Shown here: piece after piece, positions 1 to 64,000 of the stretch
Layout of the letters: the number at the start of each line of letters is the position of its first letter
Position numbering within the stretch: the stretch's first letter is position 1
Source: Minisyncoccota bacterium
GTDB taxonomy: Bacteria > Patescibacteriota > Minisyncoccia > Phycocordibacterales > UBA5272
Length of the DNA stretch: 64,000 nt
Direction of reading: 5' to 3'
NCBI GenBank assembly: GCA_018062965.1
Contig: JAGORG010000004.1
Location: 15,055 to 79,054, forward strand
Notes under the pieces: generated by a model
Told to the model about the DNA's origin: nothing
The model's input: only the letters and a program-made list of their open reading frames with translations
The model's database searches: none
Translations under genes and position numbers: made by a program

Positions 1-476
1 GCGGCCTGATCCCCCAAAAAACCTGATCCTTCCTGTAACTGTTGTGCAATAGCTTCATACTGAGACGTGTCTTTTGCTAAAACTGAAAGAGATGCGCCAA
101 ATGGGTTCTCTCCGAGCTCTTCGAGTGCTTGAAGTGTCAACTGATCCCCTGCATGTTTAACTCGAAATTCTTCAAGGGCCTGCTCTCGTGATGTATAGAT
201 AACAGATTTCACCTGTGGAAGTCCAGCAAGCTTTGCTTTGACATCCATGATTTGGTTTTCGGTTGCATCTACTGTGAAATACACGCGAACATCCACCTTT
301 TCACGGATTTCGGTCAGTGTGTAATCAAAAATAGCTCTGAAAAAGAAAAACGAAGCGAGGATCGAAAGCGTGATCGTCAAAATAAAAATAGATGACAATG
401 ATACGGTACGGTTACGATAAAATCCGCGTAACCCTGCCTGAATAATCCTTCGTGTGAGTGTTGTTTTTGTTGCCAT
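1..476 (-). CDS. ftsX: Cell-division ABC transporter permease-like protein FtsX; 3' end lies outside the window.
   Basis: Reverse translation from ATG at 476 gives MATKTTLTRRIIQAGLRGFYRNRTVS... with an FtsX-like N-terminus, TM segment and extracytoplasmic domain. It lies directly downstream of ftsE on the same strand. Confidence 0.6.
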   Translation of the reverse strand, partial: MATKTTLTRRIIQAGLRGFYRNRTVSLSSIFILTITLSILASFFFFRAIFDYTLTEIREKVDVRVYFTVDATENQIMDVKAKLAGLPQVKSVIYTSREQALEEFRVKHAGDQLTLQALEELGENPFGASLSVLAKDTSQYEAIAQQLQEGSGFLGDQA

Positions 477-481
477 AAATA

Positions 482-1162
482 TTACATTGCGAACTTACCT
501 GATTTTTGATCACGGATAACACGACCGTCTTCCATAGTGATAACGCGACGACCGAGATTGTCCACGATGCCTTTGTTGTGAGTAGTCAAAATAACTGTAG
601 TACCGAGATCGTTTATCTTTTTGAGAATCTGTACGATATCGTAGGTATTAAGTGGATCAAGGTTCCCTGTTGGTTCATCGGCGATGATGATTTCTGGACG
701 ATTGATAATAGCTCGAGCAATCGCAACACGCTGCTGCTCTCCACCTGAAAGCTGGTGCGGGAAATGATGCATCTTGTCTTTCAAGTCAACAAGATCAAGA
801 ACGTGTGGAACATCTTCTGCGATGTCATCATCGTGTTTTCCTGCTGCTTCCATAGCAAACGCAACATTTTCGTACGCGGTTTTGTTTGGGATGAGGCGAA
901 AGTCTTGGAACACAACTCCGACTTTGCGGCGATAGTTTGACATACCGTTGCCACGAAGTTTGTGAATGTCTTCTGAGTGAAATGAAACCTTCCCTTCGGT
1001 TGGGTGCTCTTCTGCAAGAAGTAGTTTGATAAGTGTTGTTTTTCCAGCACCTGAGTGTCCTACGATAGAGACGAGTTCACCTGGTTGTATTGTGAGGGAA
1101 ATATCTTCGAGAACTTTATTTCCATTGTCGTACTCTTTAGAAACGCGGTCAAAGTAAAGCAT
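482..1162 (-). CDS. ftsE: Cell-division ABC transporter ATP-binding protein FtsE.
   Basis: Walker [13 protein letters not shown] signature [14 protein letters not shown] and Walker [13 protein letters not shown] are present. The start [11 protein letters not shown] is typical of FtsE. The ORF-track start at 1228 was trimmed to ATG 1162. Confidence 0.85.
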
Positions 1163-1262
1163 ATCTTCTATTGTAACACACGCAACAGATGCTTTGTGAC
1201 ATCCTGTGCATAAACAAAACCCCCTCACGATGTGAAGGGGTTTTGTAAGGTAAACCTCGTTT

Positions 1263-3419
1263 TTACTTGGTAACGTTGATTACTTTTGTAGCAACGTTAT
1301 TTGCGGCATCGTAGGCCTTTGCTGTGATTGTATGAGCTCCAGTAGTAAAGGTTGAGTTCTTTACTGAGATAGAACATGTATTTACGTTTGTACATGTCTT
1401 GAGCGTCGTTGTGTCACGCATGAGCACGATCTTGGTAACCTTCACATTGTCAGTTGCTGACCCTGCAATAGTTGTGTTTCCAGAACTTGGAATGACAGCA
1501 CCGTTAGCAGGACTAGTTATGTTTACTGTTGGAGCAGTAGTGTCCGGCGGAGTAACAAGTGTAACTGTTATCTGTGTTGATGTACCAGTGTTCCCTGAGT
1601 AGTCGTATGACTTTACATAGAACTTGTACCCCTTGAGCGTTTCTGGAGATGTATCCCACTTGAGTCTGTACGGCGCAACAGATGTTGTGTCGATGAGAAC
1701 ATTGTCCTTGTACAGTTCCAGCTTATCAACAAAACCTGAGTTATCAGTTGATGAAGCGTTAAAGTAGAACCATCCACCAAGTTTTGGTGTTGTTGTAGAC
1801 GTTGCTGGAGATGTAAGAGTGACTACTGGCTTTGTCGTGTCTGTTGGGTTACTTGTTGTAACTGTTACAAGTTCAGAAGCTCCTGCGTTTCCAGCTACGT
1901 CATATGTAGTTACTTGGAGCGTATGATTTCCATTTGCAAACTTCATTGATGGGAACTGGAACGTAAACGGCTGGAGATATTCTGTTTTGTACAAAACACC
2001 ATCCACTCGTAGTTCAGCACGAGCAACACCTTGGTCATCCGCAAGTGTTGTTGTTACTGGAATAAGCCCAGATACTGTAGAACTTGATGTTGGAGATGTT
2101 ATTTCTGATGTTGGAGCAACGCCATTTGTAAATGGTGCTGCGTAGAAATCTAGACGTTCATTGAGAGCTCGCTGAGAAATAACATTAAAGTATGTATCTG
2201 TAATGATATTCATCAAGCTATTTGCAGATGAGCGGTAGTAATTTGGGAAGTTACATCCCTTTGTGTAATCAGCTGGTGCAACAAGTCCTACCCATGAAGC
2301 AGGCATAGTGGCTGTGGTGCTGCAGTTGACCATCTGGAACTCTGTCATGCTGAGTTGGTACTCATCTGAAAGGTTCCCAATTGAGTGACCTCCAAGTTCG
2401 TGAAGTCCAACGAGTGGACCAAATGTTCCGCTGTATGTTGCAGCGATTGGATCATCTCCTGCTCCACCGTAGGCAGCGTTGTTTAAGATAATGAGTGCCT
2501 TGTCATACGGAACACCGGCAGTGTTCAAGAGTGAAGCAGTAAGCGCACGGTCACAGATGATTAAACGTCCTTGGTACGCACACTTTAGGTCGTCAGTGTT
2601 GTCTACATAGTGAAGCATGATCTGTGAAGCACGGCTCTTGAACGGTTCAACCGCAAGAATCTGCGCAACCATACGATCTACGTCATCATGGAACTTTGCC
2701 ATATCAGCCGCTGTATAGTCATCTCCGATAAATGCGATATCAAGTGTTGTACTTGATGACTGAGTAGCTGTTCCACCAGTTGAGCCAGGAACGAGGTACT
2801 CTGCACCAGAAATAGAACTAAACGCAGGTGGCGGTGGAGTTACCGATGTGACGTTGCGAACGTCTACAGATGCAAGCACTTTACCCAATTCATTAACAAG
2901 ACGAACCTCAGTCGCGTCTTTGTGAAGCGGCAAATTTTCTGTAAAGGTAAACTTTTCAAGCGTAACACTACCAGGACGAGTGTCATTTTCGTTTTCTGGT
3001 GGTGGACCATCAACTTCTGTTGGTGGAACAAATGCGATTGAATTTAAAGTTTTCCCTTGAGCATCCACAAGACTGAGTGAGTACTCAGCTTCGTCTTTGT
3101 GTGACTGAGGAGATTTTTTTGGAATATATCCAACTTTTTTAAATGTCGATGCTATTGTGAGTGGTTGCTCATTTGCAGCATCGTACGCAAGGTTTACTTC
3201 CAAGATAGACTGACTATCTTTGAACGCTCCTTTTTGCTTGGCATCTTTTCCAGATTTCCAAGCTTTACCAACTTGTTGCTGTTGTGCAACTTTTGGTTTT
3301 TCTTTTGCAAAGAGAGTTGTGTATCCGACAATAAGTCCGATAACAACCATAACGATGAGCACTTTTATATGAAGATGGGAATGCGAATGCGATTCAGTAG
3401 TCGGTGTTGAAGAATTCAT
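1263..3419 (-). CDS. Membrane-anchored extracellular protein with C-terminal Ig-like repeats and a putative M64-like zinc-metallopeptidase motif.
   Basis: His-rich N-terminus then a TM segment (VLIVMVVIGLIVGY). The central motif is HELGGHSIGNLSDEY, resembling the HExxH...DEY family of IgA-peptidase M64. The C-terminal third has three ~90-aa Thr-rich Big-like repeats (TAPTVNITSPANG... / TKPVVTLTSPATS...). Confidence 0.6.
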   Translation of the reverse strand: MNSSTPTTESHSHSHLHIKVLIVMVVIGLIVGYTTLFAKEKPKVAQQQQVGKAWKSGKDAKQKGAFKDSQSILEVNLAYDAANEQPLTIASTFKKVGYIPKKSPQSHKDEAEYSLSLVDAQGKTLNSIAFVPPTEVDGPPPENENDTRPGSVTLEKFTFTENLPLHKDATEVRLVNELGKVLASVDVRNVTSVTPPPPAFSSISGAEYLVPGSTGGTATQSSSTTLDIAFIGDDYTAADMAKFHDDVDRMVAQILAVEPFKSRASQIMLHYVDNTDDLKCAYQGRLIICDRALTASLLNTAGVPYDKALIILNNAAYGGAGDDPIAATYSGTFGPLVGLHELGGHSIGNLSDEYQLSMTEFQMVNCSTTATMPASWVGLVAPADYTKGCNFPNYYRSSANSLMNIITDTYFNVISQRALNERLDFYAAPFTNGVAPTSEITSPTSSSTVSGLIPVTTTLADDQGVARAELRVDGVLYKTEYLQPFTFQFPSMKFANGNHTLQVTTYDVAGNAGASELVTVTTSNPTDTTKPVVTLTSPATSTTTPKLGGWFYFNASSTDNSGFVDKLELYKDNVLIDTTSVAPYRLKWDTSPETLKGYKFYVKSYDYSGNTGTSTQITVTLVTPPDTTAPTVNITSPANGAVIPSSGNTTIAGSATDNVKVTKIVLMRDTTTLKTCTNVNTCSISVKNSTFTTGAHTITAKAYDAANNVATKVINVTK

Positions 3420-3514
3420 GCTGATAGATAAAATAAAAAGTAAAAGTAACCAGAAAGTGCAATATCTAGCATAAGGATATCACGCTTACCTTACAGGCTT
3501 ATGTTAATAGCTTT

Positions 3515-4396
3515 TTAGAGAGTTTTCTCAGCTTCTATAAATGCATCCAATTCCCCTCGTTCAAGTACCGCCTCTACATTGCTTGTTTCTACATCAGTTC
3601 TGTGGTCTTTGACCATTTTGTATGGATGAAGAACATATGAACGTATCTGATTCCCCCATTCAATTTCCATGGTTTTACTGATTTGTCTACCTTCTATCTC
3701 TGCTTTGCGTTTTTCTTCTTCCAATTTAAAGAGTTTTGCAGACAAAATCTCAAGCGCTTTTTGCTTGTTTCGTTCCTGTTCGCGCTCTGTTGCCACATAC
3801 ACTGCAATATTTGTCGGAATATGCACGATACGCACTGCTGTTTCGCGTTTGTTCACATTTTGCCCGCCTGGACCGGATGATTTTGATGTTTCGATACGAA
3901 TCTCGTCAGGTAGGATAGGTTTGCGTTCTGCTTGCGGGATAACTGGAAGCACTTCAACGAGTGCAAAAGATGTATGTCGCTTTGCCTGCGCATTAAACGG
4001 TGAAATACGCACCAGACGATGCACCCCAGATTCGTTCTTGAGGTTTCCGTATGCACCTTTCCCGTCGATCTCAATAGTTAGATTACGATACCCGCCATGG
4101 TCGTTTTTGTTGTCGTGAAGCGTTGTGTATGAGTACCCTTGCCGTTTGAAGTACGCATCATACATTTGAAAAAGCATATATGCGAAATCTTCACTGTCAT
4201 CTCCACCTGCTCCGGCTAGGATAGTCAGCACAGCGTTCCCACGATCCAAAGAAGAAACCCCGTCACGTTTGTCTTTGAGTTCTTTGATACGTTTGATGGT
4301 TTCCTGAGCTTTTTCTTTATCACTCCAAAAATCTACCTCATTCATGCGGGCTTCGAGCTCTACTATTTCTAGGTCTATATCTGAAGTGTTGTCCAT
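3515..4396 (-). CDS. prfB: Peptide chain release factor 2, compact form.
   Basis: SPF tripeptide (RISPFNAQ) and GGQ motif (SGPGGQNVNK) are present. It is only 293 aa and lacks most of domain 1. No programmed +1 frameshift site is visible; an upstream terminator hairpin sits at 4417-4440. Confidence 0.9.
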   Translation of the reverse strand: MDNTSDIDLEIVELEARMNEVDFWSDKEKAQETIKRIKELKDKRDGVSSLDRGNAVLTILAGAGGDDSEDFAYMLFQMYDAYFKRQGYSYTTLHDNKNDHGGYRNLTIEIDGKGAYGNLKNESGVHRLVRISPFNAQAKRHTSFALVEVLPVIPQAERKPILPDEIRIETSKSSGPGGQNVNKRETAVRIVHIPTNIAVYVATEREQERNKQKALEILSAKLFKLEEEKRKAEIEGRQISKTMEIEWGNQIRSYVLHPYKMVKDHRTDVETSNVEAVLERGELDAFIEAEKTL

Positions 4397-4438
4397 TGGT
4401 TTAGTATAGCAAAATAAAAGCTACCATTGCTGGTAGCT

Positions 4439-4738
4439 TTATCTCTTTTTGGACAAATATCCTACACCTTTTATGGAAAGGCTGTAAACCTTTGTGTCGT
4501 GCTTGAGCGGTTTTTCGAGGTATCTAGTAACCTCTTGGTTTACATACCCCTCCTGTACAAGATACGCGAGTGCCCATTTGAGATTAGAAATAGTGACCGA
4601 GGGTGAACCCCTGAAAAGAAAGATTGGCGGGTAAAGCTTTGTGAATACTTCTTGCACCTCCTCTATTGTTCGCTTTCTCATTGCAACTGACCTAAGTGTT
4701 TTATTAACCAGGCCGTTATGCATAGACAACGTCGCCAT
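4439..4738 (-). CDS. Small hypothetical protein, possibly winged-helix (Mrr_N-like).
   Basis: ATG at 4738 is preceded by AGGAGG. The segment SNLKWALAYLVQEGYV...YSLSIKGVGYL resembles winged-helix DNA-binding N-terminal domains. A terminator hairpin follows the 3' end. Confidence 0.5.
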   Translation of the reverse strand: MATLSMHNGLVNKTLRSVAMRKRTIEEVQEVFTKLYPPIFLFRGSPSVTISNLKWALAYLVQEGYVNQEVTRYLEKPLKHDTKVYSLSIKGVGYLSKKR

Positions 4739-4807
4739 ATGACCTCCTGGTAGTGTTGAACAATTATTCTCTACACTACCCAAAATCAGAGAACTTGTCT
4801 ATACAAG

Positions 4808-5941
4808 CTACTCATTTAGATACTTTTTACCACGCAGCTTTTCTGGTAGAAGATCTTCTTTAGTGTATATTTCGTATCCATCTCCATACCCAGCATCTTT
4901 CATAAGTTTTGTTGGAGCGTTACGTATCATCATGGGAATAGGCAGGTTACCAAGTGTTTGAGCATCGTAAAGAGCGGACTTGTATGCGTCGTACACCACT
5001 CGCTCTTTTGGTGCGGAAGCTAGATAGATAACACCGTGAGCTAAGTTAATTCCACACTCAGGTAAACCGATAGTTTCAACAGCCCTAAACACTTCATTTG
5101 CTACCACAAGCGCCTGTGAGTCTTTCATACCTATGTCTTCGGAAGCAAATATCACCATACGCCGTGCGATGAACTTTGGATCTTCTCCTGCTTCTATCAT
5201 GCGCGCAAGATAGTAGAGCGCTGCATTTGCTTGAGATGCACGCATGCTTTTAATAAATGCGCTAATTGTGTTGTGATGCTCTTCGCCTTTCTTGTCATAG
5301 CGTAGGTGTTTGGACTGTATCGTGTTCTGTAGATTATCTACAGTTATATCGTCGTAGAGCTCTTTGGTATGTGAAAGTACACCTAATGCTTGGCGGGCAT
5401 CTCCAGAAGCTAAAGCAATAATCCAATTCATTGCATCATCGGGAATAGAGTACCCAGATCTCGATATAATTTCTTTCATGTCAGCGGGTGTTAACTCATG
5501 TAAGATAAACACTCTACAACGCGAAAGAAGTGCAGGAATAACTTCAAACGAAGGATTTTCTGTTGTTGCTCCGATCAAGATAAGTTTTCCCTTTTCAACA
5601 TGTGGCAAAAGATAGTCCTGCTGAGCTTTATTGAAACGATGTATCTCATCCAAGAAAAGAACTTTGGGTCCAAACAAGTCGCCCCCTTTATCGATAATAT
5701 TTCGTATATCATCTTTTCCAGCGGACACAGCAGACAGCTCGTGATAATCAGCGTTGATTGCTTGTGCGTAGATGCGAGCAAGCGTTGTCTTACCAACTCC
5801 AGGTGGACCCCACAAGATAAACGAGAAAATATGCTTCTTTTCGATAGCAACACGAAGAGGTTTACCATCGCCCACGAGATGAGCTTGTCCTATGTATTCG
5901 TCGAGTGTTTTTGGGCGAAGAATATGAGCCAAAGGTTCCAT
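4808..5941 (-). CDS. rarA: Replication-associated recombination protein A (MgsA/RarA AAA+ ATPase).
   Basis: Walker A GPPGVGKTTLARI and a DEIHRFNK sensor region are present. The C-terminal MgsA-specific domain is seen (ALYYLARMIEAGEDPKFIARR). Confidence 0.85.
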   Translation of the reverse strand: MEPLAHILRPKTLDEYIGQAHLVGDGKPLRVAIEKKHIFSFILWGPPGVGKTTLARIYAQAINADYHELSAVSAGKDDIRNIIDKGGDLFGPKVLFLDEIHRFNKAQQDYLLPHVEKGKLILIGATTENPSFEVIPALLSRCRVFILHELTPADMKEIISRSGYSIPDDAMNWIIALASGDARQALGVLSHTKELYDDITVDNLQNTIQSKHLRYDKKGEEHHNTISAFIKSMRASQANAALYYLARMIEAGEDPKFIARRMVIFASEDIGMKDSQALVVANEVFRAVETIGLPECGINLAHGVIYLASAPKERVVYDAYKSALYDAQTLGNLPIPMMIRNAPTKLMKDAGYGDGYEIYTKEDLLPEKLRGKKYLNE

Positions 5942-5990
5942 ATCTACAGTATACACCACCTATTAGAACAACTGTTCTTATGCCCCGCGA

Positions 5991-7064
5991 TTATTTAGTT
6001 GTAATATCTATATACCCTTTCCTGATAGAATCAACAAGAACCATATCTGACTGTTTGGCTATATGATCGAGGATACGTAAACGTGCGCTTTCTGTGGCGA
6101 TTGCCGGTATAGATCTTGATGAACGAACAGGTACAAGCTCATACCTAATACCACTATCTAGACTGGATATGCGAACCATATAACCATCTTCTAGGTCACT
6201 TCGCCAATACTGGTCAAAAATAAAATTACCAAGTGAATAAAATATCGGCTTCTCTTTATATAGTTCCACACCTTGTGCAACATGAGGATGCGCTCCGATG
6301 ACAGTGTCTACGCCTCTATCAATGAGCTTGTGAGCAAATGCACGCTGATAGATGTTTTGAGTAACATACTCATCACCCCAGTGTAGATATGCGATCAGAT
6401 GGGCCTGTGGAAACTCTTTCCGTAGCTTTTCAGTCACGTTAAGTGCTTGTGATTCATCCCATCCGGTAGCAATCATGGTGATGCCGTAAACAATGACTGT
6501 CGTTGTGCCAAGCTTTGTTTCAAAATAATCATCTGCAGTTGGAGAATAACCACCAAAATGAGCTACACCGCCCTGACCCAGGGCTTCTTTTGTTTCTTCG
6601 TATCCACTGCGACCTTTATCGAACATATGGTTATTTGCAAGCGACACTGCTTGTATACCCCCAAGTTTTAAAATACGAGGAGTTGAGGAAGCAAATGAAA
6701 AACTAAATCCATTAATCGGAGTCTGTACGTGATTATCGGGTATTGGACCCTCTAGGTTTGCAATAGTTACATGCTGCTTCAAGTACTCTGTCGTAGAGGC
6801 GAACATAAACAGTTCGTCTCCATGTCGTTTAGCTAGAGTTTCCACATGTCTTCCAAGCATGATATCTCCAACAAAAAGAAGTGGCTGGGCATTTTTTTGG
6901 TTTATGTGAGGCACTTGTTCAATATCTTTGTAATAAACATCGTGTTTATTCTGAGTAAAAAATATCGCACAAACACCTATCAAAACAATCCCAACAAGGG
7001 CTAGTCTTTTATTCATGCTATGAAGTATAGCAGTCGACACTTTTGCGTTGAAAATATAGCTCAA
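5991..7064 (-). CDS. CapA/PgsA family metallophosphoesterase-like protein (poly-gamma-glutamate capsule synthesis family).
   Basis: N-terminal TM then the characteristic CapA motifs (NLEGPI..., ANNHMFDKG, IAYLHWGDEY, GAHPHV, LGNFIFDQ). Confidence 0.75.
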   Translation of the reverse strand: MSYIFNAKVSTAILHSMNKRLALVGIVLIGVCAIFFTQNKHDVYYKDIEQVPHINQKNAQPLLFVGDIMLGRHVETLAKRHGDELFMFASTTEYLKQHVTIANLEGPIPDNHVQTPINGFSFSFASSTPRILKLGGIQAVSLANNHMFDKGRSGYEETKEALGQGGVAHFGGYSPTADDYFETKLGTTTVIVYGITMIATGWDESQALNVTEKLRKEFPQAHLIAYLHWGDEYVTQNIYQRAFAHKLIDRGVDTVIGAHPHVAQGVELYKEKPIFYSLGNFIFDQYWRSDLEDGYMVRISSLDSGIRYELVPVRSSRSIPAIATESARLRILDHIAKQSDMVLVDSIRKGYIDITTK

Positions 7065-7097
7065 ATCAGATAGAATGGAGCGACTGTTTTGAAATCA

Positions 7098-7170
7098 GCC
7101 AAGATAGCTCAGTCGGTAGAGCACTTCCATGGTAAGGAAGAGGTCGCGGGTTCGATTCCCGCTCTTGGCT
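7098..7170 (+). tRNA. tRNA-Thr (anticodon GGT).
   Basis: Cloverleaf traced by hand: acceptor GCCAAGA/TCTTGGC, D-arm GCTC...GAGC, anticodon stem CTTCC/GGAAG with loop AUGGUAA, T-arm GCGGG-TTCGATT-CCCGC. No CCA is encoded. Confidence 0.9.
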
Positions 7171-7308
7171 CACGAAGTGAGCCAAGGCTGTGAGGGGGGG
7201 TCGGGGAAACGGGAGTTTCCCCGTGGCGGAGGAGTCGGAACCGAGGGGTTCCGAAACCGAAGCGAATGATAGTGAGTGCAGGTTGCTCTTGGCTCATGAA
7301 GGAGTAAA

Positions 7309-7336
7309 GAAAAAGCGCGACCATGGTCGCGCTTTT
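7309..7336. terminator. Bidirectional rho-independent terminator hairpin.
   Basis: Perfect palindrome AAAAAGCGCGACC-ATGG-TCGCGCTTTTT flanked by A/T runs. It sits between the tRNA-Thr region and the convergent 7347..9188 gene. Confidence 0.6.
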
Positions 7337-7346
7337 TAGTTGGCTG

Positions 7347-9188
7347 TTATCGTGTTACACACGCTCCCCAAAGTCCTGGATTGACACCTCCACATCCACC
7401 ACCGAGCGAACAAGATGCAACTTGAGAGCCGTAAGCGCTTACGATATCAGCATTACATGCACCTTGACCGTTTCCATTTACAAAGTTGCGAGTAACTGGC
7501 TCAGTTACAGTAATGGTAGCTGCAGCAGAATACGTGCTACATCCAACTATATTACAAGCTTGCGCCTGTATAAGATGACTTCCTGCAGAAAGCCCAAGAG
7601 ATGCGGGTGTCCCCGTCCAAGATGTTCCTGTTTGAGGATATATAGTACCACCAACTTTAACGTTATATGAGGTTGGTGAATTATTGGCTGACCATGTTAC
7701 TGTAAAGTTTTGAGTTGTAGAAAGACTTGTCGGGGTTACGGTTAATTGAGTTTGGGTTGGCGCAGCAGCTGCAACACTAGTAGCAGGAGTACTATTAATA
7801 CATGCACCCCATAAACCTGGATTCAATCCTCCACACCCACCACCAAGTGAACATGATGCAACTTGTGAACCATAGATACTCACAATCGTTGCATTACAAG
7901 AAGCTTGGCCGTTCCCATCAACAATATTACGAGAACCTGTAGTCGAAGCAGATGTCACATTAACGGTGATTGATTTTTCGGCAGAATAACTATTATTTGC
8001 ACACACGATTCTATAAGTCGTCGTCTGAGTTGGGTACACAGTGTACAACCCTTGAGTAAGATTCTTTTCAGTATTACCTCCGTAGTACAAGGTACATGTG
8101 TCTGCACCAGTTGTGTTCCAAGCAATTTGAGTACTTTGTCCTGCGGTAATGCTGTACGAAGAGGCCGAGAAACCGATAATCGGAACCCCGGTATTTGTTG
8201 AAGTATTAGTTGTTGTGTTTGTGGTTGCAGTTGATTCAACTGTTACTGTTTTATCAACTGAAACAACCTGTCCTTGTGTATTCATACACTCCACTCTGTA
8301 CGTAGTTGTTTGTACTGGATACAGAGTCTTTGTTCCCCACGTTGTTAATGTTTCTGAAGCTCCACTTGTTATATTTCTTCCACTGCAACTTGTTGCATTT
8401 GCTGCATTCCATGACAAATATGTTGCGGCACCTCTTTGAATATATGAAGGAGAGAGCGTGACATTTAGAGTTGGAGCTGAAACATATGTTGTGTTTGTAG
8501 TGGTGAGTGTACTTAGAATTTTAATTGGTACACCATTACTCTGCCCACGATCAGTTGTAATAGTTGTCATATAGGTAAACCCTGGGACAAAACTTGCCGG
8601 GACTCGAATCGTGATACGATCATATGTTGCAGATGTAACCGGCACATCAACCCCTGCCATGGTGACTCGTGGAGTAAACGTATTCCCTCCAATAAGGTTG
8701 GTACCGATAAATGTACCATCTCCATTTGCATCCATTTCAAAATTCCCTGCCGCTCTTGCATTTGTACTTACGATAACAGGCGCACCGCTTTGTGATGAAC
8801 CTGATTGGTAGGTAGTATTTGTTGTAGAAGTGGTTACATTTCCAGAACAAACTCGAGCAATCACAGCGCGAGTAAGTGACCCCGCAATTCCGTATGAAGG
8901 CAAATTATTATCTATCTGAAAATCTTTAATCGCCTGAACAGTAAGCCCTGCAACTCTACCTGTTGGAGCTTCGATATCGAGATACCCTCGCTCAATGAGG
9001 AATCTCTGTAACTGAGACGCTTGACCTTGTGTGGTTGCGTCCGTTGAACCTCGTTGCATAGTAATAGAGAGGTTTGGGCAATACCCAGCACGTGAGTTTG
9101 TAGCTGTGCCGTAGTCGTCAGCCATTTGAGCCATAGCGTGTGTACCAGATATCAGCGCAATAAGAAGTGCGAGTAAAGTTGTTTTCAT
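7347..9188 (-). CDS. Secreted modular surface protein with an N-terminal peptidoglycan-binding-like domain, Thr-rich Ig-like repeats and two C-terminal Cys-rich modules.
   Basis: Signal peptide MKTTLLALLIALISGTHAMA. PG_binding_1-like segment (LQRFLIERGYL...GLTVQAIKDFQ). Repeated ~95-aa domains follow (VPIKILS.../VPIIGFS...). A 45-aa Cys-rich module (NGNGQ.CNA.IVS.YGSQVASCSLGGGCGG.NPGLWGAC) occurs twice. Confidence 0.8.
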   Translation of the reverse strand: MKTTLLALLIALISGTHAMAQMADDYGTATNSRAGYCPNLSITMQRGSTDATTQGQASQLQRFLIERGYLDIEAPTGRVAGLTVQAIKDFQIDNNLPSYGIAGSLTRAVIARVCSGNVTTSTTNTTYQSGSSQSGAPVIVSTNARAAGNFEMDANGDGTFIGTNLIGGNTFTPRVTMAGVDVPVTSATYDRITIRVPASFVPGFTYMTTITTDRGQSNGVPIKILSTLTTTNTTYVSAPTLNVTLSPSYIQRGAATYLSWNAANATSCSGRNITSGASETLTTWGTKTLYPVQTTTYRVECMNTQGQVVSVDKTVTVESTATTNTTTNTSTNTGVPIIGFSASSYSITAGQSTQIAWNTTGADTCTLYYGGNTEKNLTQGLYTVYPTQTTTYRIVCANNSYSAEKSITVNVTSASTTGSRNIVDGNGQASCNATIVSIYGSQVASCSLGGGCGGLNPGLWGACINSTPATSVAAAAPTQTQLTVTPTSLSTTQNFTVTWSANNSPTSYNVKVGGTIYPQTGTSWTGTPASLGLSAGSHLIQAQACNIVGCSTYSAAATITVTEPVTRNFVNGNGQGACNADIVSAYGSQVASCSLGGGCGGVNPGLWGACVTR

Positions 9189-9308
9189 AAATAGTGAATG
9201 ATAGATTACACACTAAAGTGTACCATCAAAGTCAGGACACATACGTAGCAATTGTTGACAACTACTAACCTTAAGTGTAGATTGACAATAGATTTTAAGG
9301 AGTGAATC

Positions 9309-9809
9309 ATGTTTTTCTTTAGAAGGAATCACTACAACAAGCCATTTCGGGTTAAGGACATGAAACCCATGGACATGTTTTTATTTTTCAAGGGTATCAT
9401 CACACCTGAAGATTTCCTTTGTCCGTTTTCTACTACAATAGATGACGTTGTCTGTTCTTATTTTTTTCCAACCAGGGATAAAATATCTCCGTATGCAGGT
9501 TTAGGGTTGTATCCTTTTTCGGGCCAGCCTTATACCTCACCAGATAGTCAGGGGGTTCTTTTGATAATTTACGAAGAAATTCGTGACCCGCAAAACCCTC
9601 TTGCCATTAAACGCTCGGCCCCAAACTTTATGAGGATGGAGTTCTTTTGGTCAATATATCCTCCATACCCTTTTAAATCCATTAGCTGTATTCTTATCGG
9701 GGAAAGTCAACAATACCCTTTGAGCATAGAAAATCCAGTCTTCGGCTTAGCTCTAGAGATAGCGCGTAGGGCTCAAAAAACATGGACGGGTGCTTATCAA
9801 CATAGTTAA
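9309..9809 (+). CDS. Hypothetical protein.
   Basis: AAGGAG RBS lies 7 nt upstream of the ATG. A terminator hairpin (AAAGCCTCCACGTGGAGGCTTTTT) follows immediately. No recognisable domain. Confidence 0.45.
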   Translation: MFFFRRNHYNKPFRVKDMKPMDMFLFFKGIITPEDFLCPFSTTIDDVVCSYFFPTRDKISPYAGLGLYPFSGQPYTSPDSQGVLLIIYEEIRDPQNPLAIKRSAPNFMRMEFFWSIYPPYPFKSISCILIGESQQYPLSIENPVFGLALEIARRAQKTWTGAYQHS

Positions 9810-9844
9810 GGAACCATCTAACAAAGCCTCCACGTGGAGGCTTT

Positions 9845-10513
9845 TTATTTTCCTATTTTATTTTCTTTCTTTGCGCGATACGCTTCGATCAGTTTATGAT
9901 TTCCTGACAAAAGGACTTTTGGTACACGGTACTTCTTTCCTTTATATTCATATACTTCTGGTCGGGCGTAGATTTCGTGGGATGCGATACGGTTCTCTTC
10001 GAGAGACGCTTCGTCGTTAAGTGTTCCTTTTATTTGACGTGTAATTGCATCAATACAAACCATTGCAGGAAGCTCTCCTCCTGTGAGCACATAGTTACCA
10101 ATACTCCACTCTTTGGCTTTCAAAATTTTCTTTACACGAGCGTCTATCCCTTCATAACGACCGCAAATAAAAACAATATCGGTGTATTTTGTCGCAACAT
10201 TCTTTGCTAATGTATTTGAAAACATATCTCCACCTGGATTAAACATCACAAAGAGGATTTTTGTATTCTTTTTTCGGGCAAGTTTCTTTTCGATTTTTGT
10301 AACACAGTTTAGTATTGGATCTGCCCACATAACCATTCCAGGTCCACCACCGTATGGTTTACCATCAACGCGTCTGTGTTTGTCGGTTGTGTATTCACGC
10401 AGTGCATATGTATGAATTTCTATAAGCTTGTTTTCTACAGCACGGGAAATAATCGACTCAGCAAAATACGAGTCGAGCATGTTTGGGAAAATAGTAACCA
10501 CGTGATATCTCAT
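9845..10513 (-). CDS. trmD: tRNA (guanine37-N1)-methyltransferase.
   Basis: The N-terminus MRYHVVTIFPNMLDSYF...GKPYGGGPGMVM is a typical TrmD SPOUT knot. It lies in the conserved rpsP-KH-trmD neighbourhood. Confidence 0.9.
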   Translation of the reverse strand: MRYHVVTIFPNMLDSYFAESIISRAVENKLIEIHTYALREYTTDKHRRVDGKPYGGGPGMVMWADPILNCVTKIEKKLARKKNTKILFVMFNPGGDMFSNTLAKNVATKYTDIVFICGRYEGIDARVKKILKAKEWSIGNYVLTGGELPAMVCIDAITRQIKGTLNDEASLEENRIASHEIYARPEVYEYKGKKYRVPKVLLSGNHKLIEAYRAKKENKIGK

Positions 10514-10586
10514 ACTTGACAGTATAACAAATATAATGTCAAAAGAAAAGCCTGCCGATGGGCAGGCTTTTCAAACTTTGAGAACC

Positions 10587-10904
10587 TTACAAACTCTTGA
10601 GATCGTTCATCACCGCATCTACATCTGTCGTGTCATACTCTGCACGAGCATACCCTTCGCGACCTGCTGGCTCGTTGATTTTGAGATTTACACGAGCGTT
10701 GTTTTTCATACCAACAACACGGAGAAGTGTACGGAGAGCCTTTGCCGTTGCTCCGTCACGTCCAATGATTTTACCCATATCAACACCTGCAACATCAAGC
10801 GTAATAAGCACACCCATTTCGTCCACTCGTCGATCTACCTTTACCTGATCTGGATTATCTACCAAAGCTTTCACTACATACTCGACAAATTCTTGATCTT
10901 TCAT
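10587..10904 (-). CDS. KH-domain RNA-binding protein (YlqC/UPF0109 family).
   Basis: GxxG KH signature (IGRDGATAKALR). It sits between rpsP and trmD as in the canonical operon. Confidence 0.8.
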   Translation of the reverse strand: MKDQEFVEYVVKALVDNPDQVKVDRRVDEMGVLITLDVAGVDMGKIIGRDGATAKALRTLLRVVGMKNNARVNLKINEPAGREGYARAEYDTTDVDAVMNDLKSL

Positions 10905-10987
10905 ATTGATTTGTTCTTATATATCTATCGTAACAGTAATACGGAAATACCTACACTCACTTATACACAGATGGGAATCACTAAAAA

Positions 10988-11287
10988 CTAAGCAGCTTTT
11001 TCTTCTTTCTTTTGTGGAGTCTTCTTTGGAAGTACGTTTACTTTCTTTCCTTCAAGAACACCCTTTGAGACGAGGAGATTGTGCACTGTTGGAGTAACTT
11101 GAGCACCTACTGAGATCCAGTGCTTAACACGGTCAGCCTTTGCTTCGAAAATACCTGCCTTAACATTGTATGTTCCAACAATCTCAGCAAACTGAGACGT
11201 CTTTGGTTTGAGTGTACTTTCGGTCACAATAAGGCGGAAATGTGGGTCGTTCTTGCGTCCTGTACGTTGTAGTCTGATTTTTAACAT
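10988..11287 (-). CDS. rpsP: 30S ribosomal protein S16.
   Basis: MLKIRLQRTGRKNDPHFRLIV... matches the S16 N-terminus. The ORF-track start was trimmed to this Met. Confidence 0.9.
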   Translation of the reverse strand: MLKIRLQRTGRKNDPHFRLIVTESTLKPKTSQFAEIVGTYNVKAGIFEAKADRVKHWISVGAQVTPTVHNLLVSKGVLEGKKVNVLPKKTPQKKEEKAA

Positions 11288-11403
11288 GTGCTGTATTCTA
11301 CCATAAACCCCTGAAAAAGAAAAGCCCCTTACGGGCACCAATTTTATTGACTAACTTAATAAAAAATAAAAACCAACCGCTACCGGCTGGTTTTAGTGGG
11401 ACC

Positions 11404-11994
11404 TTAGGCGTCCATTGTGAATCCTTGAGGCTTTAAGCTGTTCGCCTCATCGTTGGGCGATTTAGGAAAATCTTCATGCATTTCACGCAATACTTTTTGC
11501 CATTTAGGATGGGTAAGGCAAGCAAGCTGACAACGAAGATTGTCTAGGTCTTCTAGGTCAACTTTATTTGGCACACCAGATTTGTGGTAAACCTTATGTT
11601 CTCCGCCGACAATATCACGAAGGAGAATAATCGTCGGATGACTCTCGGTATATGACCTGCTGACAGAAAGAACCACAAACCAATCTACGATTGCTAGACC
11701 ATTGAGTCGATCAAGCACATCGATGGCAGAGTTTTTTGCCTTCATGGCGATGATGGGTGCAACCACGACTGACATAAATGCTATAAGTACGACAAATGGG
11801 TACGGAACCGGTATAGAGTCAAGTGTGTAGCCGACACCCAGAGTAGCGACAAGTGGTAAAAATGACCATCCCAAATGACTCCAAAAGTGGCGAAGAATCC
11901 ACTTCCGCACAATCAGGCGCTGTATTCCACGCCTAAGCTCAGTAGTAGGGTCAGTGTTCACAGGAAACTCCTTATCTATATTTGATGACAACAT
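11404..11994 (-). CDS. Hypothetical membrane protein.
   Basis: 196-aa ORF with two hydrophobic segments. No recognisable motif. Confidence 0.55.
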   Translation of the reverse strand: MLSSNIDKEFPVNTDPTTELRRGIQRLIVRKWILRHFWSHLGWSFLPLVATLGVGYTLDSIPVPYPFVVLIAFMSVVVAPIIAMKAKNSAIDVLDRLNGLAIVDWFVVLSVSRSYTESHPTIILLRDIVGGEHKVYHKSGVPNKVDLEDLDNLRCQLACLTHPKWQKVLREMHEDFPKSPNDEANSLKPQGFTMDA

Positions 11995-12041
11995 ATCACC
12001 AATTCAAAGTAAACTCTACAGTTCCAAAAACTCCTTGTCAA

Positions 12042-13982
12042 CTAGGCAACCAGCTCGTAATCGATCACTCTTAGATCGAGATTTGCTGCTTTTACTTTTA
12101 TTTTTACAGGGGTTCCGATTTTCCATTCAATACCTGTTCGTTCACCAAATACACGGCTATTCTTTTGATCATACACATAGAAGTCATTTCCAAGATCACG
12201 AAGACGAATCATCCCTTCACATTTACTCTTCTTCTCAGAAACAAAGAGTCCCCACTCTGAAACACCAGAGATAACACCATCAAACTGCTGTCCGAGGCGA
12301 TACGACATGTATTCAACTTGTTTGTATTTAACACTTCCACGTTCTGCGTCAGCTGCTTCTTTTTCACGATTAGATGCTTGCACACACAATCTGTCATAGA
12401 GTGGTCGCTCTTCTTCTCTTGGGTAGTCATTTTCTAGGACACGCATGAGTAGTCGATGGGTAAGCACATCAGGATAACGACGAATCGGAGATGTGAAGTG
12501 TGAGTAGTAGTCAAACGCAAGTCCGTAGTGTCCAATATTTTTGGTACTATATACAGCTTTTGCCATAGAACGAGTAATGTGCATTTGAAGCAAGTCTTTT
12601 TCTGGATGACCTTCGAGTTTCTTAAGGAGTGCATTCAAATCCTGAGATGGGATAAGTCCATCCATAAATCTGACATGGTGCCCAAGTCCACGAATATACA
12701 AGTCCAAATCATGCATGCGATCAGCATCTGGTTTGTCGTGAACACGATAGATACAAATACCTTTTCCCTCGCCCGCTTTTTCCTCTTGCTTCTTGGTGAT
12801 GAACTTGCTCACGTATTTGTTCGCAAGGAGCATGTACTCTTCAATGAGCTTGTGTGTATCGCCTCGAACTTTTACATACACATCAACTGGTACACCCTTT
12901 TCATCGAGTTTAAATTTAACCTCTTCAGTTTCTAGAGATAATGCACCGTTTGCAAAACGTGCTTGCGTCATTTTTTTAGCAATGGTATTCAAAATCTGAA
13001 GCTCTTCGGCAAAATCACCTTTTCCTTGGTCAAGGGTTATTTGAGCATCTTCGTAAGTGTATCGTCTCTGTGAGTTGATAACAGAACGACCAAACCATTC
13101 ACCGTGCACTGTACCCTCATCATCTAGTTCTAGCACTGCACTCATCACGAGACGGTCTTGTCCTTGTACAAGCGAACACAGATCGTTTGATAGCACTTCA
13201 GGAAGCATTGGAATCACTCGGTCAACGAGATATACAGACGTCTGGCGAGAAACAGCTTCTTCATCAAGCGCCATACCAGGCTGCACATAGTACGATACGT
13301 CAGCAATGTGAATACCTACCTCATAATGTCCGTTTGGAAGTTTTTGAAACGAAATAGCGTCGTCAAAGTCCTTTGCGTCAATTGGGTCGATAGTAAATGT
13401 TGGTATAGATCGAAAATCTCGACGGTTAAGCTTGTCTTCTTCTGTGATACCGCGCGCTTTGATAGCATCAGCTTCTTCGTTTACTTTTGCATCATGCTTA
13501 TCTGAAAAGCCACGCTCAAGAGCGTACGCGAGCATTTCTGCATCGTTATCCCCTGGGTAGCCGAGCGCTTGCACCACTTCTCCGCGTGGAGATTTTTTGT
13601 GATCAGTCCAGTCAGTGATAGAGGCGATGACTTTCATACCTGGTTCTGCCTCGTTTAGATGATCATGAGAAATCATGATATCTGTATACATACGCTTGTC
13701 ATCTGGAACCAGGAAATACATGCCATTATCTTCTTCAAGAATTCCAGCATACCCACGACGTCCGCGACTAACTACTTTTGCAATTTTTCCATACAGCTCA
13801 TCCTCGTCTTTTTGATTTTTCTTTTTCCCAAGAAGTTCAACTTCTACGGTGTCACCGTGAAGTGCAGTGTGTAGATGGTCATGGTCAACAAAAATAGCCC
13901 CTTCGTGTTCGAGCTCTGGCACACGCACATATCCGTCTTTTTTAGAGGTAATACTAATAGTCCCCGTGTAGATTCTTTCCAT
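12042..13982 (-). CDS. rnr: Ribonuclease R (RNB-family 3'-5' exoribonuclease).
   Basis: N-terminal cold-shock/OB region, RNB catalytic core (DPIDAKDFDDAIS..., four-Asp motif) and a C-terminal S1 domain. Confidence 0.9.
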   Translation of the reverse strand: MERIYTGTISITSKKDGYVRVPELEHEGAIFVDHDHLHTALHGDTVEVELLGKKKNQKDEDELYGKIAKVVSRGRRGYAGILEEDNGMYFLVPDDKRMYTDIMISHDHLNEAEPGMKVIASITDWTDHKKSPRGEVVQALGYPGDNDAEMLAYALERGFSDKHDAKVNEEADAIKARGITEEDKLNRRDFRSIPTFTIDPIDAKDFDDAISFQKLPNGHYEVGIHIADVSYYVQPGMALDEEAVSRQTSVYLVDRVIPMLPEVLSNDLCSLVQGQDRLVMSAVLELDDEGTVHGEWFGRSVINSQRRYTYEDAQITLDQGKGDFAEELQILNTIAKKMTQARFANGALSLETEEVKFKLDEKGVPVDVYVKVRGDTHKLIEEYMLLANKYVSKFITKKQEEKAGEGKGICIYRVHDKPDADRMHDLDLYIRGLGHHVRFMDGLIPSQDLNALLKKLEGHPEKDLLQMHITRSMAKAVYSTKNIGHYGLAFDYYSHFTSPIRRYPDVLTHRLLMRVLENDYPREEERPLYDRLCVQASNREKEAADAERGSVKYKQVEYMSYRLGQQFDGVISGVSEWGLFVSEKKSKCEGMIRLRDLGNDFYVYDQKNSRVFGERTGIEWKIGTPVKIKVKAANLDLRVIDYELVA

Positions 13983-14100
13983 AATTCCTTCTACTATACC
14001 ACATGTGACATATATTTCATTTGATCTTTACAGAAAATTGACACCCTAGAAAAAAGTTGTAGTATATGAAATATTACAATTGTTCTTTAAGGAGCCGAGA

Positions 14101-14511
14101 ATGAGACTCAACCCGTATGTTTTTTGGGCAATCAGTATCTTGCTTACTGCTCTTCAACTTTTTATCCATATGAATATCGCCCGTCGACTACTCCCGATGG
14201 TACGTAAGGCGCACGAGCTTACACGTAATCAACGTATCAATCTCATTGCAGATGCAGATCTTCAAACACAACGAGCCAGATACGGGAGTTTGTTTATTTT
14301 ATTTGTGATTTACTTGCCCAGCGTCCCCTTTCTCATACCGAAGGAAGAATCAATCTGGTCGGGTTTTATATTCATGTTAGTATGCAACGCCCAAATATTC
14401 ATCATTCGGGTTGCTAGTAATCATGCAAAAATCGTCGCGATACAACTCAATAAATTGATACTAAGCGACCCAGAAGCCTACATTGCCTATATCCAAAAAA
14501 GACGACCCTAA
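14101..14511 (+). CDS. Hypothetical membrane protein.
   Basis: AAGGAG lies 6 nt before ATG 14101. Three hydrophobic helices are predicted. A terminator hairpin sits at 14527-14548. Confidence 0.55.
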   Translation: MRLNPYVFWAISILLTALQLFIHMNIARRLLPMVRKAHELTRNQRINLIADADLQTQRARYGSLFILFVIYLPSVPFLIPKEESIWSGFIFMLVCNAQIFIIRVASNHAKIVAIQLNKLILSDPEAYIAYIQKRRP

Positions 14512-14548
14512 GTAAGGAGCTCCATCAACCCGCCACAGCGGGTTTTAT

Positions 14549-16786
14549 TTATACTACATGCGCTACATCTTTGAAGTTAATGGAGAGTAGTTTAGATGCA
14601 CCTTCTGCGCCTATTGTGACACCGTAGAGCATGTCACAATGATTCATCGTTTCGCGATTGTGTGTAATCACAAGAAGTTTAGACTTTTCAGCAAGTCGTC
14701 CAAGCATGTGACCGTATTTGCGCGCATTATGCTCATCAAGCGGAGCATCTGTTTCATCGAGCACCATAAATGGAGGCGGTGTAAGAGATGACATAGCAAA
14801 TAAGAGCGCAATAGAGGTGAGTGCTCGTTCCCCTCCTGAGAACATAGCGAGCTCTTGCACTTTTTTACTTGGAAGTTTTACTTCAATATCAACGCCTTGC
14901 TCTTTTGTTTGCTCACCATCTTCGTCGACTTTGATAATATCCATAAGCGTTAGTTTTGCCTTGCCACCATCAAATACCTCTGCAAAGAAATCACTAAAAC
15001 TCTTTGAAACATGCTCAACCCCTGATGCAAAACGTTCTTTGAGCTGCACAGAAAGATCATCAATAAGTGCGAGTAATTTTCCTTCTGTTTCTTTAATATC
15101 CGCAAGCTCTTTGCTTAAGTATTGTTCTCGTTCTACGGTTAGACGGTACTCTTCACGAACCTCAGCTGCATTTGGGATACCTGCTTCTTCTATTTTTATT
15201 TTTGAACGCTCTATTGCACGCATGAGATCTGTCATAGGGAGTGTTTTGTATACATCATGCACAGCTGTTTCTTTGTATCCAAGTATTTCTCTGCCGACAA
15301 TAACAGCACCTTCTGAAAGGAGAGCGTCAAAGCGCTCTTTACGCATAGCAACTTCCGCCTCTTCCTGTTTACGAAGCGCAATCGTAGATTCAAGTTCACG
15401 TAGCTTGCTCTCTAAGAGCATTTTCTTCTTTTCCTCTTCATGAAGTGAGATAAGCGTATTTTGAGCAACTGAGTCTAGAGTGTCTATCTTTTCCTGTAAT
15501 GCCTCAATGTCGCTTTTTAGACCCCGCTCTTTTTGTTCATGCTCTTGTATCTCGTCATTAGCGCGAGCAATAGAACTACGAAGTTTTTCTTTTTTATCTT
15601 CATCGGTCTGGCTACCTGCTTGTGCAAAAAATGCATCTGCATGGGACGAAAGAGATTCGGTATGTGTTTTTGCAAGTGTTGCATCCCATATGTCGAGTGC
15701 TTTTTTGAGTGAATTTATACCAGATGTAAACGTTGTCCCTGCCTCCACAAAAGCATCACGAGGGATAACAACATCTTTTCGTACATCATCTTGATTAAGC
15801 TCTCGAACAAGATACCCCTTTTCTGCTTCTAATCGCCCAATTGTTTTTGTGATTTGCTCTTTACGTTCAAGAAGCGATCGCAGTTCTGCTTGTAGTGTTT
15901 GTTTTTCATTACGAGAAACTGTGTGCACATCTCGGTTAGATGATTGATAGATAGCAAGCTCTTTTTTGATGGAATCTGTGATAAGTGAAAGTGATACCGA
16001 AGACCCAGCTTCACGGATTTTTTCTACACGTAGAGCTATGTCGTGCTCTTCTCGATTAAAATATGCAACTAAAAGATTCCCGAGAAGTATTCGTTCTTGT
16101 TCTTTTGATTCTAGTTTTTCAACTTGTCGTTTGAGGTGGAGTAGGTGTGGTGCAATTTCTTTACGCAATAGTTCAACTTCATGCACATGTATTTTTACTT
16201 TCTCCAACTTTCGTCGAGATTCGTTCAGTCGAATATGATATACACGCAAGCCAAGTGCATCTTCGAGAGCTTCTTTGCGTTCTTTTGGAGAAGCGAGTAA
16301 GATTCTATCTGCTTCGCCTTGGTTGATGATTGTATGAGCACTCCCACCGATACCAGCAAAGGCAAGTAACTCCTGAACGTCTTTGAGGCGTACTTTTGCA
16401 TCGTTTAACGTATAGTCACTTGTACCATCAGCATAGATGACACGAGATAACACCAGTTCATCATACACAAGGTATGGAGCGAGTTCATCACTTGCGTGAT
16501 GTGTTGCAACATTTGTATGTTTGTCGCGATTATCAATCACCATTGTTACAGATGCACGAGACATTCCCGGTAACATATGAGAACCTTTGAAAATCAGGTC
16601 TGCACCCTGTTTACCTCGCATAGACTTCATCGACTGTTCACCAAGTACGAATCGAATAGCCTCTGCTACGTTTGATTTACCAGAACCATTTGGCCCAACA
16701 ACACCAGTAACTTGATGTGTGACATCAAGTGTTGTTTTTTTGGCGAATGATTTGAACCCGTGAAGTGTGATGTGCGAAAGCCGCAT
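14549..16786 (-). CDS. smc: SMC-family chromosome-segregation ATPase, short (745 aa).
   Basis: N-terminal Walker A GPNGSGKSN, long coiled-coil, and C-terminal signature LSGGERALTSIALLFA with Walker B VLDETDAPLD. Confidence 0.8.
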   Translation of the reverse strand: MRLSHITLHGFKSFAKKTTLDVTHQVTGVVGPNGSGKSNVAEAIRFVLGEQSMKSMRGKQGADLIFKGSHMLPGMSRASVTMVIDNRDKHTNVATHHASDELAPYLVYDELVLSRVIYADGTSDYTLNDAKVRLKDVQELLAFAGIGGSAHTIINQGEADRILLASPKERKEALEDALGLRVYHIRLNESRRKLEKVKIHVHEVELLRKEIAPHLLHLKRQVEKLESKEQERILLGNLLVAYFNREEHDIALRVEKIREAGSSVSLSLITDSIKKELAIYQSSNRDVHTVSRNEKQTLQAELRSLLERKEQITKTIGRLEAEKGYLVRELNQDDVRKDVVIPRDAFVEAGTTFTSGINSLKKALDIWDATLAKTHTESLSSHADAFFAQAGSQTDEDKKEKLRSSIARANDEIQEHEQKERGLKSDIEALQEKIDTLDSVAQNTLISLHEEEKKKMLLESKLRELESTIALRKQEEAEVAMRKERFDALLSEGAVIVGREILGYKETAVHDVYKTLPMTDLMRAIERSKIKIEEAGIPNAAEVREEYRLTVEREQYLSKELADIKETEGKLLALIDDLSVQLKERFASGVEHVSKSFSDFFAEVFDGGKAKLTLMDIIKVDEDGEQTKEQGVDIEVKLPSKKVQELAMFSGGERALTSIALLFAMSSLTPPPFMVLDETDAPLDEHNARKYGHMLGRLAEKSKLLVITHNRETMNHCDMLYGVTIGAEGASKLLSINFKDVAHVV

Positions 16787-16861
16787 GATAGTAAAAGTCT
16801 ATCATGCATACGAGACTACTTGGTGTGTGTAAACAAAAAACCTACGCATTGCGTAGGTGTG

Positions 16862-17216
16862 TGCATACTCATATCGTCCTGTGTTTGGCAGGTAAACGAT
16901 TCGGTTTGACGCTTCTTGCAGATCCGGCGTGATAGGTATTTGCAAAATACCTGAAACGTCGGGGCAAGTTTTTCCATGGAGATTCCCCATGAAAGAAACT
17001 TAGGTCCGGTCGACGATGAGAGGTGTGTTGCTTATTCTTTGAACACGGTTCGTCAAGCGCACCACACCCAACGTTTCTTGAAGTTGTAGGCTTTTTCCTG
17101 AGCCGAACCGGACCAGGACCCGCTACAACCGAAACAACTTGCTCGCTCGTGCCGTGACGGTGCACGACACGGTAACCACGCCCATCAGCCAAAGCTGCCA
17201 CAAAAATTCCAATCAT
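16862..17216 (-). other. GC-rich element of uncertain nature: either a small highly basic ORF (16869..17216) or a structured RNA.
   Basis: GC content is far above the flanks. A minus-strand AGGAG RBS lies 6 nt before ATG 17216. The 115-aa product is Arg-rich and basic. A minus-strand intrinsic terminator (CCTACGCAATGCGTAGG + T6) sits at about 16835-16860. Many internal helices are possible. Confidence 0.3.
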
Positions 17217-17263
17217 GATGACTCCTCTGTGTGTGAAAAACCTTATGCTACACTACACCTTAT

Positions 17264-18040
17264 ATGACACTTTTGCAATCGATATATCTTGGGATTATCG
17301 AAGGTCTCACCGAGTTTCTTCCTATATCTTCCACGGGACACTTGATCCTTGTTTCGCACCTTTTGGAAATTCCTCAAGACACATTCCTTGTTACATTTGA
17401 AATAGCGATTCAACTCGGTGCGATATCTGCAGTAGTATTTCTCTTTTGGAAACGACTCATGCGCATTTCGATGCTACAAAAACTTATAGTTGGTTTTATA
17501 CCAACAGCAATCATTGGTTTTTTGGTCTACCCATATATAAAAGTACTTCTCACTAACCCGATCATCGTTGGTGTTACTCTTTTTATTGGCGGAATCATTA
17601 TTCTGTTTGCAGAAAACTATTACTACAAACAACAGCTTCTTGGTGCGGTTGAGCTACGTCACGAGGTTTCAATGAAGCAAGCATTCCTCCTTGGAATATA
17701 TCAAACTATCGCCATGATTCCTGGCGTTTCTAGGTCTGGCGCCATTATTGTTGGCGGGTTATTTATGAACATGGAACGCAAACTGCTCACCGAATTTACG
17801 TTTTTGCTCGCTGTTCCTACTATGTCAGCAGCAACCCTCTACTCGCTCTACAAAAACCACGAAGTAGTCATGCAAACTGGGAACATATCGCTATTGCTTA
17901 CTGGGGCACTAACATCTTTTATCGTCGCGACACTGGTCATCAAACTATTCCTAGATTACATCAAACGCCATACGTTTGTGATTTTTGGTATCTATAGAAT
18001 AATCTTAGGTATTATCGTCTGTTTGATTTTCCTTCCGTAA
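17264..18040 (+). CDS. uppP: Undecaprenyl-diphosphatase.
   Basis: The N-terminus LGIIEGLTEFLPISSTGHLIL is a BacA/UppP signature, with about 8 TM helices. Confidence 0.9.
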   Translation: MTLLQSIYLGIIEGLTEFLPISSTGHLILVSHLLEIPQDTFLVTFEIAIQLGAISAVVFLFWKRLMRISMLQKLIVGFIPTAIIGFLVYPYIKVLLTNPIIVGVTLFIGGIIILFAENYYYKQQLLGAVELRHEVSMKQAFLLGIYQTIAMIPGVSRSGAIIVGGLFMNMERKLLTEFTFLLAVPTMSAATLYSLYKNHEVVMQTGNISLLLTGALTSFIVATLVIKLFLDYIKRHTFVIFGIYRIILGIIVCLIFLP

Positions 18041-19847
<1,807 letters not shown>

Positions 19848-19864
19848 TTAGTAATTGATATGGC

Positions 19865-20713
19865 TTATGTTGTGAGCGCCATAGCTCCTGAAGTAATCTC
19901 TGCAATTTCTTGCGTTACAGCACCCTGTCGTGCTCGGTTAAAGTATAGTTTTAGATCTTTTTGCAAATCTCCAGCGTTATCTGTTGCGTTTTTCATCGCA
20001 AACATACGCGCTGAGTGTTCCGATGCGTAGCTTTCTAATATTCCCCCAAAAATAATGTTGTGAATCATCATTGGGATAATCGTCTCAAGTACATGATTCT
20101 GATCAGGCTCATATTCGTATCGAGGTTCTCCGCGAGTATCTGGTTTGCCTTCTGATGAAAACGGTAGGAGCTGAATAAGTGTTGGAGTAAATGTGCTGGC
20201 GGACGTAAAGTGTGTATATAAAAGACGAACTGTTCCTATAGATTTTGCTTTGTAATTATCCACAATGAGCTTTGTGATGACGCGAGCATCTCGCGCTGTG
20301 AGGACCGCATGATTAAACGATGCGAGTGTTTCAAGATGCATTTTCTTTGCAACTTTTTCAGAAAACTTTCCCACGGTAATCAACTTGAGATTCTTTTTAT
20401 TCTCGCCAGAATACGCGGCTAATAGTTTGCGGTACACGTTTACGTTATAACTTCCACAAAGTCCTTTGTTTGAAGCAATCATCACAACCAATTCTGTGTC
20501 TACACCATTGTGCATAAGGAGTTCATGTTGAACAAGCGAATCAAGTGAAAGATCTTCGAGAATATGCTGAGCTTCTGTATGAAATGGACGAAGCGTGAGG
20601 GCTTGGTCAATAGCTTTTTTCATTTTTGCAGCAGAAACCATCTCCATTGTTTTGGTGATCTTTTTGATATTCCCAACGCTTTTGATTTTTTCTTTGATAG
20701 CTTTTGTCTGCAT
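19865..20713 (-). CDS. atpG: ATP synthase gamma chain.
   Basis: MQTKAIKEKIKSVGNIKKITKTMEMVSAAKM... is the conserved gamma N-terminal helix; length 282 aa. Confidence 0.9.
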   Translation of the reverse strand: MQTKAIKEKIKSVGNIKKITKTMEMVSAAKMKKAIDQALTLRPFHTEAQHILEDLSLDSLVQHELLMHNGVDTELVVMIASNKGLCGSYNVNVYRKLLAAYSGENKKNLKLITVGKFSEKVAKKMHLETLASFNHAVLTARDARVITKLIVDNYKAKSIGTVRLLYTHFTSASTFTPTLIQLLPFSSEGKPDTRGEPRYEYEPDQNHVLETIIPMMIHNIIFGGILESYASEHSARMFAMKNATDNAGDLQKDLKLYFNRARQGAVTQEIAEITSGAMALTT

Positions 20714-20718
20714 GAGTA

Positions 20719-22212
20719 TTATTTCGCCTGCGTGCTGTATGTTTCAAGTGCGAGCTTGAGATCTGCTTCAATAGCGTCGTCCCATCCGCCTTCAATCTTT
20801 TCAAGAAGTGCCCCTTCTTTTTCTTGCATGTGTGTATGCATACCAGATTCCCATGTACCGATATCTGTAACCGCAACAGTATCAAGAAAACCATTGTTTA
20901 CTGCGTACACAGAAGCAACCTGTAACCCGACACGAAGTGGAGACCCTTGTGCTTGCTTCAACATTTCAGCTGTTCGCTTGCCGCGTTCAATCGTTCGTTT
21001 TGTATCAACATCAAGATCAGAGTCAAACTGCGCAAATGATTCTAGTTCACGATACTGCGCCATGGCGAGCTTCATTTTGCCGGCGTTTTTCTTCATCGCC
21101 TTTGACTGTGCAGACCCTCCCACACGAGATACCGAAAGACCAACATCAATCGCTGGACGCATACCTTTATAAAAAAGATTGGCATCCAAGAAAATCTGTC
21201 CGTCAGTAATCGAAATCACGTTTGTCGGAACGTATGCCGAAATATCCCCAGCCTGAGTTTCGATAATAGGAAGTGCGGTGATAGACCCTCCACCTGACGC
21301 TTCATTTCGACGACACGCACGTTCAAGTAATCGAGAGTGAAGATAAAACACATCCCCTGGATAGGCTTCACGTCCTGGTGGGCGCTTAAGAAGAAGTGAC
21401 ATTTCACGATACGCAATAGCATGCTTGGTCAAATCATCATAAACAACCAAAACATCTTTCTTTTTATTCATAAAATATTCAGCAACAGCAACCCCAGAGT
21501 ACGGTGCCAAAAATGAAAGTGCAGCGGACTTAGACGCTCCAGCAAGCACTACTACCGTATACTCCATCGCACCTGATGCTTTTAGCTTTTCAACGATCTG
21601 AGCAATCTTTGATTCTTTTTGGCCGATAGCAACATACACACAGATAACATCTTTTCCTTTTTGGTTGATGATAGTATCGATAGCAATCGTTGTCTTTCCT
21701 GTTTGTCTATCCCCGATGATGAGTTCACGCTGCCCACGACCAACAGGAATCATAGCGTCTATCGCTTTTACACCTGTTTGAAGCGGCTGATTAACTGGCT
21801 CACGAGACATAACACCGGGAGCAATTTTTTCTACAAGTTCTTTGTGTTTGTATTCAATTGCTTTACCTCCATCAAGTGCGTTCATGAGTGGGTCAACAAC
21901 ACGACCAAGAACGCCGTCTCCAACAGAAATCGCAAGCACATTCTCTGTTCTTCGCACTGTCTCCCCTTCAGAAACCATGTCTGCACCAGAAACAATAACC
22001 ACACCAACCATGTCAGTTTCTAGGTTAAGCGCTATACCTCGAGCACCGGATGCAAATGTTACCTCTTCCATCGATACAACACGAGAAAGTCCCGCAACAC
22101 GTGCAATACCATCTGATACAGATACAACAGTACCAATCTCCTGCTCTTGTACATCAGTTCCGAGATTATTTATTTTCTTTTCGAGATCTTTGATGATTGT
22201 TTCTACTGACAT
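20719..22212 (-). CDS. atpA: ATP synthase alpha chain.
   Basis: Walker A GDRQTGKT; length 497 aa. Confidence 0.95.
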   Translation of the reverse strand: MSVETIIKDLEKKINNLGTDVQEQEIGTVVSVSDGIARVAGLSRVVSMEEVTFASGARGIALNLETDMVGVVIVSGADMVSEGETVRRTENVLAISVGDGVLGRVVDPLMNALDGGKAIEYKHKELVEKIAPGVMSREPVNQPLQTGVKAIDAMIPVGRGQRELIIGDRQTGKTTIAIDTIINQKGKDVICVYVAIGQKESKIAQIVEKLKASGAMEYTVVVLAGASKSAALSFLAPYSGVAVAEYFMNKKKDVLVVYDDLTKHAIAYREMSLLLKRPPGREAYPGDVFYLHSRLLERACRRNEASGGGSITALPIIETQAGDISAYVPTNVISITDGQIFLDANLFYKGMRPAIDVGLSVSRVGGSAQSKAMKKNAGKMKLAMAQYRELESFAQFDSDLDVDTKRTIERGKRTAEMLKQAQGSPLRVGLQVASVYAVNNGFLDTVAVTDIGTWESGMHTHMQEKEGALLEKIEGGWDDAIEADLKLALETYSTQAK

Positions 22213-22217
22213 AGGTA

Positions 22218-22568
22218 TTATTGTTCTTGTATAAATTGTCTAATAATGGTTTTTGCTGATGCGTCGTATTCTTTGCTTTTGTATCGGGCGAGGAATCCTG
22301 CGAGGAGCGATGTGTTTTCTATTTCTCGAACTTCGGCCATATCGTTACCAACCATCCGCCGTATCGCCTGTACCCCTTTATCTCCAACAGGAAACGGAGA
22401 TTCGATAATGAGCGTATTTCTCTCATCATCTTTACGCTTAAGTGTATAAAGATGCTTGAGAACAAGCGGTAAAAGTGACGTAAGATTATGTTCCTTGAGG
22501 TAGGTAACTACACCCTCGACATGAATTGACTCTTTATGAAGTAACTGTGCAAGTGTGCGAGATAACAT
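22218..22568 (-). CDS. atpH: ATP synthase delta (OSCP) subunit, short form.
   Basis: Assigned by its position between atpF and atpA and by OSCP-like C-terminal helices. At 116 aa it is shorter than the canonical ~180 aa. Confidence 0.65.
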   Translation of the reverse strand: MLSRTLAQLLHKESIHVEGVVTYLKEHNLTSLLPLVLKHLYTLKRKDDERNTLIIESPFPVGDKGVQAIRRMVGNDMAEVREIENTSLLAGFLARYKSKEYDASAKTIIRQFIQEQ

Positions 22569-22571
22569 GGA

Positions 22572-23072
22572 TTATGAGCGTGCCACAGAAGCGACAATAG
22601 AGTCGTTGATGTCTTTAGTCATCGTGTCGCGAAGCGCTTTTTCAACAAGAGAAGCAACCAAAGCAGGAGCCTGTGCTCGAAGCTCTTTCTCACCGTCAGC
22701 ACGAGCTTTTTCTTTTTTGAGGGCTGCTTCTTGGACGAGATCATTTGCGTCACGTGTTGCTTTGTCTTTGATGTCAGCCGCGAGTAGTTCTGCTTTTTTA
22801 TAAGCATCGTTTACAATAGTGTGCGCTTCCACTTCTGCTTGCTTTACTATTACTTGCTTTTTTTCTTCAGCTTCACGCTTTGCGTGTCCTGCTTCTTGTG
22901 CGTCCAAGAGACCTTGCTTGACCAATTGATCTCGGTTGTCGATTGTAATTCCAATTTTCTTAAAGATAAAACGATTAAGAAGGTAGAGAATAATCAGAAA
23001 GTTCACAAAATTGGCAAGTGCTACATGCCAATTAAAACCAACACTTCCCAACATTTCTAAAATCGCTTGCAT
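22572..23072 (-). CDS. atpF: ATP synthase subunit b.
   Basis: Single N-terminal TM followed by a long charged coiled-coil (EAEEKKQ...). Confidence 0.85.
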   Translation of the reverse strand: MQAILEMLGSVGFNWHVALANFVNFLIILYLLNRFIFKKIGITIDNRDQLVKQGLLDAQEAGHAKREAEEKKQVIVKQAEVEAHTIVNDAYKKAELLAADIKDKATRDANDLVQEAALKKEKARADGEKELRAQAPALVASLVEKALRDTMTKDINDSIVASVARS

Positions 23073-23094
23073 AGGTTATGTGTCCTATAAGATA

Positions 23095-23313
23095 TTAACC
23101 AAGGAGGAAGAACGCAACGAGCGCAAAAATAGCAGTCGTTTCTGTCATCGCAATAGCAATAATCATCTTAGAAAAGAGTGACCCTTCGATATCTGGGTTA
23201 CGTCCGATTGCTTCCATAGTCTTACCTACGAGGTATCCTTGTCCGATAGCTGTTCCAACCATGGCGATAATCGTCATGCCTTTTGCTATATACATTGCTG
23301 CTTCTGGTGTCAT
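23095..23313 (-). CDS. atpE: ATP synthase subunit c.
   Basis: Two-helix hairpin with a conserved carboxylate (AMTETTAIFALV); 72 aa. Confidence 0.9.
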   Translation of the reverse strand: MTPEAAMYIAKGMTIIAMVGTAIGQGYLVGKTMEAIGRNPDIEGSLFSKMIIAIAMTETTAIFALVAFFLLG

Positions 23314-23414
23314 AAAATTAAAATAAAAGATGTTATCAATAAAAATCCGCCCTTAGGGCTTTGGTGTACAGTATACCAGAAACCTATCAATAATCCACAG
23401 CGCGTTTAACTAAA

Positions 23415-24242
23415 CTAGTGAGAATCCTTTCCTTCTTTTTTCAAGATGAGTGAGTAGTACACCGTGATAAGTGCTGTAAACACGATACCTTGCACAATAC
23501 CAACCAAAACCCCCATACCCATCCAAATAGCAGGCAAACCAAATGCAAACACACCGAGAAGCACCACCGTGAGCACTTCATGAGCAAACAGGTTTCCAAA
23601 CAAACGAAGTGATAGCGAAGCCATCTTTGCAAACTCAGAAATAATTTCAATCAAACCAACGAGGAACCCAACACAGGCAACCAATCCTGCTCCAAGACCT
23701 TTTCTGAAGCCCTGAATAACCTGCTTGATCTGAATAAAATGTGAAAGATATCCGAAAACACCCTGCTCTTTCATGCCAAAGTACTGCATAGCTAAAACAG
23801 CAGCGAGAGCCAGTCCAAATGTTGTATTAAAGTCAGTAGTCGCACCACGGAACAATTGAACATGCTCACCTGATTCAGTTGTAATATAAAAACTAGCAAT
23901 ACCAGGAATCATTGGAAGCAAGTTAGCAACTATCAGATACACCATAACAGCTCCCACATACGGAACTATTTTCTTTCCTTTTTCTTTACTACCAACAACA
24001 GATGAAACAAAACCAAGAATTGCTTCGTATACAATTTCAAAAAAGTGCTGAACTCTGTTTGGGATAAGCTTAAATCGAGCAACCACAAGCGCCACAACTG
24101 CAAATATGAGCCCAATCAATACAATCGTTGTTGTGGTATTTGCAATACTAAACACACCAACATCAGCAATGACATGTGATGCTATTGTAGGGATTTCTTC
24201 GTGTGCCTGATAAAACGGCGCAGCAACGTGAGCTTCGGTCAT
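23415..24242 (-). CDS. atpB: ATP synthase subunit a.
   Basis: Polytopic membrane protein with the conserved Arg region (SLSLRLFGNLFAHE). Confidence 0.9.
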   Translation of the reverse strand: MTEAHVAAPFYQAHEEIPTIASHVIADVGVFSIANTTTTIVLIGLIFAVVALVVARFKLIPNRVQHFFEIVYEAILGFVSSVVGSKEKGKKIVPYVGAVMVYLIVANLLPMIPGIASFYITTESGEHVQLFRGATTDFNTTFGLALAAVLAMQYFGMKEQGVFGYLSHFIQIKQVIQGFRKGLGAGLVACVGFLVGLIEIISEFAKMASLSLRLFGNLFAHEVLTVVLLGVFAFGLPAIWMGMGVLVGIVQGIVFTALITVYYSLILKKEGKDSH

Positions 24243-24310
24243 AACAATAATCGTTCGATTATATCATATATACAAAATGTATCATCAGGTCACGACGTCT
24301 TTTGTGAATC

Positions 24311-25135
24311 ATGCGTGATATACTTTTTGACATAGTCACACCATATCATTTTATACTCATGCAACGTATTACAACATTTTGGAAGTCACTCGTTAGAATC
24401 TGCAAAGACAAGCGCATCACAACACCTGAGATGATTCTTATTGGAGCGATTATTATTTCGCTTTCTATTTTGGCACATGGAGTTCTCATTCGAAATACTG
24501 TTCTCAAAGAACTTAGTGGTTACCTACAAGGAGCACCACAAGAACAAAACTCTCCTACACCCTTTACAGGTAAAGCTCCTGGTGAAAATGAGTACGTTTC
24601 TGGTCCGCGTGATAATGACGTATTTCTCATTGAGTACTCAGACACTGAATGTCCGTATTGTTTGAGTGTTTACCCAACAATAGACCTGTTGCAGCAACAA
24701 TATAAGGACGCAATTACATTTATCTATAGACATTTTCCGCTGACAAATATTCACCCTGGAGCATTTCCTGAGGCTGTAGCTATCACCTGTGCAGGAAATA
24801 TCGGTGGAGAAAAAAGATACTACGACTACATGAACGCGATGCTTTCATATAAGTACAACAGAAATGTGACGACCATCACCGAGGCTGAGCGTCTTTCATT
24901 TGCAACGAATCTTGGCATAGACAAAACGGCTTTCACAGCATGCCTTCAAAGCCAAGACGTAGCAAATAGTGTTGAAGCTTCTATAGCAGACGGTGTTAAA
25001 GCTGGTGTAAAAGGAACCCCTGCAACATATGTTGTCGTCAAGACAAAAAGCGGATACGAAGTGGTAGCAATGCTTGATGGGGCACAGCCATATGACTTGT
25101 TTAAGGTAGCTATTGACGAAGCGCTTTCAAGGTAA
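24311..25135 (+). CDS. DsbA-family thiol:disulfide oxidoreductase with an N-terminal membrane anchor.
   Basis: CPYC active site (YSDTECPYCLS) in a thioredoxin fold; TM helix MILIGAIIISLSILAHG. A terminator hairpin sits at 25149-25190. Confidence 0.8.
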   Translation: MRDILFDIVTPYHFILMQRITTFWKSLVRICKDKRITTPEMILIGAIIISLSILAHGVLIRNTVLKELSGYLQGAPQEQNSPTPFTGKAPGENEYVSGPRDNDVFLIEYSDTECPYCLSVYPTIDLLQQQYKDAITFIYRHFPLTNIHPGAFPEAVAITCAGNIGGEKRYYDYMNAMLSYKYNRNVTTITEAERLSFATNLGIDKTAFTACLQSQDVANSVEASIADGVKAGVKGTPATYVVVKTKSGYEVVAMLDGAQPYDLFKVAIDEALSR

Positions 25136-25314
25136 CAAAACTATACTACGTATACAAACAACAGAGTAGACAATGTGTCTACTCTGTTGTTCTTTACATA
25201 TGGCAAAAATAGGTATATTATTCGGGACGTAGGCAGTTAACACATATAACGATTCCCTACACAAGAGGAGCCACCTTTGGTGGTGTTGTACATTAGAATC
25301 GACGAGGAAAGAAC

Positions 25315-25716
25315 ATGATAGTTGTGGCAACCAATGAAACTCATCTGGTGAAGCTTTGTGATCTGTTTGCTCAAAGCCTGGAACAGGGCGGCGTACAAAT
25401 GCATGCGAACATTTCTGGTCTCACCTTGCCGGAGTACCTACTCCGAGGAAACCTTTCTGGCATCAGTGCCTCTGGTCAACGCTTTGCGTTTGAGGTGAAA
25501 AACCCTCAAAACCAACGTCTCCAGTTCGCTTTTGAACAAAGAGCCCTGTTTCCGCGCTTTCTTACTTGGGCAGAAACAGCTCAACAAGCAACCTGTGCAC
25601 CACTCATAATCCCTGCGATCTTCAAGTTCACGGGGGGTGTTGGGGAAAGTACGGGCGTCATGAAAATCTATAAAAATAAAACTGAGGATGCTGACAACCT
25701 GCCATTGGCAGCGTAA
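25315..25716 (+). CDS. Hypothetical protein.
   Basis: GAGGAAAG RBS before the ATG. An intrinsic terminator (GCGGGACATCTACGGATGCCCCGC + T7) sits at about 25733-25765. Confidence 0.55.
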   Translation: MIVVATNETHLVKLCDLFAQSLEQGGVQMHANISGLTLPEYLLRGNLSGISASGQRFAFEVKNPQNQRLQFAFEQRALFPRFLTWAETAQQATCAPLIIPAIFKFTGGVGESTGVMKIYKNKTEDADNLPLAA

Positions 25717-25874
25717 AGAAGCAATTGAAGCAAGCGCGGGACATCTACGGATGCCCCGCTTTTTTATATTCAAAAAGCACCACAATATTTGACATATATA
25801 TCTATTATGTGGTATAATGTATAGATAGGTTCCTTCACTTTTGAAGGGTAAACAATCAACTTTGGAGCAATCAA

Positions 25875-26744
25875 ATGTACCGAAAACTTGGCGCATTCAG
25901 CGTCTTTGTCTTTCTTGTGACCATGTGTGGGCTGGCTTTCTTTCTTGATAGCCTCACACTTGGTATTTCCGTAGGACTCATCACCGCAGCGTGTTTTACG
26001 CTCGCATGGACTGCACCTGTCGCCCTTTCCATCGCAATCAAGAACAATGAAAACTCTCTTGAGCGCTGGATTGGTATCGGAGCTGTCGCATTCAGCGGTT
26101 TGATGCTTGGTGCACTCTATCTGTGGTGTGAATGGGCCGGTTGGGTGCATAACACCCCTCGAGAGCACGGCATTACCTGGTATTCGACGGTTGCGCTCAT
26201 GGCAAACACAGCCATGTTCGTATTCCTGACAGCACTCCTGATGCTGTGGTACAAAGAGTGCCGTGAAAACCCTCGCGACCAACCACACTTTCCATTTGTG
26301 GTGGCAACACTGCCACTAGCGATCTTCCTCACCATTTCGGCGCAAGGCCCGTCTGTGGTTATCCTCAACATACTGTTTGCCACCGTGCAAATCGTAATTG
26401 CTTGGGTTTTCACACGACGAGGAGTTCGCATCCTCGTATCACTCATACCAAGTATCTACTTCTTTACTTCTGGTTGGTATTGGATTTACATCAAAACATC
26501 GTCTATCCCTGAGTTCATCTCAAGCGGCGACGCTGCACATCCGGGGATGGACCAGTTCCTCTCCTTTGGGCACTTTGTGCTCTTCGGAGCTGTACCACTT
26601 CTGCTCTCCATCGTATGGTTTGCGGCCTACAAGCCAAAGAAACCAGAAGATCAGGAATCGGATGAGGGTATTACACCCCTTATTCCGATCAACCCAGAAG
26701 ATCCCCCTTACAAAGGCAGGAATAGGAAGCGACTCTCGTCGTAA
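25875..26744 (+). CDS. Hypothetical polytopic membrane protein.
   Basis: Preceded by a consensus promoter (TTGACA 25789-25794, TATAAT 25813-25818) and a GGAG RBS. About 8 TM helices; moderately GC-enriched. A terminator hairpin sits at 26755-26785. Confidence 0.6.
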   Translation: MYRKLGAFSVFVFLVTMCGLAFFLDSLTLGISVGLITAACFTLAWTAPVALSIAIKNNENSLERWIGIGAVAFSGLMLGALYLWCEWAGWVHNTPREHGITWYSTVALMANTAMFVFLTALLMLWYKECRENPRDQPHFPFVVATLPLAIFLTISAQGPSVVILNILFATVQIVIAWVFTRRGVRILVSLIPSIYFFTSGWYWIYIKTSSIPEFISSGDAAHPGMDQFLSFGHFVLFGAVPLLLSIVWFAAYKPKKPEDQESDEGITPLIPINPEDPPYKGRNRKRLSS

Positions 26745-26780
26745 CCTACCCGCAACAATCGCCCTCAACCGAGGGCGATT

Positions 26781-27233
26781 TTATATGTCTTTTTTTACTT
26801 CATCTGCATGTACAGCGGATTTTACTTGTTCGTATATTTTTGCGATACTCCCCTTTTCATCAATAAGAAAACTCATACGATCGATTCCCACATATTCACG
26901 CCCCATGAACTTCTTTAATTTCCACACACCGTAACTTTTGATAACGTCAGTACTTTCATCTGATAGTAGCGGAAACTGAAGAGAAAACTTATCTGCAAAT
27001 TTCTTGTGACTTTTTACAGAGTCTTTGCTCATACCCAAAATAACTAGCCCACTATCTGCAAATGACGTGTACCCATCACGAAAGTTACACGCTTCGGTAG
27101 TACATCCTGGTGTATCATCTTTTGGATAGAAATAGAGCAGCACCTTTTTACCTTTGTATTGGTCAAGCCTGTGCAGTACACCGTCTTGATCTGGAAGAGA
27201 AAATGATGGAGCAACGTCTCCGACTTTTAGCAT
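26781..27233 (-). CDS. bcp: Peroxiredoxin (Bcp / AhpC-TSA family).
   Basis: The Bcp-type active site is in PKDDTPGCTTEAC. Confidence 0.85.
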   Translation of the reverse strand: MLKVGDVAPSFSLPDQDGVLHRLDQYKGKKVLLYFYPKDDTPGCTTEACNFRDGYTSFADSGLVILGMSKDSVKSHKKFADKFSLQFPLLSDESTDVIKSYGVWKLKKFMGREYVGIDRMSFLIDEKGSIAKIYEQVKSAVHADEVKKDI

Positions 27234-27251
27234 ATCCTCAGTATACCATTG

Positions 27252-28376
27252 CTAAATAGTGTGGCCATGAGTATGCGCATGGGTATGCTTTTCTGTATGT
27301 CCATACATAAGCCACACAGCAATCAGTGTGGTTAATGGCACAGCAGCGAGTAGCCCTATTGAGCCGACAATAGCTCGAATGATTTCAGTAGCGATTGCTT
27401 CACGGTTGATGAGTTCTATCACTGGTGCTGTTGATGTATACAAAAGTAAAACAAGTGGAAGCGAAGCACCGGTATACGCAAGGATAAGTGTATTGATAAC
27501 TGCACCCATATGATCCTTGCCAACCTTGAGAGCTTTTATGTAGAGTGTCCTACGAGAATAGGCAGGATTTGCAGCGTGAAGCTCATGTACAACAGATGCT
27601 TGCGTGATAGCTATATCATCAATCACCCCAATCACCCCAATAATAATTCCACCTATAAGGAGTGCTACAAAATCTAGCCGGCCGCTAGTTGCTAGGTTGA
27701 GATACACACTCTCTTCGCTTGCAAACCCAGTCAATCGCGCAGCCGTCACTGCGTACTGTGCCAAGAGTATTGTTACAAAGACTGAAGCAGAACAACCCAA
27801 AAATGCAGAGACCGTAAGTCGTGAACGGCCATGTGTCACAAACATAACAATAAAGAGCGAAACAAGCGCCGCAACCGTTGCAACAAGAACAACACTATCT
27901 GTTGTGAGTAACTTAGGAAACAAAAATGTAAACACTCCTCCAAAAGAAATAGCCAGTGCAACGAGTGCTAAAAAGCCTTGTTTACCTCCAAAAAGAAGGA
28001 CACAGACCACAAATAACCCGAGAAGCCATATAAGCACTGGTATACGATACGGCTCTTGAACGCTAAAATATTCTGTACCATCAAATGTTTTGAGGTAGCT
28101 AAGATACAACATATCTCCTACCTGTATTTCAAAAACACTTTCTTCTATGGTTTTAGTCGCTCCAACATATGGACCATCCAAAATAACAACTTCGAGTTTT
28201 TTTGGGTGTGCTGTGGTAAGCGATTGTTCACCACCTCTTGGTTCGAGCAGCGTTACAGATGTGACTTTTGCTTTATAAATAGCTTGAACTTCTGTAACAG
28301 ATTGAGTTTGCGCATAAGCAAATCCAAAAAAAGTAACAGCAAGTGAAACAAGTACAGCTAAGCGCAGTTTTTGCAT
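27252..28376 (-). CDS. YibE/F-family membrane protein with a His-rich C-terminal tail.
   Basis: Signal/TM segment, a soluble N-domain, then multiple TM helices. The C-terminus is HTEKHTHAHTHGHTI. It overlaps the 3' end of the upstream Fur-family gene, so the two are probably co-transcribed. Confidence 0.75.
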   Translation of the reverse strand: MQKLRLAVLVSLAVTFFGFAYAQTQSVTEVQAIYKAKVTSVTLLEPRGGEQSLTTAHPKKLEVVILDGPYVGATKTIEESVFEIQVGDMLYLSYLKTFDGTEYFSVQEPYRIPVLIWLLGLFVVCVLLFGGKQGFLALVALAISFGGVFTFLFPKLLTTDSVVLVATVAALVSLFIVMFVTHGRSRLTVSAFLGCSASVFVTILLAQYAVTAARLTGFASEESVYLNLATSGRLDFVALLIGGIIIGVIGVIDDIAITQASVVHELHAANPAYSRRTLYIKALKVGKDHMGAVINTLILAYTGASLPLVLLLYTSTAPVIELINREAIATEIIRAIVGSIGLLAAVPLTTLIAVWLMYGHTEKHTHAHTHGHTI

Positions 28377-28792
28377 AGGCCGTAAATTTCCATTGAGTGT
28401 GTAGTTGTGTGTTTAAACTTTTTAGACTTCTTGATCATCTTTTTGACGACATCATCAATAGATACGCCTTCGATTTTTTCAATTGTTTCGCAACTGCCGC
28501 AAACAAGCTGATGTGAAGCTCGTCCTGTTTCTAGTTCGTAGTGGGCGTGTCCATGGTTAAAATCAAGACGACGCAAGAGTCCAGCTTCGTGAAGGGAGTT
28601 TAGATTACGATATACAGTTGCTTGGTCGATGTTTTCTTTTTTGCGAAGCGTATCAACAAGCTCATATACAGTAATTGGGGTTTTGACTTTTGCCACAGTT
28701 GCCAAAACCATCAAACGATGATCAGTCACACGAAGCCCAGCCCCTTGAAGGAGTGCCGTGAGGTCGTCTTTTGAGTATGTTGCCATAATATA
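28358..28792 (-). CDS. zur: Fur-family metalloregulator, probably Zur.
   Basis: Fur DNA-binding helix (RLMVLATVAKVKTPITVYEL), an H...HYE metal site, and a C-terminal CxxC...CxxC (CGSCETIE...CKNC). Confidence 0.8.
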   Translation of the reverse strand, partial: YIMATYSKDDLTALLQGAGLRVTDHRLMVLATVAKVKTPITVYELVDTLRKKENIDQATVYRNLNSLHEAGLLRRLDFNHGHAHYELETGRASHQLVCGSCETIEKIEGVSIDDVVKKMIKKSKKFKHTTTHSMEIYGLCKNCA

Positions 28793-28828
28793 CCTAGTAT
28801 ACCACGATAGAAGCATCTGTTCCACTAC

Positions 28829-28845
28829 ATGCAAAGCATTTGCAT
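28829..28845. promoter_or_regulatory. Candidate Zur/Fur operator: 7-3-7 palindrome ATGCAAA-gca-TTTGCAT.
   Basis: A perfect inverted repeat in the 88-bp divergent region between zur (minus) and the ZIP transporter (plus). The half-site TTTGCAT recurs upstream of the G3E GTPase gene at about 29585-29594. Confidence 0.4.
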
Positions 28846-28879
28846 TGCACAAAAGAAGGCCGTAGAGTAGACTGTATAT

Positions 28880-29557
28880 ATGGACATACTTATAGATCAG
28901 CAGTTTATGTTTACATTACTGAGTGCGAGTGCGCTTCCTTTTTTGGCGATACTTGCTCTTGTGCTCCGACGAAATCTCTTTAAAGGACGATGGAAAAATG
29001 TCTTTCTTGTTTTAGGGCTTGCTCTCCTTGGTTTTGCTGTATACGAAACACTTCACGAACATGGTGGAGAGCTGACATGGGGAGACGGACTGATTGGTAT
29101 TGTTACCGCATCTGTTACTGTATATATTCTTTCTCGGTTTAATCACGGGCACAGCCATGCCAAGGAGGCGTATGGTGCAAAAGGTATAGCTATAAGTGAA
29201 GCATTTCACTCACTCTTAGACGGTGCAGTTATCGGCTCAAGTTATCTTGTGAATCCCCTTTTGGGATATGCAGCTACTGTTGGGATTATTACACACGAAC
29301 TGCCAAAAATCGTTGGTACCATAACTGTATTTAGATCTCTTGGTTTGTCTATCAAACAAACTATTATGTACGGCGTCTTTGCACAAATTGGGTCTCCTGT
29401 TGCTGCGGTGCTTGTTTATATACTTGGAGCACGCTTTTCTCATGAGGACTTCCAGGCTTTTGAAATAGCCTCTATTTCATCTTTAGGCGCTATAGTACTT
29501 TGGATTATTTATCTAGAGATTCGATTTCACACAAAACACGATAAGCATACTCACTAA
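28880..29557 (+). CDS. zupT: ZIP-family divalent metal (zinc) transporter.
   Basis: Conserved ZIP helices IV and V with HSLLDG and GIITHELPK; His-rich loop (NHGHSHAKE) and tail (HTKHDKHTH). Confidence 0.8.
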   Translation: MDILIDQQFMFTLLSASALPFLAILALVLRRNLFKGRWKNVFLVLGLALLGFAVYETLHEHGGELTWGDGLIGIVTASVTVYILSRFNHGHSHAKEAYGAKGIAISEAFHSLLDGAVIGSSYLVNPLLGYAATVGIITHELPKIVGTITVFRSLGLSIKQTIMYGVFAQIGSPVAAVLVYILGARFSHEDFQAFEIASISSLGAIVLWIIYLEIRFHTKHDKHTH

Positions 29558-29688
29558 ATATATATGGTTTATATCTGCGAGTTATTTGCATATAGGCGTA
29601 TATATATGCTAGGATAACCAACGTACCGTACCACCTTTTGGTGTAGTACTTTGTTCATTGTTTCAAACCATTTAGAGAGGTTCCCGTT

Positions 29689-31296
29689 ATGAAAGTCATC
29701 GCACTCGTTGGCCCCTACGGTTCTGGTAAAACGGATCTGGGATCCAATACTATCTCTGCGCTCCTTGCGTCTGGATGGGAAACCAACCAGATTGCCTACG
29801 TTTTAAACGACGAAGGTGATTTGCAGACGTCTATACACGACAAAGCCAAAATCCTTCCGATGGTGAATGGCTGTTTCACCTGTTCTGACAACCAGGATTT
29901 ACAAAACATTCTGGACAAACTCGCACAGGAAAAAACCGTCGACCTCGTTTTTCTCGAGGGTTTCGGTGTTGTGTCAGGATATGAGACCACTCAATTCCTG
30001 GAGAGCACAGGGTATGAGTACGAGGTTATAGCCCTCATTGACCACCTTCATTTCAAACAAAACCAAGTGCGCTACGGCGACGTGATGAAATCCCATATTG
30101 CGGTCGCAACCCTTGGTATCTGTATTACCAAATCAGGAGTTGCCACCCTTGAAGATGTCCACCACGACACACTTGTGTATATTGAAGACAACATGGCTCA
30201 ACGGGTGCGAACCATCCTGCTTGACCGCGGTGCGCCGTTTCCGATTGGGCACTTGGTTGATGTGGTCACAGGCGCCGGCAAAGTTCCAAGTTTTTCGTGC
30301 GGTGGTTGTAAGCATTGCCATACTCATGGGGAGGCACATCATCATCACGAACATGAAGAACATGGTCACGCACATGCCGACCATGGGTACATGTACAAAT
30401 ACACGCCTCTGCCAGGAGTTACGCTAGAAGTACTGAAAGCAGCGTTTATGCCTTACATGGAACGCTTTGGTATAACCCGTATCAAGGGCGCAACCCTTGG
30501 GCGAACATTCCACGGTGTCTACGAAACCTGGCAAAACGGATGCGCAAGTGATCAGCGTTTGGTTATCTTTTACAGCGCAAAGCAAGTTGAGATTGAGCGT
30601 GACATGCCTCGACTGTTTGACTGTATCGAGCACTCAACTCCTTCCTCACAAGAAGCTGGTAAGAAAAGTTATGAGTTGATGCGCACCAAGAACGTTTCCA
30701 CCGAAGCAACCCTCGCTGAAATCACAACACTGCTTGGTCAAATACCGAAAACACCGATGGTGGTGAGAGGTACTGACAAAGTTCGAGTCATCACACACCC
30801 TGAACTACTTCAGGTTGTGAAAGAAATCGTCAGGCGACCCTATCCGGAGCTTGAGAAGAACTTCGCAGAAGTCATAATCGTTTGCATGGGTTACTGGACT
30901 GAGTGCGCTGTTTATATCACCGTAAACGAAATGGCGATCGACCAAAACGAGCTTCCGGTAAACCAGCGCGAGCTTGGCGTGTCACTCGCTTGGTGGACAC
31001 ACCGCTTCGGAAAGATGTTTCCAAAAGAACTCACGGAACGAGTGATCCTTCTCAAACCCGGAGAAATGGTTGCGCGCGGGATTCTGGGCGGACTTCTGAG
31101 TCTCAACAGTGATCCTGAGCGTGCCTACTGGCAGTGTGAGGAATATGCTCGTGCTTTTGAGTTTGGTCTTGACCACTGCGAAGATCGCGAGCTCATGATG
31201 CGCGCTGCGCACCATGCACTATCCCTTGTTCCAAATGATCGCAAAGATCTCAAAGAACAATGGGAAAAGCATGTAGCGAATCTGGAAACCAGGTAA
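29689..31296 (+). CDS. G3E-family P-loop GTPase (CobW/COG0523-like putative metallochaperone) with a His-rich segment and a long C-terminal extension.
   Basis: Walker A GPYGSGKT; a CobW-like NDEGD switch; a metal-binding Cys motif (GCFTC); His-rich HCHTHGEAHHHHEHEEHGHAHADHG. At 535 aa it is longer than typical COG0523 proteins. Confidence 0.7.
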   Translation: MKVIALVGPYGSGKTDLGSNTISALLASGWETNQIAYVLNDEGDLQTSIHDKAKILPMVNGCFTCSDNQDLQNILDKLAQEKTVDLVFLEGFGVVSGYETTQFLESTGYEYEVIALIDHLHFKQNQVRYGDVMKSHIAVATLGICITKSGVATLEDVHHDTLVYIEDNMAQRVRTILLDRGAPFPIGHLVDVVTGAGKVPSFSCGGCKHCHTHGEAHHHHEHEEHGHAHADHGYMYKYTPLPGVTLEVLKAAFMPYMERFGITRIKGATLGRTFHGVYETWQNGCASDQRLVIFYSAKQVEIERDMPRLFDCIEHSTPSSQEAGKKSYELMRTKNVSTEATLAEITTLLGQIPKTPMVVRGTDKVRVITHPELLQVVKEIVRRPYPELEKNFAEVIIVCMGYWTECAVYITVNEMAIDQNELPVNQRELGVSLAWWTHRFGKMFPKELTERVILLKPGEMVARGILGGLLSLNSDPERAYWQCEEYARAFEFGLDHCEDRELMMRAAHHALSLVPNDRKDLKEQWEKHVANLETR

Positions 31297-31349
31297 ACAT
31301 CCCTTGGGCACTTCACAACTTTGGTTGTGGAGATGCCCATTTTTATACT

Positions 31350-32165
31350 ATGAATATAGCACAGACACCTTATATAGCACTTCAGAAAAAAATCATAGAA
31401 ATCTATGATGCTCTTTCGTCACACCAAGACCTCACCCCTCGCGAAGAAATAAATAATTTGTTCAGTTCACTTGTTGATATTGTTATTTCTACACCAAAAG
31501 ACCTATCTGCACAGCTGCTATCGACACCAGAAATACAAACTATTCAGCAAGACCTACTTTCTATATGTTCCAAGGGGGAATACGAGCTAGAATTAGCTTA
31601 TGCAAAAAAGATACGAGAAAGCCACGTCCCTTATGAAACTCTTGCAGAGTTTCCATATATTGAAAACTATAAAAACCTAACAGCCATGGAAGTAGAGCAT
31701 CTGCAACCACATACATCAGATGCACATCGTATTCTTTTTATTGGAGGAGGACCATTGCCATTATCTGCAATTCTTATGGCACAGATACACAACATACAGG
31801 TGGACATCTTAGATAAGGACGAGACTGCTTGTAGCGCATCTAAAGACGTACTGCAGGCTCTTGGTTTAGAAGACCAAATACGGGTTATCCATGGAGACAT
31901 ATCACATACAAAAACCTTAGAAACATACACAACTGTTATTCTGGCAGCGCTGGTGGGAGAATCTCAGCAGGAAAAAGATAAGATTCTACAACACATTGCA
32001 GAACATACTCACAAGGGAACATGTCTTATGCTACGCAGTGTGCAAGATCTTGGCAAACTCCTCTATCCTGAGGTTATACTAAACAATGACGCTGTAACTA
32101 TAGTTGATTTTGTCCATCCAAAAAAAGACGTAATCAACCCAATACTTATATGTACAACAAAGTAA
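31350..32165 (+). CDS. Nicotianamine synthase (NAS) family protein, a CntL/NAS-like aminobutyryl transferase.
   Basis: Hand alignment to plant and archaeal NAS. N-terminus LTPREEINNLFSSLVDIVI matches PSEDVNILFKQLVSTCI. ILFIGGGPLPLSAIL matches VAFIGSGPLPLTSIV. VILAALVGESQQEKDKILQHI...CLMLRS...LYPEV...HPKKDVINPIL matches VVFLAALVGMNKEEKVKVIEHL...VLMLRS...LYPIV...HPTDDVINSVV. Confidence 0.8.
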   Translation: MNIAQTPYIALQKKIIEIYDALSSHQDLTPREEINNLFSSLVDIVISTPKDLSAQLLSTPEIQTIQQDLLSICSKGEYELELAYAKKIRESHVPYETLAEFPYIENYKNLTAMEVEHLQPHTSDAHRILFIGGGPLPLSAILMAQIHNIQVDILDKDETACSASKDVLQALGLEDQIRVIHGDISHTKTLETYTTVILAALVGESQQEKDKILQHIAEHTHKGTCLMLRSVQDLGKLLYPEVILNNDAVTIVDFVHPKKDVINPILICTTK

Positions 32166-32656
32166 CTCTACTAACTCAAGCTCGAGAATATACGGACCAT
32201 CTCCTCATGCAATACCATGAGTATAAGGAAGTATCTCATGCACTTCACGAAGCTTATTCAGACGAAACAAAAAGTATTCTCAAGGAACGGCTGAACCAAA
32301 TCTCTGATGCTATGACATTTGCCAACCCAATTGTTTGGCTTATGTATAAACGCGATGCTTACCAAGGAACTCCTCGAGCTATTTCTTCACTAGGAGACCT
32401 AAGGTCTCATGTAGACCACCCAGAAGACATATGCTACAAACGGTATGATTTCTTCACCAAAGAACTCCTTAAACATGGAGTAAATCTGAAAGATACTGAG
32501 GTATTTCCAGATACTATGGAGCTTGGAGAACTTCTAGAGCAAGATGCTATATACACTGTTTTCCAAGACGGAACATTTTTACCAACGTGGGAGGAGTATG
32601 AGTACAACAGAATTGAGGGGAAGGTTGCTAAGTGGCAAAACTATCTACCGCAGTAA
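32150..32656 (+). CDS. Hypothetical protein, translationally coupled to the NAS-like gene.
   Basis: Its ATG overlaps the last 16 nt of the NAS-like CDS. The 168-aa soluble product has no recognisable motif. Confidence 0.5.
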   Translation: MYNKVTLLTQAREYTDHLLMQYHEYKEVSHALHEAYSDETKSILKERLNQISDAMTFANPIVWLMYKRDAYQGTPRAISSLGDLRSHVDHPEDICYKRYDFFTKELLKHGVNLKDTEVFPDTMELGELLEQDAIYTVFQDGTFLPTWEEYEYNRIEGKVAKWQNYLPQ

Positions 32657-33507
32657 TCCTTGTCGGTACATAGAAGGTTATTTGTTTTTGCGTCAAAACA
32701 TCCATCACACACAAGAATTTTCTTGTTACACATTTGATTTGAGCAGTTTCTATAGGTTTCTGTTTTTGTGTCACAGTACGAACATATACCAACTATATCT
32801 CTTTCTCCACCAAAATCCATCGTGATTCGATTATCAAATGTAAACAGTGTTCCTTTGAAATGTTTTCCTGGATATTTTTCCATAAAACCATGCATACCAT
32901 TATGAAGCTGATGTACATCTTTGAAGCCTTGATCAAGAAGATACGCTGACATTTTTTCACAGCGCACACCACCAGTACAAACAGTTACCACGGTTGTATC
33001 TTTGTGAATACGTAGTTTTTCCATAGCTTGTGGCAAATCTCGCGATGCTCTGAGTCCTGGATTTACGGTTTTTTCAAAATACCCACTCGCAATCTCAAAA
33101 TCGTTTCGCATATCGATAACAACAAAGTCTTTGCCTTCATCGTACCAACGCTTGAGTTCATGTGGTGGAAGATACTTACCCGTCTGTTTTGTTGGGTCAA
33201 TATGAGATGGAAACTTTGTAGCCACGATTTCTGGTTTGAGCATAACTTTAAGCCGTGGGAAAGCTGTTCCTGTACCTACACTTGTTTTGATGTTCATGTT
33301 CTTGAACCGAGCATCTGAAAGAATATGTTTTTTGTATTTTTCTGTAGCTTCAGGGGTTCCTTCAAGTGTTCCGTTGATTCCTTCACTTGCAACAATAATA
33401 CGCCCTGTGAGCCCTAAAACAGAGCACACTGAACGTTCACGCTCTGCGAGTGCTTCAGGATCTTTGACACCAACATATTTATAAAAAAGAAGGATTTCTG
33501 TTTCCAT
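32641..33507 (-). CDS. trhO: tRNA uridine(34) hydroxylase (rhodanese-domain YceA/TrhO, UPF0176).
   Basis: N-terminal YceA-like domain (LLFYKYVGVKDPE), a rhodanese active-site loop CTGGVRCE, and a C-terminal Cys cluster. Confidence 0.8.
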   Translation of the reverse strand: METEILLFYKYVGVKDPEALAERERSVCSVLGLTGRIIVASEGINGTLEGTPEATEKYKKHILSDARFKNMNIKTSVGTGTAFPRLKVMLKPEIVATKFPSHIDPTKQTGKYLPPHELKRWYDEGKDFVVIDMRNDFEIASGYFEKTVNPGLRASRDLPQAMEKLRIHKDTTVVTVCTGGVRCEKMSAYLLDQGFKDVHQLHNGMHGFMEKYPGKHFKGTLFTFDNRITMDFGGERDIVGICSYCDTKTETYRNCSNQMCNKKILVCDGCFDAKTNNLLCTDKDYCGR

Positions 33508-33599
33508 GTGTTTGAGTATTCTACTATATGCATATACACTTTACAAATGAACATACTGTGATAGTCTGTATACACCTTCAGGGAATAAGCCTTGTTGGT

Positions 33600-33832
33600 A
33601 CTTGTATAAATGCACATTTTTCGAGGGGCAATGCATGCAAACGTTTCAAAATAACAAGCCGGCACGGGTAATCCAACGTGGTCACCTGCAGTGGGGTAAG
33701 ATTCCCCCACGCGGTGGCATGAACGGCCTGGGGCGTGACAGGAGAACTGGGCAAAAGGAAGGTCACAACAAGCGCGATCGCGGATAACGCGAAGCGCAAC
33801 CACGAGGGCGCCTCATGTGAGGCGCCCCTTTT
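33600..33832 (+). other. GC-rich islet: a small Gly/Arg-rich basic ORF (ATG 33635..33787) or a structured RNA, ending in an intrinsic terminator.
   Basis: GAGGGG RBS lies 6 nt before ATG 33635. The product is a 50-aa basic, low-complexity peptide. A strong terminator (GAGGGCGCCTCATGTGAGGCGCCCC + T6) sits at 33800-33832. A hairpin GUGGGG...CCCCCAC is also present. Confidence 0.3.
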
Positions 33833-34872
33833 TTATTGTATAATTCCCCCTCCGATACACACTGTTCCGTCGTATATAACAAGAGATTGCCCACTTGCAG
33901 GCACCAGCTCACCATGCACCACTTCAACCACACCATCTTTAGTAACTGTAATTTCTGCAAGAGGTGCTCTATATCGTGCGCGTGCTGTGTACACTTTTCC
34001 ACTATCTGGCGTATCTTGCACCCAGCTTACTCGTTCAAGTTTAATGCTGTGTGAGTTTTGTGTTTCCGGTTTATCATGAGAAACAGTGAGTATATTAGTC
34101 TCTATGTCTTTTGCAACCACATAATAAGCTTTGTCTTCGGTACTCTTTTTTGTAATAGTAAATCCGTGTCGCTCACCAATGGTATAAAACATAACCCCAG
34201 CATGAGTGCCAATTACATTCCCCTCTATATCACACACATCCCCCGGCTTTTCCTTGATGTACTCTTTAAGGAGCGTTTTAATATCAATCGTCCCAACAAA
34301 ACATAATCCCTGACTATCTTTTTTGAAACTCGTTGTTAAGTTTCGTTTTTCTGCTTCACGACGAACATCATCTTTTACCATGTGCCCAATAGGAAACAGT
34401 ACATGGCTCAAGTCTTTCTGAGTAAGCGTCCACAAAAAATACGTCTGATCTTTGTTGACATCTTGTGAAGCAAGCAACCTCGTTCCATCTGTCTGCGCAT
34501 AGTGACCCGTTGCGATATAGTCCGCACCTTGTGCTTGTGCCCACTTCCAAAACGCACCAAATTTTACCTCACGGTTACACATAACATCTGGGTTAGGAGT
34601 TCTTCCGATACGATACTCTTCGATCATATAGTCAATAACGCCTTGCTTGTATTCCTGTTCAAGGTCAAGTGTTACAAATGGTATACCTAGATGCGCAGCA
34701 ACTCGCATAGCGTCTAACCTATCTTCTTTCCATGTACACTCTACAAAATCTGGTTGCCAAACTTTGATAAATACCCCCGTCACATCATAGCCCTGTTCGA
34801 GTAAAAGCGCAGCAGAAAGCGACGAGTCGACCCCGCCTGACATACCAACATAGACCTTCTTGCCTTTTGTCA
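33833..34872 (-). CDS. mnmA: tRNA-specific 2-thiouridylase.
   Basis: PP-loop SGGVDSS followed by the conserved MnmA catalytic Cys region. The ORF-track start was trimmed to MTKGKKVYVGMSGGVDSS. Confidence 0.9.
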
Positions 34873-34922
34873 TAATTGGCGTATTATAGCAAACAGAATC
34901 CCCAAACCATAGGAGACCGTTC

Positions 34923-35147
34923 ATGAACATTCGGACTTTGATTTTCGGACTTCTTCTGATCTTTTCAGGAACCCATGCGCTCGCCGATCACAGGCATCAC
35001 CGACACCATCGCCACTACTATCAACCACCCGAGCCCCGTGTTGTTTGTTGGTGGGAACACATCCCTACAGGCCGTTACTTCATTGATCGCTATGGACGTA
35101 GACACGACCAATTCACCGTTGTACGTCGATGCCATCAACGGTGGTAA
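34923..35147 (+). CDS. Small secreted His-rich protein.
   Basis: AGGAGA RBS lies 7 nt before the ATG. Signal peptide MNIRTLIFGLLLIFSGTHALA is followed by DHRHHRHHRHYY and two Cys; 74 aa. Confidence 0.45.
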   Translation: MNIRTLIFGLLLIFSGTHALADHRHHRHHRHYYQPPEPRVVCWWEHIPTGRYFIDRYGRRHDQFTVVRRCHQRW

Positions 35148-35183
35148 AGCGAAATCGCTCCAAAGGAGCGATTTTTATTATGC

Positions 35184-35735
35184 TTACGCACCCATCATCT
35201 TACGGTAACACTCTACAAGAGCTCGAGTGTCAGCCAAAGCAGTGTGCGCTTTTGTATTATCTACTTTTAAAAGTTCACACAATGCGCGCAATGAAAACTT
35301 ATCTGCCTGTGGTGCATCGTACAAACGAGCAAATGCCATTGAGATAGTATCCATCTTTGCATAATGCATCAGATTTTCAACGCCTGTTTCTTCAAAGGCT
35401 TTTTGAACGAAAGCATAGTCAAATACAAGATTGTGCGAAACAAAACTACAGCTCTGTGTCTTTTTTGCAAACTGTTCCATGACTGGCTTCAACTCTGATG
35501 CAAACATCCAATCAACCTCGTTATACCCGTTTACACGAAGAGCTTGTTCCTCTGCTGTTTCAAGATGCATTGGTTTTATTTTCCACTCACACTCTTCTAT
35601 GATTTCAAGTTTTGGCCCCTTACCTTCACGTGGAACTTGTCGAGCGATAATAACCGCTAGTTCTATGATTTCGTGTTTGTTTGGATCTGTTCCCGTTGTT
35701 TCTGTGTCAATAAATGCGAGATTGTGAGTTTTCAT
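35184..35735 (-). CDS. DnaQ-like (DEDDh) 3'-5' exonuclease.
   Basis: Exo I motif AFIDTETTG; Exo II HNLVFDYAFV; Exo III H...ALADTRA. Confidence 0.75.
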   Translation of the reverse strand: MKTHNLAFIDTETTGTDPNKHEIIELAVIIARQVPREGKGPKLEIIEECEWKIKPMHLETAEEQALRVNGYNEVDWMFASELKPVMEQFAKKTQSCSFVSHNLVFDYAFVQKAFEETGVENLMHYAKMDTISMAFARLYDAPQADKFSLRALCELLKVDNTKAHTALADTRALVECYRKMMGA

Positions 35736-35745
35736 GCGGTAGTAT

Positions 35746-36660
35746 CTATCGTAAATATTTTCTAATGTTTTCTTTGTGTTCGGCAAATGTTGTAGCGTAA
35801 TACATTTTACCATCATCTCCTGTTATATAGTAGAGATACGGTGTAGGAATTGGATCAAATACAGCATTCATAGCAACTAATCCAGGATTATTGATAGGCT
35901 GCTCGGGGATACCAGCTTCATCGTAAGTGATTTCAGCCACATCAACCTGCAAGCGCATACCCTGCGCCAAGCGAGTTTGCAAGATACCAGATACGATACG
36001 CATATCTTCTTCTCCTTTTGCTTCACCTTCTAAAATAGCCGCAAGAGATACAACACTTTTTTGGTTTGGTACATATCGTGGGTAGTTCTTATCTTTGAAA
36101 GCAGCTTCGTATTGTTTATCAAACGTCGCTCTCATTCGCGCTATGATATCTGACTCTTGCTGCGACGGAACAAGGTAGTAGGTAGATGGAAACAAATACC
36201 CGTCAGCCCGCTCTCTATACACAAGCTCTCCAAATATATCGATAGACAGTGCAGGTTGAGCTTTTTTGATAATAGCAGCTATTTCTTGTGTAGTGCTTCC
36301 CTCTGGAATAGTGATTGATAGTAAGGGCTCTTGAGGTCCAGCGATAAATCTACGTACCACCCCTGTTATATGTGTAGGAGTTTCAAACCGATACACGCCA
36401 AGTTGAACAGCTCTGTCATGCCCCAAAAATGAAATAGCTGCGCGAAATAATACAGACGAGGTAATAAATCCCTCCTCTTTTAAACGCAAACTTATACTAC
36501 GTAAACTTTCATATTCATTTACAGTGAATCTTGCTTGCTCAGGAAAAGTTGAAGGTATACGGAAAAAACTTACCCACAATGTAATTATGAGGGCACATAT
36601 AGATCCTATGATGAGTATTTTTTTAGTTGTTTGTGAGGGTGTTGTGATTTCAAATGTCAT
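35746..36660 (-). CDS. mltG: Endolytic murein transglycosylase MltG (YceG-like).
   Basis: N-terminal TM. YceG motifs are present (GVYRF, SITIPEGST..EIA, YLFPSTY, ASILEKE-like ASILEGEA). Confidence 0.85.
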   Translation of the reverse strand: MTFEITTPSQTTKKILIIGSICALIITLWVSFFRIPSTFPEQARFTVNEYESLRSISLRLKEEGFITSSVLFRAAISFLGHDRAVQLGVYRFETPTHITGVVRRFIAGPQEPLLSITIPEGSTTQEIAAIIKKAQPALSIDIFGELVYRERADGYLFPSTYYLVPSQQESDIIARMRATFDKQYEAAFKDKNYPRYVPNQKSVVSLAAILEGEAKGEEDMRIVSGILQTRLAQGMRLQVDVAEITYDEAGIPEQPINNPGLVAMNAVFDPIPTPYLYYITGDDGKMYYATTFAEHKENIRKYLR

Positions 36661-36668
36661 ATCAGAAT

Positions 36669-38174
36669 CTACTGTGGTAAGTTAACTGGGGCGACACCTT
36701 TAGCACTATCAATACGTGGAAGCGTAGGAGTTGCAGCAACTGAACCTGGGAAATGCCAGAGTGTTGCCAATTCCTCCAAGTTTAACACTACAACCTCATC
36801 TGCTTCTGGATGGTCAAATGGATGGAAAATAGCTTCATAGAACATACGCCACTTCTTTCTTGTTTTCATTGGGAATGACCAGAAAATACTGTCTTCCCAT
36901 TTATCCAACTCTTTCCGACTTCCCACATGAGGATGGAAACCTTCACGTTCAACAAATGCTTCAAATTTTTCTTCAGTTCGCCACGGAACGCGACGCTTAC
37001 GAAAGTTCTCCCAAGGAAATTCATATGGATCTGTTGGCCCTAGACCAAATTTATTCCAACCAGCGAACGGTTTCATAATACTCAATATGTTTTGTATATG
37101 AGAACCTTTAAAATTCTCTGACTTTGCGACATATAATAGTCTAATAATAGCTCTAACTAAAGGTTTAGAGAGCTTCATGTTGATTGCTTCTATTTCATTT
37201 TTTTCTTCTACGGTTAACTCAGACTCTCGCAGTCCGATTTCTCGAGCATCTCCATAGGTCAAAGGTTCGTACGAAATAGTTCCGTCAGGCGCGCGAACAG
37301 TTTTTTGCACAGGGTGCCCGTACTGATCATACGCAAGATCTCCTTCTTTTATTTTTTTGGTTTTACGAATGAACTTCTTACGCAGTGTTGCAAGGTCAGA
37401 CAACGATACGTGTTCATGTGTTTCTGGATGAACATACATTTTAGGCATTTTTTTATCGTTAAACACAGACTCGTCTTGAACGATAACCTGATACCAAGCG
37501 TACTCACCTTTACCCATACTACCCATAAACTCAAGAAGTGGAGTTATTGGATCTATTTTAAACTCTTCTTTAGGATCTTTATCAAGGCCATAGTCAACAT
37601 ATGTTTTAAGAGGCAAATAGTCCGCATTCATTTCTATGCTGTCACCTTTTGAATTAACACCAATAGGTCTTTTTTCACCAAGAGGGTATGTCGCCCCCCA
37701 AACATTAACATCCTGACTTAAATGATGATATCTAATGAGCTTTGTATAATCATCCGCTTCACTGATCTCTATTCCAGGATATTGTGCATATAGATTAGCT
37801 TCAAATAAATCACGATATTTTTTCTGTGTTCGAATATAAAAGTGAATAATCCCTTCAAGAGATGCAATCTCAAGTGATGTCCAGGCAGGTAAGTTGCCTA
37901 AAAATAATCGCTTATACCGTGAACCAAGCCCTCCTGTTTGCAAGAGCATAGCAAGAGCCGTTTCCATAGCAAGTGGAGATTTCATAATCTCTCGAGGAAG
38001 CTTAATCTCAAGCATTATCCAATCAAGACCATTCATATGTTTTTGACCCACATACATCATCCAGAATCGCCACATCCATGCAAAGATAAGCAATACAGCT
38101 CCTGCGTATATAAGGATAAGCACAAGGTCAATAAGGAATTGCATATACAGCAAAGTATACCAGAAGCAAAACAA
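36669..38174 (-). CDS. Hypothetical membrane-anchored protein (501 aa).
   Basis: N-terminal TM pair then a large soluble domain with no recognisable motif. It is tightly linked upstream of the sigma70-r4/HARE-HTH gene's neighbour. Confidence 0.6.
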   Translation of the reverse strand: MFCFWYTLLYMQFLIDLVLILIYAGAVLLIFAWMWRFWMMYVGQKHMNGLDWIMLEIKLPREIMKSPLAMETALAMLLQTGGLGSRYKRLFLGNLPAWTSLEIASLEGIIHFYIRTQKKYRDLFEANLYAQYPGIEISEADDYTKLIRYHHLSQDVNVWGATYPLGEKRPIGVNSKGDSIEMNADYLPLKTYVDYGLDKDPKEEFKIDPITPLLEFMGSMGKGEYAWYQVIVQDESVFNDKKMPKMYVHPETHEHVSLSDLATLRKKFIRKTKKIKEGDLAYDQYGHPVQKTVRAPDGTISYEPLTYGDAREIGLRESELTVEEKNEIEAINMKLSKPLVRAIIRLLYVAKSENFKGSHIQNILSIMKPFAGWNKFGLGPTDPYEFPWENFRKRRVPWRTEEKFEAFVEREGFHPHVGSRKELDKWEDSIFWSFPMKTRKKWRMFYEAIFHPFDHPEADEVVVLNLEELATLWHFPGSVAATPTLPRIDSAKGVAPVNLPQ

Positions 38175-38224
38175 AAGAGCGCAGCGCTGCTGTGCTCTTT
38201 TGTGGGTAAACTAGAGTGTTGCTA

Positions 38225-39253
38225 TTATGCGATAGTATATTCTCCAGCGACTTTTCTAAAATGCTTGCTATTTTGAAGGTTAACCAATACAGTGTTTGGC
38301 TTTACGATACGCTTCGCGAGAACTCGTTTAACTATTTCATCCTTTGAGAGCGGACGTCCAGCGTCTTTGAGAACTTCTGTGATAACATCACGGACAACTC
38401 CACCGGTATGCCCCCAGTCTTTCAAACCATACATACCACGGCCAACGAGTACAAAACGTGGATCCTTGATAAGTTCGTTGTGGCATGTGGCAACGTGAGC
38501 GCGCTTACCAAATGTCTTATTGATTTCAGTTGCAACTTCTTTGAAGTGCATTGGCTCTCCTTTACGGCGCATGATCAAATATGCGTAATCCTTGATCCCA
38601 CGAGCCTTTACATGAGGTGAAGATGTTCGCCCCCATTCATTGAGCTGGTTCTTTCCGATAACCTTAGAAAGTGCGAGATATCGATAGATAATATCTTTAT
38701 TGTTTTTGTATTCACCGATAAGATCTGTTAGGTGACTAAGGAATCGTTCGTAGATTTCTTCTTCTTTAACCAAATCTTCTTCATCAATTGATGTATACAA
38801 TTTGCCAAGCGCTTCACGGACATGGGTTGCTGTATCGTCATCAGTTGTAAAATGCGCTTGATAGTGATCACTTTCCTTGTGCTTGATAAAATCTTCACCT
38901 AGAGCGAGATATAGATTGATATGGTTCTGAATAACAGGATCCTTTGAAATATGACGCATGAGGTGCTCCTCTGAAACAACGGCACCGAGTTCTTTTACAA
39001 TTGCTTTCAATTCATCAAAAACAAAAGCATGTTCTTTGAAATCCTTAGATTTCTTGATAGTTGCAAGTGCGAAGTTTTCAATCTGACGAACACGTTCGCG
39101 AGTAATATCGTATGTCTTGCCGATAGCTTCTAGCGTCATGCGTTCACCTTTTTCAAGGCCATAACGGTTAACCACAATCTCGCGTGTACGAGGATTGAGG
39201 CTTGTAAGAAGCTTCTTTGAGACCGCTTTTGGTTTGAAAGTAATTCCTGACAT
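38225..39253 (-). CDS. Sigma-70 region-4-like HTH plus C-terminal HARE-HTH domain protein.
   Basis: The N-terminus LNPRTREIVVNRYGLEKGERMTLEAIGKTYDITRERVRQIENFALATIKK is classic sigma-70 region 4. The C-terminus ...YAYLIMRRKGEPMHFKEVATEI...RFVLVGRGMYGLKDW fits the HARE-HTH pattern of the RpoE-delta N-domain. Confidence 0.65.
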   Translation of the reverse strand: MSGITFKPKAVSKKLLTSLNPRTREIVVNRYGLEKGERMTLEAIGKTYDITRERVRQIENFALATIKKSKDFKEHAFVFDELKAIVKELGAVVSEEHLMRHISKDPVIQNHINLYLALGEDFIKHKESDHYQAHFTTDDDTATHVREALGKLYTSIDEEDLVKEEEIYERFLSHLTDLIGEYKNNKDIIYRYLALSKVIGKNQLNEWGRTSSPHVKARGIKDYAYLIMRRKGEPMHFKEVATEINKTFGKRAHVATCHNELIKDPRFVLVGRGMYGLKDWGHTGGVVRDVITEVLKDAGRPLSKDEIVKRVLAKRIVKPNTVLVNLQNSKHFRKVAGEYTIA

Positions 39254-39295
39254 GTAATTAAAGTACATCTATTCTACCAGAACTTGCCAAAAACG

Positions 39296-42166
39296 TCAAA
39301 TTACGATATTTATAAGCTTGTTTGGTACGAAGATAACCTTTTTAGGGGTAGTCTGAGCCACATATTTTGTGTACACATCCAGCTTCGCAACCTTAGAAAG
39401 CACTGTGTTTTCATCAGCATCTCGAGCAACGGTAATAGTTCCTCGCAACTTTCCAGAAATCTGAATAGCAAGTGTTACCTCTTTTTCAACAAGTAATGTC
39501 TGATCTGCAACTGGCCAAGAAGATCTGTGAACGGACTCCGCATACCCTCTTTCGTTCCACAGCTCTTCTGCAAGAAATGGAGCAAATGGTGCGAGCAACT
39601 TGATGAACGTATCAAAATCACTAGCACTCACAGTTCCGCGCTTTTCAAACTCGTTAGCGCAAATCATGAGTTGTGAAATACACGTATTAAACGTCATTGC
39701 TTCTACCCCTTCTGTAACCTTACTAATAGTTTGGTGCACTATAGAAAGCGAACCAGTTGTTTCTGTATCAACCTGCTTTGAAAGTTTGTATACTTTATCC
39801 AAAAATCTTTCAACCCCAACTATTGCTTTATCGTCCCATGCAACAGACTGATCAAATGGACCAATGAACATTTCATAAACTCGAAGTACATCCGCACCAG
39901 AAGATGTAATAATCTGATCTGGATTCACAACATTGCCGAGTGACTTACTCATCTTTACCCCACCAGCACCAAGGATCATTCCTTGAGAAGTTCGCTTGTA
40001 GTACGGCTCACTTGTTGGCACTAACCCGATATCAAACAAGAATTTATACCAGAATCGAGAGTACAAAAGGTGTAGCGTTGTATGCTCCATCCCACCGTTG
40101 TACCAATCCACAGGAAGCCATGCCTTAAGAAGTTCTGGGTCCCCAAGAGCTGTCTCATTTTTGGGATCGATATATCGCATAAAGTACCACGAAGATCCCG
40201 CCCACTGCGGCATCGTATCTGTTTCGCGACGAAATACTTCACCTGTTTCGTCTGATACAAAATGTCCTGTTGCGTCGATTTTTCCTTTGATATTGACCCA
40301 CTCAGAAATAGTTGCAAGTGGTGATTCACCGTTATCTGTTGGCTCATATTTATCAACCATTGGAAGCACTATAGGAAGCTCACTTTCTGCAACTGGATAC
40401 ATCGTCCCTTCTTTGTCATACACAACAGGAATAGGTTCTCCCCAATATCGTTGACGAGCAAATACCCAGTCACGAAGCTTGGACTTTATTACAACTCGAC
40501 CATGAAGTGCTTCTGTGATTTTATTACGAGCAACTTGAGAAGTGAGCCCGTTATGCTCACCGGAGTTAATAAGCGCACCATCTTCTGTGATATATACCGA
40601 ATCTGATGCTAATTCTTTCTCCCAAATACCCCATTCACTACAAATAAATTCTGACGGGAATTCATTTTTATGAACCCACATTTTTTCATACCGTGTAGTT
40701 TCTTCTTGAGAAGGCGTCTCTTCAGTAGTCGTGTCACTCATATCTAAAACCACTGCTTTACAATATGAAATTCTATTTTGCTTTTTATGGTTTGCACTAT
40801 ACTCACTTCTAACAACTGAAAGTTCTCTAATAAAAGTAACGTTTGAAATGCCAGCTTCTTCTTTAAGTTCTCTTAATGCAGCATCACGTGCACTTTCACC
40901 ATTTTCTATCCCCCCGCCGACAAAAGTAACCCATGGGAGCTCTTTCCATTTAAGCATTAAATATGTTTGGTCTTTTGGATTACGAAGTATAATCTGCACC
41001 ATTTGCCGCTCTATTGTTGGCCAGTCTTTTACAAACGGATTCTTTAAGTCGTAACGAACAGGTGCAATAACTTGTTTCACTGTAATCCCATATTTTTTTG
41101 CAAACTCTCCATCTCGCTCATCGTGAGCTGGAACAGCCATAATAGCCCCCGCCCCATACTGAGGCAATACATAATCCGCAATAAAGACCGGGACAGACTC
41201 TTTAGTTGCAGGATTGATTGCTGTCACACCTTCTAACTTAACACCAGTTTTTTCTTTACCTTCAGCGGAACGATCTATATCAGGTTTTGAAACTGCTTCG
41301 TCGATATATGACCTAACCTCTTGGCTGTTAGTAACAGCTCCCATATCAAGGAGCTGCTTTACACGTGGATGTTCTGGTGCAAGCACACAATAGGTACAAC
41401 CAAAAATAGTGTCGGCACGGGTAGTGAAGATGGTAAACGGAATACTTGTATCGCCTGCTTGTAATGTAAAATCAATTTCGCTTCCTTCTGAAAGCCCAAT
41501 CCAATTACGCTGCTGAATTTTTATTTTCTCTAGATAGGTTGTCTCATCGAGATCCTTATCAAGCCTCTCAGCGTATTTTGTAATAGCAAGCATCCACTGT
41601 TCTTTATTTCTTTTTTCAACCAAGGTTCCACATCGTTCACATGCACCATCCACTACTTCTTCGTTTGCGAGCACGCATTTATCTTTTGGACACCAGTTTA
41701 CTGGCATTTCTTTTTTGTATGCCAGCCCTTGTTCGTATAGTTTAAGGAAAATCCATTGCGTCCACTTGTAGTACTGCGGGTCTGTTGTTTCAAACCTTCT
41801 CTCCCAATCAAACGAAAACCCACAATTCTTCATCTGACGCTCAAAGTTGTCTATATTCTTACGTGTTGTAATACTTGGGTGAATACCTGTCTTGATCGCA
41901 TAGTTCTCAGCAGGAAGCCCAAATGAGTCATACCCAATAGGAAAGAGAACTTCATACCCCTGGCGACGAGATGCGCGTGCGATAACATCCATAGCAGTGT
42001 AGCTACGAACATGCCCCACATGGAGACCTTCACCTGAAGGATACGGGAATTCAACGAGCAAATATCGCTTCTTTTTGTCGCTATGAATATCTGTTCTATA
42101 GATACCGTCTTCTTCCCATTTTTTAGTCCAATACTCAGCTATCTTGATATGGTCGTATGCGCTCAT
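39296..42166 (-). CDS. leuS: Leucine--tRNA ligase with an embedded NUDIX hydrolase domain.
   Basis: HIGH (HVGH) and KMSKS (KMSKS) motifs. CP1 editing motif TTRADTIFG and AVPAHDERD are present. A ~160-aa insertion (aa ~371-530) carries the Nudix box GGGIENGESARDAALRELKEEAGI. Confidence 0.95.
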   Translation of the reverse strand: MSAYDHIKIAEYWTKKWEEDGIYRTDIHSDKKKRYLLVEFPYPSGEGLHVGHVRSYTAMDVIARASRRQGYEVLFPIGYDSFGLPAENYAIKTGIHPSITTRKNIDNFERQMKNCGFSFDWERRFETTDPQYYKWTQWIFLKLYEQGLAYKKEMPVNWCPKDKCVLANEEVVDGACERCGTLVEKRNKEQWMLAITKYAERLDKDLDETTYLEKIKIQQRNWIGLSEGSEIDFTLQAGDTSIPFTIFTTRADTIFGCTYCVLAPEHPRVKQLLDMGAVTNSQEVRSYIDEAVSKPDIDRSAEGKEKTGVKLEGVTAINPATKESVPVFIADYVLPQYGAGAIMAVPAHDERDGEFAKKYGITVKQVIAPVRYDLKNPFVKDWPTIERQMVQIILRNPKDQTYLMLKWKELPWVTFVGGGIENGESARDAALRELKEEAGISNVTFIRELSVVRSEYSANHKKQNRISYCKAVVLDMSDTTTEETPSQEETTRYEKMWVHKNEFPSEFICSEWGIWEKELASDSVYITEDGALINSGEHNGLTSQVARNKITEALHGRVVIKSKLRDWVFARQRYWGEPIPVVYDKEGTMYPVAESELPIVLPMVDKYEPTDNGESPLATISEWVNIKGKIDATGHFVSDETGEVFRRETDTMPQWAGSSWYFMRYIDPKNETALGDPELLKAWLPVDWYNGGMEHTTLHLLYSRFWYKFLFDIGLVPTSEPYYKRTSQGMILGAGGVKMSKSLGNVVNPDQIITSSGADVLRVYEMFIGPFDQSVAWDDKAIVGVERFLDKVYKLSKQVDTETTGSLSIVHQTISKVTEGVEAMTFNTCISQLMICANEFEKRGTVSASDFDTFIKLLAPFAPFLAEELWNERGYAESVHRSSWPVADQTLLVEKEVTLAIQISGKLRGTITVARDADENTVLSKVAKLDVYTKYVAQTTPKKVIFVPNKLINIVI

Positions 42167-42377
42167 AGTTTCTCTATAGTATCAATAAATACGTCGAAAG
42201 TCGAAAAGAGTGACGCCGTAGGCGTCACTCTTTTCGACTTTTAAAAATAAGAATACGAGGTAATCAACTATATGACCTAAGATTCAAGGCGCGATGAAGC
42301 GCGCGAGGAGACGTACATGGAGTACGTTGACGAACGAGGTGAAATCAGCAACGCAGAAGATTGGGTTAGAGAGTTGA

Positions 42378-43478
42378 TTACCTGCCGTAGTACATGTCAG
42401 AAGTAATAACCCTCTTAAAACATGTCTCTCCAATCCCATGATTCCAAAACGGTGAAACATCTCCTGAGTAGTAGTAGTTTGCTACTGAGTACATTTTTTC
42501 AGAGTACACAGGCGTTCCGCGTCCATTGTATTCTCGAACTGTGTCAAATGTAGCACAGAGCTCAAACGTTGCAGGAGATACCATTTCTTTTTTACTTGTA
42601 AGCGCATTCACTCGAATTGTAGGCTGCTGAATAACGCGGTATACATATGATTCTTTAGTCACAGGATCTTGTGGAACTGTGTATCCTTGGAAAGCGTCAT
42701 TGAGTTCACTCAGCTGAACTGGGAGCCTGTCTGTGTTTTGAAGACGATTAAAGACTTCTTGTTGAATTCGTGAAATATCTGATAGACGAGTGTCATCTAT
42801 TCTCATAAGACGCATTTCTTTTGGTGTGCCGATAATTGAAACACTCCAGACAAGAGAACCAAGAACAAATAGCGAAGCTGCTACTGCAATTAACTTTGGA
42901 AGACGTGTGGTCTTTGAATAGTCACGTCGAAGTGCGTAAACATAGTATCCACATACCGCTCCGGCTATCACAAACACCGTGAGGGCCTTAAACCCAAAAC
43001 GTACAGTGAGCTCTCCTCCTAAGAATGTATAGATAGTTGCAACGAGTGTACCTAGCAAAGTGCAGATAGTTACAAAGAGCGTTGTGTATACAAATACCTT
43101 ACGAATAAGAAGGTCTCGTTTGTACAAGAATTTCTTGATATCGTTTGATACGTAGAGTGATAATCCTAGGTAAATTGGAAACATAACCACAAGGGACGCA
43201 ATGGCCATGCGCATGTCACTTCCGTACATGTCGACATATTGTCCAACTTCAAGCACATCAATAAACTTGCGTTCGATTGCTGTAAAGAGAATTTGGATGA
43301 TATTAGTAACTGAAACAACGAGTGAGATAAAAATCCCAAGGTACACGAATACATCAAGTGCTTTTGTTTTTGATTCCATATGAGTAGTGTGTTTTGTAAT
43401 AAGCATGTATAGCAAAGTCCCCACCCCAACAATAACAAGGAGAGGTACCAGCAATGCGACAAGGATAAATATTGTCAT
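42378..43478 (-). CDS. Hypothetical polytopic membrane protein with a C-terminal soluble domain.
   Basis: About 6 TM helices then a ~170-aa hydrophilic domain. A 20-bp perfect hairpin terminator lies downstream (42196-42240). Confidence 0.65.
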   Translation of the reverse strand: MTIFILVALLVPLLVIVGVGTLLYMLITKHTTHMESKTKALDVFVYLGIFISLVVSVTNIIQILFTAIERKFIDVLEVGQYVDMYGSDMRMAIASLVVMFPIYLGLSLYVSNDIKKFLYKRDLLIRKVFVYTTLFVTICTLLGTLVATIYTFLGGELTVRFGFKALTVFVIAGAVCGYYVYALRRDYSKTTRLPKLIAVAASLFVLGSLVWSVSIIGTPKEMRLMRIDDTRLSDISRIQQEVFNRLQNTDRLPVQLSELNDAFQGYTVPQDPVTKESYVYRVIQQPTIRVNALTSKKEMVSPATFELCATFDTVREYNGRGTPVYSEKMYSVANYYYSGDVSPFWNHGIGETCFKRVITSDMYYGR

Positions 43479-43529
43479 ACATCTATAGTACCATTTCCAT
43501 GGTATAGTGGAAATATCTTAAAAACACCT

Positions 43530-43955
43530 ATGGATAAGCTAGAAAACCTCGCATTATCAGTTACTAAATGGATTGGATCAATCTGGTCAGTCATCGCCCA
43601 CACAATAATCTTTATGGGTGCTTTTGTTTTAGTTCTGATAGGAGTTGATCTAGAGCGCGTCCTTTTGACACTTACAACACTTGTTTCTCTCGAAGCAATC
43701 TATCTTTCAATTTTTATTCAGATGAGTGTGAACCACCAGGCGCGCGCGCTTGCAAATGTAGAAAAAGACATCGATGAAATTCAGGTGGACGTGGAAGAAA
43801 TCTCTCATGATGTCGAAGAAATTTCACATGACGTTGAGGAAATCGCCGAAGATGTGGAAGAAATTGCAGAGGACGTGGAAGACATCCAAGAGGACATGGA
43901 GGAAATCCAGGAAGATCTAGAAGATATCCAAGAAGAGCACGAGCCGAAGAAATAA
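43530..43955 (+). CDS. Small membrane protein (DUF1003-like) with a C-terminal acidic 8-aa tandem repeat.
   Basis: Two TM helices and a QNRQ-like segment (MSVNHQARAL). The C-terminus is (D/E)EI..DVE repeated 7-8 times. Confidence 0.6.
   Translation: MDKLENLALSVTKWIGSIWSVIAHTIIFMGAFVLVLIGVDLERVLLTLTTLVSLEAIYLSIFIQMSVNHQARALANVEKDIDEIQVDVEEISHDVEEISHDVEEIAEDVEEIAEDVEDIQEDMEEIQEDLEDIQEEHEPKK
43760..43940 (+). repeat. 24-nt tandem repeat, about 7.5 copies, inside the CDS.
   Basis: Units of the form GAAGAAATCTCTCATGATGTC / GAAGAAATTTCACATGACGTT / GAGGAAATCGCCGAAGATGTG... encode the EEI(S/A)(H/E)DV(E) repeats. Confidence 0.7.
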
Positions 43956-43968
43956 AACCTTAAGGGGT

Positions 43969-44307
43969 TTATTCGAAGATAAATAGTGCCCAGTTTACAA
44001 TCGAAAGCACAACAGCAAAGACAAGCGCCATCCAAAATGACGGAATACTAAACCCAGGAACAATCCACGACGCAATCGTGATCATAAGTGCGTTAATAAC
44101 AAATGAGAAGAGCCCGAGCGTTACAACAGTAACAGGAAGCGTCACGACAGAAATGATAGGTTTGATTGTGTGATTGATAACAGCGAGCACAAGCGCAACC
44201 ACAAACCCAGTAAGCCCAGTACTCCAGGCAAATACAATCGGTACCCCCACCTTTGTTATGTAGCTTGTAATAAGTACTGCGATTGTTCGTACAAGTAAAT
44301 ATGTCAT
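43969..44307 (-). CDS. Phage-holin-family-4 / DUF360 (YvlD-like) small membrane protein.
   Basis: Four TM helices with the characteristic INHTIKPIISVVTLPVTVVTLGLFSFVINALMI pattern. Confidence 0.6.
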   Translation of the reverse strand: MTYLLVRTIAVLITSYITKVGVPIVFAWSTGLTGFVVALVLAVINHTIKPIISVVTLPVTVVTLGLFSFVINALMITIASWIVPGFSIPSFWMALVFAVVLSIVNWALFIFE

Positions 44308-44309
44308 AC

Positions 44310-44573
44310 CTACAGTGTAGCACCTTCACTTTCCAAGATACTACGCTTTGTATCAACACCGCCACGATTATACCCACCCATTCCTCCATCACTTCGAATT
44401 ACTCTGTGACATGGAACATCTGGGTTATAGTTTTTAGCGAGCACAGTTGCTACAGCACGAAATGCTTGAGGTCTACCGATCTGTATCGCCACCTCTTTGT
44501 AGGTCATCACAGACCCCTTTGGAATACGTGATACAACTGCATACACAGCGTCTTTAAACGAAGTATCCTTCAT
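44310..44573 (-). CDS. MGMT-family protein: the DNA-binding domain of methylated-DNA-protein-cysteine methyltransferase.
   Basis: PCHRV active-site motif and HTH (VMTYKEVAIQIGRPQAFRAVA). At ~88 aa it has the C-terminal domain only. Confidence 0.7.
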   Translation of the reverse strand: MKDTSFKDAVYAVVSRIPKGSVMTYKEVAIQIGRPQAFRAVATVLAKNYNPDVPCHRVIRSDGGMGGYNRGGVDTKRSILESEGATL

Positions 44574-44577
44574 GAAT

Positions 44578-44964
44578 TTAATGAGCAAGAAGCTCTTGCA
44601 TCTCACGTAGCTCGTCTTCGGATGCTTTATATACATGAACCTTATCGAAATCCTCTGGTTTGTTGGTTGGCACAAGATGCACATGCACGTGAGGCACGCC
44701 GTAACCTTCGACAAACACACAAACACGAGCACACCCTGTCTTTGCTTTCATAACCTGAGCTATATACCTAACTCGACGCATCATTTCGTCATACATGACT
44801 TCATCGAGTTCAAACATTTGATCAACTTCCTGCTTTGGGATAACAAGCACATGACCTTTCTGGATTGGATTAAGGTCTAAAATAGCAATAACATACTCGT
44901 CTTCGTAGATTTTGTATGAAGGTAACTCTCCGTTAATTATCTTTGTGAAAATTGATGACATGGT
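44578..44964 (-). CDS. HIT-family (histidine triad) nucleotide hydrolase.
   Basis: The HIT motif is in HVHVHLVP, and the N-terminus IFTKIINGELP is typical of Hint proteins. Confidence 0.8.
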   Translation of the reverse strand, partial: TMSSIFTKIINGELPSYKIYEDEYVIAILDLNPIQKGHVLVIPKQEVDQMFELDEVMYDEMMRRVRYIAQVMKAKTGCARVCVFVEGYGVPHVHVHLVPTNKPEDFDKVHVYKASEDELREMQELLAH

Positions 44965-45035
44965 GTATTTAGTATAAAGGATAGAAACATAAAAAGCAGC
45001 TACGGTAGTACGCTTTGGTTTACACACCACATAAG

Positions 45036-45581
45036 CTATATCAACTTCTTTACCTGATCAATACGCTCCTTTCGTGTTCCAGATATAACTTTTACGGTTA
45101 TATTGTTCGAACGAATCAGTTCAAACAATAATTTCAGGAACTGAGTATTTGTGGCGTCGATAAACGAAGTATCGATATCTCGAAGCTCGTCATTAACAAG
45201 TGGAACAGAGACAGCGGTTGGGATAAAAAGATACAGATCCACACTTTGAAGCGTATCTCGCATCATTGCTTCACTTTCATCTACAAACCACTTTGGGATG
45301 GTTCCTTGTTCGTATTGCAAACATGTATACACAAAGTTATCTATCAAACAGCGGTCAAAAATAACATTGTAGTCTGTGTTGTGACGCAGCTGCCCAAACA
45401 TAAAATCTCGAATAGCTTTCTGACTTTCTGTGGTAGTTTGTTGATTTATTTGTAGGCCACCCTCTGTCACAACATCTCGATATGTTTTATCTGATGCCAC
45501 ATAGTGCGGAAACTCTTTGAGGAAGTCTTGGATGAATGTAGATTTGCCGGTATTTTGTGGGCCAATAACTGCGATTCTCAT
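45036..45581 (-). CDS. P-loop NTPase (AAA_28-like putative kinase/ATPase).
   Basis: Walker A GPQNTGKST at the N-terminus; 181 aa; no other clear motif. Confidence 0.6.
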   Translation of the reverse strand: MRIAVIGPQNTGKSTFIQDFLKEFPHYVASDKTYRDVVTEGGLQINQQTTTESQKAIRDFMFGQLRHNTDYNVIFDRCLIDNFVYTCLQYEQGTIPKWFVDESEAMMRDTLQSVDLYLFIPTAVSVPLVNDELRDIDTSFIDATNTQFLKLLFELIRSNNITVKVISGTRKERIDQVKKLI

Positions 45582-45603
45582 ATGTTCAGTATACGGACGA
45601 GAG

Positions 45604-46143
45604 TTAGTTGCTCCAAGGGATATTCTTTTCTTCCCGTATTTTGCAAGTTTTATTCACAAAATCTTCACGCCCAGAACCTTGTCTATACAAACCATACCGG
45701 AGAGGGTTCTTTTCCGCATACTGTTGGTGATATTCTTCTGCTCTATAAAATGGCTTTCTTTCTACAATATCAACCTGTGCAGGTACCTCATACACATGAC
45801 TTTGGTTAAGTTCCTCAATAACAGCTTCTGCAATAAGCTTTTCGTCTTCAGTTTCATAATAGATAGCAGTACGATAGCTTTCTCCCCGATCTGCAAACTG
45901 CCCACCTGCATCCGTTGGGTCAATATGGTCAATAAAAAATTGAAGTAGTTTTTTATACGATGTTTCTGAGTCGTTATATTCAACAAGAACTACTTCACGA
46001 TGACCCGCATGATTCTCGTATGTTGGACTAGTTGACGCCCCACCAGAGTACCCAGAAGTTACAGAAATCACACCTGGGGCTTCGCGCAGATCATGCTCTA
46101 CACACCAAAAACATCCACCAGCAAGAATGAGAGATTTAGTCAT
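45604..46143 (-). CDS. msrA: Peptide methionine sulfoxide reductase A.
   Basis: Active site GCFWC close to the N-terminus; 179 aa. Confidence 0.9.
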   Translation of the reverse strand: MTKSLILAGGCFWCVEHDLREAPGVISVTSGYSGGASTSPTYENHAGHREVVLVEYNDSETSYKKLLQFFIDHIDPTDAGGQFADRGESYRTAIYYETEDEKLIAEAVIEELNQSHVYEVPAQVDIVERKPFYRAEEYHQQYAEKNPLRYGLYRQGSGREDFVNKTCKIREEKNIPWSN

Positions 46144-46206
46144 ACTCCAATGGTATCACATGACAATTCACAGACGCACTAATTTGTGATAGTATATTTG
46201 CTACAC

Positions 46207-46290
46207 GCGTCGGTGGTGGAGTGGTCAATCACAACAGACTGTAAATCTGTCGCCCTTCGGGCTTCGCTGGTTCAAATCCAGCCCGGCGCA
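46207..46290 (+). tRNA. tRNA-Tyr (anticodon GTA).
   Basis: Acceptor GCGTCGG/CCGGCGC; anticodon stem ACAGA/TCTGT with loop CUGUAAA; long variable arm GCCCTTCGGGC; T-arm GCTGG-TTCAAAT-CCAGC. Confidence 0.85.
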
Positions 46291-46297
46291 CTGAATT

Positions 46298-46325
46298 CAA
46301 AAAGCACCTTCAGGTGCTTTTTGTG
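46298..46325. terminator. Bidirectional intrinsic terminator.
   Basis: AAAAAGCACCTT-CAG-GTGCTTTTT hairpin flanked by A and T runs. Confidence 0.6.
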
Positions 46326-46466
46326 TGTCTGGTTGGATTTGAACCGCGGGCCGCAACCCGCGAAGAGCGGGTGTAGGTCTCGAGGCAAGCATGCCGAGAG
46401 GCAAATCCAGCCCGGCGCACCAATATAAGCAACTAAAAACACCCTGTACAGGGTGTTTTTAGTTTA

Positions 46467-49163
46467 CTATTTCTTTGCTACAGCTTTTGCTGGAGTGATA
46501 GGACTTGGTATCTTCTTCGGGCGCTTTGCTTCAACAACAATCTCGCCTTTTTTATCGACAGTTACAACAGCACTACTTCCCTTTGCAAACTTTTTAAGGA
46601 GAATAAACTGTGCAACTTTGTTCAAGATATTTGTCTGCATGTATCGCTTGATAGGTCGTGCACCGTAGTGTGGATCAAATGACTTCTCCGCAATCAGGGC
46701 GACCGCTTCATCAGACACTTCTAGAACAATTTCCTTTTGTGCGAGGCGCTTTGCAATGTCTGCCACCTGTAGACGTACAACTTCTTTGATTTCGTCCTTG
46801 ACCAATACATCAAAGATAACAGTATCGTCGAGACGATTCAAAAACTCAGGCTTGAAGTATTCTTTCAGAGCTTCAAGCACTCGCTCTTTGACTTGGACAT
46901 ACTCTTTGCCAACTTCACCGTTTCCAAAACCGATCTGCTCCATTTTTTGAATGTACTGACTACCGATATTTGATGTCATAACAATGATCGTATTTTTGAA
47001 GTTAACCACTCGTCCCTTTGAGTCAGTGAGTCGCCCTTCATCGAGCACTTGGAGTAGCAGGTTAAACACTTCTGGGTGAGCCTTTTCTACTTCATCAAAC
47101 AATATGACAGCATACGGACGATGACGCACTGCTTCTGTGAGCTGTCCTGATTCTTCGTATCCAATATATCCAGGAGGTGAACCAATCAACTTCGATGTTG
47201 AATGTTTCTCCATGTATTCACTCATATCCACCTTGATGAGGGCTTTTTCGTCGTTGAAGATAAATTCAGCGAGAGCTTTGGTGAGCTCTGTTTTACCTAC
47301 ACCAGTAGGACCCAAGAACATAAACGAACCAATTGGTCGCTCTGGATCATTTACTCCAGCACGTGAACGTCTCACCGCATCAGATACTTTTCCAATAGCT
47401 TCACGTTGTCCAATAACTCGTTTGCCGAGCTCTTCTTCCATACGCACCAGCTTCTCCTGCTCTTCTTCAAGCATGCGCGATACAGGAATACCCGTCCAAC
47501 GAGCAACCACTCCTGCAATGTCTTCTTCGGTAATTTCTTCTTTCAAGATTCTGCGTGTCTTTTGTAGTTTGCGAAGCTTTTCGAGATTTGCGTGCAATTC
47601 TTTTGTAAGCTCTGGAATTTGCCCATAACGAATCTCTGCAACACGAGTTAGATCCGCACGAAGCTCTGCATTGTCTGCTTCTGTGCGAAGGGATTCAAGA
47701 GTCTTCTTGATTTCACCTATTTCGTTTAATGTCTTCTTTTCGTTTTGCCACTTCAGTTCAAGCTCGCGAGTTTTTTCTTGCACGTTAGCTATTTCTTCTT
47801 CGATACCTTCAATGCGTTTCTTTGTAGATGTGCCGCTTTCATCTTCTGCAGATACAAGCTCCTTTGTGAGGGCTTCTTTTTCAATTTCAAGACGCATGAT
47901 TCTGCGATGTGCTTCATCTAGTACTGGTGGCTTGTTTTCAAGTGCAATACGAAGAGCAGACGCCGCTTCGTCGATCAAATCGATAGCCTTGTCTGGCAAA
48001 TAGCGAGACGTGATATAGCGTGTCGAAAGATTTACCGCAGATACAAGCGCATCATCTGTGATACGTACACCGTGAAAGAGTTCATATTTTTCTTTGAGAC
48101 CACGCAAAATAGCAAGCGCGTCTTCTTCAGATGGTTCTTCTACAAATACTGGCTGGAAACGTCGAGCAAGTGCTGGATCTTTTTCGATATGCTTTTGATA
48201 CTCCTTCATCGTTGTCGCACCGATTGCTCGGAGTTCTCCTCGAGAAAGCGCAGGTTTGAGCAAGTTTGCAGCATCAGCAGATCCTTCTGCAGCCCCTGCT
48301 CCTACGATAGTGTGAATTTCATCGATGAACAAAATAATACCGCCTTCTGAACGCTCGATTTCTTTCATGATAGCCTTTAGACGCTCTTCGAATTCTCCGC
48401 GAAACTTTGTTCCAGCGATGAGCATACCAAGATCAAGCGAAACGAGTTCTTTGTTTTTCAAACTCTCTGGTACATCTCCCTTTGCCATACGAATAGCGAG
48501 ACCTTCAACAACCGCAGTCTTTCCAGTTCCCGCTTCTCCGATCAAAATCGGATTATTTTTTGTACGACGTGAAAGGATTTGCATCAAGCGCATGATTTCC
48601 ATATCGCGACCAATCACTGGGTCGAGTTTGTCCTGACGAGCAAGATCTGTGAAATTACGTGTGTACTTTGCAAGCGCTTTGTTCTTCTTTGGACCCTGAG
48701 CTTCGGTGATATTGTTTGCACGCAAGTCTTCAAGGATATGCTTTGCTTCGTCTTTATCGATACGAAAACGAGCCAACACTTCTCGTGCAGGACCTGCTGC
48801 TTCAAGAAGCGCCAAGAAAAGGTGCTCTGTTGAGACAAATTCATCCGAAAGACCCTGAGCAACCACCAGAGAATGCTCAAGAACCTGAGCAAGCTCAGGT
48901 GTCAGATACATTTGATATGACGGACTCATCGTAGCCCCAACTGGTGGGACTTCAATAGCATCCGCAACGGTGTCCATGAGAAGTACGAGGTCGACTTCGA
49001 GTTTTTCAAGCATTGCTTGAACAATTGACTCTTCTTGTGTCAGAAGTGCACCGAGCAAATGAAGTGGGTTCACCTGATTCTGCCCTCGCTCAATTGCTAA
49101 CTCGTGTGATTTTCGAATCGCTTCTTTGGCTTTTGTGGTGAAATTATTAAATGCTGGAGGCAT
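46467..49163 (-). CDS. clpB: ATP-dependent chaperone ClpB.
   Basis: Clp_N repeats; two AAA modules with Walker A GEAGTGKT and GPTGVGKT; a middle coiled-coil; 898 aa. Confidence 0.95.
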
Positions 49164-49430
49164 AAGATATATATAGTAATTAGAATGTAGGGAACAATAA
49201 ACAAAGAATTCACAGCACCAATAAACTAATAACTAACGTAAAGATACATATACAGTTTAACAGATTACAGAGTTCAGTCGTGGTGGATAATCAGACGATT
49301 CAGGATATATTCACAATACCGATATTTGCACCATCACGCAACTTGACTTATATATAGATATATTGTATAATATAAAGATGTTCCATGTGTTGTCAACACT
49401 GTCTGTTGCCGCATGGAAAAGGAGATCTTT

Positions 49431-49709
49431 ATGAAGTCCGTACCCATTCTTGGGTTGAAGATTTTTGCAACTGCGGTAGCGGTGTGGCTTGTGATGCTTG
49501 CGCTTCGCGCAGACCCCAAGTTTGCTACATGGATTGCGGCAACTGTCGCAATGGGTGCCTACCGCAACGAGCTCACAGAGTTCGTGCTTGACCCATTCGC
49601 AAAAGACGTACTCGGCATGCAGCTCCCGACGCCAAGCTGGATCAGTAAGCCCAACCTGACCGCTCTACTTGCGTCTCTGGCGGCCGGACTGAGCCTGCTG
49701 TTTGCTTGA
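49431..49709 (+). CDS. Small GC-rich membrane protein.
   Basis: Consensus promoter (TTGACT 49343-49348, TATAAT 49366-49371). AAGGAG RBS lies 8 nt before ATG 49431. Two TM helices. Terminator at about 49715-49742. GC content is well above the flanks. Confidence 0.5.
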   Translation: MKSVPILGLKIFATAVAVWLVMLALRADPKFATWIAATVAMGAYRNELTEFVLDPFAKDVLGMQLPTPSWISKPNLTALLASLAAGLSLLFA

Positions 49710-49828
49710 CCAACCACCGACCATCCCAGGTCGGTTTTTATATTTTTGACAAAACTATACATATAGTGTAGTTTTAATCCCGGCTGTACTTAGGCATATC
49801 GCCTTCAATCAACATACGGAGAAACACC

Positions 49829-50239
49829 ATGATCACTTTCTTTTATGAACTCTTTGGTGCCTTTCGTGGCATTGATTGGTTCCTGATCATTCTCTTAGGC
49901 ATGTTACTCACGTTATCTTTCATTGTAGGAATAACTGAAAACTCCCTCTACAGGGAAATCGAAATGGAGACCCTAATGCAAGGCTTTAATGTGCATGTAT
50001 TAACATCTCTGTACATGAGCCCTTTTATGTACGCATTCATTGTGTACGAAAATGAAAAGATATTTTCCATCCTTGGAAACGTACATGTCTTTATACCCTA
50101 CATCATTGGTATTCTTTTCCCATTTTTGGTTATCGCGCTACATGTAATCCTTCTCCTGGGAGGGGTAATCATTCGCGCCTTACCAGGCAATCTATACGAT
50201 TGGTATCAGTGGAAAAAGATGGCCACCCAATATCACTAA
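49829..50239 (+). CDS. Hypothetical membrane protein.
   Basis: Four hydrophobic helices. A terminator hairpin (AAACCGGTC...GCCGGTTTT) follows at 50252-50280. Confidence 0.55.
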   Translation: MITFFYELFGAFRGIDWFLIILLGMLLTLSFIVGITENSLYREIEMETLMQGFNVHVLTSLYMSPFMYAFIVYENEKIFSILGNVHVFIPYIIGILFPFLVIALHVILLLGGVIIRALPGNLYDWYQWKKMATQYH

Positions 50240-50280
50240 AACATAAAAACAAACCGGTCTTTTCAGGCCGGTTTTATTAT

Positions 50281-50841
50281 TTATACAAATCGTTTTTCAA
50301 CAACACTCCAATCAATTGCATTCATGAATGCTGCGATGTAATCTGCTTTCTTAATACCGTAATCAGTCATATATGCATGTTCCCAGCAATCCATTACAAG
50401 AAGAACTTTGCAGTTAACTGGAATACCTTGCTCATGCTCACGAACCCATGTTATAAATAGCTCTCCATTTGTAGGATCTTCAAAAAGAACAACCCATCCG
50501 ATGCCACGCATCATCCCTTTTGCTTTAAAGCACTCAACCCATTTTTCATAGCCACCATAAATCTTTTCAATTTTTTCCTTAAGAACCCCTCTGACTTCTG
50601 TTTTTTCTTTGGTCATATTCTCGAAATAGAGTTCATGCATACGCATACCATCAAATTCCCAACCGAAACGTCGTTCAAGTTCACTTGCTTCGACAGATGA
50701 TTGTTCTGCAGCTTCTAACTTTTCAACAAGAAGATTTACGTTCTTCACATACCCCTGATACAACGTGAAGTGATTGTTGAGTAACGTATCTGAAAAACCT
50801 GGAAGCCCGAGCAAATGTGAAAAATCTTTTGGTTCGTACAT
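50281..50841 (-). CDS. sodA: Superoxide dismutase, Fe/Mn family.
   Basis: C-terminal DCWEHAYM (matching the D..WEHAYY metal ligands) and a central GMRMHELYF region. Confidence 0.8.
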   Translation of the reverse strand: MYEPKDFSHLLGLPGFSDTLLNNHFTLYQGYVKNVNLLVEKLEAAEQSSVEASELERRFGWEFDGMRMHELYFENMTKEKTEVRGVLKEKIEKIYGGYEKWVECFKAKGMMRGIGWVVLFEDPTNGELFITWVREHEQGIPVNCKVLLVMDCWEHAYMTDYGIKKADYIAAFMNAIDWSVVEKRFV

Positions 50842-50901
50842 ATAAATAGTAATTAGTTGGTAGTAAGTAGTATACAGTGTAATACAACAAAAAATCGCTT
50901 G

Positions 50902-52146
50902 CTACTTGCTGAAGTTTTCTTGTATCTCTTTCATAGCACGCACAAGTGCGTCCATATCCCCTTTGGTTGTATCTCTTCCAAGCGTGATGCGTATATTTTG
51001 AAGAGCTTCTTCACGAGACGCGCCAAGTGCTTCTATCACATAACTGCCGTCCGTCTCAGATGATGCACACGCACTCTTGTGAGACACTGCAAACCCTTTC
51101 GCATCTAGTCGAATAATCATCTCATCCGATGAAATCCCTGGTATGCGACAGTTGATGTTATTTGGAAGACGCTTTTCATCATGAAGCACACGCACTCCGT
51201 TGTGTGACATATATTCATCCCATGCACCATAGAATGTAATCCCTTGTATAGATTTCTGTAGTTCTTCATACGCATAATCACGCACATCGCGCAGTCGAGC
51301 ACTTTCTCGCTCTCTCATTTCGTACGCTTCACGAAGTGCTACACCAAATGCATACAAGCTTGGTGCGTTTTCTGTACCACTACGAAGTCCGCGTTCCTGT
51401 CCGCCGCCAAACAAAACTTCACCCAAACGAAGACCTTCACGTTTATACAAAAGCGCTGTACCTTTTGGCCCATAACACTTGCTTCCATTTACTGTCATCA
51501 GATGACACTTGAGACGCACCACATCTAGGTTCAAATAATTCGCCGCCTGACATGCGTCTGTGTGCAGATATGGATATTCGTTAAATGTCCTACCATTTTC
51601 TCGCTTCCACTCATCTATCGCGCGTCCGATTTCTTTTATAGGTAAAATAGTCCCGATTTCGTTATTTGCATACATGATAGATACGAGTATCGTATCTTCA
51701 GATAACGCTTCTCGTATATCCTGCACACGAACAATACCTTCTTTAGAAACAGGTATGTATGTCACACGGACTTTACCAGCCCGCTCGAGATGACGAATAG
51801 GTTCAAGCACACTTGGATGCTCTATCGTACTCGTGATGATATGTGGGATGTTTGTCGATGCTTTCTGGTGCGCGTTATACGTGCCCAAAATAGCCATGTT
51901 GCAACTCTCAGTTCCAGAGGATGCAAAATATATTTCGTATCCATGAGCATTAAGTGTAGACGCACACAAACCGCGCGCTCTATCTAGTAGATTTCCAGCC
52001 TCAACCCCTTCTTTATGAATACCTGATGCATTTCCATAGGTAGTAAGAGATGCGATGAGTGCATCCTGTGACTGTTTACTGATGTGAGTTGCTCCTGCAT
52101 TGTCTAAATAGACACGTTTTTGTGTAGATCGTAAAAAAGAAAACAT
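50902..52146 (-). CDS. Cysteine desulfurase (class V aminotransferase, NifS/IscS-like).
   Basis: PLP-lysine region (NGSKCYGPKG) and the active-site Cys loop (SHKSACASSE). Confidence 0.85.
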   Translation of the reverse strand: MFSFLRSTQKRVYLDNAGATHISKQSQDALIASLTTYGNASGIHKEGVEAGNLLDRARGLCASTLNAHGYEIYFASSGTESCNMAILGTYNAHQKASTNIPHIITSTIEHPSVLEPIRHLERAGKVRVTYIPVSKEGIVRVQDIREALSEDTILVSIMYANNEIGTILPIKEIGRAIDEWKRENGRTFNEYPYLHTDACQAANYLNLDVVRLKCHLMTVNGSKCYGPKGTALLYKREGLRLGEVLFGGGQERGLRSGTENAPSLYAFGVALREAYEMRERESARLRDVRDYAYEELQKSIQGITFYGAWDEYMSHNGVRVLHDEKRLPNNINCRIPGISSDEMIIRLDAKGFAVSHKSACASSETDGSYVIEALGASREEALQNIRITLGRDTTKGDMDALVRAMKEIQENFSK

Positions 52147-52296
52147 GATAATGGTGATATATACCCAAACTCTACCATACAAAATAAAAAGCGCTTCCTT
52201 CGCTACTTCCCCATGCGGGGATATGTAAACGAGGAAGCGCGGTGGTCGACCGTCAGATGGAGACAGGGCTCAGATCAATCGACAGTGACCGGGCGA

Positions 52297-52614
52297 TCAG
52301 ACATCGCTCGGGTCGGTACTGCCCGTGCCCAGGTGTGTGGGCGGAGCTTGCGCGGTCAGGCAGCTGGAACCGCCACCATTGGCCGAAGTGATGCCGCCCG
52401 AGCCGCCACCGTTGATCGTCTTCATGCCGGTCACGTCACTGGAGCCACCGCCGGGGTTCATCTTGGTGATACCGTCTGCACTCGCAATGGACACGCCAGT
52501 GATCATGAGGGCGCCGCCCTGGAACGTGTTGATGTTGGTCGGGGGAGCTTGGCCGGCAGATGCCACGCCAGCAGCGCAAGCCAGAACGGCGAGCGCAATC
52601 AGGGACTTTTTCAT
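52297..52614 (-). CDS. Secreted glycine-rich small protein in a GC-rich islet.
   Basis: AGGAGA RBS before ATG 52614. Signal peptide MKKSLIALAVLACAAGVASA. Gly/Ser-rich repeats follow (GGGSSDVTG, GGGSGGITS, GGGSS). Confidence 0.5.
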   Translation of the reverse strand: MKKSLIALAVLACAAGVASAGQAPPTNINTFQGGALMITGVSIASADGITKMNPGGGSSDVTGMKTINGGGSGGITSANGGGSSCLTAQAPPTHLGTGSTDPSDV

Positions 52615-52779
52615 GTCGTTTCTCCTGGGTTCAATAATCACGCGGAAATTTTTTTGTACAAGCATAAAGGTATTCCGATAACCTTTACCTACCCAAACTC
52701 TAGCACACAGGAATCATGCCATACAAGAGTTATGCACATATTCTTTTCTTACATTTTTTTCTGTTACAATACATCACAC

Positions 52780-53268
52780 ATGAATCTCTCTGCGATTATT
52801 TCTTATATAACCACCTACCCATCTATCCCGCTTGCTATCGCACTTGGTATCGTTCTTGCATACGTCGTTTACCTCCACCGCAAAATCCACCACTTTACAA
52901 AAGGTGAAACTGGGGCATCACTTGAGTCTCTCATCAAAAACTGCATCGACAGCGTCAAAGATATAGAAGACCGTAACGAACTCATCTCAAAACACGCTCT
53001 GTCACTCGATACACGACTATCTCATGCGCTCCGCAATGTACACATGATGCGCTACAAAGCATTTGAACAAAACGGATCAAATCAATCGTTCTCACTCGCA
53101 CTCGTAAACGAAAAAGGAAATGGAGTTATCATCTCTACACTTCACTCTCATGACCGCGTGAGCACCTTTGCAAAGCCGATAGAAAAATATACGAGCACCT
53201 ATGAACTCACCGACGAAGAAAAAGAAGTTCTCAGCAAGAGCAAAGACGAGCACCGCAGTATCCGTTAA
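52780..53268 (+). CDS. DUF4446-family protein.
   Basis: N-terminal TM then the conserved ...MMRYKAFEQNGSNQSFSLALVNEKGNGVIISTLHSHD... block. It is the 3' portion of ORF-track entry 52213..53268. Confidence 0.6.
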   Translation: MNLSAIISYITTYPSIPLAIALGIVLAYVVYLHRKIHHFTKGETGASLESLIKNCIDSVKDIEDRNELISKHALSLDTRLSHALRNVHMMRYKAFEQNGSNQSFSLALVNEKGNGVIISTLHSHDRVSTFAKPIEKYTSTYELTDEEKEVLSKSKDEHRSIR

Positions 53269-53325
53269 TCAACCCAAAGACCTAGCAATCTAAGCGATTT
53301 TGTGGTATTATTGTAAAACATTTTT

Positions 53326-54840
53326 ATGGCTACATCTTCATCTCAAACATTGTCCCCTCGTCAACCGGTTATCGCGGTTCTTGGGCACGTCGACCACGGC
53401 AAAAGTTCTCTTTTGGACTTTATCCGCAAATCAAACGTCGTAGACGGTGAAGCAGGTGGCATCACACAGCGTATTTCGGCATACGAAGTCAGCTTTACCG
53501 GTGAATCAAAGCTCGCTCGCAAAATCACCTTCCTTGATACTCCAGGACATGAAGCATTTCAATCGATGCGTGAGCGCGGCGTAGAAATCGCAGACATTGC
53601 CATCCTCGTTGTTTCAGCAGAAGACGGCGTAAAAGCTCAAACACTCGAAGCATGGAAAACAATTGACACTCGAAAAATCCCCTATGTTGTAGCTATCAAC
53701 AAAATCGACAAGCCAGGAGCTGATGTTCAAAAAACAAAAAACTCTCTCGTTGAAAACGGTATCTATATCGAAGGGTACGGTGGAGATGTTCCATGTGTAG
53801 AAATCTCTGCAAAAACAGGACAAGGAATCGATTTCCTTCTTGAAACACTTGTTCTCGTTGCTGATATCGCAGAACTCACAGCAAATCTAACTATAGATGC
53901 AACGGGATATGTTCTTGAAAGCTTTGTGGACCAGAAGCGCGGTGTTTCTGCAACACTCATCATCAAAGACGGAACACTTGCTACAAGCGGGGCAATCATG
54001 GCAGGCACTGCTGTTTCCCCTATTCGTATTGTCGAAGACTTTACAGGTAAACCAATTCGCGCACCACATGCAGGGCAACCAATCAAAGTAACTGGTTTTG
54101 ATGATATCCCAGCATCAGGATCTGTATTTATATCTTCATCAGATAAAAAAGAACTCGAGAAGCTACAATCAGAAGCAAAGCAAAACGCAGTCAAAGATGT
54201 TCTTGATCCTCGTGTATATCGAAATGCAAAAGTGGTAATCCCTGTTGCGATTAAAGCAGACTCACTTGGAACATTGGATGCTGTTGTGCGAGAACTCAAA
54301 AAACGCGAAACAGATGACGTCAAGATAAAAATCATCGGAAAAGGAATCGGGGCCATCAGTGAAGGAGATATCATGCTTGCTTCATCTGATGAAAAAGCGG
54401 TTGTACTTGGTTTTGCTGTAAAGCTCGACCCGCGCGCTCGCGAACAATCAGAACGATTTGCTATCGAACCACAACTCTTTGATATCATCTACAAACTCGG
54501 TGAATGGTTTGACACACTCGTTGAATCTCGCCTTCCATACGAAGAAAAAGAAACGATTCTTGGAACTCTCAAAGTCCTCAAAAACTTTTCAACACAAAAA
54601 GACAAGCACGTTATCGGTGGACGTGTAGAAACAGGTCGCATCCAACTTAACTCACTCGTCAAAATCGTTCGTCGTGGCGTAGAACTCGGTCGTGGACGCG
54701 TGATTGAACTTCAGTCACAAAAGATTAAGACAAACGAAGTCCTCGAAGGTACAGAATGTGGTCTCATGGTGGAATCAAAGATAGACATGATTCCAACTGA
54801 CATCCTCGAGTCTGTTGTTGTTGAAAAACTAAAAATGTAA
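53326..54840 (+). CDS. infB: Translation initiation factor IF-2, short form.
   Basis: G-domain motifs GHVDHGKSS, DTPGH and NKID. Domains II through C2 are present; there is no N-terminal extension (504 aa). Confidence 0.9.
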   Translation: MATSSSQTLSPRQPVIAVLGHVDHGKSSLLDFIRKSNVVDGEAGGITQRISAYEVSFTGESKLARKITFLDTPGHEAFQSMRERGVEIADIAILVVSAEDGVKAQTLEAWKTIDTRKIPYVVAINKIDKPGADVQKTKNSLVENGIYIEGYGGDVPCVEISAKTGQGIDFLLETLVLVADIAELTANLTIDATGYVLESFVDQKRGVSATLIIKDGTLATSGAIMAGTAVSPIRIVEDFTGKPIRAPHAGQPIKVTGFDDIPASGSVFISSSDKKELEKLQSEAKQNAVKDVLDPRVYRNAKVVIPVAIKADSLGTLDAVVRELKKRETDDVKIKIIGKGIGAISEGDIMLASSDEKAVVLGFAVKLDPRAREQSERFAIEPQLFDIIYKLGEWFDTLVESRLPYEEKETILGTLKVLKNFSTQKDKHVIGGRVETGRIQLNSLVKIVRRGVELGRGRVIELQSQKIKTNEVLEGTECGLMVESKIDMIPTDILESVVVEKLKM

Positions 54841-54843
54841 TCT

Positions 54844-55233
54844 ATGGATGCAAACCGAGAACCAACCCAACGTCAGCTAAAAGTAACTCTTGAAGTCCAA
54901 GGACTTGCACAGGATTTCTTTCAGCGTGAGTCATCTGGTGCTTCTATGATAACCGTGACACGAGCAGAAGTGTCAGCCGATATGCGTCACGGAACTATTT
55001 TTATTTCAGTACTTCCAGAAAACAAAGAGGCCGCTGCGCTAGATTTTGCAAAACGCATGCGAACAGATTTGCGAAAGTATGTCATGAAGCGACTACCGGT
55101 GCGTGTTATTCCATTTTTTGAAATCGAAGTAGACTACGGAGAAAAGAATCGCAGAAACATCGATGACATCCTCCGCAAAGAAAAACTTGAACGAGGAACT
55201 GTAGAAGAGAAAGCTGTCGAGGAAACAGACTAA
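54844..55233 (+). CDS. rbfA: Ribosome-binding factor A.
   Basis: KH-like RbfA fold; immediately downstream of infB. A terminator hairpin sits at 55247-55275. Confidence 0.85.
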   Translation: MDANREPTQRQLKVTLEVQGLAQDFFQRESSGASMITVTRAEVSADMRHGTIFISVLPENKEAAALDFAKRMRTDLRKYVMKRLPVRVIPFFEIEVDYGEKNRRNIDDILRKEKLERGTVEEKAVEETD

Positions 55234-55285
55234 AATACACAAGAAAAGCGCGCCTACGGCGCGCTTTTCTCTGCGTTTCTAACCC

Positions 55286-55313
55286 CTCCCAATACTTGAC
55301 AAAATGTATATTT
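55286..55313 (+). promoter_or_regulatory. Consensus sigma-70-type promoter driving GC-rich gene A.
   Basis: TTGACA (55286-55291), a 16-nt spacer, then TGTATAAT (55306-55313). It is nearly identical to the cassette at 56536-56563. Confidence 0.5.
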
Positions 55314-55421
55314 TATGTATAATATAATATGACATTTGTCGTTAGGACGACATGTCAGTTGTACCTCGTTTTTTTTAATTCAACCCAAGCCCTTCAAGGC
55401 TTTTACTTCTGGAGATATCAC

Positions 55422-56420
55422 ATGGGAAGTGGAAAATCCTTTCGTCGCGAAGACAAGCGCGCCATCCCGCGCGGCCCCGGCCCTCAAGCCAGTCGTGCCG
55501 CAATCCTGTCCCGTCAGTCTGAGACCCGCCACCAACCGGCACCTGCATGGACCTGGATCACAGGTGAAGACGCCTTGGTGAAAGCTTGCCTGGATATGCT
55601 GCATGGCATTCCTGGCATGTACCCGATCTTCGGCATCAAACTGGAAATCCAGGTGCGCCAAAGCAAAACCGAAGACTACCCAGTCCTCGTTTACTACGGC
55701 GCCGAAGCGAGCGACAGGCACGAAGGCCTACACGAGACGGATATGAGGGATGGCTTTGCTATGAGCCCTGACTCCTTGAAGTGGAACGTGACCAAAACCA
55801 CGCGCTTCAAAACTGAGTGGCATGAACTACTCACTCGCACGCTCCTGGGGCAACCTGAGATGCAAATGGCACGCCAAGACTTCTTCGCAGAACAAGAGAA
55901 GCTCGCTAAGCAACAAGATGAACAGGCTCGCGAGGCACAAACCAAGCGAACCAGTCTCGTCGCTCGCCTGCGAAACCAAGTGGCTACGCCCATGACGGAA
56001 CCCGCCGACCTGCCGATCGCCGAAAAAGCGCGCCCGCAAAGGCGCCAGAAACCGGAGTACCCGGAAGTCGACCACATCAGTGAACTGATCGACGGTGACA
56101 TCTGCGTCTTTTACCACTATTCGGGGACAACCCTGAAGACCTGCGAAGGCGACAAGAGGCAACTCGTGGTCCGCATCAGTGGGCTGAAGGACGAAAATCA
56201 CCCGATGTTCCGTGCATCCCAGCTGAACGTGTTCGCCTTCCTCGACGAGGTCGTCGAGGAGCCGGAAAACCCCAAGCTCGAGACCGAAATGCAGCGTGAA
56301 GGTCAAGCATTCCGCGTGTGGCTGCGCGAAGAAGGTATCCTGAACACACCGCAGCAGTCTACTGAGGGTGAACCCTCGGGAAACGTGGTGGGCACCGCGA
56401 CAGAATTGTCGACTTCCTGA
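55422..56420 (+). CDS. Hypothetical protein (GC-rich, foreign codon usage), gene A.
   Basis: GGAGA RBS lies 7 nt before ATG 55422. GC3 is very high relative to neighbours. Basic N-terminus MGSGKSFRREDKRAIPRGPG; no recognisable domain. A terminator hairpin sits at 56479-56527. Confidence 0.6.
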   Translation: MGSGKSFRREDKRAIPRGPGPQASRAAILSRQSETRHQPAPAWTWITGEDALVKACLDMLHGIPGMYPIFGIKLEIQVRQSKTEDYPVLVYYGAEASDRHEGLHETDMRDGFAMSPDSLKWNVTKTTRFKTEWHELLTRTLLGQPEMQMARQDFFAEQEKLAKQQDEQAREAQTKRTSLVARLRNQVATPMTEPADLPIAEKARPQRRQKPEYPEVDHISELIDGDICVFYHYSGTTLKTCEGDKRQLVVRISGLKDENHPMFRASQLNVFAFLDEVVEEPENPKLETEMQREGQAFRVWLREEGILNTPQQSTEGEPSGNVVGTATELSTS

Positions 56421-56535
56421 AGTCGATTTTCCGTATCGGTGCCGCCAAAGGTGCCTAAGCCAACAATGGCTTCATAATAGCGTATCTACCTAGCTTTTTA
56501 GCGACAGTAGATACGCTGTTTTTTATTTTCTATAC

Positions 56536-56563
56536 TTGACAAAATACATATTTCGTGTATAAT
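56536..56563 (+). promoter_or_regulatory. Consensus sigma-70-type promoter driving GC-rich gene B; a paralogue of 55286-55313.
   Basis: ATACTTGACAAAAT(A/G)(C/T)ATATTT(C/T)(G/A)TGTATAATATA is shared between the two cassettes, with about 31 of 36 nt identical. Confidence 0.5.
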
Positions 56564-56637
56564 ATATATTAGCCCTTTGAACGATTCTGTTCATTGGATT
56601 CTTTGAAAACTCCCCTGTTGAATTGAAGGAGAAAGTA

Positions 56638-57666
56638 ATGGCAAAGACCAAAACAACCCAGCAAAAGAAATCCCCACATGGGAAAGTAAACCCCGTGAAC
56701 ATGGGAACTCCGGGCGCAAACATCGCCCGAAGCGAAGCTGGTCGTTTGCACAAGAAGCAGGTGCAAAAAGTGCGCCATAATAGCGCTGTCGCACAACGTG
56801 AAGCAGCGCAGCATGTCGAGCATCGCAAGCTGACTATCCAGTTCGACTCTCTGTCCCGAAACTACGAAGCAATGCTTCGTGGCACACAGGGCAAATCCTT
56901 CGGACTGAGACTGAACAAGTCATTCGAAAACTATTCTGCTTTTGGCATAATCAGAATGGAAATCCGTATCTGCGGCAAACACAACTTGCCGTCGATCATG
57001 GTGACTGGTTCAACCTTCGACCCCATCCCGGAGAGCGAAGGGAACTTCTTGCCATTGGTTACGCTGGCGCACAAGACCCTGAAAGACGTTGGTCAACCGA
57101 AGCACGTCCTCGACTGGCAGGTGGAACTCCATTCGACGCTCCGCCATTTCCTGAAAGACGAACTCGGAGCAAACCCTCCCTTCAGCTCCAAACTGACACC
57201 GCCTGTTCACATCGTTGCTCCGCAGCTTCAACTCCGACCGCAACGCACCGCAGATCACGAGTCTGCAACTGCACAAGCAAATAAAAGCGAAGAAGGGGTG
57301 GATGTCACCGGCCACAAGCCGCTGACAGGCACCCAATTCTTCGCAAAGGATACATCTGGCATCTACACCCACGAAAAAAATGGGTGTCTCGCCTACTTCC
57401 GGTTGGAGCGTATCGCCGGCGTGCAATCGTTCAAACTGGTTGCAGTGGACGAAGGCCATCCGCTCATGCACTGCCTGGAGCACCACGACACCGTCCATGT
57501 GCACCTGCAGGACCTACCGGCGAACAACCGCCCATATGGTGCACTGCAGGAAATGCGCAACGCGCGCGAGTGTGTACGCCAGTACCTGCGCCAGGTCGGC
57601 ATGAGTTTCGGCATCAAACCGAAAATGAAACATGGCTCCCCTGAACAGCAGCAATCAGTGGCCTGA
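56638..57666 (+). CDS. Hypothetical protein (GC-rich, foreign codon usage), gene B.
   Basis: GAAGGAGA RBS lies 5 nt before the ATG. Basic N-terminus MAKTKTTQQKKSPHGK...; no recognisable domain. An intrinsic terminator sits at about 57692-57728. Confidence 0.6.
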   Translation: MAKTKTTQQKKSPHGKVNPVNMGTPGANIARSEAGRLHKKQVQKVRHNSAVAQREAAQHVEHRKLTIQFDSLSRNYEAMLRGTQGKSFGLRLNKSFENYSAFGIIRMEIRICGKHNLPSIMVTGSTFDPIPESEGNFLPLVTLAHKTLKDVGQPKHVLDWQVELHSTLRHFLKDELGANPPFSSKLTPPVHIVAPQLQLRPQRTADHESATAQANKSEEGVDVTGHKPLTGTQFFAKDTSGIYTHEKNGCLAYFRLERIAGVQSFKLVAVDEGHPLMHCLEHHDTVHVHLQDLPANNRPYGALQEMRNARECVRQYLRQVGMSFGIKPKMKHGSPEQQQSVA

Positions 57667-57766
57667 TTAAGTTCACGCAATGTGATACACAAACCCCGTC
57701 AAACGTTAAATCGTTTCGGGGTTTTTTCTTTTGTCCATTTTAATGTATAATCATCAAACACTCGAC

Positions 57767-57848
57767 GCCCGGGTGGCGAAATTGGTAGACGCACTTGCCT
57801 TAGGAGCAAGCGCCGCAAGGCATGAAGGTTCAAGTCCTTTCCCGGGCA
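57767..57848 (+). tRNA. tRNA-Leu (anticodon TAG).
   Basis: Acceptor GCCCGGG/CCCGGGC; anticodon stem CTTGC/GCAAG with loop CUUAGGA; long variable arm; T-arm AAGGTTCAAGTCCTT. A TATAAT box lies at 57745-57750. Confidence 0.85.
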
Positions 57849-57852
57849 CTTT

Positions 57853-58545
57853 ATGAAAATCCCCGTTATATTCGAGGATGAAAACATACTTGTCATCAAC
57901 AAACCTGCAGGACTTGTTGTACACCCTTTTGATAACTCTACAGAGGAGACGCTTTTGGATATTCTTAAGGAGCGTAATCCTGAATGTTTTTCGTTTGATA
58001 ATCTACTAACACTTCAAGACGGCAGAGTTATTAATCTTGGTGGCATTGTTCATAAGCTTGACCGAGAAACATCTGGTGTTATGGTTATCGCAAAGTCACA
58101 TGAAGTGTTTGAAGGCCTTCAGAAACAGTTTCTAAACCACGCAACACAAAAAGAATACATAGCTCTCGTTGAGGGTGGTGTTGACCAAAACACATTTGTA
58201 ATTGATGCACCGCTATCACGCATCAAAAAAAGTTTTAAGCGTACAACAGACATGAATATTGCTCGAGGGAAACAAGTGAGCGCACTCACTCACGGAGAAG
58301 TTATTTCACGAAATGAATCGACAACCTGTGTTCGTTTGTTACCTGTTACTGGACGCACACATCAATTGCGTGCACACATGGCACATATCAGTCACCCAAT
58401 AGTAGGAGACAATGTATACGGAACTAAAGGCACCAATTCCCCACTCATGCTTCACGCCCACAAACTAACCCTCAACGTGAAAGGTGAACAAAAAACCTAT
58501 GAGGCACAGGTGCCAGAAATATTTGGGTACCCGGCGTACCACTAA
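57853..58545 (+). CDS. RluA-family pseudouridine synthase.
   Basis: Catalytic Asp motif HRLDRETSGVMVIAK; 230 aa. A terminator hairpin sits at 58582-58615. Confidence 0.85.
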   Translation: MKIPVIFEDENILVINKPAGLVVHPFDNSTEETLLDILKERNPECFSFDNLLTLQDGRVINLGGIVHKLDRETSGVMVIAKSHEVFEGLQKQFLNHATQKEYIALVEGGVDQNTFVIDAPLSRIKKSFKRTTDMNIARGKQVSALTHGEVISRNESTTCVRLLPVTGRTHQLRAHMAHISHPIVGDNVYGTKGTNSPLMLHAHKLTLNVKGEQKTYEAQVPEIFGYPAYH

Positions 58546-58622
58546 TTACCCACGGTTCGGGTCTCATTATAAACTGTAAAAACAAAAACACGGAAAAGCA
58601 TTTCCGTGTTTTTGTTTTCATG

Positions 58623-58707
58623 TGCCCAGGGCGGGACTCGAACCCGCACGCCATTAGATGACAGAAAATTTTAAGTCTTCCGCGGCTACCATTACGCCAC
58701 CCGGGCA
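58623..58707 (-). tRNA. tRNA-Leu (anticodon TAA).
   Basis: Reverse complement gives acceptor GCCCGGG/CCTGGGC, an anticodon loop CUUAAAA and a long variable arm with T-arm GCGGGTTCGAGTCCCGC. Confidence 0.8.
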
Positions 58708-59189
58708 TTATTGTTATTTACCTTTTTATTTCTACCTCTGTGCGTTGACTGCATACTGTGACAGTTAGGACAAAGAATCCTTAGATTTTCTATCCTGTTG
58801 TCTCTATGTTTTCCATTAATATGGTCAAGCTCAACAGGGATTCTACCATCTTCTGTGACTCTCGCCCAGCCACACATTTCACATTTAGGTTTCTTGATAC
58901 CTTCTTTAAAGAGTCTTTGTTTCAATTTAAAACTCTGGAAGTCGCTATTTTCAACTAAAATATCTTTTGTTGCTATAAGTACTTTTCTCGGAATAACTTT
59001 GCCCTTGTTGGATCCTTTACCTAAAAAGTGTTTTATATCAAGATCGTGAATACGAATATATTTCTTAATTTGCTCGTAGTTTCCGCCAGCTTGAACTAAG
59101 TTAAGTTTCTTTAAAACTTGGCGTATACTCGTAGAATTTTTTATAGCCACCTTCAAGCCAGGCAAATCCCACTTTTTTGTTCTTACCAT
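58692..59189 (-). CDS. HNH endonuclease.
   Basis: The HNH core ELDHINGKHRDNRIENLRILCPNCH plus a zinc-finger CEMCGW. Its 3' end overlaps tRNA-Leu(TAA) by about 16 nt. Confidence 0.7.
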   Translation of the reverse strand: MVRTKKWDLPGLKVAIKNSTSIRQVLKKLNLVQAGGNYEQIKKYIRIHDLDIKHFLGKGSNKGKVIPRKVLIATKDILVENSDFQSFKLKQRLFKEGIKKPKCEMCGWARVTEDGRIPVELDHINGKHRDNRIENLRILCPNCHSMQSTHRGRNKKVNNNNARVA

Positions 59190-59229
59190 AATGGTATAGT
59201 AACACAAATAACTATTCTTCTATGTGTAC

Positions 59230-59820
59230 CTATTTCTTTCTATTAACAAAAAAGTGGAGAAGTGCAGCAAACAGTGCGCCACTCGTATCCATCAATATAT
59301 CCTTCTGGGCATCCCAAATATCTCCCTGAGCACCTAGAACTGCAATCCCAGCTTCTGGGTCTGCTGCAAGAGCATACCGCCATTCAAATAGTTCGTATGC
59401 TGCAGCAACAGCCATAATAATAGCTACAGCAGAAAGGTATGCAAACCACTTTTGGTTAACGACTTTGTACTTGATAAGCTCTTCAATAATTGGATATGCA
59501 TACAATCCTACCATTGCATGAGCAACACGGTCGTACATATTTCTTTCAAAGCCAAATAAGTTGTTAAACCAATCAAACGGTACAAGCGCAAATGTATAAT
59601 GTCCGCCAATCGTGTGAAGATAAATAAGAACACTCATCAATACGTATGAAAGTACCGAGAGTCGAATATTTTTTATATAGAGCACCACTAAGAGTACAGC
59701 GATGGGTAGCACTGTCATATTTTCTGTAAACCAAACAGCCCTATCGACTGGATTGATAGCCAAAAATGCAAACTCTACTATATAGATACCTAAGAGAGCG
59801 TGCGGAATGTATTTCTTCAT
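59230..59820 (-). CDS. DUF2238 (YjdF-like) membrane protein.
   Basis: Six TM helices with the YjdF-like pattern (HTIGGHYTFALVPF..., DRVAHAMVG). Confidence 0.65.
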   Translation of the reverse strand: MKKYIPHALLGIYIVEFAFLAINPVDRAVWFTENMTVLPIAVLLVVLYIKNIRLSVLSYVLMSVLIYLHTIGGHYTFALVPFDWFNNLFGFERNMYDRVAHAMVGLYAYPIIEELIKYKVVNQKWFAYLSAVAIIMAVAAAYELFEWRYALAADPEAGIAVLGAQGDIWDAQKDILMDTSGALFAALLHFFVNRKK

Positions 59821-60004
59821 ATAATGAAGTATACAGTACTTTGGAGACGCAGGCGGGAGGTTCGGTCACAAAACTACCTCGCTTCGCTCGAAGCAGTTTC
59901 GCTTGTTCCAAGAACCGAACTTGCTAGTTCGCCTATTCAAGTCCTTACGCAAACAAAGCAGTTGGCTTTTTCCTGCGTCTCAAAAACGCTTCGCTTATTT
60001 TGGG

Positions 60005-60078
60005 AGACGCAGGCGGGAGTCGAACCCGCGAATGGCGGTTTTGCAAACCGCAGCGTTAGGCCACTTCGCCACTGCGTC
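60005..60078 (-). tRNA. tRNA-Cys (anticodon GCA).
   Basis: Reverse complement gives acceptor GACGCAG/CTGCGTC, anticodon stem GCGGT/ACCGC with loop UUGCAAA, and T-arm GCGGGTTCGACTCCCGC. Confidence 0.8.
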
Positions 60079-60175
60079 ATTCACTTTAATTCAAAAGTTT
60101 TTACATTCTAGCATACTTGCATACAAGACTCTAGAAATTATTTAAAACTCATGGTATAGTATGTGGCACATATTT

Positions 60176-60248
60176 GCCCCTATAGCTCAGCTGGTAGAGC
60201 ATCGGACTCTTAATCCGCAGGTCGTAGGTTCGATCCCTACTGGGGGCA
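60176..60248 (+). tRNA. tRNA-Lys (anticodon CTT).
   Basis: Acceptor GCCCCTA/TGGGGGC; D-arm GCTC...GAGC; anticodon loop CUCUUAA; T-arm GTAGGTTCGATCCCTAC. Followed by the terminator AAAAGCGCGCCGTAGGCGCGCTTTT. Confidence 0.85.
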
Positions 60249-60307
60249 CAAATAAAAAAGCGCGCCGTAGGCGCGCTTTTGTGTTTATTGTTCACCAGTA
60301 AACTTTT

Positions 60308-61354
60308 TTACGAGAATGAAAACCCATAGTTCCCGCGGTCACCTTTGTGGAATGTTTCCCACATACGCTCTGCATCTCTCATCGTAAAGGATGGGTCGTC
60401 TTTGTGCATGAGTTCAAACAGAGACTTCACTTCTCGCTGTTTCGCATTGGTATCACGTGAACGCATGTTACTCCCTGCAATAGACTGAAACAGCTCTTGC
60501 AGTGCATCGTTTTCAAATCGCACAAAACGATTTGAGATGTTTTGAAGCTTGAGCCCGTGCACCACTTCTTGAGTTATTGAATGTAACCCTAGCATTAAGT
60601 TCTTTGCTTTCTTGCCTTGAACCTCCTCAAATGAAAACCTTTGGGCAGCATTGTGGAGTGCTTGAGCAGTGAGCTCTTTGACAGCATCAATGAGTGGCTT
60701 ACGCTGTTCTGGGAGCGTTTGAGCATTAGTATCGAGTGCATCCTCATATGCATAGACATCAACAATGCGCCATGTCGCGACGAGCGAGAGAACAACAGCC
60801 TTGTTGTCTCTTGTATACACCACAACTGTTTCGTTAAAGACAATCGGAGACATATCCACACCACGCACCGCATTGTAGCCAAGCACAACACGAGAGAAGG
60901 TGTAGATAAATACTTCGGCCATAAGCGGAAGAAGTCCAGGCAGCCAGTTCATCCCCTCGTGAATACTTGCGCTTGTGCGTTTGCCGTTAAACGATTCGAC
61001 AGCTGCACGCTTTTCTTTTTCAAACCAGATGTGGGCTGCGATTTCGGTTGCTATGTAGAGCAGTGTGATTGTTGCTATAGTCCACCCGCTATTGATGACA
61101 GATTTTTGCCACCACAAAAATGTAAATCTAAACGGCGCAAACAGGTACAGCGGCAAAGCAACAAGTGCCATGCTGTATCCAACAGCAGATGAGACGATGA
61201 GTCCGATTTTTACAGACTCTGAAACCACATACCCCTGTCTGCGGGCTTGAGAAAATAGTGCCAGAAACACAAGTAGTGAAATAGTTGCACAAGCAACAAT
61301 GCCAACCCAGACAAAGTCTATGTTGGCAAAGAATTGCGTAATAGTTTGATTCAT
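60308..61354 (-). CDS. Hypothetical membrane protein, possibly SPFH/band-7-like.
   Basis: Four N-terminal TM helices, then a ~200-aa domain with an SPFH-like stretch (VVVYTRDNKAVVLSLVATWRIVD). Weak call. Confidence 0.5.
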   Translation of the reverse strand: MNQTITQFFANIDFVWVGIVACATISLLVFLALFSQARRQGYVVSESVKIGLIVSSAVGYSMALVALPLYLFAPFRFTFLWWQKSVINSGWTIATITLLYIATEIAAHIWFEKEKRAAVESFNGKRTSASIHEGMNWLPGLLPLMAEVFIYTFSRVVLGYNAVRGVDMSPIVFNETVVVYTRDNKAVVLSLVATWRIVDVYAYEDALDTNAQTLPEQRKPLIDAVKELTAQALHNAAQRFSFEEVQGKKAKNLMLGLHSITQEVVHGLKLQNISNRFVRFENDALQELFQSIAGSNMRSRDTNAKQREVKSLFELMHKDDPSFTMRDAERMWETFHKGDRGNYGFSFS

Positions 61355-61498
61355 CACAAACTCCTTGAAAAGATCTTTCTCGCGACATGCGAGCTCGTCA
61401 AACATTCTGCCACTATTGTAGATGTTTTACAACCACACTTGCTAGAGACCCTAGTCTCATGTAGATTATGAGATATCGTTCTTTTTGAGGAGGCATCT

Positions 61499-61846
61499 AT
61501 GGCACACCATACACATGATGTGAATGTCCAGGTTCGTTTGCCTGGATTCTTTAGTAGATTTTTTGCCCAGATTGGAGACAAGCTTGGGTATCTGGTTGGC
61601 GTACTGATTGCTCTGGCAATCGGGCTTCTCGTAATCGCAAAGGCTATTGCGTTTATCTGGCCGACACTCATATGGCTCATACCAAGTCTTGTGATACTAG
61701 CCATCACCACGCTGGTACTTTACAAGGCCTACACCATGCCACATGGTGAAGCTATCCCATTTTTCCAACACAAGGCAACCGTACTTGCTGTTAGAGTTAT
61801 TTTTGTCATCTTCCTACTCCTTGCGGACATCAAGAATGTCCCGTGA
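61499..61846 (+). CDS. Small membrane protein.
   Basis: GAGGAGG RBS before the ATG. Three TM helices. A terminator with an extended stem (ACGGCGTACAT...ATGTACGCCGTTTTT) follows. Confidence 0.55.
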   Translation: MAHHTHDVNVQVRLPGFFSRFFAQIGDKLGYLVGVLIALAIGLLVIAKAIAFIWPTLIWLIPSLVILAITTLVLYKAYTMPHGEAIPFFQHKATVLAVRVIFVIFLLLADIKNVP

Positions 61847-61997
61847 AAACATACGGCGTACATTTGAGATCATTTGCAGGAATCTGTAGATAAAGACATG
61901 TACGCCGTTTTTATTTTGTATACTAATAATTGACATACATCACTAGTTGTTGTAGTTTAGAAGTAAGAGTTCAATCAATATATTATTAGGAGAACAC

Positions 61998-62417
61998 ATG
62001 GCAACAGAAAGAAATATCCAAGGCCGACCACACCTACCTGAAAAGGAGGAGCACATCATTGTTGATGAAGTACTCGGCAGAAAGAAGTTTCCTTGGAAGA
62101 AAACCTTTGATGCGCGCAAACCACCAGGTCCGGTGACAATTGACATCGCTGCGCGAGTAAAAGAAGTCGCACCTAAACCCGCAGAACCAGAACCGCTCCG
62201 TGGGACATCTTTGATGAACACCCTAGTTGGCGTCAACTGGAGTCCACGCATGTGGGTTGGTGTTTGTCTGGTTGTGATAATCATCATCGTGATGATCGCA
62301 CCCAAAAAGAAACAGCCCGCGGAAGAACCAAAACCTGTACAATCTGTGCAACAGCCCGCACAGTCACAACAAGGAACAAAAGAAAGGCCGATACCTTGGC
62401 CGTACGCTCCCAAATAA
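61998..62417 (+). CDS. Small single-TM protein with a C-terminal RPIPWPY motif.
   Basis: AGGAGA RBS before the ATG. A strong terminator sits at 62425-62455 (GCCGCCCCTTCGGGGCGGC + T5). Confidence 0.5.
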   Translation: MATERNIQGRPHLPEKEEHIIVDEVLGRKKFPWKKTFDARKPPGPVTIDIAARVKEVAPKPAEPEPLRGTSLMNTLVGVNWSPRMWVGVCLVVIIIIVMIAPKKKQPAEEPKPVQSVQQPAQSQQGTKERPIPWPYAPK

Positions 62418-62552
62418 CCCAAACCAGCCGCCCCTTCGGGGCGGCTTTTTCTTGTCTTTCAGAAACTTGACACCTACATACTAAAGTTGTAGGATAAAAA
62501 TTGAACCTTCTTTGTATTACCTTACGGTCGTAAAGACCATAGAAAGGAACCT

Positions 62553-62852
62553 ATGAGCCAACAGGAGATTGTTAATAACCATATCAAACCTTGGTTGCCG
62601 GTTGCGATGATCGTAATCGGCGCAATCACAATCACCAGGCTTGCTTTCGACTCACACACGGAAGCACAAGAGCCACCGGCGGTGAAAATCGAAAAAGAAA
62701 AGACCAAGCAAGCCTTTTTTGAGGCAAACAAGAGAAAGTACGACGCGGAAATTGCAAAGGCGGAGGCTCGCAAGAACCAACCGCCAATCATCGTCCCGTC
62801 GCCGTTTTCTCAAGTCCAACAACGGCCGCAACAATGGCCATACCAACCGTAA
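62553..62852 (+). CDS. Small single-TM protein with a C-terminal RPQQWPY motif; a paralogous tail to the 61998 gene.
   Basis: TTGACA promoter upstream and an AAAGGAAC RBS. The C-terminal ...SQVQQRPQQWPYQP parallels ...SVQQPAQSQQGTKERPIPWPYAPK. Confidence 0.5.
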   Translation: MSQQEIVNNHIKPWLPVAMIVIGAITITRLAFDSHTEAQEPPAVKIEKEKTKQAFFEANKRKYDAEIAKAEARKNQPPIIVPSPFSQVQQRPQQWPYQP

Positions 62853-62863
62853 AGGAGAACACC

Positions 62864-63118
62864 ATGAGTGACAGTCACGCTGCACCCAAAGAGAGTAAAG
62901 CTCAGCTTGCTGGAGGTATCGTTCTCCTGGCAATTGCAGGGACCCTTGCCTTGTACTTGCTGTCGGATGGATTCCGGTCAGCAATGGACAACATCGTCCA
63001 TGCGATGTTTGGCTACCGGATGGTGAAGAACGACCTGACGAACTTCCTCGCCATTCTGCTCGTTTTCGTTGGTGTCATCATGGTGATGACCCGAAAACCT
63101 GCAGCGCCCCACCATTGA
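62864..63118 (+). CDS. Small two-TM membrane protein.
   Basis: AAGGAGA RBS before ATG 62864; two hydrophobic helices. Confidence 0.45.
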   Translation: MSDSHAAPKESKAQLAGGIVLLAIAGTLALYLLSDGFRSAMDNIVHAMFGYRMVKNDLTNFLAILLVFVGVIMVMTRKPAAPHH

Positions 63119-63342
63119 TCTTTCCAGCGGAATCAAAACCGCTTCATCAAATAACGAGGTCCCTCTGACTTCGTGTACGAAACTGTGTTCTCGTTTAACC
63201 GCGAGGCACATAGATGTACGCGGAGAACGGGTGACCTCGTTTTTATTTTGTCTATTTTTATTGTGTAAGAAAGATGATGGGCGCCTACGGCGCCCATCAT
63301 CTACACAGCCCATATCATCACCGTGACGGTATACTAGTCACA

Positions 63343-64000
63343 TGTCCATTTCAAGTATCGAGCGTGAAGAATTTGCACAACACTCTTTTCTCAAACGCCT
63401 CCTTGAACTACACGATATACCTGAACGACTCTACATCAAAGGATCTCTTCCAGAAGTCACCTTTGATACCTACGGTCGCGCCACTCCACGCATCCTCGCA
63501 GTGATTGGTTCACGCAAAAATACCACCTATGGAAAAGAAGTTGTAAAGAAACTACTGACCTCTCTAGCAGGGCAACAGGTTGTCATCCTTTCAGGGTTAG
63601 CACTCGGTATTGATGGGCTCTCCCACAAAGAGGCTCTCAACAACAGCCTCATCACTGTTGCGGTTCCAGGCTCAGGGTTAGATGAAGCAGTTCTCTACCC
63701 ACATGCTCATATAGAGCTGTCGCGTAATATTCTGGAGAACAATGGATGCCTCATATCTGAACTATCCCCTGACACAAAACCTGCACAGTGGACATTTCCA
63801 TCACGAAACCGTATTGTTGCCGCACTTGCGGATGCGATTCTTGTCATAGAGGCTGCGAGCAAGTCAGGTGCGCTGATTACAGCGCGCCTCGGCCTTGAAC
63901 TCGGTCGTGACATCGGCGCAATTCCTGGAGACATTTTCTCAGAACAAGCAGAAGGCACAAACCTACTCATCAAAGATGGTGCGTACATCATACGAAATGG
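63343..64000 (+). CDS. dprA: DNA processing protein DprA (Smf); continues beyond the window.
   Basis: Rossmann-like core with GSRKNTTYGKEVVKKL...VILSGLALGID...GSG..E..YP.AH; the C-terminus is truncated by the window end. Confidence 0.8.

Follow-up and report, generated by a model that had tools for sequence, protein, structure and literature searches.

Positions 7173-7296 of the window—the whole 64-kb stretch of DNA analysed here—form a small non-coding insertion module at the 3' end of a tRNA-Thr gene. Its layout is X-loop-X'-core-X, where X is a copy of the tRNA end and X' an inverted copy; both this reading of the locus and its place in a recurrent class, which adjoins many tRNAs of Saccharibacteria and of at least one Paceibacterota genome, are well supported. 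Such modules sit behind about a third of the sampled tRNAs from Saccharibacteria and a related CPR lineage. As for what they are, we give roughly even chances to a tiny non-autonomous insertion module, which recombination at the tRNA 3' end brought in and which has since been transcribed together with the tRNA as its trailer. A limited check of the full-text literature found no description of such elements, just classical work on partial tRNAs and attR, and the class of tRNA-flank hairpin modules is apparently undescribed so far.

The features of the tRNA-Thr locus are as follows, with positions counted along the window:

7048-7076, plus strand: promoter-like site TTGAAA-17-TAGAAT, 5' of tRNA-Thr (consensus match only)
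7098-7170/7171, plus strand: tRNA-Thr(GGU) (ARAGORN; Rfam RF00005, 73.3 bits)
7161-7177, plus strand: direct repeat copy 1 (X), GCTCTTGGCTCAcGAAG, the last 10 nt of the tRNA and 7 nt of trailer
7164-7186, plus strand: hairpin P0, the tRNA 3' strand CTTGGCTCAC, loop GAA and GTGAGCCAAG, 10 bp (7164-7173 with 7177-7186)
7177-7188, plus strand: inverted copy of the tRNA 3' end (X', module b), able to pair with either repeat copy
7194-7226, plus strand: core motif GGGGGGGTCGGGGAAACGGGAGTTTCCCCGTGG, which contains the hairpin at 7202-7223 and has a homologue in the relative L019
7202-7210 with 7215-7223, plus strand: core hairpin CGGGGAAAC/GTTTCCCCG, 9 bp, loop GGGA
7235-7254, plus strand: second core hairpin TCGGAACC-GAGG-GGTTCCGA (7235-7242 with 7247-7254)
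7278-7284, plus strand: GCAGGTT, a 6/7 match to the tRNA T-stem 5' strand plus TT (GCGGGTT), read from the sequence; about 1% by chance on a hand estimate
7285-7301, plus strand: direct repeat copy 2 (X), GCTCTTGGCTCAtGAAG, of which 7288-7296 pairs with 7178-7186 and closes the insert
7310-7337, bidirectional: intrinsic terminator, a perfect 28-nt palindrome (inverted-repeat search; terminator-like Rfam partial matches)

CCA is absent from the tRNA-Thr(GGU) gene, and the next letters are CA. The first terminator 3' of the gene is the palindrome at 7310-7337, whose loop of 0 nt is the reason that a terminator/promoter scan missed it; none lies between the tRNA and the insert. Since nothing terminates transcription at that boundary, the insert is predicted to be part of the tRNA primary transcript, as a structured 3' trailer that ends at 7310-7337, and the tRNA promoter probably drives its transcription as the trailer of tRNA-Thr. 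The neighbours on either side are housekeeping genes, both on the minus strand: a PGA_cap protein (5991-7016) and a 613-aa peptidoglycan-binding protein (7347-9188).

A preliminary description of the locus held that the last 12 nt of tRNA-Thr recur downstream. The recurrence is exact: GCTCTTGGCTCA occurs precisely twice in the 64 kb, at 7161-7172 and 7285-7296, against a chance expectation of 0.28 matches with one mismatch allowed. Its length had been underestimated, however; the full direct repeat is 17 nt (7161-7177 and 7285-7301), identical at 16 of 17 positions with one transition between the copies, and it reaches 7 nt beyond the discriminator base of the tRNA. The segment between the repeats measures 112 nt (7173-7284) and not the roughly 114 bp first given, while the module including copy 2 (7173-7296) comes to 124 nt. 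The insert had also been called GC-rich in an AT-rich genome—the first part stands, at about 60-65% G+C, but the window has 43% and is only moderately AT-rich.

All three hairpins of the preliminary description are present, although the loop of the second is GGGA and not gggag. A fourth pairing joins TGAGCCAAG (7178-7186) to CTTGGCTCA in repeat copy 2 (7288-7296) over 9 bp. When X' pairs with copy 2 in this way, it closes the whole insert around two internal hairpins as a three-way structure; when X' pairs with copy 1 instead, a 10-bp hairpin with a GAA loop results. The apex of P0, CACGAAGTG, is also found 3' of tRNA-Thr and tRNA-Cys in relatives. The self-complementarity that had been noted is borne out by folding: as RNA, 7171-7300 reaches -55 kcal/mol where shuffled sequences reach -41.4 +/- 3.4 (z = -4.0, 0/200), and as DNA the insert gives z = -4.5. 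Strand asymmetry is weak here (RNA -53.3 vs -49.1, DNA -27.2 vs -24.4 kcal/mol). Since all 14 contigs with the insert agree exactly across it, covariation lends its structure no support. The GCAGGTT just before copy 2 suggests that this copy may once have been a longer tRNA fragment, which would since have lost 8 nt.

Several familiar identities were sought for the insert. A second tRNA gene, named at the outset as another way to account for the repeat, is absent; neither ARAGORN nor the Rfam tRNA model, even at E = 10, found a tRNA or tmRNA in 7171-7300. Rfam 15, also proposed as a check, has no family that matches the tRNA-Thr insert or its sister elements, and the weak matches that arose (YrlA, Plastid-ycf2 and terminator-containing sRNAs) lie on the real tRNA or on a terminator, that of YrlA (13.3 bits) being on the real T-arm of tRNA-Thr. 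The insert was said to have no integrase, which agrees with the roughly 40 ORFs of the window: none has a recombinase, transposase or reverse-transcriptase domain, nor does any such domain occur next to any element. The only ORF of the insert (71 aa, minus strand), which we judged spurious, has no homologue. Further copies were looked for by pattern search, blastn and nhmmer, with no second copy of the insert in the 64-kb window. Viral contigs yielded 0 matches to the direct repeat or the tRNA-Thr core; a 16-mer of the type A core described below had 22 matches among them, all of which we attribute to chance, with dissimilar flanks. Phage and plasmid records gave no match to the tRNA-Thr insert or to a type A element. 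A limited search across relatives' loci, viral contigs and phage/plasmid records found neither a gene-carrying full-length relative nor an autonomous transposon with the same ends.

The tRNA-Thr insert has company within the window itself. The flanks of the other five tRNAs were read and then tested systematically for the same layout, and two of them bear an element:

46292-46420, plus strand: tRNA-Tyr element, behind tRNA-Tyr (46207-46291)
59843-60002, minus strand: tRNA-Cys element, behind tRNA-Cys (60003-60078)

The tRNA-Tyr element consists, in order, of a terminator (46298-46322), an inverted copy (46323-46345), a GC-rich core and a direct copy (46402-46420); a second terminator follows. 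Its 23-nt inverted copy is identical to the complement of the tRNA end at 19 of 23 positions, and three of the four differences give G.U pairs on the sense strand; the direct copy of the 3' end spans 19 nt. The core has a homologue 3' of tRNA-Gln in L030, and the element folds with z = -6.0 against shuffles. In the tRNA-Cys element, the inverted copy occupies 59972-59981 and the direct copy, 17 nt long, 59843-59859, and the core is of the type A/UAGCAA family; the element folds with z = -3.5 and matches the covariance model R1, introduced below, over 59912-59983 (E = 1.6e-5). The tRNA-Lys and the two tRNA-Leu genes of the window have no element, just terminators or an adjoining gene.

To place these elements among relatives, the 3' half of tRNA-Thr was scanned, with one pattern in each case, in one genome per species and in JGI metagenomes, and further loci were obtained through homologues of a DUF2238 neighbour. 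Relatives were also sought through the 613-aa neighbour, where contigs mostly end in or before the locus and L064 alone was informative. A census of Saccharibacteria and Paceibacterota loci counted a tRNA as occupied if the 400 nt downstream of it contained both a direct copy (at least 9 nt) and an inverted copy (at least 8 nt) of its 3' end; 14 of 40 tRNAs qualified, and none of the 40 did in the upstream control. Most direct copies lie 108-170 nt past the tRNA. When 17 elements were compared by BLAST with the relatives' and window sequence, elements occurred solely next to tRNAs and always in the orientation of the tRNA. This recurrence of one architecture in a narrow size range, without a gene-carrying version seen, makes the one-off scar of the preliminary description unlikely. 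Partial 5' tRNA duplicates are also present in relatives.

The states found at tRNA-Thr itself are the following:

L017, L018, L030: tRNA-Thr and terminator only (empty)
L020, L025, L027/L001, L028, L029, L064: same architecture with a different core
L016, L033: decayed versions

The preliminary description had reasoned that a conserved trailer in relatives would speak against an insertion. Orthologues of tRNA-Thr have instead a different insert (L001/L027, L064, L020, L029) or none (L017, L018, L030). A left flank like that of the window, at 97-100% identity, accompanies the GC-rich insert in the window, L003, L005 and L006, and the other, L027-type insert in L001 and L027; the insert is thus an allele and not a fixed trailer. 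The empty L017 and L027, with its 157-nt insert, have right flanks that are 99.6% identical, and the L027 insert is bounded by a repeat of about 32 nt. The empty L018 and the filled L064 have their native trailer in common. For the tRNA-Thr insert of the window, the comparison yields a replaced allele (L001/L027), and empty sites only in other species. The left flank of L027 resembles the window and its right flank resembles L017, whose own left flank is only 69% identical to the window; a recombination junction thus coincides with the tRNA and its element. That L027 is an assembly chimera is less likely; the left junction is seen separately in L001, and the repeat is probably too short to mislead an assembler.

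Other tRNAs are occupied in the same variable manner. In the loci with the DUF2238 neighbour, elements lie behind Cys, Lys, Leu-caa, Leu-taa and Leu-tag, with occupancy and core type varying by genome; occupancy of Cys, Lys, Leu-taa and Leu-tag differs among four genomes. Decayed tandem copies, with a mismatched distal repeat, lie distal to intact ones behind tRNA-Cys in L057 and tRNA-Leu-tag in L058. The tRNA-Thr core has one counterpart: GGAGGGGTCGGGGAACGGGAGCCCCCGTGG, at about 865-895 of L019 and 3' of tRNA-Thr(CGU) in a Paceibacterota MAG, aligns with the 7194-7226 motif over 33 nt with a score of 38, where shuffles score 16.9 +/- 2.5 (0/2000). That tRNA-Thr locus of L019 bears an element, and the L019 stretch was the only counterpart across the window, viral contigs, phage/plasmid records and an ORF search.

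The family has a characteristic anatomy. The usual layout runs from the tRNA through either a long terminator hairpin or a short loop, which is often CGAAG, to modules b, c and d, the core, module g and the direct copy. Module b is complementary to the acceptor 3' strand and d to the T-loop and T-stem 3' strand; c is a side hairpin that covaries, and g is CTTGTGACC or similar; the direct copy usually extends from about T-loop position 56 through the tRNA 3' end. The T-loop start is, according to what is reported of Williams 2002, a classic crossover sublocation of tRNA-targeting integrases. Several core types can be told apart. Type A is a long hairpin with a conserved bulge AAUAGG, a conserved helix GGGGUCGCG/UGUGACC and a variable distal stem; type B is a hairpin with the loop UAGCAA and freely covarying stems; type C is that of the window's tRNA-Tyr and of tRNA-Gln in L030. 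The tRNA-Thr insert has the class architecture—tRNA, X', core and a direct copy in the range of about 110-170 nt downstream, in tRNA orientation—but lacks module c, and the covariance model R1 gives it no match (about 1 bit with filters off).

R1 was built from seven type A copies; at E <= 5e-5 it finds 16 elements, which belong to types A, B and others and include the tRNA-Cys element of the window. In its alignment, which was fitted to the model and so inflates these figures somewhat, pairing extends to 89% of cells (72% in shuffles), compensatory changes occur in 19 of 27 pairs, and the covariation score is 0.477, against 0.19 in shuffles (0/500) and at most 0.13 with partners slid. A single G.U pair stays unchanged in every one of the 13 sequences. 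The tRNA-sense strand folds better in 17 of 17 elements, with summed energies of -1159 vs -994 kcal/mol and 74 vs 30 G.U pairs. The arms follow the local tRNA: CCTGCGTCTC pairs with GAGACGCAGG at the window tRNA-Cys, and CCCGCGTCTC with GAGACGCGGG at the tRNA-Cys of L057. Mismatch or shuffling affects some modules—the window tRNA-Cys element, for instance, has the module d of a tRNA-Leu-tag element in L058—and near-identical cores occur across species with about 70% protein identity. Known motifs were considered for these RNAs: CUGAUGA, as in a hammerhead ribozyme, occurs in L027 but the remaining type B copies do not preserve it, and none of the Rfam ribozymes gave a score; motifs of box C/D guides and of K-turns are not conserved across the inspected element sequences.

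Each of several known systems resembles the elements in part. Integrases that target tRNAs classically leave an attL/attR signature, the tRNA 3' end repeated directly on either side of the insert (PMC9897764). The preliminary description invoked this signature, and the duplicated end does flank the tRNA-Thr insert on both sides (7161-7177, 7285-7301); the absence of a recombinase gene inside and the tiny size do not fit it. As with the att sites of P4-type and similar tyrosine integrases, whose islands have partial tRNA genes at their flanks, a repeated tRNA 3' end flanks the insert, the tRNA is regenerated, empty sites exist and tandem accretion occurs; the repeat of most family members begins in the T-loop. 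Unlike such islands, the elements are 110-170 bp and not 9-120 kb, have no integrase and no genes, contain an internal inverted copy of the target and can fold over their entire length as one hairpin; the repeats of the window are just 12-17 nt. Like CIMEs, they have att-like flanking repeats and no integrase and would presumably be mobilised in trans, but CIMEs derive from ICEs as kilobase-scale remnants and, in contrast to the tRNA-flank elements, have a known partner ICE.

Folded attachment sites provide a second comparison. The CTX-phage attP(+) and IMEX elements hijack XerCD at dif without a recombinase of their own, and the integron attC is a folded site. In these systems as described, inverted target-like copies about 60-110 nt apart refold a duplex site, as the inverted target-like copies of the tRNA-Thr insert also do; a conserved base, a variable distal part and, for IMEX, the lack of an encoded recombinase are further likenesses. 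The structure of such sites is strand-specific; across the family the sense strand folds better, while the two strands of the tRNA-Thr insert fold almost equally well. The tRNA-flank elements differ in that they target the end of a tRNA gene instead of dif or attI and consist solely of a hairpin.

The elements are also small, non-coding, hairpin-forming and non-autonomous, like the MITE-like repeats Correia, RPE, REP/BIME and PATE, which are often co-transcribed with neighbours and vary in presence among strains. The tRNA-Thr insert even has terminal inverted repeats (TGAGCCAAG/CTTGGCTCA, 9 bp), but its right arm is itself the tRNA-derived repeat. MITE-like repeats have fixed ends and many dispersed copies, whereas the tRNA-flank elements occur at tRNA ends only, with arms taken from each tRNA, and the tRNA-Thr core is single-copy in the 64 kb. 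For a MITE in the classical sense—a MITE-like element had been among the first suggestions—the case is not made: the window has no second copy of the core, and the arms match their own tRNA and not a common transposon end. Finally, structured RNAs released from tRNA transcripts, with a helix like the acceptor/T-stem, are known as trailers and mimics (the E. coli 3'ETS-leuZ sponge, MALAT1 mascRNA, YrlA); the elements differ in having no T-loop or elbow, no Rfam match, a sporadic presence and many copies behind a terminator. By analogy, the closest relatives would be IMEX/CTX and attC folded sites in mechanism, MITE-like repeats in lifestyle, and trailers and mimics as RNA.

From the layout X-R-X'-core-X we infer how insertion by recombination might proceed. 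A tiny circle, or a hairpin-folded DNA, of the form X-R-X'-core would recombine with the chromosomal X; the incoming element carries a copy of X, so the tRNA stays intact, and the old X would end up about 110-170 nt farther downstream. X and X' of the free element could form a single stem with two loops, which would rebuild a duplex like the end of the tRNA gene. This refolding, together with the sense-strand bias and its G.U/G.T wobbles in the larger subfamilies, favours a folded single-stranded attachment site, used perhaps in the manner of the CTX-phage attP or the integron attC, with the recombinase supplied in trans. Alternatively, homologous recombination in these naturally transformable bacteria could achieve the same, the tRNA body and the displaced X serving as homology arms. 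Loss through X-by-X recombination would leave clean empty sites, and repeated insertion would shift older copies distally and create tandem relics. Among the points that tell against the insertion reading, core types occur at different tRNAs, each with its arms re-matched, and a duplex circle of about 125 bp would be mechanically awkward. Further such points are that no recombinase gene turned up in the roughly 40 window ORFs or beside an element, that viral, phage and plasmid records gave no match and no gene-carrying relative was seen, and that the tRNA-Thr insert itself has a weak strand asymmetry and no match to R1.

A selected RNA is the alternative that deserves the most attention, and the near-identical cores across species at about 70% protein identity, the invariant G.U and the covariation fit it at least as well. 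According to this tentative explanation, which we rate as possible yet clearly below insertion, the module is a functional structured trailer RNA whose closing helix copies the acceptor stem (mostly together with the T-stem) of the upstream tRNA—a minihelix mimic. It could serve as a processing signal for RNase P or RNase Z, or could draw away tRNA-end-binding factors as a decoy or sponge, and the repeats would then stem from mimicry of the tRNA and not from integration. The predicted transcription of the tRNA-Thr insert, with no terminator ahead of it, and its strong fold agree with such a role, as do the pairing, compensatory changes and conserved AAUAGG bulge of the R1 family, the greater sense-strand stability of all 17 elements and their constant orientation relative to the tRNA. 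Many members, however, follow a strong terminator (the tRNA-Tyr of the window, L020, L025, L028, Lys of L057 and Leu-taa of L059), and no promoter is evident for these; presence is sporadic by tRNA and species, core types swap at the same tRNA between genomes, tandem copies have decayed, no Rfam family, T-loop or tRNA model matches, and the tRNA-Thr insert is invariant in sequence.

Two further explanations are poorly supported. One holds that the module is the scar of a kilobase-scale integrase island or prophage, nearly all of it deleted, of which attL, attR and an arm of about 100 bp remain; we regard it as very unlikely. The direct repeat is the textbook attL/attR signature (PMC9897764), the GC-rich insert looks foreign, and a recombinase island does adjoin the 3' end of tRNA-Leu-taa in L057. 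Yet 14 independent loci all have about the same small size, none of them large, with no direct repeat found at kilobase distance, and the cores are conserved structured hairpins common to several tRNAs, not random remnants. The large serine recombinase island of L057 was the sole recombinase island seen, and it was rejected as an autonomous parent: it has no module or other sequence in common with the elements. Genomes of this kind are streamlined, at about 1 Mb, and would not be expected to keep so many scars. The least probable of the explanations is a decayed tandem tRNA duplicate, or a local duplication by slippage or fold-back, with no mobile or functional element involved. It can point to the start of the insert, where GCCAAGG resembles the 5' acceptor strand GCCAAGA, to its end, where GCAGGTT-GCTCTTGGCTCA resembles a T-arm with an 8-nt deletion, to the stable C-GAA-G hairpin at the tRNA end, which could prime fold-back copying, and to the partial 5' tRNA duplicates of relatives. 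Against it, 7171-7300 has no tRNA signal (E = 10; ARAGORN) and an interior unlike a tRNA; the inverted copies (23 nt at tRNA-Tyr, and most of those in relatives) reach the complement of the T-loop and so are not the tRNA 5' strand, and a shared origin is required for cores that recur at Thr, Cys, Lys and Leu loci and across phyla.

What is new here is a tRNA-end insertion of known signature that is nonetheless gene-less, tiny and equipped with an internal inverted copy of its target, and there is a substantial chance that its nature is more distinct still. The elements mark tRNA genes as recombination junctions—the two flanks of L027 derive from lineages that, on the other side, share only 69% identity—and they break metagenome assemblies at tRNA loci, where they could be miscalled as partial tRNAs or prophage att sites. 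If mobile, they would set a new lower size limit for integrative elements, as the smallest known, and would be selfish DNA that harmlessly occupies essential, highly conserved genes in very small genomes.

As a speculation that we hold with considerable doubt, CPR bacteria may harbour gene-less elements of about 110-170 nt, each a single hairpin whose stem is a copy of the tRNA 3' end, that integrate as folded single strands, regenerate the tRNA and ride along as its trailers; they would use a trans-acting recombinase or the competence and recombination machinery of naturally transformable cells. On a par with that, they may be a new class of RNA that mimics tRNA ends and has a role in tRNA maturation. 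To our knowledge, RNA processing in Saccharibacteria and related CPR is almost unstudied; if the elements are functional RNAs, they would constitute an unannotated, widespread class tied to tRNA biogenesis in these bacteria.

Sister elements of the tRNA-Thr hairpin insert lie behind the tRNA-Tyr and tRNA-Cys genes of the window:

46292-46420: tRNA-Tyr element, in the order terminator, inverted 3'-end copy, GC-rich core, direct 3'-end copy.
59843-60002, minus strand: tRNA-Cys element with a 17-nt direct copy, analogous to the other mini-elements.

The inverted copy of the tRNA-Tyr 3' end is 23 nt long, with three changes that keep G.U pairing, and the direct copy after the GC-rich core is 19 nt long; a homologue of this core is found behind tRNA-Gln in a related locus (L030, 780-847). 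The core of the tRNA-Cys element is matched by R1, the covariance model built from seven type A elements, and also matches elements that follow tRNAs for Thr, Lys, and Leu in other Saccharibacteria.

In relatives, partial duplicates of tRNA 5' ends (13, 11, and 18 nt at L029 5610-5726, L025 930-1156, and L058 9506-9625, respectively) precede tRNA-Thr or tRNA-Cys by 116-175 nt—accompanied in L029 by a UAGCAA-loop hairpin and in L025 by a 120-nt tandem duplication. Candidate readings are a 5'-side version of the 3' elements and decayed tRNA copies. Three related loci carry a tRNA-Thr(GGU) 3' half preceded by non-tRNA sequence (...GGGGTGTAAACG, then AAGGAAGAGG...):

L016, about 2109-2190, minus strand: tRNA-Thr(GGU) 3' half.
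L019 (Paceibacterota), 1-53: tRNA-Thr(GGU) 3' half.
L023, about 1200-1279: tRNA-Thr(GGU) 3' half.

ARAGORN called no tRNA at these three sites, which may represent either a tRNA with a large anticodon-loop intron or a 3' fragment.

The tRNA-Leu(UAA) 3' end in the related locus L057 is directly adjoined by an integrated island that carries a large serine recombinase gene (10635-20603). Its genes encode a 532-aa large serine recombinase (Resolvase, Recombinase, and Zn ribbon), HTH and DUF87/TrwB-like ATPase proteins, and type I restriction-modification; no sequence relation was found between this island and the mini-elements.

Several other features were observed in the window and in related loci:

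52200-57660: GC-rich stretch, reaching 0.71 G+C over windows of 100 nt, with a DUF4446 gene, an IF-2 gene, and ORFs 55329-56420 and 56623-57666.
3515-4783, minus strand: region with a peptide chain release factor gene (PCRF and RF-1 domains, 293 aa).
L016, about 1800-1870, minus strand: heptamer CTACACG, eight copies.
L033, 7170-7205, minus strand: heptamer CCACTAG, five copies.

The GC-rich stretch, whose two ORFs have no Pfam match, stops just short of tRNA-Leu(UAG); it may have come by horizontal transfer or have an unusual composition. The release factor begins at profile position 97, and just upstream lies a 114-aa ORF without a Pfam match, for which related contigs have a 94-aa call; the arrangement may reflect programmed frameshifting of the prfB type or a gene that has been split. 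Both tandem heptamer repeats are immediately upstream of the start codon of an MgsA/RarA-type ATPase.

Contigs of many independent assemblies (Logan, NCBI) end at window positions 7143-7197 and 7315, breaking within the tRNA/hairpin or the palindromic terminator, and at the run of G at 7194-7200 contig L007 ends in artefactual poly-C. Next to the tRNA-Thr locus lies the gene of a 613-aa peptidoglycan-binding protein, which evolves fast and has very few homologues (nine matches at E <= 1e-30). The left flank of the related locus L027 is 97% identical to the window, and its right flank matches L017 at 99.6% identity; the left flank of L017 itself shares only 69% identity with the window. Recombination between lineages appears to have its junction at the tRNA-Thr locus.

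Follow-up and report, generated by a model that had tools for sequence, protein, structure and literature searches.

Allelic cassettes under diversifying or balancing selection are known from the pherotype genes comC and agrD and from immunity or surface-antigen alleles. A repeat-based case from the candidate phyla radiation is the hypervariable gene of a Gracilibacterium (PMC6851277). The small gene described here lies between smc and uppP in the window, by which we mean the whole 64,000-nt stretch of DNA that was analysed. It resembles such cassettes in that its flanks are near-identical and the alleles between them deeply divergent, most strongly towards the middle of the gene, and in that both pN and pS lie far above those of the neighbours. 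It differs from them in that it has neither a signal peptide nor repeats and is accompanied by no partner gene (processing enzyme, receptor or toxin), and its pN/pS stays below 1, giving no sign of positive selection. ORFan small proteins provide a second comparison: like the product of this gene they are short and basic, belong to no detectable family, are for the most part disordered by prediction, occur only in a narrow lineage and are often missed by gene callers, whereas the present gene shows protein-level selection across four divergent alleles and a high divergence relative to its flanks.

Two further kinds of element share outward features with the locus. Housekeeping RNAs (RNase P RNA, tmRNA, 6S RNA and SRP RNA; ~100-400 nt) resemble the islet in GC-richness, size, possession of a terminator and, for the allele in the window, a strong fold, but the islet has no covariance-model or ARAGORN match, its helices are not conserved and its substitutions are codon-phased. 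The PAP2 phosphatase gene (PF01569) of related genomes occupies the same slot in the same orientation and with a similar footprint (a slot of ~480 nt against a gene of 462-483 nt), but the small gene has no significant sequence similarity to it and neither its catalytic motifs nor its transmembrane helices. On the comparisons reported below, we consider it about 85% probable that the islet is a stand-alone minus-strand gene for a 115-aa basic, lineage-specific protein, and not a structured RNA.

Results

A small minus-strand unit in the smc-uppP gap

The islet lies within the 477 bp that separate smc (14549-16786, minus strand) from uppP (17264-18040, plus strand). Pfam matches to SMC_N (5.9e-59) and BacA (8.1e-73) bear out these flanks, which had been named in an earlier sequence-only reading of the locus. 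The gap contains a 115-codon minus-strand ORF, from which uppP diverges and downstream of which smc lies. The parts of the unit are as follows.

17222-17228, minus strand: Shine-Dalgarno site AGAGGAG, 5 nt before the ATG (AGGAG at 17222-17226)
16869-17216, minus strand: CDS of a 115-aa, very basic orphan protein, stop codon included; open in all alleles, with codon-phased substitution
17097-17216, minus strand: N-terminal 40 codons (MIGIFVAALADG...), conserved wherever the allele is of the 115-aa type and lost from the 70-aa allele through a deletion of ~100 nt
16896-17096, minus strand: conserved protein core, residues 41-107, found by protein alignment in every allele including the 70-aa one
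16830-16858, minus strand: intrinsic terminator of the small gene, hairpin 16840-16858 plus T-run, beginning 10 nt past the stop codon

The good ribosome-binding site, the ATG and the Arg-rich ORF that had been read from the letters are thus all present, and the encoded protein has a pI of 11.3 and contains 12.2% Arg. Its core carries the motifs TSRNVGxGA, RPxLS, PWK, RYF, SYHxG and RSxKP. In the DNA alignment the AGGAG is invariant in all alleles. Moreover, the deletion in the L099 allele leaves AAGGAG 7 nt before a new in-frame ATG, whereby the spacing between ribosome-binding site and start codon is rebuilt. The clean minus-strand terminator expected at about 16835-16860 was likewise found: its 9-nt arms (16840-16848 and 16850-16858), which the scoring treats as 8 pairs around a 3-nt loop, are followed by TTTTTGTTT on the minus strand. 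In L099 the terminator stem retains its pairing by two-sided changes (CG to UA and AU to GC), and among the helices predicted with RNAalifold from the allele alignment only the terminator hairpin covaries. Since this hairpin alone keeps pairing through double changes, the compensatory changes show a unit that would be transcribed on the minus strand and ended before smc. A promoter scan recognised no promoter for the small gene itself.

Base composition

A sharp upward shift in composition had also been described at the islet. The shift is real but modest: the ORF has a GC content of 50.3% against a window mean of 43.2%, with a local peak of 0.555 over 200 nt or 0.58 over 150 nt, and 16 other islets within the window reach a GC of at least 0.54. 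By codon position, GC1/GC2/GC3 of the ORF are 0.56/0.53/0.42, compared with a GC2 of 0.31-0.38 and a GC3 of 0.30-0.41 in the neighbouring genes. Because GC1 and GC2 are raised while GC3 is host-like, the GC excess is attributed to amino-acid composition; it stems from Arg, Gly, Pro, Ala, Ser and Thr codons and involves no foreign base composition. The codon usage of the ORF is atypical for the genome (log-odds of -0.14 per codon, vs +0.16 to +0.46 in the neighbours), although despite this value its frame has the best log-odds codon score among the six frames.

Several of the other islets and small ORFs of the window were inspected as well. The most GC-rich islet, at 52163-52666 (0.69 in 150 nt), spans roughly the first 150 codons of a 351-aa ORF, in which the DUF4446 domain starts only at residue 205, and contains a 122-aa antisense ORF. 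Another stretch, over 2 kb long and with GC reaching 0.64-0.66, holds the adjacent 363- and 347-aa ORFs at 55329-56420 and 56623-57666, both on the plus strand and without a Pfam match; these may be foreign or fast-evolving genes. The 665-nt gap between long ORFs at 49164-49828 has a GC-rich core at 49431-49763 (up to 0.60), yielded no Rfam match even at E <= 1, and includes a 98-aa ORF (49413-49709) that has no Pfam match. A 74-aa ORF at 34923-35147 (plus strand), again without a Pfam match, combines a signal-peptide-like N-terminus with a following HRHHRHHRH run.

Divergent alleles of an orphan gene

An exhaustive HMMER search with the 115-aa protein against 1.84 billion representative proteins returned two real relatives. 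P0121 (locus L097) is a 115-aa protein that matches over its full length at 67% identity, and P0123 (loci L099-L104) is a 70-aa protein that matches residues 41-107 at 54% identity. Word-indexed protein and family-profile searches added only P0127 (locus L105; 115 aa, 67% identity) and the window's own 'hypothetical protein' cluster. A profile search for remoter relatives recovered the same four clusters and nothing else, and outside its own alleles the protein has no relatives in the searched set. Matches to P0122, P0124 and P0125 were rejected as spurious; these are giant repeat proteins whose scores were summed from repeat matches of ~4 bits. All relatives are syntenic, lying between uppP and smc, and for P0121, P0123 and P0127 alike the order is uppP, ORF, smc. 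The 70-aa allele, in which a ~100-nt deletion takes the first 40 codons, was found on 12 contigs. Since these contigs come from several datasets, residues 41-107 are the indispensable part of the protein. Taken together, the searches show an orphan gene confined to one species-level Parcubacteria/Patescibacteria-like lineage, with at least four deeply divergent alleles between invariant flanks.

The gene is already in GenBank, annotated as 'hypothetical protein E6Q68_08595' on the metagenome-assembled contig SSFP01000123.1; of 10 near-identical contigs, however, 8 carry no gene call for the ORF. What stands out is the strong divergence of its alleles between conserved flanks. In a separate scan of the genome collection with UppP, only this same contig (L001/L009) was retrieved, filed as a Polynucleobacter sp. 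MAG, and UppP homologues at 58-67% identity carry the names Candidatus Parcubacteria, Pacebacteria and Patescibacteria. Because gene content and UppP relatives point to Parcubacteria/Patescibacteria, the Polynucleobacter label is probably a binning error. A metagenome scan with a UppP alignment used patterns that were too generic and gave 80 distant UppP loci (38-51% identity), which were useless for synteny.

We compared substitution in the small gene with that in smc, uppP and atpD of the same strain pairs. The three larger genes have a pS of 0-0.29 (0.10-0.29 between divergent alleles) and a pN of 0-0.02, whereas in the small gene pN is 10-60 times and pS 3-5 times higher than in the flanking genes. 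Within it, pS is ~0.4 at the ends and ~1.0 in the middle. The 47-nt spacer upstream, which holds the ribosome-binding site and the uppP leader, is near-invariant, and the 60 nt from the terminator to smc are invariant in all alleles. This is the pattern of alleles that are old or were imported, with recombination having made their flanks uniform; simple decay is disfavoured because codon phase is respected.

A diversity-generating retroelement was also considered. A blastn search with the element in the 64-kb window and all fetched loci found no second copy that could serve as a template repeat, and the allele differences are spread over all bases and include a 100-nt deletion. Neither the window nor any fetched locus contains a paralogue of the small gene. 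The sequences GGTGTAGTGTA (17248-17258, upstream) and TACACACACC (16820-16829, past the terminator) form an imperfect inverted repeat that brackets the cassette; both are invariant in all alleles, and the pairing could be due to chance in AC-rich sequence.

The slot between smc and uppP in related genomes

In the nearest outgroup (L106), whose UppP is 77% identical, smc lies only 70 nt from uppP and the slot is empty. Another relative (L092) has a 215-nt gap there, and in three more (L093, L096 and L107) the slot holds a PAP2 phosphatase gene on the same strand. Because relatives show an empty, short-gap or PAP2-filled slot, the slot is variable and the 115-aa gene specific to its own lineage. 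The suggestion that the islet was horizontally acquired, like other GC-rich islets, survives in part: a lineage-specific insertion in a variable slot agrees with it, but the GC excess comes from amino acids with a host-like GC3, and no donor was found.

Descent from the PAP2 gene was examined and rejected. The look-alikes I[FY]VA..YRV.xRH and RPDLS are short and colinear but not significant. No PAP2 similarity was detected in any frame (tblastn E >= 0.24, six-frame hmmsearch E >= 0.7, hhalign 0.5%, shuffle tests mostly p > 0.1). The Pfam search likewise gave no match to PAP2 (PF01569), and PSGH, SRx5Hx3D and transmembrane helices are absent. By eye a Kx6RP string can be seen in the window allele alone, and the other alleles do not keep it.

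Two neighbouring arrangements were noted in the relatives. Beside its PAP2 gene, L096 (UppP 74% identical) has at 2284-2538 on the minus strand a GC-rich basic ORF of 70-84 aa with its own terminator just before smc; homology of the 115-aa protein to this ORF was rejected (BLASTP E = 0.99, hhalign 2.7%). In L093 a reverse-transcriptase gene (RVT_1, 424 aa; 1-1198, plus strand) lies directly downstream of smc. The corresponding position in the window is occupied by a 143-aa ORF (14080-14511) without a Pfam match, and an equivalent of the reverse transcriptase was not seen next to smc.

Substitutions follow the codons of the ORF

The 115-codon frame is open in the window and in L003, L007, L097 and L105, and L099-L104 carry the 70-codon in-frame form, so the frame is open across all six allele types. 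No frameshifting indel occurs in the ORF even though the divergent alleles are only 58-73% identical in nucleotides, and shuffling leaves the ORF open in just 0.3% of cases. In six divergent pairs, the numbers of differences by codon position (1/2/3) were 27/25/41, 22/26/58, 23/29/55, 17/24/44, 19/25/40 and 16/26/44, an excess at third positions with chi-square p values from 0.035 to 1.2e-7. Specifically, 22/26/58 is the comparison of the window with L105 (p = 1.2e-7) and 17/24/44 that of the window with the L099 core (p = 6e-6). Near-identical strains show the same tendency: of their 15 variable sites, 10 fall at third positions (p = 0.0085) and 9 are synonymous. Nei-Gojobori estimates in the ORF frame gave a pS of 0.44-0.86, a pN of 0.19-0.32 and a pN/pS of ~0.25-0.5, whereas omega in the other two minus-strand frames was 0.8-1.9. 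The ratio ranged from 0.24 to 0.57 in successive 15-codon windows and was always below 1. These data show the ORF to be, as judged from its substitution pattern, a sequence of translated type under purifying selection, and we take the gene to be translated, although a pN/pS of 0.25-0.5 is weak constraint. The tiny basic protein that had been one of two initial proposals is accordingly the one supported, by codon-periodic substitution, by a pN/pS below 1 in this frame only, by the open frame and by the conserved ribosome-binding site and terminator.

Several properties of the locus could also be expected of a non-functional remnant, that is, of decaying DNA (for example a fragment of a dead mobile element or a relic of PAP2) whose ORF is open by chance because the sequence is GC-rich. 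The gene is an orphan with only its own alleles among the 1.84 billion proteins, its codon usage is atypical, its divergence far outpaces that of the flanks, one allele has lost sequence at either end, and its slot is empty in L106 and PAP2-filled in L093, L096 and L107. Neutral DNA, however, would diverge evenly by codon position and gain indels and stops, whereas here third codon positions change 2-3 times more often than the others (p down to 1e-7), no segment has a pN/pS as high as 1 and the frame is open in every allele type. Moreover, the ribosome-binding site and terminator have been maintained, with spacing to the ATG rebuilt after a deletion, and significant PAP2 similarity is absent in any frame. 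Weighing both sides, we regard a remnant as very unlikely.

Promoter-like motifs of smc and uppP

Candidate promoter elements were recognised from their motifs immediately before both flanking genes.

16796-16804, minus strand: extended -10-like motif TGATAGACT, separated by 9 nt from the start codon of smc
17246-17254, plus strand: extended -10-like motif TGCTACACT, separated by 9 nt from the start codon of uppP and placed in the near-invariant 47-nt spacer, which also serves as the 5' region of the small gene

In relatives, including those without an insert, smc has TGGTACACT 9-10 nt before its ATG. It therefore probably has its own promoter and a leaderless mRNA and need not depend on read-through from the small gene. 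We infer that both smc and uppP possess extended -10 promoters of their own and give rise to leaderless mRNAs. Because these promoters are assigned to smc and uppP, the small gene would be a separate monocistronic unit and not a leader of smc.

Such a leader is a further alternative: a cis-regulatory element in which an upstream ORF and its terminator control smc by attenuation or read-through. The small ORF and smc share a strand, the terminator lies 53 nt before the smc start, and the mRNA of the window allele is strongly structured. However, 115 codons under protein-level selection far exceed the known leader peptides, no conserved alternative antiterminator pairing or helix was found, and the extended -10-like motif 9 nt before the smc ATG, within the invariant 60-nt segment, recurs in relatives that have no insert. 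This explanation is accordingly highly improbable.

The same motif class was surveyed across the window. An extended -10 (TGnTAnnnT) begins 11-19 nt before the start codon in ~12 of 60 genes, mostly ones without a Shine-Dalgarno site; examples are found upstream of 3515-4396, 9845-10513, 26781-27233, 38225-39268, 39296-42166, 42378-43478, 43969-44307 and 45604-46143. Only ~12 of 60 genes have an SD-like motif. The survey suggests that leaderless mRNAs may be widespread in this genome.

No conserved RNA structure outside the terminator

The other initial proposal was an essential ncRNA in a region rich in potential helices. At Rfam gathering thresholds (RNase P RNA, tmRNA, bacterial SRP RNA, 6S RNA and 4227 others) an Infernal cmscan search of the 64 kb identified 6 tRNAs only and placed no RNA family at 16787-17263. 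The best match in a permissive Rfam scan of 16700-17350 was OmrA-B, which scored 20.4 bits where 40 are required and covered the terminator hairpin only. ARAGORN found no tmRNA within the window.

Folding was then judged against shuffled sequences. The window allele gave z = -4.54 on the minus strand (-152.4 kcal/mol) and -3.60 on the plus strand, whereas the homologous regions of the three divergent alleles gave z = -1.87, -2.23 and -0.94. The strong folding score is thus peculiar to the window allele, and the helices are not conserved in the divergent ones. When the minimum-free-energy structure of the window allele was projected on the six-allele alignment, 13 of the 55 pairs in the central helices 10-14 were unpaired in all three divergent alleles. 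The palindromic segments singled out in the initial proposal do exist.

17003-17010: inverted-repeat arm 1, GGTCCGGT, within minus-strand codons R-P-D-L
17107-17114: inverted-repeat arm 2, ACCGGACC, within minus-strand codons P-G-P-V

These inverted 8-mers are separated by 96 nt, and chance alone would give roughly one pair of this kind in 350 nt, (350^2/2)/4^8. The GGUCCGGU/ACCGGACC pair is not conserved, its partner arm being mutated in L097 and L105 and deleted in L099.

A structured ncRNA (RNase P RNA, tmRNA, SRP, 6S or a new class) on the minus strand, ended by the terminator and with an incidental ORF, would draw on the GC-rich region in an AT-rich genome, the folding energy of the window allele, the closing terminator, a length of ~380 nt similar to RNase P RNA or tmRNA, and a slight excess of two-sided changes on the window structure (11 pairs vs 6.8 in shuffles, with 13 of 500 shuffles reaching 11), but it is the least probable of the alternatives: the scans are empty save for a sub-threshold terminator look-alike, the RNAalifold covariation term is unfavourable (+6.02) with many central pairs broken in all three divergent alleles, the folding energy is allele-specific, the inverted pair is lost, ~100 nt of the supposed RNA are missing from one allele, and RNA constraint does not account for three-periodic substitution.

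Predicted properties of the protein

Searches of the 115-aa protein against Pfam, NCBIfam, PHROGs, PADLOC and PDB sequences, ribosomal and nucleoid proteins included, gave no significant match (best E = 0.034 and 1.1). AlphaFold2 with the four-sequence alignment returned a mean pLDDT of 49, a model of insufficient quality for comparing folds. Three short strands were modelled within residues 2-31 at a pLDDT of ~66-68, and almost all of the remainder fell below 50; an alignment of four sequences is too shallow for a low pLDDT to be called disorder with confidence. On the basis of the pI, the 12% Arg and the low-confidence model, we tentatively suggest that the product could be a small, largely disordered nucleic-acid-binding protein, an assignment that we hold to be possible and no better than that.

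Discussion

In the reading we prefer, the islet is a small protein-coding gene set between a divergent uppP and a downstream smc, with a Shine-Dalgarno site ahead of its 115 codons and an intrinsic terminator of its own behind them. The product is very basic and rich in Arg, Gly, Pro and Ala, a composition that explains the GC-rich look of the region. The 67-residue core is the part retained in all alleles, and the protein might, with low confidence, act as a largely disordered binder of nucleic acids. The divergence of the alleles could reflect either long-maintained allelic lineages or alleles imported by recombination, again with low confidence, and either route would agree with the gene taking part in some conflict or interaction in which diversity is an advantage. 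Such a role is raised as a possibility by the diversity pattern itself. A more specific scenario, in which a young lineage-specific protein has ancient allelic types held by balancing or frequency-dependent selection, we consider unlikely, though less so than the remnant discussed above.

The RNA-or-protein question being settled for the islet, there is no missing housekeeping RNA to annotate there. More generally, local GC-richness within an AT-rich genome of the candidate phyla radiation can be no more than the mark of a coding sequence rich in Arg, Gly, Pro and Ala, with a raised GC2 and a host-like GC3. The locus also offers a clean case in which comparative data back an orphan small protein that is mostly passed over in gene calling. 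Its biological weight is modest without an assigned function. With a non-synonymous divergence 10-60 times that of its neighbours, the gene is a candidate marker for processes that diversify strains within an uncultivated lineage. Balancing selection, if true, would point to conflict or partner interaction (with phage, host cell or competitor) of an episymbiotic-type bacterium, and the protein might belong to a new class of small basic effectors or immunity-like proteins; in that case the same slot would be filled with different small basic genes in related species, as the unrelated ORF of L096 may illustrate.

What the first reader, a model, noticed from the sequence alone, without database searches (positions are those of the whole stretch)
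27252..32656. Divergent, probably Zur-controlled metal-acquisition locus encoding a nicotianamine-synthase homologue.
On the minus strand a Fur/Zur-family repressor overlaps and is probably co-transcribed with a YibE/F permease that has a His-rich tail. On the plus strand, from the same 88-bp control region, lie four genes: a ZIP transporter, a 535-aa His-rich G3E (COG0523-like) GTPase, a clear NAS-family enzyme and an overlapping 168-aa unknown ORF. A NAS/CntL-type enzyme makes nicotianamine- or opine-type metallophores from SAM. No CntM-like opine dehydrogenase or CntK racemase is present, which suggests a simpler nicotianamine/thermonicotianamine-like product or a new partner (the 168-aa ORF). 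A metallophore pathway in what looks like a reduced-genome organism, wired directly to Zur, a Zn importer and a Zn-chaperone GTPase, is unusual and not a described operon type.
Basis: partly seen in the sequence, partly recalled or inferred. Interest (0 to 1): 0.85.

Follow-up and report, generated by a model that had tools for sequence, protein, structure and literature searches.

The report
Conserved nicotianamine synthase–metallochaperone operon in Patescibacteria
A metal-starvation gene cluster in a tiny uncultured bacterium pairs a plant/fungal-type nicotianamine synthase with a divergent metal-chaperone GTPase and a previously undescribed small protein, and the same regulated trio recurs across many ultra-small bacteria and in one genome labelled as archaeal.

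Summary
All six ORFs exist at the stated coordinates: YibE/F (224 bits), a Fur-family regulator (77 bits), a sub-threshold ZIP-like protein, a G3E/cobW NTPase (53 bits), NAS (184 bits) and a 168-aa ORF with no known family.

The locus is not a chimera. It recurs in seven metagenome assemblies. The core (regulator, G3E NTPase, NAS, 168-aa protein, often YibE/F) is conserved at 30-42% NAS identity in about 15 species-level genomes.

A 15-bp palindrome, TGCAA-N5-TTGCA, lies in the control region. All 19 exact matches in 1.08 Mb of held sequence sit upstream of this operon.

The 168-aa protein founds a rare family (164 clusters among 1.84 billion representatives) with no Pfam or PDB relative. In other genomes it is fused to NAS, to the G3E NTPase, or to other enzymes.

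The NAS groups with the fungal/actinobacterial type, not CntL or MtNAS.

"Zur" and "zinc" are not shown, because the regulator cannot be assigned within the Fur family. ZIP is below threshold and lineage-specific. The NTPase lacks the canonical CxCC and NKxD motifs.

Verdict: an undescribed variant of NAS-based metal handling. The product, the metal and the direction of metal transfer are inferred.

The parts
26757..26780 (.). Perfect palindromic hairpin (10-bp stem, AATCGCCCTC-AACC-GAGGGCGATT). It is the likely terminator of the minus-strand unit regulator-YibE/F-Bcp.
   Evidence: Terminator-like scan. It lies directly after the bcp stop codon.
26781..27233 (-). Bcp-type peroxiredoxin (150 aa), probably co-transcribed downstream of YibE/F. 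Seen at this position only in the window's lineage.
   Evidence: PF00578 AhpC-TSA 132.6 bits. There is an 18-nt gap after the YibE/F stop. The same order occurs in L001.
27252..28376 (-). YibE/F-family membrane protein (374 aa) with a signal-like N-terminus and a His-rich C-terminal tail (HTEKHTHAHTHGHTI). Candidate transporter of the metal or of the chelate.
   Evidence: PF07907 224.3 bits. It is adjacent to the module in L007 and L013-L016, and to NAS in Actinomycetota L029, L032 and L072. His-rich tails are conserved in the Patescibacteria orthologues.
28358..28786 (-). Fur-family repressor (142 aa from ATG 28786; the ORF is open up to TTG 28852). It has two CxxC pairs for structural zinc. 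Metal specificity is unresolved.
   Evidence: PF01475 76.9 bits. No NCBIfam equivalog is reached: Fur 61, Zur 56.5, PerR 54 bits against cut-offs of 146-180. PDB scores for Fur, PerR, Zur and Nur are all alike. It is called as 142 aa in L001 and L002.
28829..28845 (.). Operator: perfect 7-3-7 palindrome ATGCAAAgcaTTTGCAT (core TGCAA-N5-TTGCA), centred in the 93-bp divergent control region.
   Evidence: It is the only exact copy in the 64-kb window. All 19 exact core matches in 1.08 Mb of held sequence lie upstream of the orthologous operon, and none lies elsewhere. Near-exact sites occur in L015 and L056, against a background of 0.06 per 410 nt.
28880..29557 (+). ZIP-like membrane protein (225 aa) with His-rich loops (HGHSHAKE; C-terminal HTKHDKHTH). 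It is a lineage-specific insertion between the operator and the GTPase gene.
   Evidence: PF02535 reaches only 16.1 bits against a cut-off of 35.1, over profile positions 176-254. There is no PDB hit. Homologues occur only in L001, L002, L005 and L006.
29576..29590 (.). Degenerate operator-like site TGCGAgttatTTGCA (one mismatch in the core) upstream of the GTPase gene. It may be a remnant of the ancestral operator position.
   Evidence: On its own it is not significant: 8 one-mismatch sites in the window against 4.7 expected.
29689..31296 (+). Divergent G3E P-loop NTPase (535 aa). Its parts are a G-domain (res 1-195, nt 29689-30273) with GCFTC in place of GCxCC and TK in place of NKxD; a disordered His-rich loop (res 196-232, nt 30274-30384); a CobW_C-like beta domain (res 234-300); and an orphan helical bundle (res 386-535, nt 30844-31293).
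31350..32165 (+). Nicotianamine synthase homologue (271 aa from Met31; the ORF is open from ATG 31260). It has catalytic E111 and Y137, the GGGPLPLS SAM motif, C103-x3-E107-x3-E111 and the VGES insertion.
   Evidence: PF03059 184.1 bits; the CntL equivalog reaches only 38 bits against a cut-off of 350. Alignment to MtNAS 3FPE. Invariant columns. Signature table and tree.
32150..32656 (+). 168-aa all-helical protein, founder of an undescribed family here called 'small168'. Invariant residues are W63, Y66, K67, Y71, H87, C95, R98, W147, E151, K161 and W162. It is a dedicated partner of the G3E NTPase and NAS.

Best explanation
The locus is one copy of a conserved metal-limitation module found in Patescibacteria (candidate phyla radiation). 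One copy lies in a genome labelled Woesearchaeota.

Components:
- A Fur-family repressor binds a TGCAA-N5-TTGCA palindrome placed between two divergent transcription units.
- One unit carries the repressor itself, a YibE/F permease with a His-rich tail and, in this lineage, a peroxiredoxin.
- The other unit carries three proteins that work as one unit: a nicotianamine synthase of the fungal/actinobacterial type, a divergent G3E metallochaperone NTPase with a His-rich loop, and a new ~150-aa helical protein (small168). In this lineage a ZIP-like importer gene has been inserted ahead of them.

Proposed mechanism: when the co-repressor metal (most likely Zn2+) is scarce, both units are derepressed. 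NAS condenses the aminobutyrate moieties of S-adenosylmethionine into nicotianamine or a close analogue. The NTPase and small168, which carries an invariant His/Cys/Glu set, pass metal to or from that chelator or its synthase. small168 would play the part that UreE and HypA play for UreG and HypB. The membrane proteins move the metal or the metal-chelate complex.

Shown: gene identities, conservation of the module, the operator, the fusions and the NAS class.
Inferred: the metal, the exact product, the direction of metal transfer and the cargo of YibE/F.

My sub-confidences: conserved regulated module 0.9; nicotianamine-like product 0.6; zinc 0.5; NTP-driven metal hand-off through small168 0.4.
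For: -
- The same locus is present in seven independent assemblies.
- The module is conserved in L007-L010 and in about 15 of the 80 NAS loci from species-representative genomes. Two architectures exist: a long NTPase with a short small168, or a short canonical COG0523 with a longer small168.
- All 19 exact TGCAA-N5-TTGCA matches in 1.08 Mb lie upstream of the operon. L061, where the regulator gene lies elsewhere, also has its site there. Near-exact sites occur in L015, L056, L020 and L058.
- Among the 150 best small168 representatives there are 21 NTPase-small168 fusions and 5 NAS-small168 fusions. L021 and L058 carry fusions in situ.
- L093 has an NTPase next to a PLP-enzyme-small168 fusion and no NAS, so NTPase plus small168 is the constant pair.
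- NAS has the catalytic Glu and Tyr and the VGxx insertion. Deleting that insertion (VGMD) inactivates AtNAS1 (PMC10248798). CntL-type and MtNAS-type enzymes lack it. NAS clusters with the fungal and actinobacterial enzymes.
- NAS-YibE/F-COG0523 also occur colinear in Actinomycetota.
- His-rich features are found in the NTPase, YibE/F and the ZIP-like protein.
Against: - No experiment exists for any component.
- The metal is not identified. The regulator cannot be placed in a Fur subfamily. The operator resembles no Zur box that I know of. The ZIP-like protein is below threshold and lineage-specific.
- Co-transcription with a peroxiredoxin would also fit a peroxide-sensing regulator.
- The long NTPase lacks the middle Cys of CxCC and the NKxD guanine-specificity motif, so both GTP use and COG0523-style metal binding are uncertain.
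- NAS enzymes need no metal cofactor, so it is unclear why a metallochaperone should be attached to one.
- small168 is also fused to unrelated enzymes (a PLP-fold enzyme and a HemK-like methyltransferase). That fits a general adaptor better than a nicotianamine-specific role.
- The NJ tree has no support values.
- SAM supply (metK) and MTA disposal could not be checked in this organism.
Confidence: 0.6

Rival explanations
1. The locus would be a Zur-controlled secreted zincophore pathway. Nicotianamine (or a derivative made with the 168-aa protein) is exported, captures zinc outside the cell and is taken up again. The G3E NTPase only redistributes the imported zinc.
For: - Known bacterial NAS-family systems (staphylopine, pseudopaline, yersinopine) are secreted and are repressed by Zur and Fur (PMC7438024).
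- A permease of unknown cargo (YibE/F) travels with NAS both in Patescibacteria and in Actinomycetota.
- The operon sits under a Fur-family operator.
Against: - No CntM, CntK, ABC importer, or MFS/EamA exporter is present in the window or next to the module elsewhere.
- ZIP proteins carry free ions rather than chelates (established knowledge of the family), and this one is lineage-specific.
- Physical fusions of small168 to NAS and to the cytoplasmic NTPase point to a cytoplasmic complex.
- Zur identity is not shown.
- Secreting a chelator that costs three SAM is expensive for an episymbiont. This last point is inference.
Confidence: 0.25
2. The regulator would be a PerR-like peroxide sensor and the locus an oxidative-stress unit. 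The chelator and the chaperone would sequester redox-active metal to limit Fenton chemistry, alongside the co-transcribed peroxiredoxin.
For: - The bcp gene lies 18 nt after YibE/F, followed by a terminator hairpin.
- DsbA/DsbB thiol-oxidoreductase genes flank the module in the window, L007 and L009.
- The regulator is as similar to B. subtilis PerR (46 bits) as to Fur or Zur.
Against: - The bcp linkage is seen only in the window's lineage.
- L010 carries a separate Fur paralogue in an operon with a thioredoxin-reductase-like gene, which is the better PerR candidate there.
- His-rich G3E NTPases, a ZIP-like protein and NAS are hallmarks of metal supply rather than peroxide defence. This point rests on family knowledge.
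Confidence: 0.1
3. The NAS-like enzyme would not make free nicotianamine. It would transfer 3-amino-3-carboxypropyl groups from SAM onto another acceptor, possibly a residue of small168 itself. That would build a protein-bound chelating group, which the NTPase then loads with metal.
For: - small168 has invariant His, Cys and Lys residues and is fused directly to NAS in five clusters.
- It is also fused to a HemK-like protein-modifying methyltransferase.
- NAS-family enzymes differ in their starter substrate (PMC10248798).
Against: - The enzyme keeps every signature of the nicotianamine-forming class and clusters with fungal NAS.
- I know of no precedent for a NAS-family protein-modifying enzyme.
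- In about 59 of the 80 loci NAS occurs without small168.
Confidence: 0.05

Closest known systems
cnt operons for opine metallophores (staphylopine cntKLM-ABCDF-E, pseudopaline cntOLMI, yersinopine, bacillopaline)
   Same: Both have a NAS-family aminobutyryl transferase that uses SAM. In both, it sits in a metal-starvation operon under a Fur-family repressor and is linked to membrane transport (PMC7438024).
   Different: - There is no CntM opine dehydrogenase, CntK racemase, ABC importer, or MFS/EamA exporter.
- The enzyme fails the CntL model (38 bits against a cut-off of 350).
- It belongs to a different clade and carries the VGxx insertion that CntL-type enzymes lack.
- It is joined to a G3E NTPase and small168, which cnt operons do not have.
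- CntM-based mapping found these systems in only four phyla, and none of them is CPR.
Eukaryotic (fungal, moss, plant) and actinobacterial nicotianamine synthases
   Same: Same Pfam family (184 bits). Same catalytic Glu/Tyr, the C-x3-E-x3-E motif and a four-residue VGxx insertion. Same major clade in the distance tree. 33-34% identity to Mucorales NAS.
   Different: - The window's NAS is encoded in an operon with an NTPase, small168 and a repressor.
- The host is an ultra-small bacterium.
- A 2025 phylogeny states that, outside land plants, NAS is known only from some fungi and actinobacteria (PMC12454661).
- The product has not been determined.
MtNAS (thermonicotianamine synthase, PDB 3FPE)
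   Same: Same fold and catalytic pair (E81/Y107 correspond to E111/Y137). The family profile scores 112 bits against it.
   Different: MtNAS has Gly at the E107 position, Tyr at the C103 position, and a four-residue deletion at VGES. It is a separate clade.
COG0523 metallochaperone GTPases (CobW, ZigA, YeiR/YjiA, ZagA, ZNG1) and G3E relatives UreG and HypB with their partners UreE and HypA
   Same: - Control by a Fur-family repressor.
- A small dedicated partner protein.
- The short-NTPase variants of the module keep the canonical CxCC and NKxD motifs.
   Different: - The window's long form has CFTC and TK instead of CxCC and NKxD, gives no CobW_C Pfam hit, and has an extra orphan helical domain.
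- Its partners are a SAM-dependent chelator synthase and a new domain family, not a metalloenzyme client.
- Few clients of bacterial COG0523 proteins are known (PMC11672702).

Membership tests
Nicotianamine synthase family (Pfam PF03059) | Score above the Pfam gathering threshold over the whole domain | tested here: met
   184.1 bits against a cut-off of 27.1, residues 41-298 on profile positions 8-269 of 276.
Nicotianamine synthase family (Pfam PF03059) | Catalytic Glu and Tyr (MtNAS E81/Y107; AtNAS1 E77/Y106, both required for activity) | tested here: met
   E111 and Y137 align to them and are invariant in 16 sequences. Their requirement is reported in PMC10248798.
Nicotianamine synthase family (Pfam PF03059) | Features conserved in plant (nicotianamine-forming) NAS near the reaction chamber: E73 and the VGMD loop of AtNAS1 | tested here: met
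   E107 is present. A four-residue VGES lies at the VGMD position. That loop is absent from CntL-type and MtNAS-type enzymes. E107 alone does not discriminate, because CntL-type enzymes also have it.
Nicotianamine synthase family (Pfam PF03059) | Makes nicotianamine from three SAM | not testable with these tools
   This needs an enzyme assay with LC-MS.
CntL / opine metallophore (cnt) system | Meets the NCBIfam CntL equivalog model NF033601 | tested here: not met
   38.1 bits against a cut-off of 350. The family profile scores only 46 bits on SaCntL structures, against 112 bits on MtNAS.
CntL / opine metallophore (cnt) system | Adjacent CntM opine dehydrogenase (and CntK in some), plus a dedicated ABC, MFS or EamA transporter | tested here: not met
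   None was found among the window ORFs scanned or next to the module in other loci. The rest of the genome was not seen.
COG0523 subfamily of G3E GTPases | cobW/HypB/UreG nucleotide-binding domain with Walker A | tested here: met
   [not shown]
COG0523 subfamily of G3E GTPases | CxCC metal-binding motif | tested here: not met
   GCFTCSD (CxxC) in the window and in all long forms. The short forms of the module keep CICC.
COG0523 subfamily of G3E GTPases | NKxD guanine-specificity motif | tested here: not met
   ICITKSG in the window and (V/I)TK in the other long forms. The short forms keep NK(A/T)D.
COG0523 subfamily of G3E GTPases | CobW_C C-terminal domain (PF07683) | tested here: inconclusive
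   There is no Pfam hit. The model has a beta-sheet domain at residues 234-300 in the expected position, and YjiA aligns over 205 residues.
Zur (zinc uptake regulator) | Meets a Zur-specific model, or is closer to Zur than to Fur or PerR | tested here: not met
   Zur PRK11639 gives 56.5 bits against a cut-off of 167, while Fur gives 61.4 and PerR 54.2. Against solved structures, Fur scores 49.9, PerR 46.0 and FurB/Zur 44.9 bits.
Zur (zinc uptake regulator) | Fur-family fold with a structural Cys4 zinc site | tested here: met
   PF01475 76.9 bits. CGSC and CKNC pairs are present.
Zur (zinc uptake regulator) | Zinc-dependent binding to its operator | not testable with these tools
   An operator was found, but metal dependence needs EMSA.
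ZIP transporters (PF02535) | Score above the Pfam gathering threshold | tested here: not met
   16.1 bits against a cut-off of 35.1, E = 0.007, covering only profile positions 176-254. No ZIP structure matched at E <= 1. The motifs HSLLDG and HELPK resemble ZIP TM4/TM5 signatures from memory only.
YibE/F family (PF07907) | Full-length match above threshold | tested here: met
   224.3 bits, profile positions 1-241 of 241.

The most novel reading that the evidence does not exclude
NAS, the G3E NTPase and small168 would form a nucleotide-driven machine that loads a metal onto, or strips it from, a small-molecule chelator as it is made. That would be a CobW-to-chelatase-like logic applied to nicotianamine, with small168 as a new class of metallochaperone partner or adaptor.

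It would be the first G3E/COG0523-type chaperone whose client is a chelator-synthesis enzyme. It would also show that ultra-small symbionts (CPR, and apparently DPANN) make nicotianamine. In the distance tree these enzymes fall in the same major clade as fungal NAS.
Probability: 0.3. Interest if true: 0.85.

Novelty: new variant of a known kind. Interest (0 to 1): 0.7.

Why it matters
**COG0523 clients.** Clients and partners of bacterial COG0523/G3E metallochaperones are largely unknown (PMC11672702). Here synteny and repeated gene fusions name two candidates, NAS and a new ~150-aa domain family. That turns an open question into a testable three-protein system.

**NAS distribution.** The finding extends plant/fungal-type NAS to Patescibacteria and to a genome labelled Woesearchaeota. 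Recent surveys do not cover these groups: CntM-based mapping found four phyla, and a 2025 NAS phylogeny lists only fungi and actinobacteria outside plants.

**A regulatory handle.** The work defines a Fur-family operator (TGCAA-N5-TTGCA) for organisms in which almost no regulation is known. That gives a way to map a metal regulon in uncultured, reduced genomes.

**Candidate functions for orphans.** It offers a candidate function for the uncharacterised YibE/F family, which is also linked to NAS in Actinomycetota. It also defines two orphan domains.

Tried and rejected
- **Chimera or contamination: rejected.** The same locus occurs on seven independent contigs with the same housekeeping flanks.
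- **CntL/opine system: rejected.**
- **The small ORF as a spurious overlapping frame: rejected.** It has 164 homologous clusters, invariant residues and fusions.
- **GTPase C-terminal domain as a cryptic small168 copy: rejected.** hhalign probability is 1%.
- **A second operator upstream of the GTPase gene (29576): not significant**.
- **The sigma-70 promoter scan: no better than shuffles**.
- **Assigning the fused PLP enzymes to nicotianamine aminotransferase or ACC synthase: no specific match.** The best hits are generic class I/II, and tyr_nico_aTase reaches only 34.8 bits against a cut-off of 292.
- **Searching module neighbours for a consistent metal transporter: none found**.
- **Literature on YibE/F function: nothing usable**.

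Full report
**1. The observation**

Pfam results:

| ORF | Pfam family | Score (cut-off) |
|---|---|---|
| 27252-28376 (-) | YibE_F | 224 bits (27.2), full length |
| 28358-28852 (-) | FUR | 77 bits (23.1) |
| 29689-31296 (+) | cobW/HypB/UreG domain | 53 bits (20.7), residues 3-155 only |
| 31260-32165 (+) | NAS PF03059 | 184 bits (27.1) |
| 28880-29557 (+) | Zip | 16 bits (35.1), below threshold |
| 32150-32656 (+) | none | no hit in Pfam or NCBIfam |

Some details need correcting.
- The regulator most likely starts at ATG 28786. It is called as 142 aa in other assemblies, which leaves a 93-bp control region.
- NAS most likely starts at Met31 (nt 31350), because homologues align only from there. 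The overlap with the GTPase gene is therefore probably not real.
- A Bcp peroxiredoxin follows YibE/F after 18 nt and is followed by a perfect hairpin at 26757-26780. The minus-strand unit is probably regulator-YibE/F-Bcp.

**2. Not a chimera, and not a one-off**

The identical NAS protein is encoded on seven contigs from separate metagenomes, with the same operon and the same housekeeping flanks: ATP synthase, MnmA, YceG and LeuRS. The rest of the window is housekeeping typical of a reduced genome, including DUF5671 and a short IF-2. It contains no cntM, cntK or metallophore transporter.

Distant NAS relatives (34-42% identity) sit in the same context.
- In a Candidatus Parcubacteria MAG the order is YibE/F-Fur, then divergently cobW(561 aa)-NAS-151 aa.
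- Another set has Fur, then divergently a NAS-GNAT fusion, cobW(307 aa) and a 200-aa ORF.

A scan of one genome per species returned 80 NAS loci. I searched their ORFs with HMMs built from the window's proteins. The regulator, G3E NTPase, NAS and small-ORF module appeared in about 15 of them.
- Most are labelled Saccharibacteria, Paceibacteria, Parcubacteria or Peribacteria.
- One is labelled Woesearchaeota (L044). Its flanking PheRS subunits are 499 and 542 aa, sizes that fit the archaeal type as I recall it.
- One is labelled Gammaproteobacteria (L062).
- The ZIP-like gene occurs only in the window's own lineage.
- About 59 loci carry NAS without any of these partners. They are Jiangella, Actinomycetospora, Actinoplanes, Paenibacillus and methanogen-related archaea.

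**3. The operator**

The control region holds a perfect 7-3-7 palindrome, ATGCAAAgcaTTTGCAT (28829-28845). It is the only exact copy in the window. Related palindromes sit beside the regulator gene in the divergent loci.

I searched the core TGCAA-N5-7-TTGCA across all held sequence (1.08 Mb, 93 loci plus the window). It gave 19 matches. All have N5 spacing, and all lie immediately upstream of the NTPase/NAS operon. This includes L061, where the regulator gene lies elsewhere.

Near-exact sites occur at the same place in L015 (N4 spacing) and L056 (one mismatch), against a background of 0.06 such hits per 410 nt. L020 (a one-mismatch core) and L058 (spacing shorter by one) carry related palindromes at the start of their regulator genes.

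This is a phylogenetic footprint of an operator across roughly 14 lineages. A one-mismatch site upstream of the window's GTPase gene (29576) is not significant on its own.

Which metal, or other signal, the repressor senses cannot be read from sequence.
- It scores about the same against Fur, Zur and PerR models and reaches none of their cut-offs.
- It scores 45-50 bits against solved Fur, PerR, FurB/Zur and Nur structures alike.

**4. NAS**

E111 and Y137 align with the catalytic E81 and Y107 of MtNAS. Together with the GGPLPLS motif, they are invariant in the family alignment. PMC10248798 shows that the equivalent AtNAS1 residues E77 and Y106 are essential. [quoted passage not shown]

The window enzyme has C103-x3-E107-x3-E111 and VGES at the VGMD position. 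MtNAS has Tyr, Gly and a four-residue deletion at those places.

Across 88 homologues the VGxx insertion separates two groups.
- It is present in Patescibacteria, the Woesearchaeota MAG, most Actinomycetota, some Proteobacteria and fungi.
- It is absent from the Paenibacillus/Anoxybacillus CntL-type and the MtNAS/ANME type.
- E107 is nearly universal and does not discriminate.

A neighbour-joining tree without support values gives the same three groups. It places the window among the other long-NTPase modules. The CntL equivalog model is failed outright, at 38 bits against a cut-off of 350.

The simplest reading is a nicotianamine-forming enzyme. The product itself is inferred.

**5. The NTPase**

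The AlphaFold2 model (nine-sequence alignment, pLDDT 80.5, pTM 0.71) has four parts:
- a G-domain (residues 1-195);
- a disordered His-rich loop (residues 196-232);
- a beta domain where CobW_C would be (residues 234-300);
- a confident helical bundle (residues 386-535).

All long forms have GCFTC in place of GCxCC and (V/I)TK in place of NKxD, and 6-16 His within 30 residues. The short forms in the alternative architecture keep CICC and NK(A/T)D and have no His-rich loop.

It is therefore a G3E-class NTPase. It is not a canonical COG0523 member.

**6. The 168-aa protein**

It has homologues right after NAS or the NTPase in every complete module. An exhaustive profile search found only 164 clusters at 50% identity among 1.84 billion representatives.

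Architectures among the best 150:

| Architecture | Clusters |
|---|---|
| stand-alone, or no partner domain identified | about 120 |
| G3E NTPase fused N-terminal to small168 | 21 |
| NAS fused N-terminal to small168 | 5 |
| class I/II PLP-fold enzyme fused N-terminal to small168 | 3 |
| small168 followed by a HemK-like methyltransferase | 1 or 2 |

One PLP fusion sits next to a G3E NTPase with no NAS at the locus. NTPase plus small168 is therefore the constant pair, and NAS is the usual third member.

Residues W63, Y66, K67, Y71, H87, C95, R98, W147, E151, K161 and W162 are 94-100% conserved over 141 representatives. Position 88 is Cys in 72%.

I read small168 as the NTPase's dedicated partner, either a metal acceptor/donor or an adaptor. 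This is by analogy with UreE and HypA, and that role is inferred.

**7. Membrane proteins**

YibE/F accompanies the module in several Patescibacteria. In two Actinomycetota loci it lies between NAS and a canonical COG0523 (cobW + CobW_C); a third locus is cut off at its contig end. The NAS/YibE-F/G3E link therefore crosses phyla.

The Patescibacteria YibE/F proteins end in His-rich tails. No other transporter is consistently present next to the module.

**8. Comparison with what is known, and novelty**

The system shares with cnt operons a NAS-family enzyme under Fur-family repression. It lacks every other cnt component, and its NAS belongs to a different clade. It shares with Zur-regulated COG0523 systems a G3E chaperone, but in a divergent form and with new partners.

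Literature coverage:
- CntM-based mapping found opine systems in four phyla only (PMC7438024).
- A 2025 phylogeny lists NAS outside land plants only in fungi and actinobacteria (PMC12454661).
- No paper in the library links nicotianamine with CPR taxa. The single co-mention with Parcubacteria is a plant nickel study that I did not open.
- I did not open the papers that mention both COG0523 and nicotianamine, apart from one review in which nicotianamine appears only in connection with staphylopine.

I class the locus as a new variant of a known kind. The conserved module and its regulation are solid. The product, the metal and the direction of metal transfer remain to be shown.

Noticed in passing
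window 39296-42166 (-): The leucyl-tRNA synthetase (956 aa) carries a NUDIX hydrolase domain (PF00293, 56 bits, residues 390-503) inserted after the editing domain. The same is seen in L001.
   Followed up: partly
window 34923-35147 (+): A 74-aa ORF with a signal-peptide-like N-terminus and an HRHHRHHRHY run lies 2.3 kb from the operon. It is called as a gene in L002 and has no Pfam hit. It could be a secreted metal-binding peptide.
   Followed up: no
window 26757-27233: A Bcp peroxiredoxin lies directly downstream of YibE/F and is followed by a perfect 10-bp-stem hairpin. It is probably part of the repressor's own transcript, which leaves a PerR-like reading of the regulator open.
   Followed up: partly
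window 24311-25135 (+); L007 4781-6010; L009 2022-3236: DsbA-like (and, in L007 and L009, DsbB plus DsbA) thiol-oxidoreductase genes lie next to the module in divergent lineages. The reason is unknown.
   Followed up: no
window 38225-39268 (-): A protein combining sigma-70 region 4 with a HARE-HTH domain (347 aa), an unusual architecture.
   Followed up: no
L010 853-2206: A second Fur-family paralogue overlaps a thioredoxin-reductase-like gene, a few kb from the NAS-associated Fur gene. It is a likely PerR-type regulator and is distinct from the module's repressor.
   Followed up: no
L021 4352-7235: This Peribacteria MAG has two small168 domains: one fused to the C-terminus of the G3E NTPase, and one free ORF after NAS. 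It also has two operator copies (4314 and 4352).
   Followed up: partly
L010 5979-7310 (P0010); also P0009: NAS is fused to a C-terminal GNAT acetyltransferase domain (PF00583, 35 bits). This suggests an N-acetylated product or substrate in that lineage.
   Followed up: no
L093 4472-7755: A G3E NTPase (507 aa) is followed by a class I/II PLP-fold enzyme fused to small168, with no NAS at the locus. The NTPase/small168 pair can evidently serve enzymes other than NAS.
   Followed up: partly
window 55329-57666: A local GC rise (0.51 against about 0.43) covers two ORFs of 363 and 347 aa that have no Pfam match.
   Followed up: no

Follow-up and report, generated by a model that had tools for sequence, protein, structure and literature searches.

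The 3' end of a tRNA-Tyr gene recurs downstream of that gene in the window (the whole 64,000-nt stretch of Minisyncoccota DNA that was analyzed), and we conclude, with moderate confidence, that this repeat delimits a 129-bp cassette of the same type as the tRNA-linked repeats (TLRs) of Escherichia coli, which was inserted at the tRNA-Tyr gene's 3' end and is probably expressed by read-through as a stem-closed RNA. The anatomy of the cassette is clear, its insertion is polymorphic among relatives, its structure is conserved in the single-stranded form of the tRNA-sense strand, and its architecture is identical to that of the E. coli TLRs.

The 19-mer CAAATCCAGCCCGGCGCAC, which we refer to as X, is present in two exact copies in the window, where the proximal copy forms the end of an intact tRNA-Tyr gene and the distal copy is spaced 129 nt from it (Table 1). 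The pattern was found in 0 of 100 dinucleotide shuffles when up to three mismatches were tolerated; the repeat is real and non-random, and none is expected by chance. The original prediction had described a 19-nt duplication of the tRNA-Tyr 3' end, and the exact repeat bears this out, although the first copy lies at 46273-46291 and not at 46272-46290. The proximal copy reads GCGCA-CTG, and the distal copy reads GCGCA-CCA. Neither ARAGORN nor Rfam (at the gathering threshold and also at E ≤ 10) calls a tRNA at the distal copy, which agrees with the earlier statement that this second copy is not a tRNA; since both are silent there, a second tRNA or tmRNA at this position was rejected. Likewise, no cloverleaf was recognized by ARAGORN or the Rfam tRNA model at 46320-46423, 7172-7301, or 59838-60002.

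An assembly duplication, raised at the outset as a reason to discard the repeat, is ruled out because independent assemblies concur. The tRNA-Tyr intergenic region is identical in two assemblies, one from NCBI (L001) and one from ENA (L002), and a further contig (L131), which is 96.5% identical to the window over 4.5 kb, contains the same region with two A-to-G changes in the distal copy. The corresponding element at tRNA-Cys (see below) has an identical sequence in two Logan assemblies. In several assemblies of these organisms, contigs terminate within or beside the tRNA-Tyr gene.

The tRNA-Tyr locus consists, in order, of a promoter-like site, the tRNA with X at its end, terminator 1, an inverted copy of X (X'), a core, X followed by CA, terminator 2, and a convergent clpB gene, while msrA lies upstream of the tRNA on the opposite strand. 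The promoter-like site upstream of the tRNA is the only one on the + strand near the cassette. X' and the distal X can pair at 18 of 19 positions, including three G-U pairs, with one U-C mismatch. On the opposite strand, the G-U pairs would be A-C mismatches; therefore, the helix is expected only on the tRNA-sense strand. X' has an alternative pairing with the proximal X, across terminator 1. The sequence between the two copies had been predicted to contain the terminator of the tRNA and a GC-rich segment with a reverse-oriented T-loop-like element, GGATTTGAACC. Both are present (46298-46323 and 46335-46345, respectively), and the latter is part of the X' strand; the inverted copy had been noticed at that stage only as a "reverse T-loop," and the connection to the E. 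coli TLRs had not been made. Within the core, a possible alternative helix (46346-46351 with 46357-46362) is compatible with all sequences, yet it is not significant. A small open reading frame (ORF) in the cassette (ATG at 46391, 23 codons) was rejected as coding because its ATG is not kept in a related element (L015).

Table 1. Coordinates of the tRNA-Tyr-linked cassette, its surroundings, and the cassettes linked to tRNA-Thr and tRNA-Cys (positions in the window)
Feature	Position	Strand	Remarks
Promoter-like site of tRNA-Tyr	46167-46195	+	TTCACA, 17 nt, TG-TAGTAT
tRNA-Tyr(GTA), intact gene	46207-46291	+	ARAGORN; Rfam tRNA, 59.3 bits
Proximal direct copy X (Tyr)	46273-46291	+	Spans T-loop position 56 through position 74 of the tRNA; TG comes next, not CCA
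Terminator 1	46298-46323	+	Perfect 12-bp hairpin, CAAAAAGCACCT/AGGTGCTTTTTG; T-run extends into X'
X' (Tyr)	46323-46341	+	Inverted copy of X
Type-A core	46342-46401	+	60 nt, two hairpins; predicted to be closed by X':X helix
Hairpin P-a	46356-46372	+	ACCCGC-GAAGA-GCGGGT
Hairpin P-b	46379-46400	+	CUC-GA-GGCA-AGCA-UGCC-GA-GAG; tandem G-A flanks
Distal direct copy X (Tyr)	46402-46420	+	Followed by CA and CAATATAA flank
Terminator 2	46431-46464		Bidirectional 15-bp hairpin, common to cassette and convergent clpB
clpB	46467-49163	-	Convergent with tRNA-Tyr
tRNA-Thr-linked cassette	7161-7301	+	
Proximal X (Thr)	7161-7177	+	
X' (Thr)	7178-7187	+	TGAGCCAAGG
Distal X (Thr)	7285-7301	+	
tRNA-Cys-linked cassette	59840-60019	-	Type-B core
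Proximal X (Cys)	60019-60000	-	
X' (Cys)	59981-59972	-	GAGACGCAGG
Distal X (Cys)	59859-59840	-	Followed by CCA

The claim that the same architecture is found at tRNA-Thr and tRNA-Cys proved correct. The two X copies are identical at 16 of 17 positions at tRNA-Thr (12 exact) and at 19 of 20 positions at tRNA-Cys. Each of the three cassettes in the window lies behind its own tRNA, on that gene's strand, and contains the end of that tRNA in inverted form; the length of the cassette, taken as the spacing of the X copies, is 124 to 160 nt (n = 3; Tyr, Thr, and Cys). The layout is absent at the other three tRNAs of the window (two tRNA-Leu and one tRNA-Lys). The Thr core is purine-rich and contains two perfect 8-bp hairpins; this cassette lacks a terminator 1, and a terminator comes after it (at ~7310-7337). 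The Cys cassette runs on into a DUF2238 gene (59230-59820, minus strand) and offers no more than a weak GCGAAGC-T5 hairpin as a terminator. An exact-protein look-up of the gene neighboring tRNA-Thr, used to find strain variants at this locus, returned no record.

The X':X helix closes the predicted fold in all three elements, and in all three the folding energy is lower on the tRNA-sense strand: -53.1 versus -37.2 kcal/mol antisense for Tyr (sense z-score, -4.8), -55 versus -49.2 kcal/mol for Thr (sense z-score, -4.4), and -56.9 versus -44.9 kcal/mol for Cys (sense z-score, -4.2). The strand asymmetry is not uniform over the three elements, however, because the z-score of the Thr element against shuffles is stronger for the antisense strand (-6.36) than for the sense strand (-4.43).

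The core of the Tyr element, which we refer to as type A, is present in the window, L131, L130, L015, L121, L129, L014, and L034; the type-A alignment comprises only eight sequences. RNAalifold on this alignment yielded 22 pairs, 11 of which show double changes. In a 25-pair type-A structure, 90.9% of cells are paired and both sides have changed in 11 of the 25 pairs. The covariation score was matched by 0 of 500 column shuffles, and when the partner was slid by one to three columns as a control, pairing fell to 30 to 47%. Compensatory variants are found in both hairpins (CCCGC/GCGGG, CUUGC/GCAAG, and CCUUU/AAAGG in P-a; GGCA/UGCC, GCGU/ACGC, GUUC/GAAC, and GCUU/AAGC in P-b). Among the pair cells, G-U exceeds A-C by ~19 to 6 in our own tally, which again favors a structure that the tRNA-sense strand forms when single-stranded. 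Maintenance extends to the closing helix: the two A-to-G changes in X of L131 still pair, as U-G, and L012, whose X and X' have both departed from the tRNA sequence, retains a short GUCUG/CAGAC closing helix in its predicted fold. From the type-A alignment we built a covariance model; it recovered all type-A copies (E values of 1e-25 to 1e-36) and weakly matched the Tyr-linked copies with the two other core types described below (B and C); it did not match the Thr and Cys elements of the window. The intervening DNA is a conserved, covarying structure with an inverted tRNA end, not debris.

We scanned one genome per species with the 19-mer and then scanned metagenomes with the plain 19-mer. In the one-genome-per-species scan, ~22 Patescibacteria contigs, labeled as Saccharibacteria, Paceibacterota/Parcubacteria, and Nomurabacteria, contain a tRNA-Tyr gene that is identical or nearly identical to that of the window and whose 3' end is the exact 19-mer; the metagenome scan added further tRNA-Tyr-linked cassettes. 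The clpB genes of these relatives are ~74 to 77% identical to that of the window. In many relatives, the tRNA and a terminator are followed by an element that extends from ...GGATTTGAA (X') to CAAATCC... (X). In addition to the type-A members listed above, there are cores of type B (L012/L110, L013, L019, L036, and L119) and type C (L118, L141, L023, and second copies in L013 and L015). In L013, L027/L118, L034, and L129, cassettes are arranged in series of two or three. For each of the three core types linked to tRNA-Tyr, identity has the same left limit, T-loop position 56.

The site is empty in other relatives (L024, L026, L038, and L030), where it consists of the tRNA, one terminator, and clpB. 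At clpB-adjacent empty sites, CCA and a flank of the CAATA/CAAAT type come after tRNA-Tyr. In the window, CCA and the CAATATAA flank sit on the distal copy and TGAAT follows the proximal copy; TGAAT also opens the terminator 1 region in several other filled sites. That the distal copy bears the CCA and flank of the empty sites indicates that a segment composed of X, terminator 1, X', and the core was inserted in the 3' part of the tRNA. The CCA and short flank thus suggest that the distal copy is the original tRNA end. Our confidence in this assignment is moderate because similarities among the terminators are mixed: L024 has a single terminator that is similar to terminator 1, and the one in L026 is similar to terminator 2. 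We also asked whether the CCA that follows the distal copy is conserved as part of an RNA, but homologues with an exact X lack it and continue instead with AAT, AAA, ATA, or AAG; this idea was rejected, and CCA is better read as ancestral tRNA flank. Cassettes turn over fast: the clpB of L121 is 96% identical to that of the window, yet its cassette is another variant of type A, with a different terminator 1, an additional hairpin module, and X and X' that have diverged.

The Cys element of the window aligns over its entire core with type-B elements that lie behind tRNA-Tyr in other genomes, and the match includes a long hairpin (GCGAAACU..CUUCG-AGCGAAG-CGAGG..AGUUUUGUG). The differences are confined to the outermost strands, which match the local tRNA. 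Because the same core is found behind Cys and Tyr with local closing strands, the core is a transferable module and the helix is host-tRNA specific. These alignments suggest that the cassette belongs to a modular family in Patescibacteria (candidate phyla radiation [CPR]) in which the core is conserved and the closing strands are tRNA specific. The core common to Cys-linked and Tyr-linked elements also largely refutes a different origin, namely, that the cassette is a degenerate tandem tRNA duplicate, a pseudogene that retains only acceptor and T-arm strands. Although X' holds the tRNA 5' acceptor strand in Cys (GACGCAG) and Thr (GCCAAG), and types B and C have a hairpin between the acceptor-like and T-like parts of X' at the place of the anticodon arm, the Tyr X' is the complement of the T-loop and 3' T-stem and not a copy of positions 1 to 7 plus 49 to 55, and the cores are without tRNA similarity. 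We consider a pseudogene highly improbable.

Type-A copies with the exact 19-mer are also found away from tRNA-Tyr (L014 and L015). The L015 element is preceded by a conserved promoter-like or short-RNA-like sequence and a terminator 1, which is identical to the one after tRNA-Tyr in L121 and nearly identical to that in L034. On a Saccharibacteria contig composed of L011 and L014, which one ORF that reads across both loci proves to be contiguous, 5,677 nt separate the tRNA from X'-core-X; genes in this interval encode a radical-SAM enzyme, a class I LysRS, and an aldo-keto reductase.

The original prediction attributed the repeats to small integration events or their remnants at tRNA 3' ends; in the version examined here, a classical integrase island or prophage entered the T-loop of tRNA-Tyr and was then nearly all deleted. 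Direct repeats of the 3' part of a tRNA from the T-loop onward are the classic signature of the attL and attR sites of tRNA-targeting elements, and the cassette shares with such elements a tRNA restored by an element-borne copy, an ancestral flank after the distal copy, and a site that is patchily filled or empty among related genomes. The insertion itself is supported, given the cassette-free relatives and the CCA on the distal copy; its attribution to remnants of an integrase element is not. Integrase or Xer was found in none of the 30 window ORFs searched with Pfam, which include all neighbors of the three cassettes and are housekeeping genes (among them msrA, clpB, RF-2, ATP synthase, mnmA, and trmD), and inspection by eye of the ORF translations from the 5.7-kb L011/L014 interval showed no integrase, nor was one found at the other loci inspected. 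Two scans of IMG/VR gave only chance matches inside coding sequence, and two blastn searches of GenBank phages returned no match to the cassettes; a phage or prophage attP was rejected on these grounds. A metagenome scan with an IUPAC pattern of the junction gave no matches. Furthermore, unlike attL/attR pairs or cis-mobilizable elements that lack an integrase, the cassette has only ~110 bp between the copies, an inverted copy of the site, and a conserved secondary structure. All three window cassettes fall within the narrow length range given above, each with the inverted end of its own tRNA, and the cores are conserved across Patescibacteria classes with compensatory changes, which is unexpected for leftovers of random deletion. 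A decayed island is, in our judgment, an unlikely source of these cassettes.

E. coli TLRs have been known since 1978, and the RtT/rttR repeats of the tyrT locus were reportedly described by Egan and Landy in 1978 and by Rudd in 1999. There are 22 such elements at ten loci of E. coli, defined by an 18- to 19-bp 3' end that is identical to the corresponding end of whichever tRNA or rRNA gene lies upstream (PMC8144298). The elements RrA/B/F, located behind 5S rRNA, bind Hfq and CsrA, whereas the other TLRs are stated to be without known function; RrB is situated between T1 and T2, the terminators of rrnB, and arises when transcription reads through T1 (PMC8144298). The tyrT locus contains 3.14 tandem units, in which we found GGGGAAGGAT, the complement of ATCCTTCCCC inside the repeat. 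The units fold with a GGGGAAGGAT/ATCCTTCCCC closing helix around a multi-hairpin core, and rrB is similar.

The E. coli TLRs (tyrT RtT and rrnB RrB) and the window cassette have the same order of parts, X' included. Like the TLRs, the cassettes lie directly downstream of a tRNA (or an rRNA in E. coli) in the same orientation, their last 18 to 19 nt correspond to the 3' end of the upstream gene (Tyr, 19/19; Cys, 19/20; Thr, 16/17), they can be placed between two terminators (as with rrnB T1 and T2), and they can form tandem arrays. Both groups also have a common short motif, helix-GA-[GC..GC]-GA-helix, which takes the form YUCGAG..CGAGAG in type A and the tyrT units and occurs as a CGAGG variant in type B; TCGAG..CGAGRG has two matches in the window versus 0.16 expected, for a motif that was picked post hoc. 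In contrast to the TLRs, which are ~178 nt long, the units in the window are shorter (124 to 160 nt), the host phylum is Patescibacteria, the tRNA-proximal repeat copy lacks an encoded CCA, one core type is found on different tRNAs, and the structure is backed by covariation.

The cassettes also differ from the TLRs in that they have no detectable sequence or covariance-model homology to them. Rfam contains no family that matches the Tyr, Thr, or Cys elements or their relatives, even at permissive E values; the candidates RtT, YrlA, tmRNA, riboswitches, and ribozymes gave no match, and RtT in particular (RF00391) was not matched by Tyr at E ≤ 10 or by Thr and Cys at E ≤ 1. An nhmmer profile of four tyrT units, run against 1.1 Mb of loci, matched no cassette (best E value of 0.31, off-cassette), and the type-A covariance model did not match L146 and L147 in a test of homology to the E. 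coli family. Because there is no such homology to TLRs or RtT, the kinship is architectural only. By architecture, the window element is a TLR-type cassette that lies outside the E. coli/Rfam RtT sequence family, and it is a CPR counterpart of the E. coli TLRs.

We propose that the cassette arrived by recombination in the segment from the T-loop to the 3' end, which would make the distal copy the original end. Transcription would then start at the tRNA promoter and, for Tyr, pass through terminator 1, as in E. coli RrB; the Thr element has no terminator between the tRNA and the cassette. Expression by terminator read-through is probable, and because terminator 1 looks strong, this read-through may be low. 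The transcript would fold as a stem-closed RNA whose 3' end may be set by the tRNA-type end, as proposed for RrB. Such an RNA would resemble 3'ETS-leuZ, tmRNA, and YrlA (a bacterial Y RNA) in that it derives from or resembles the end of a tRNA transcript and has an acceptor or T-arm closing helix; it differs from them in having no Rfam match, no mimic of a T-arm or D-arm, and a closing helix that is a continuous duplex over the discriminator base. The X':X pairing covers positions 73 to 75, unlike what is expected of an RNase P or RNase Z substrate, and X' is able to pair with the 3' strand of the tRNA itself, which would harm folding of the tRNA. Both of these features fit an origin at the level of DNA better than they fit a tRNA-designed RNA, and the same holds for the border at position 56 and for cargo between the proximal X and X'.

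The main rival to our reading places the function of the fold in DNA. X'-core-X would serve a miniature integrative element as its hairpin attachment site, a single-strand recombination site comparable to CTX attP(+) or integron attC. The inverted half-sites would fold into a duplex that imitates the tRNA's 3' end in double-stranded form, and exchange of one strand followed by replication would yield X, cargo (here terminator 1 only), X', a loop (the core), and X. Like integron attC and CTX-phage attP(+), the cassette has two imperfect inverted half-sites and a variable, structured center of 60 to 100 nt, and structure, rather than sequence, is conserved, on one strand; unlike in these systems, the target would be a tRNA 3' end and not attI or dif. 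This topology fits exactly and includes the inverted copy, which a classical att remnant leaves unexplained. The pairing extends past the tRNA end, as in a mimic of a DNA target, and the conservation of structure on only one strand and the constant left edge of identity in the three Tyr-linked core types are also consistent with such a site, as are the tandem arrays of cassettes and of E. coli tyrT units. In L011 and L014, the cargo between the tRNA-proximal X and X'-core-X would be 5.7 kb of genes. In addition, GCGAAGC, a sequence whose DNA mini-hairpin is very stable, is found at two places in the Cys element and is also present in E. coli TLRs.

Against a folded DNA site, no recombinase was found in the window ORFs scanned, the putative 5.7-kb cargo, with its class I LysRS and aldo-keto reductase, looks housekeeping, and we know of no free or circular form of the cassette and no precedent for folded sites at tRNA genes. 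Covariation of internal hairpins and tandem G-A pairs are equally or more typical of a functional RNA. When folded as a circle, the unit adopts a good rod-like fold, which does not discriminate between the models. We consider a folded single-strand recombination site improbable, though it is the reading that competes most directly with an inserted, read-through-expressed RNA cassette; the decayed island and the pseudogene are less likely. More speculatively, and with low confidence, the TLRs of both E. coli and Patescibacteria might be integrated copies of an unrecognized class of minimal mobile DNA, with units of ~130 to 180 nt. Its only essential part would be the hairpin X'-core-X, which would imitate the duplex 3' end of a tRNA or rRNA gene and be inserted there by recombination of a single strand, as with CTX phage or integron attC sites; retargeting would occur by replacement of the distal half-site, followed by correction of the inverted half-site via quasipalindrome template switching.

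Collectively, a family in Patescibacteria that is architecturally identical to the E. coli TLRs and unrelated to them in sequence suggests a general mechanism rather than an enterobacterial oddity. Compared to the E. coli copies, the CPR family adds numerous divergent members that show compensatory changes, related genomes in which the site is filled or empty, and one core type on different tRNAs. Together, these features make the question of origin, an RNA gene or a mobile DNA site, testable by comparative genomics. For annotation, there is a risk that such cassettes are taken for att remnants or tRNA fragments. If true, the reading of TLRs as minimal mobile DNA would explain a puzzle that has stood since 1978.

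The core of the type-A cassette, the type that follows tRNA-Tyr in the window, contains a segment that can pair in two ways. At window positions 46346-46372, the sequence CCCGCG can pair either with the upstream CGCGGG or with the downstream GCGGG, the latter forming the core hairpin P-a. These alternatives correspond to columns 33-38, 98-100, and 127-129 of the type-A alignment A2, and both pairings are preserved in all eight of its sequences, with the CGCGGG helix maintained mostly through G-U pairs. Some type-A variants carry inserted hairpin modules, and there the insert is closed by the CGCGGG/CCCGCG helix; this helix, which is without statistical significance, may act as a switch or as the closing helix of a multibranch loop. 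One inserted module, GATTAG(T/C)AAATC-GTGCCGTGAGGC, recurs in four variants (L121, L129, L034, and L018) and consists of a hairpin followed by a second hairpin with a GUGA tetraloop. Only part of the type-A cassettes have this module, and that of the window lacks it, which shows that hairpins are gained and lost as modules within the core.

The tRNA-linked repeats (TLRs) of Escherichia coli (the tyrT units and rrB of rrnB) and CPR cassette types A and B have in common a motif composed of a helix, GA, a short GC helix, a loop, GA, and a helix. Its sequence form is TCGAG..CGAGAG, with CGAGG in type B. Repeated GCGAAGC is likewise common to the E. coli TLRs and to both CPR types, and E. coli rrB contains GCGGATTTGAAC, the T-loop-complement string of the inverted copy X' in CPR Tyr cassettes. 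These common motifs and strings may reflect either homology or convergence.

Elsewhere in the window, the Cys cassette is followed by a DUF2238 gene and, directly downstream of it, an open reading frame (ORF) with an HNH endonuclease domain, which overlaps the 5' end of tRNA-Leu(TAA) by ~15 nt, such that its stop codon lies inside the tRNA gene. The same gene pair is found in two Logan contigs (L148 and L149). The window also encodes a putative nicotianamine synthase, which may be an unusual enzyme for a reduced genome of the Patescibacteria type.

Features located in the window and in related contigs
Feature	Location	Strand	Note
171-aa ORF	window 58692-59207	-	HNH endonuclease domain
tRNA-Leu(TAA)	window 58622-58706	-	
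ORF	window 31260-32165	+	strong match to nicotianamine synthase (PF03059), E 4.6e-54
Helix-GA-short GC helix-loop-GA-helix motif	window 46379-46400 and 59880-59900		
Conserved non-coding sequence	L014:3005-3135	-	
Conserved non-coding sequence	L015:672-800	-	
Conserved non-coding sequence	L015:3566-3700	-	
5.7-kb interval, tRNA-Tyr to type-A cassette with exact 19-mer	L011:1-470 + L014:2751-8000		contig CAYOQQ010000013.1

Several independent assemblies break within or at the end of tRNA-Tyr: contigs L003-L006 end inside the gene, and L022/L023 have a contig end at its 3'-terminal 19-mer. CPR assemblies likely fragment at these loci because co-occurring Patescibacteria have an identical tRNA-Tyr but different cassettes. 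One contig has a 5.7-kb interval between tRNA-Tyr and a type-A cassette. Three of its genes are for a radical-SAM enzyme, an aldo-keto reductase, and class I lysyl-tRNA synthetase, and it also contains an ORF of 353 aa and another that is peptidase-like; this interval could be the cargo of a cassette-bounded island or the product of a rearrangement.

At some loci, the position of tRNA-Tyr, ahead of terminator 1 and a cassette of type A or C, is taken by a conserved non-coding sequence. It occurs in L014 and L015, and L141 has a copy downstream of a TLR. It contains AGAT..GGTATATACGGAAT, which resembles an extended -10 promoter, followed by ~55 nt that end in TTCGGTTCTAACTTCCTCGACTAATGCGCAC. 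Neither ARAGORN nor Rfam recognized this sequence. It may represent a previously unrecognized small RNA gene that likewise serves as a host of TLR cassettes.
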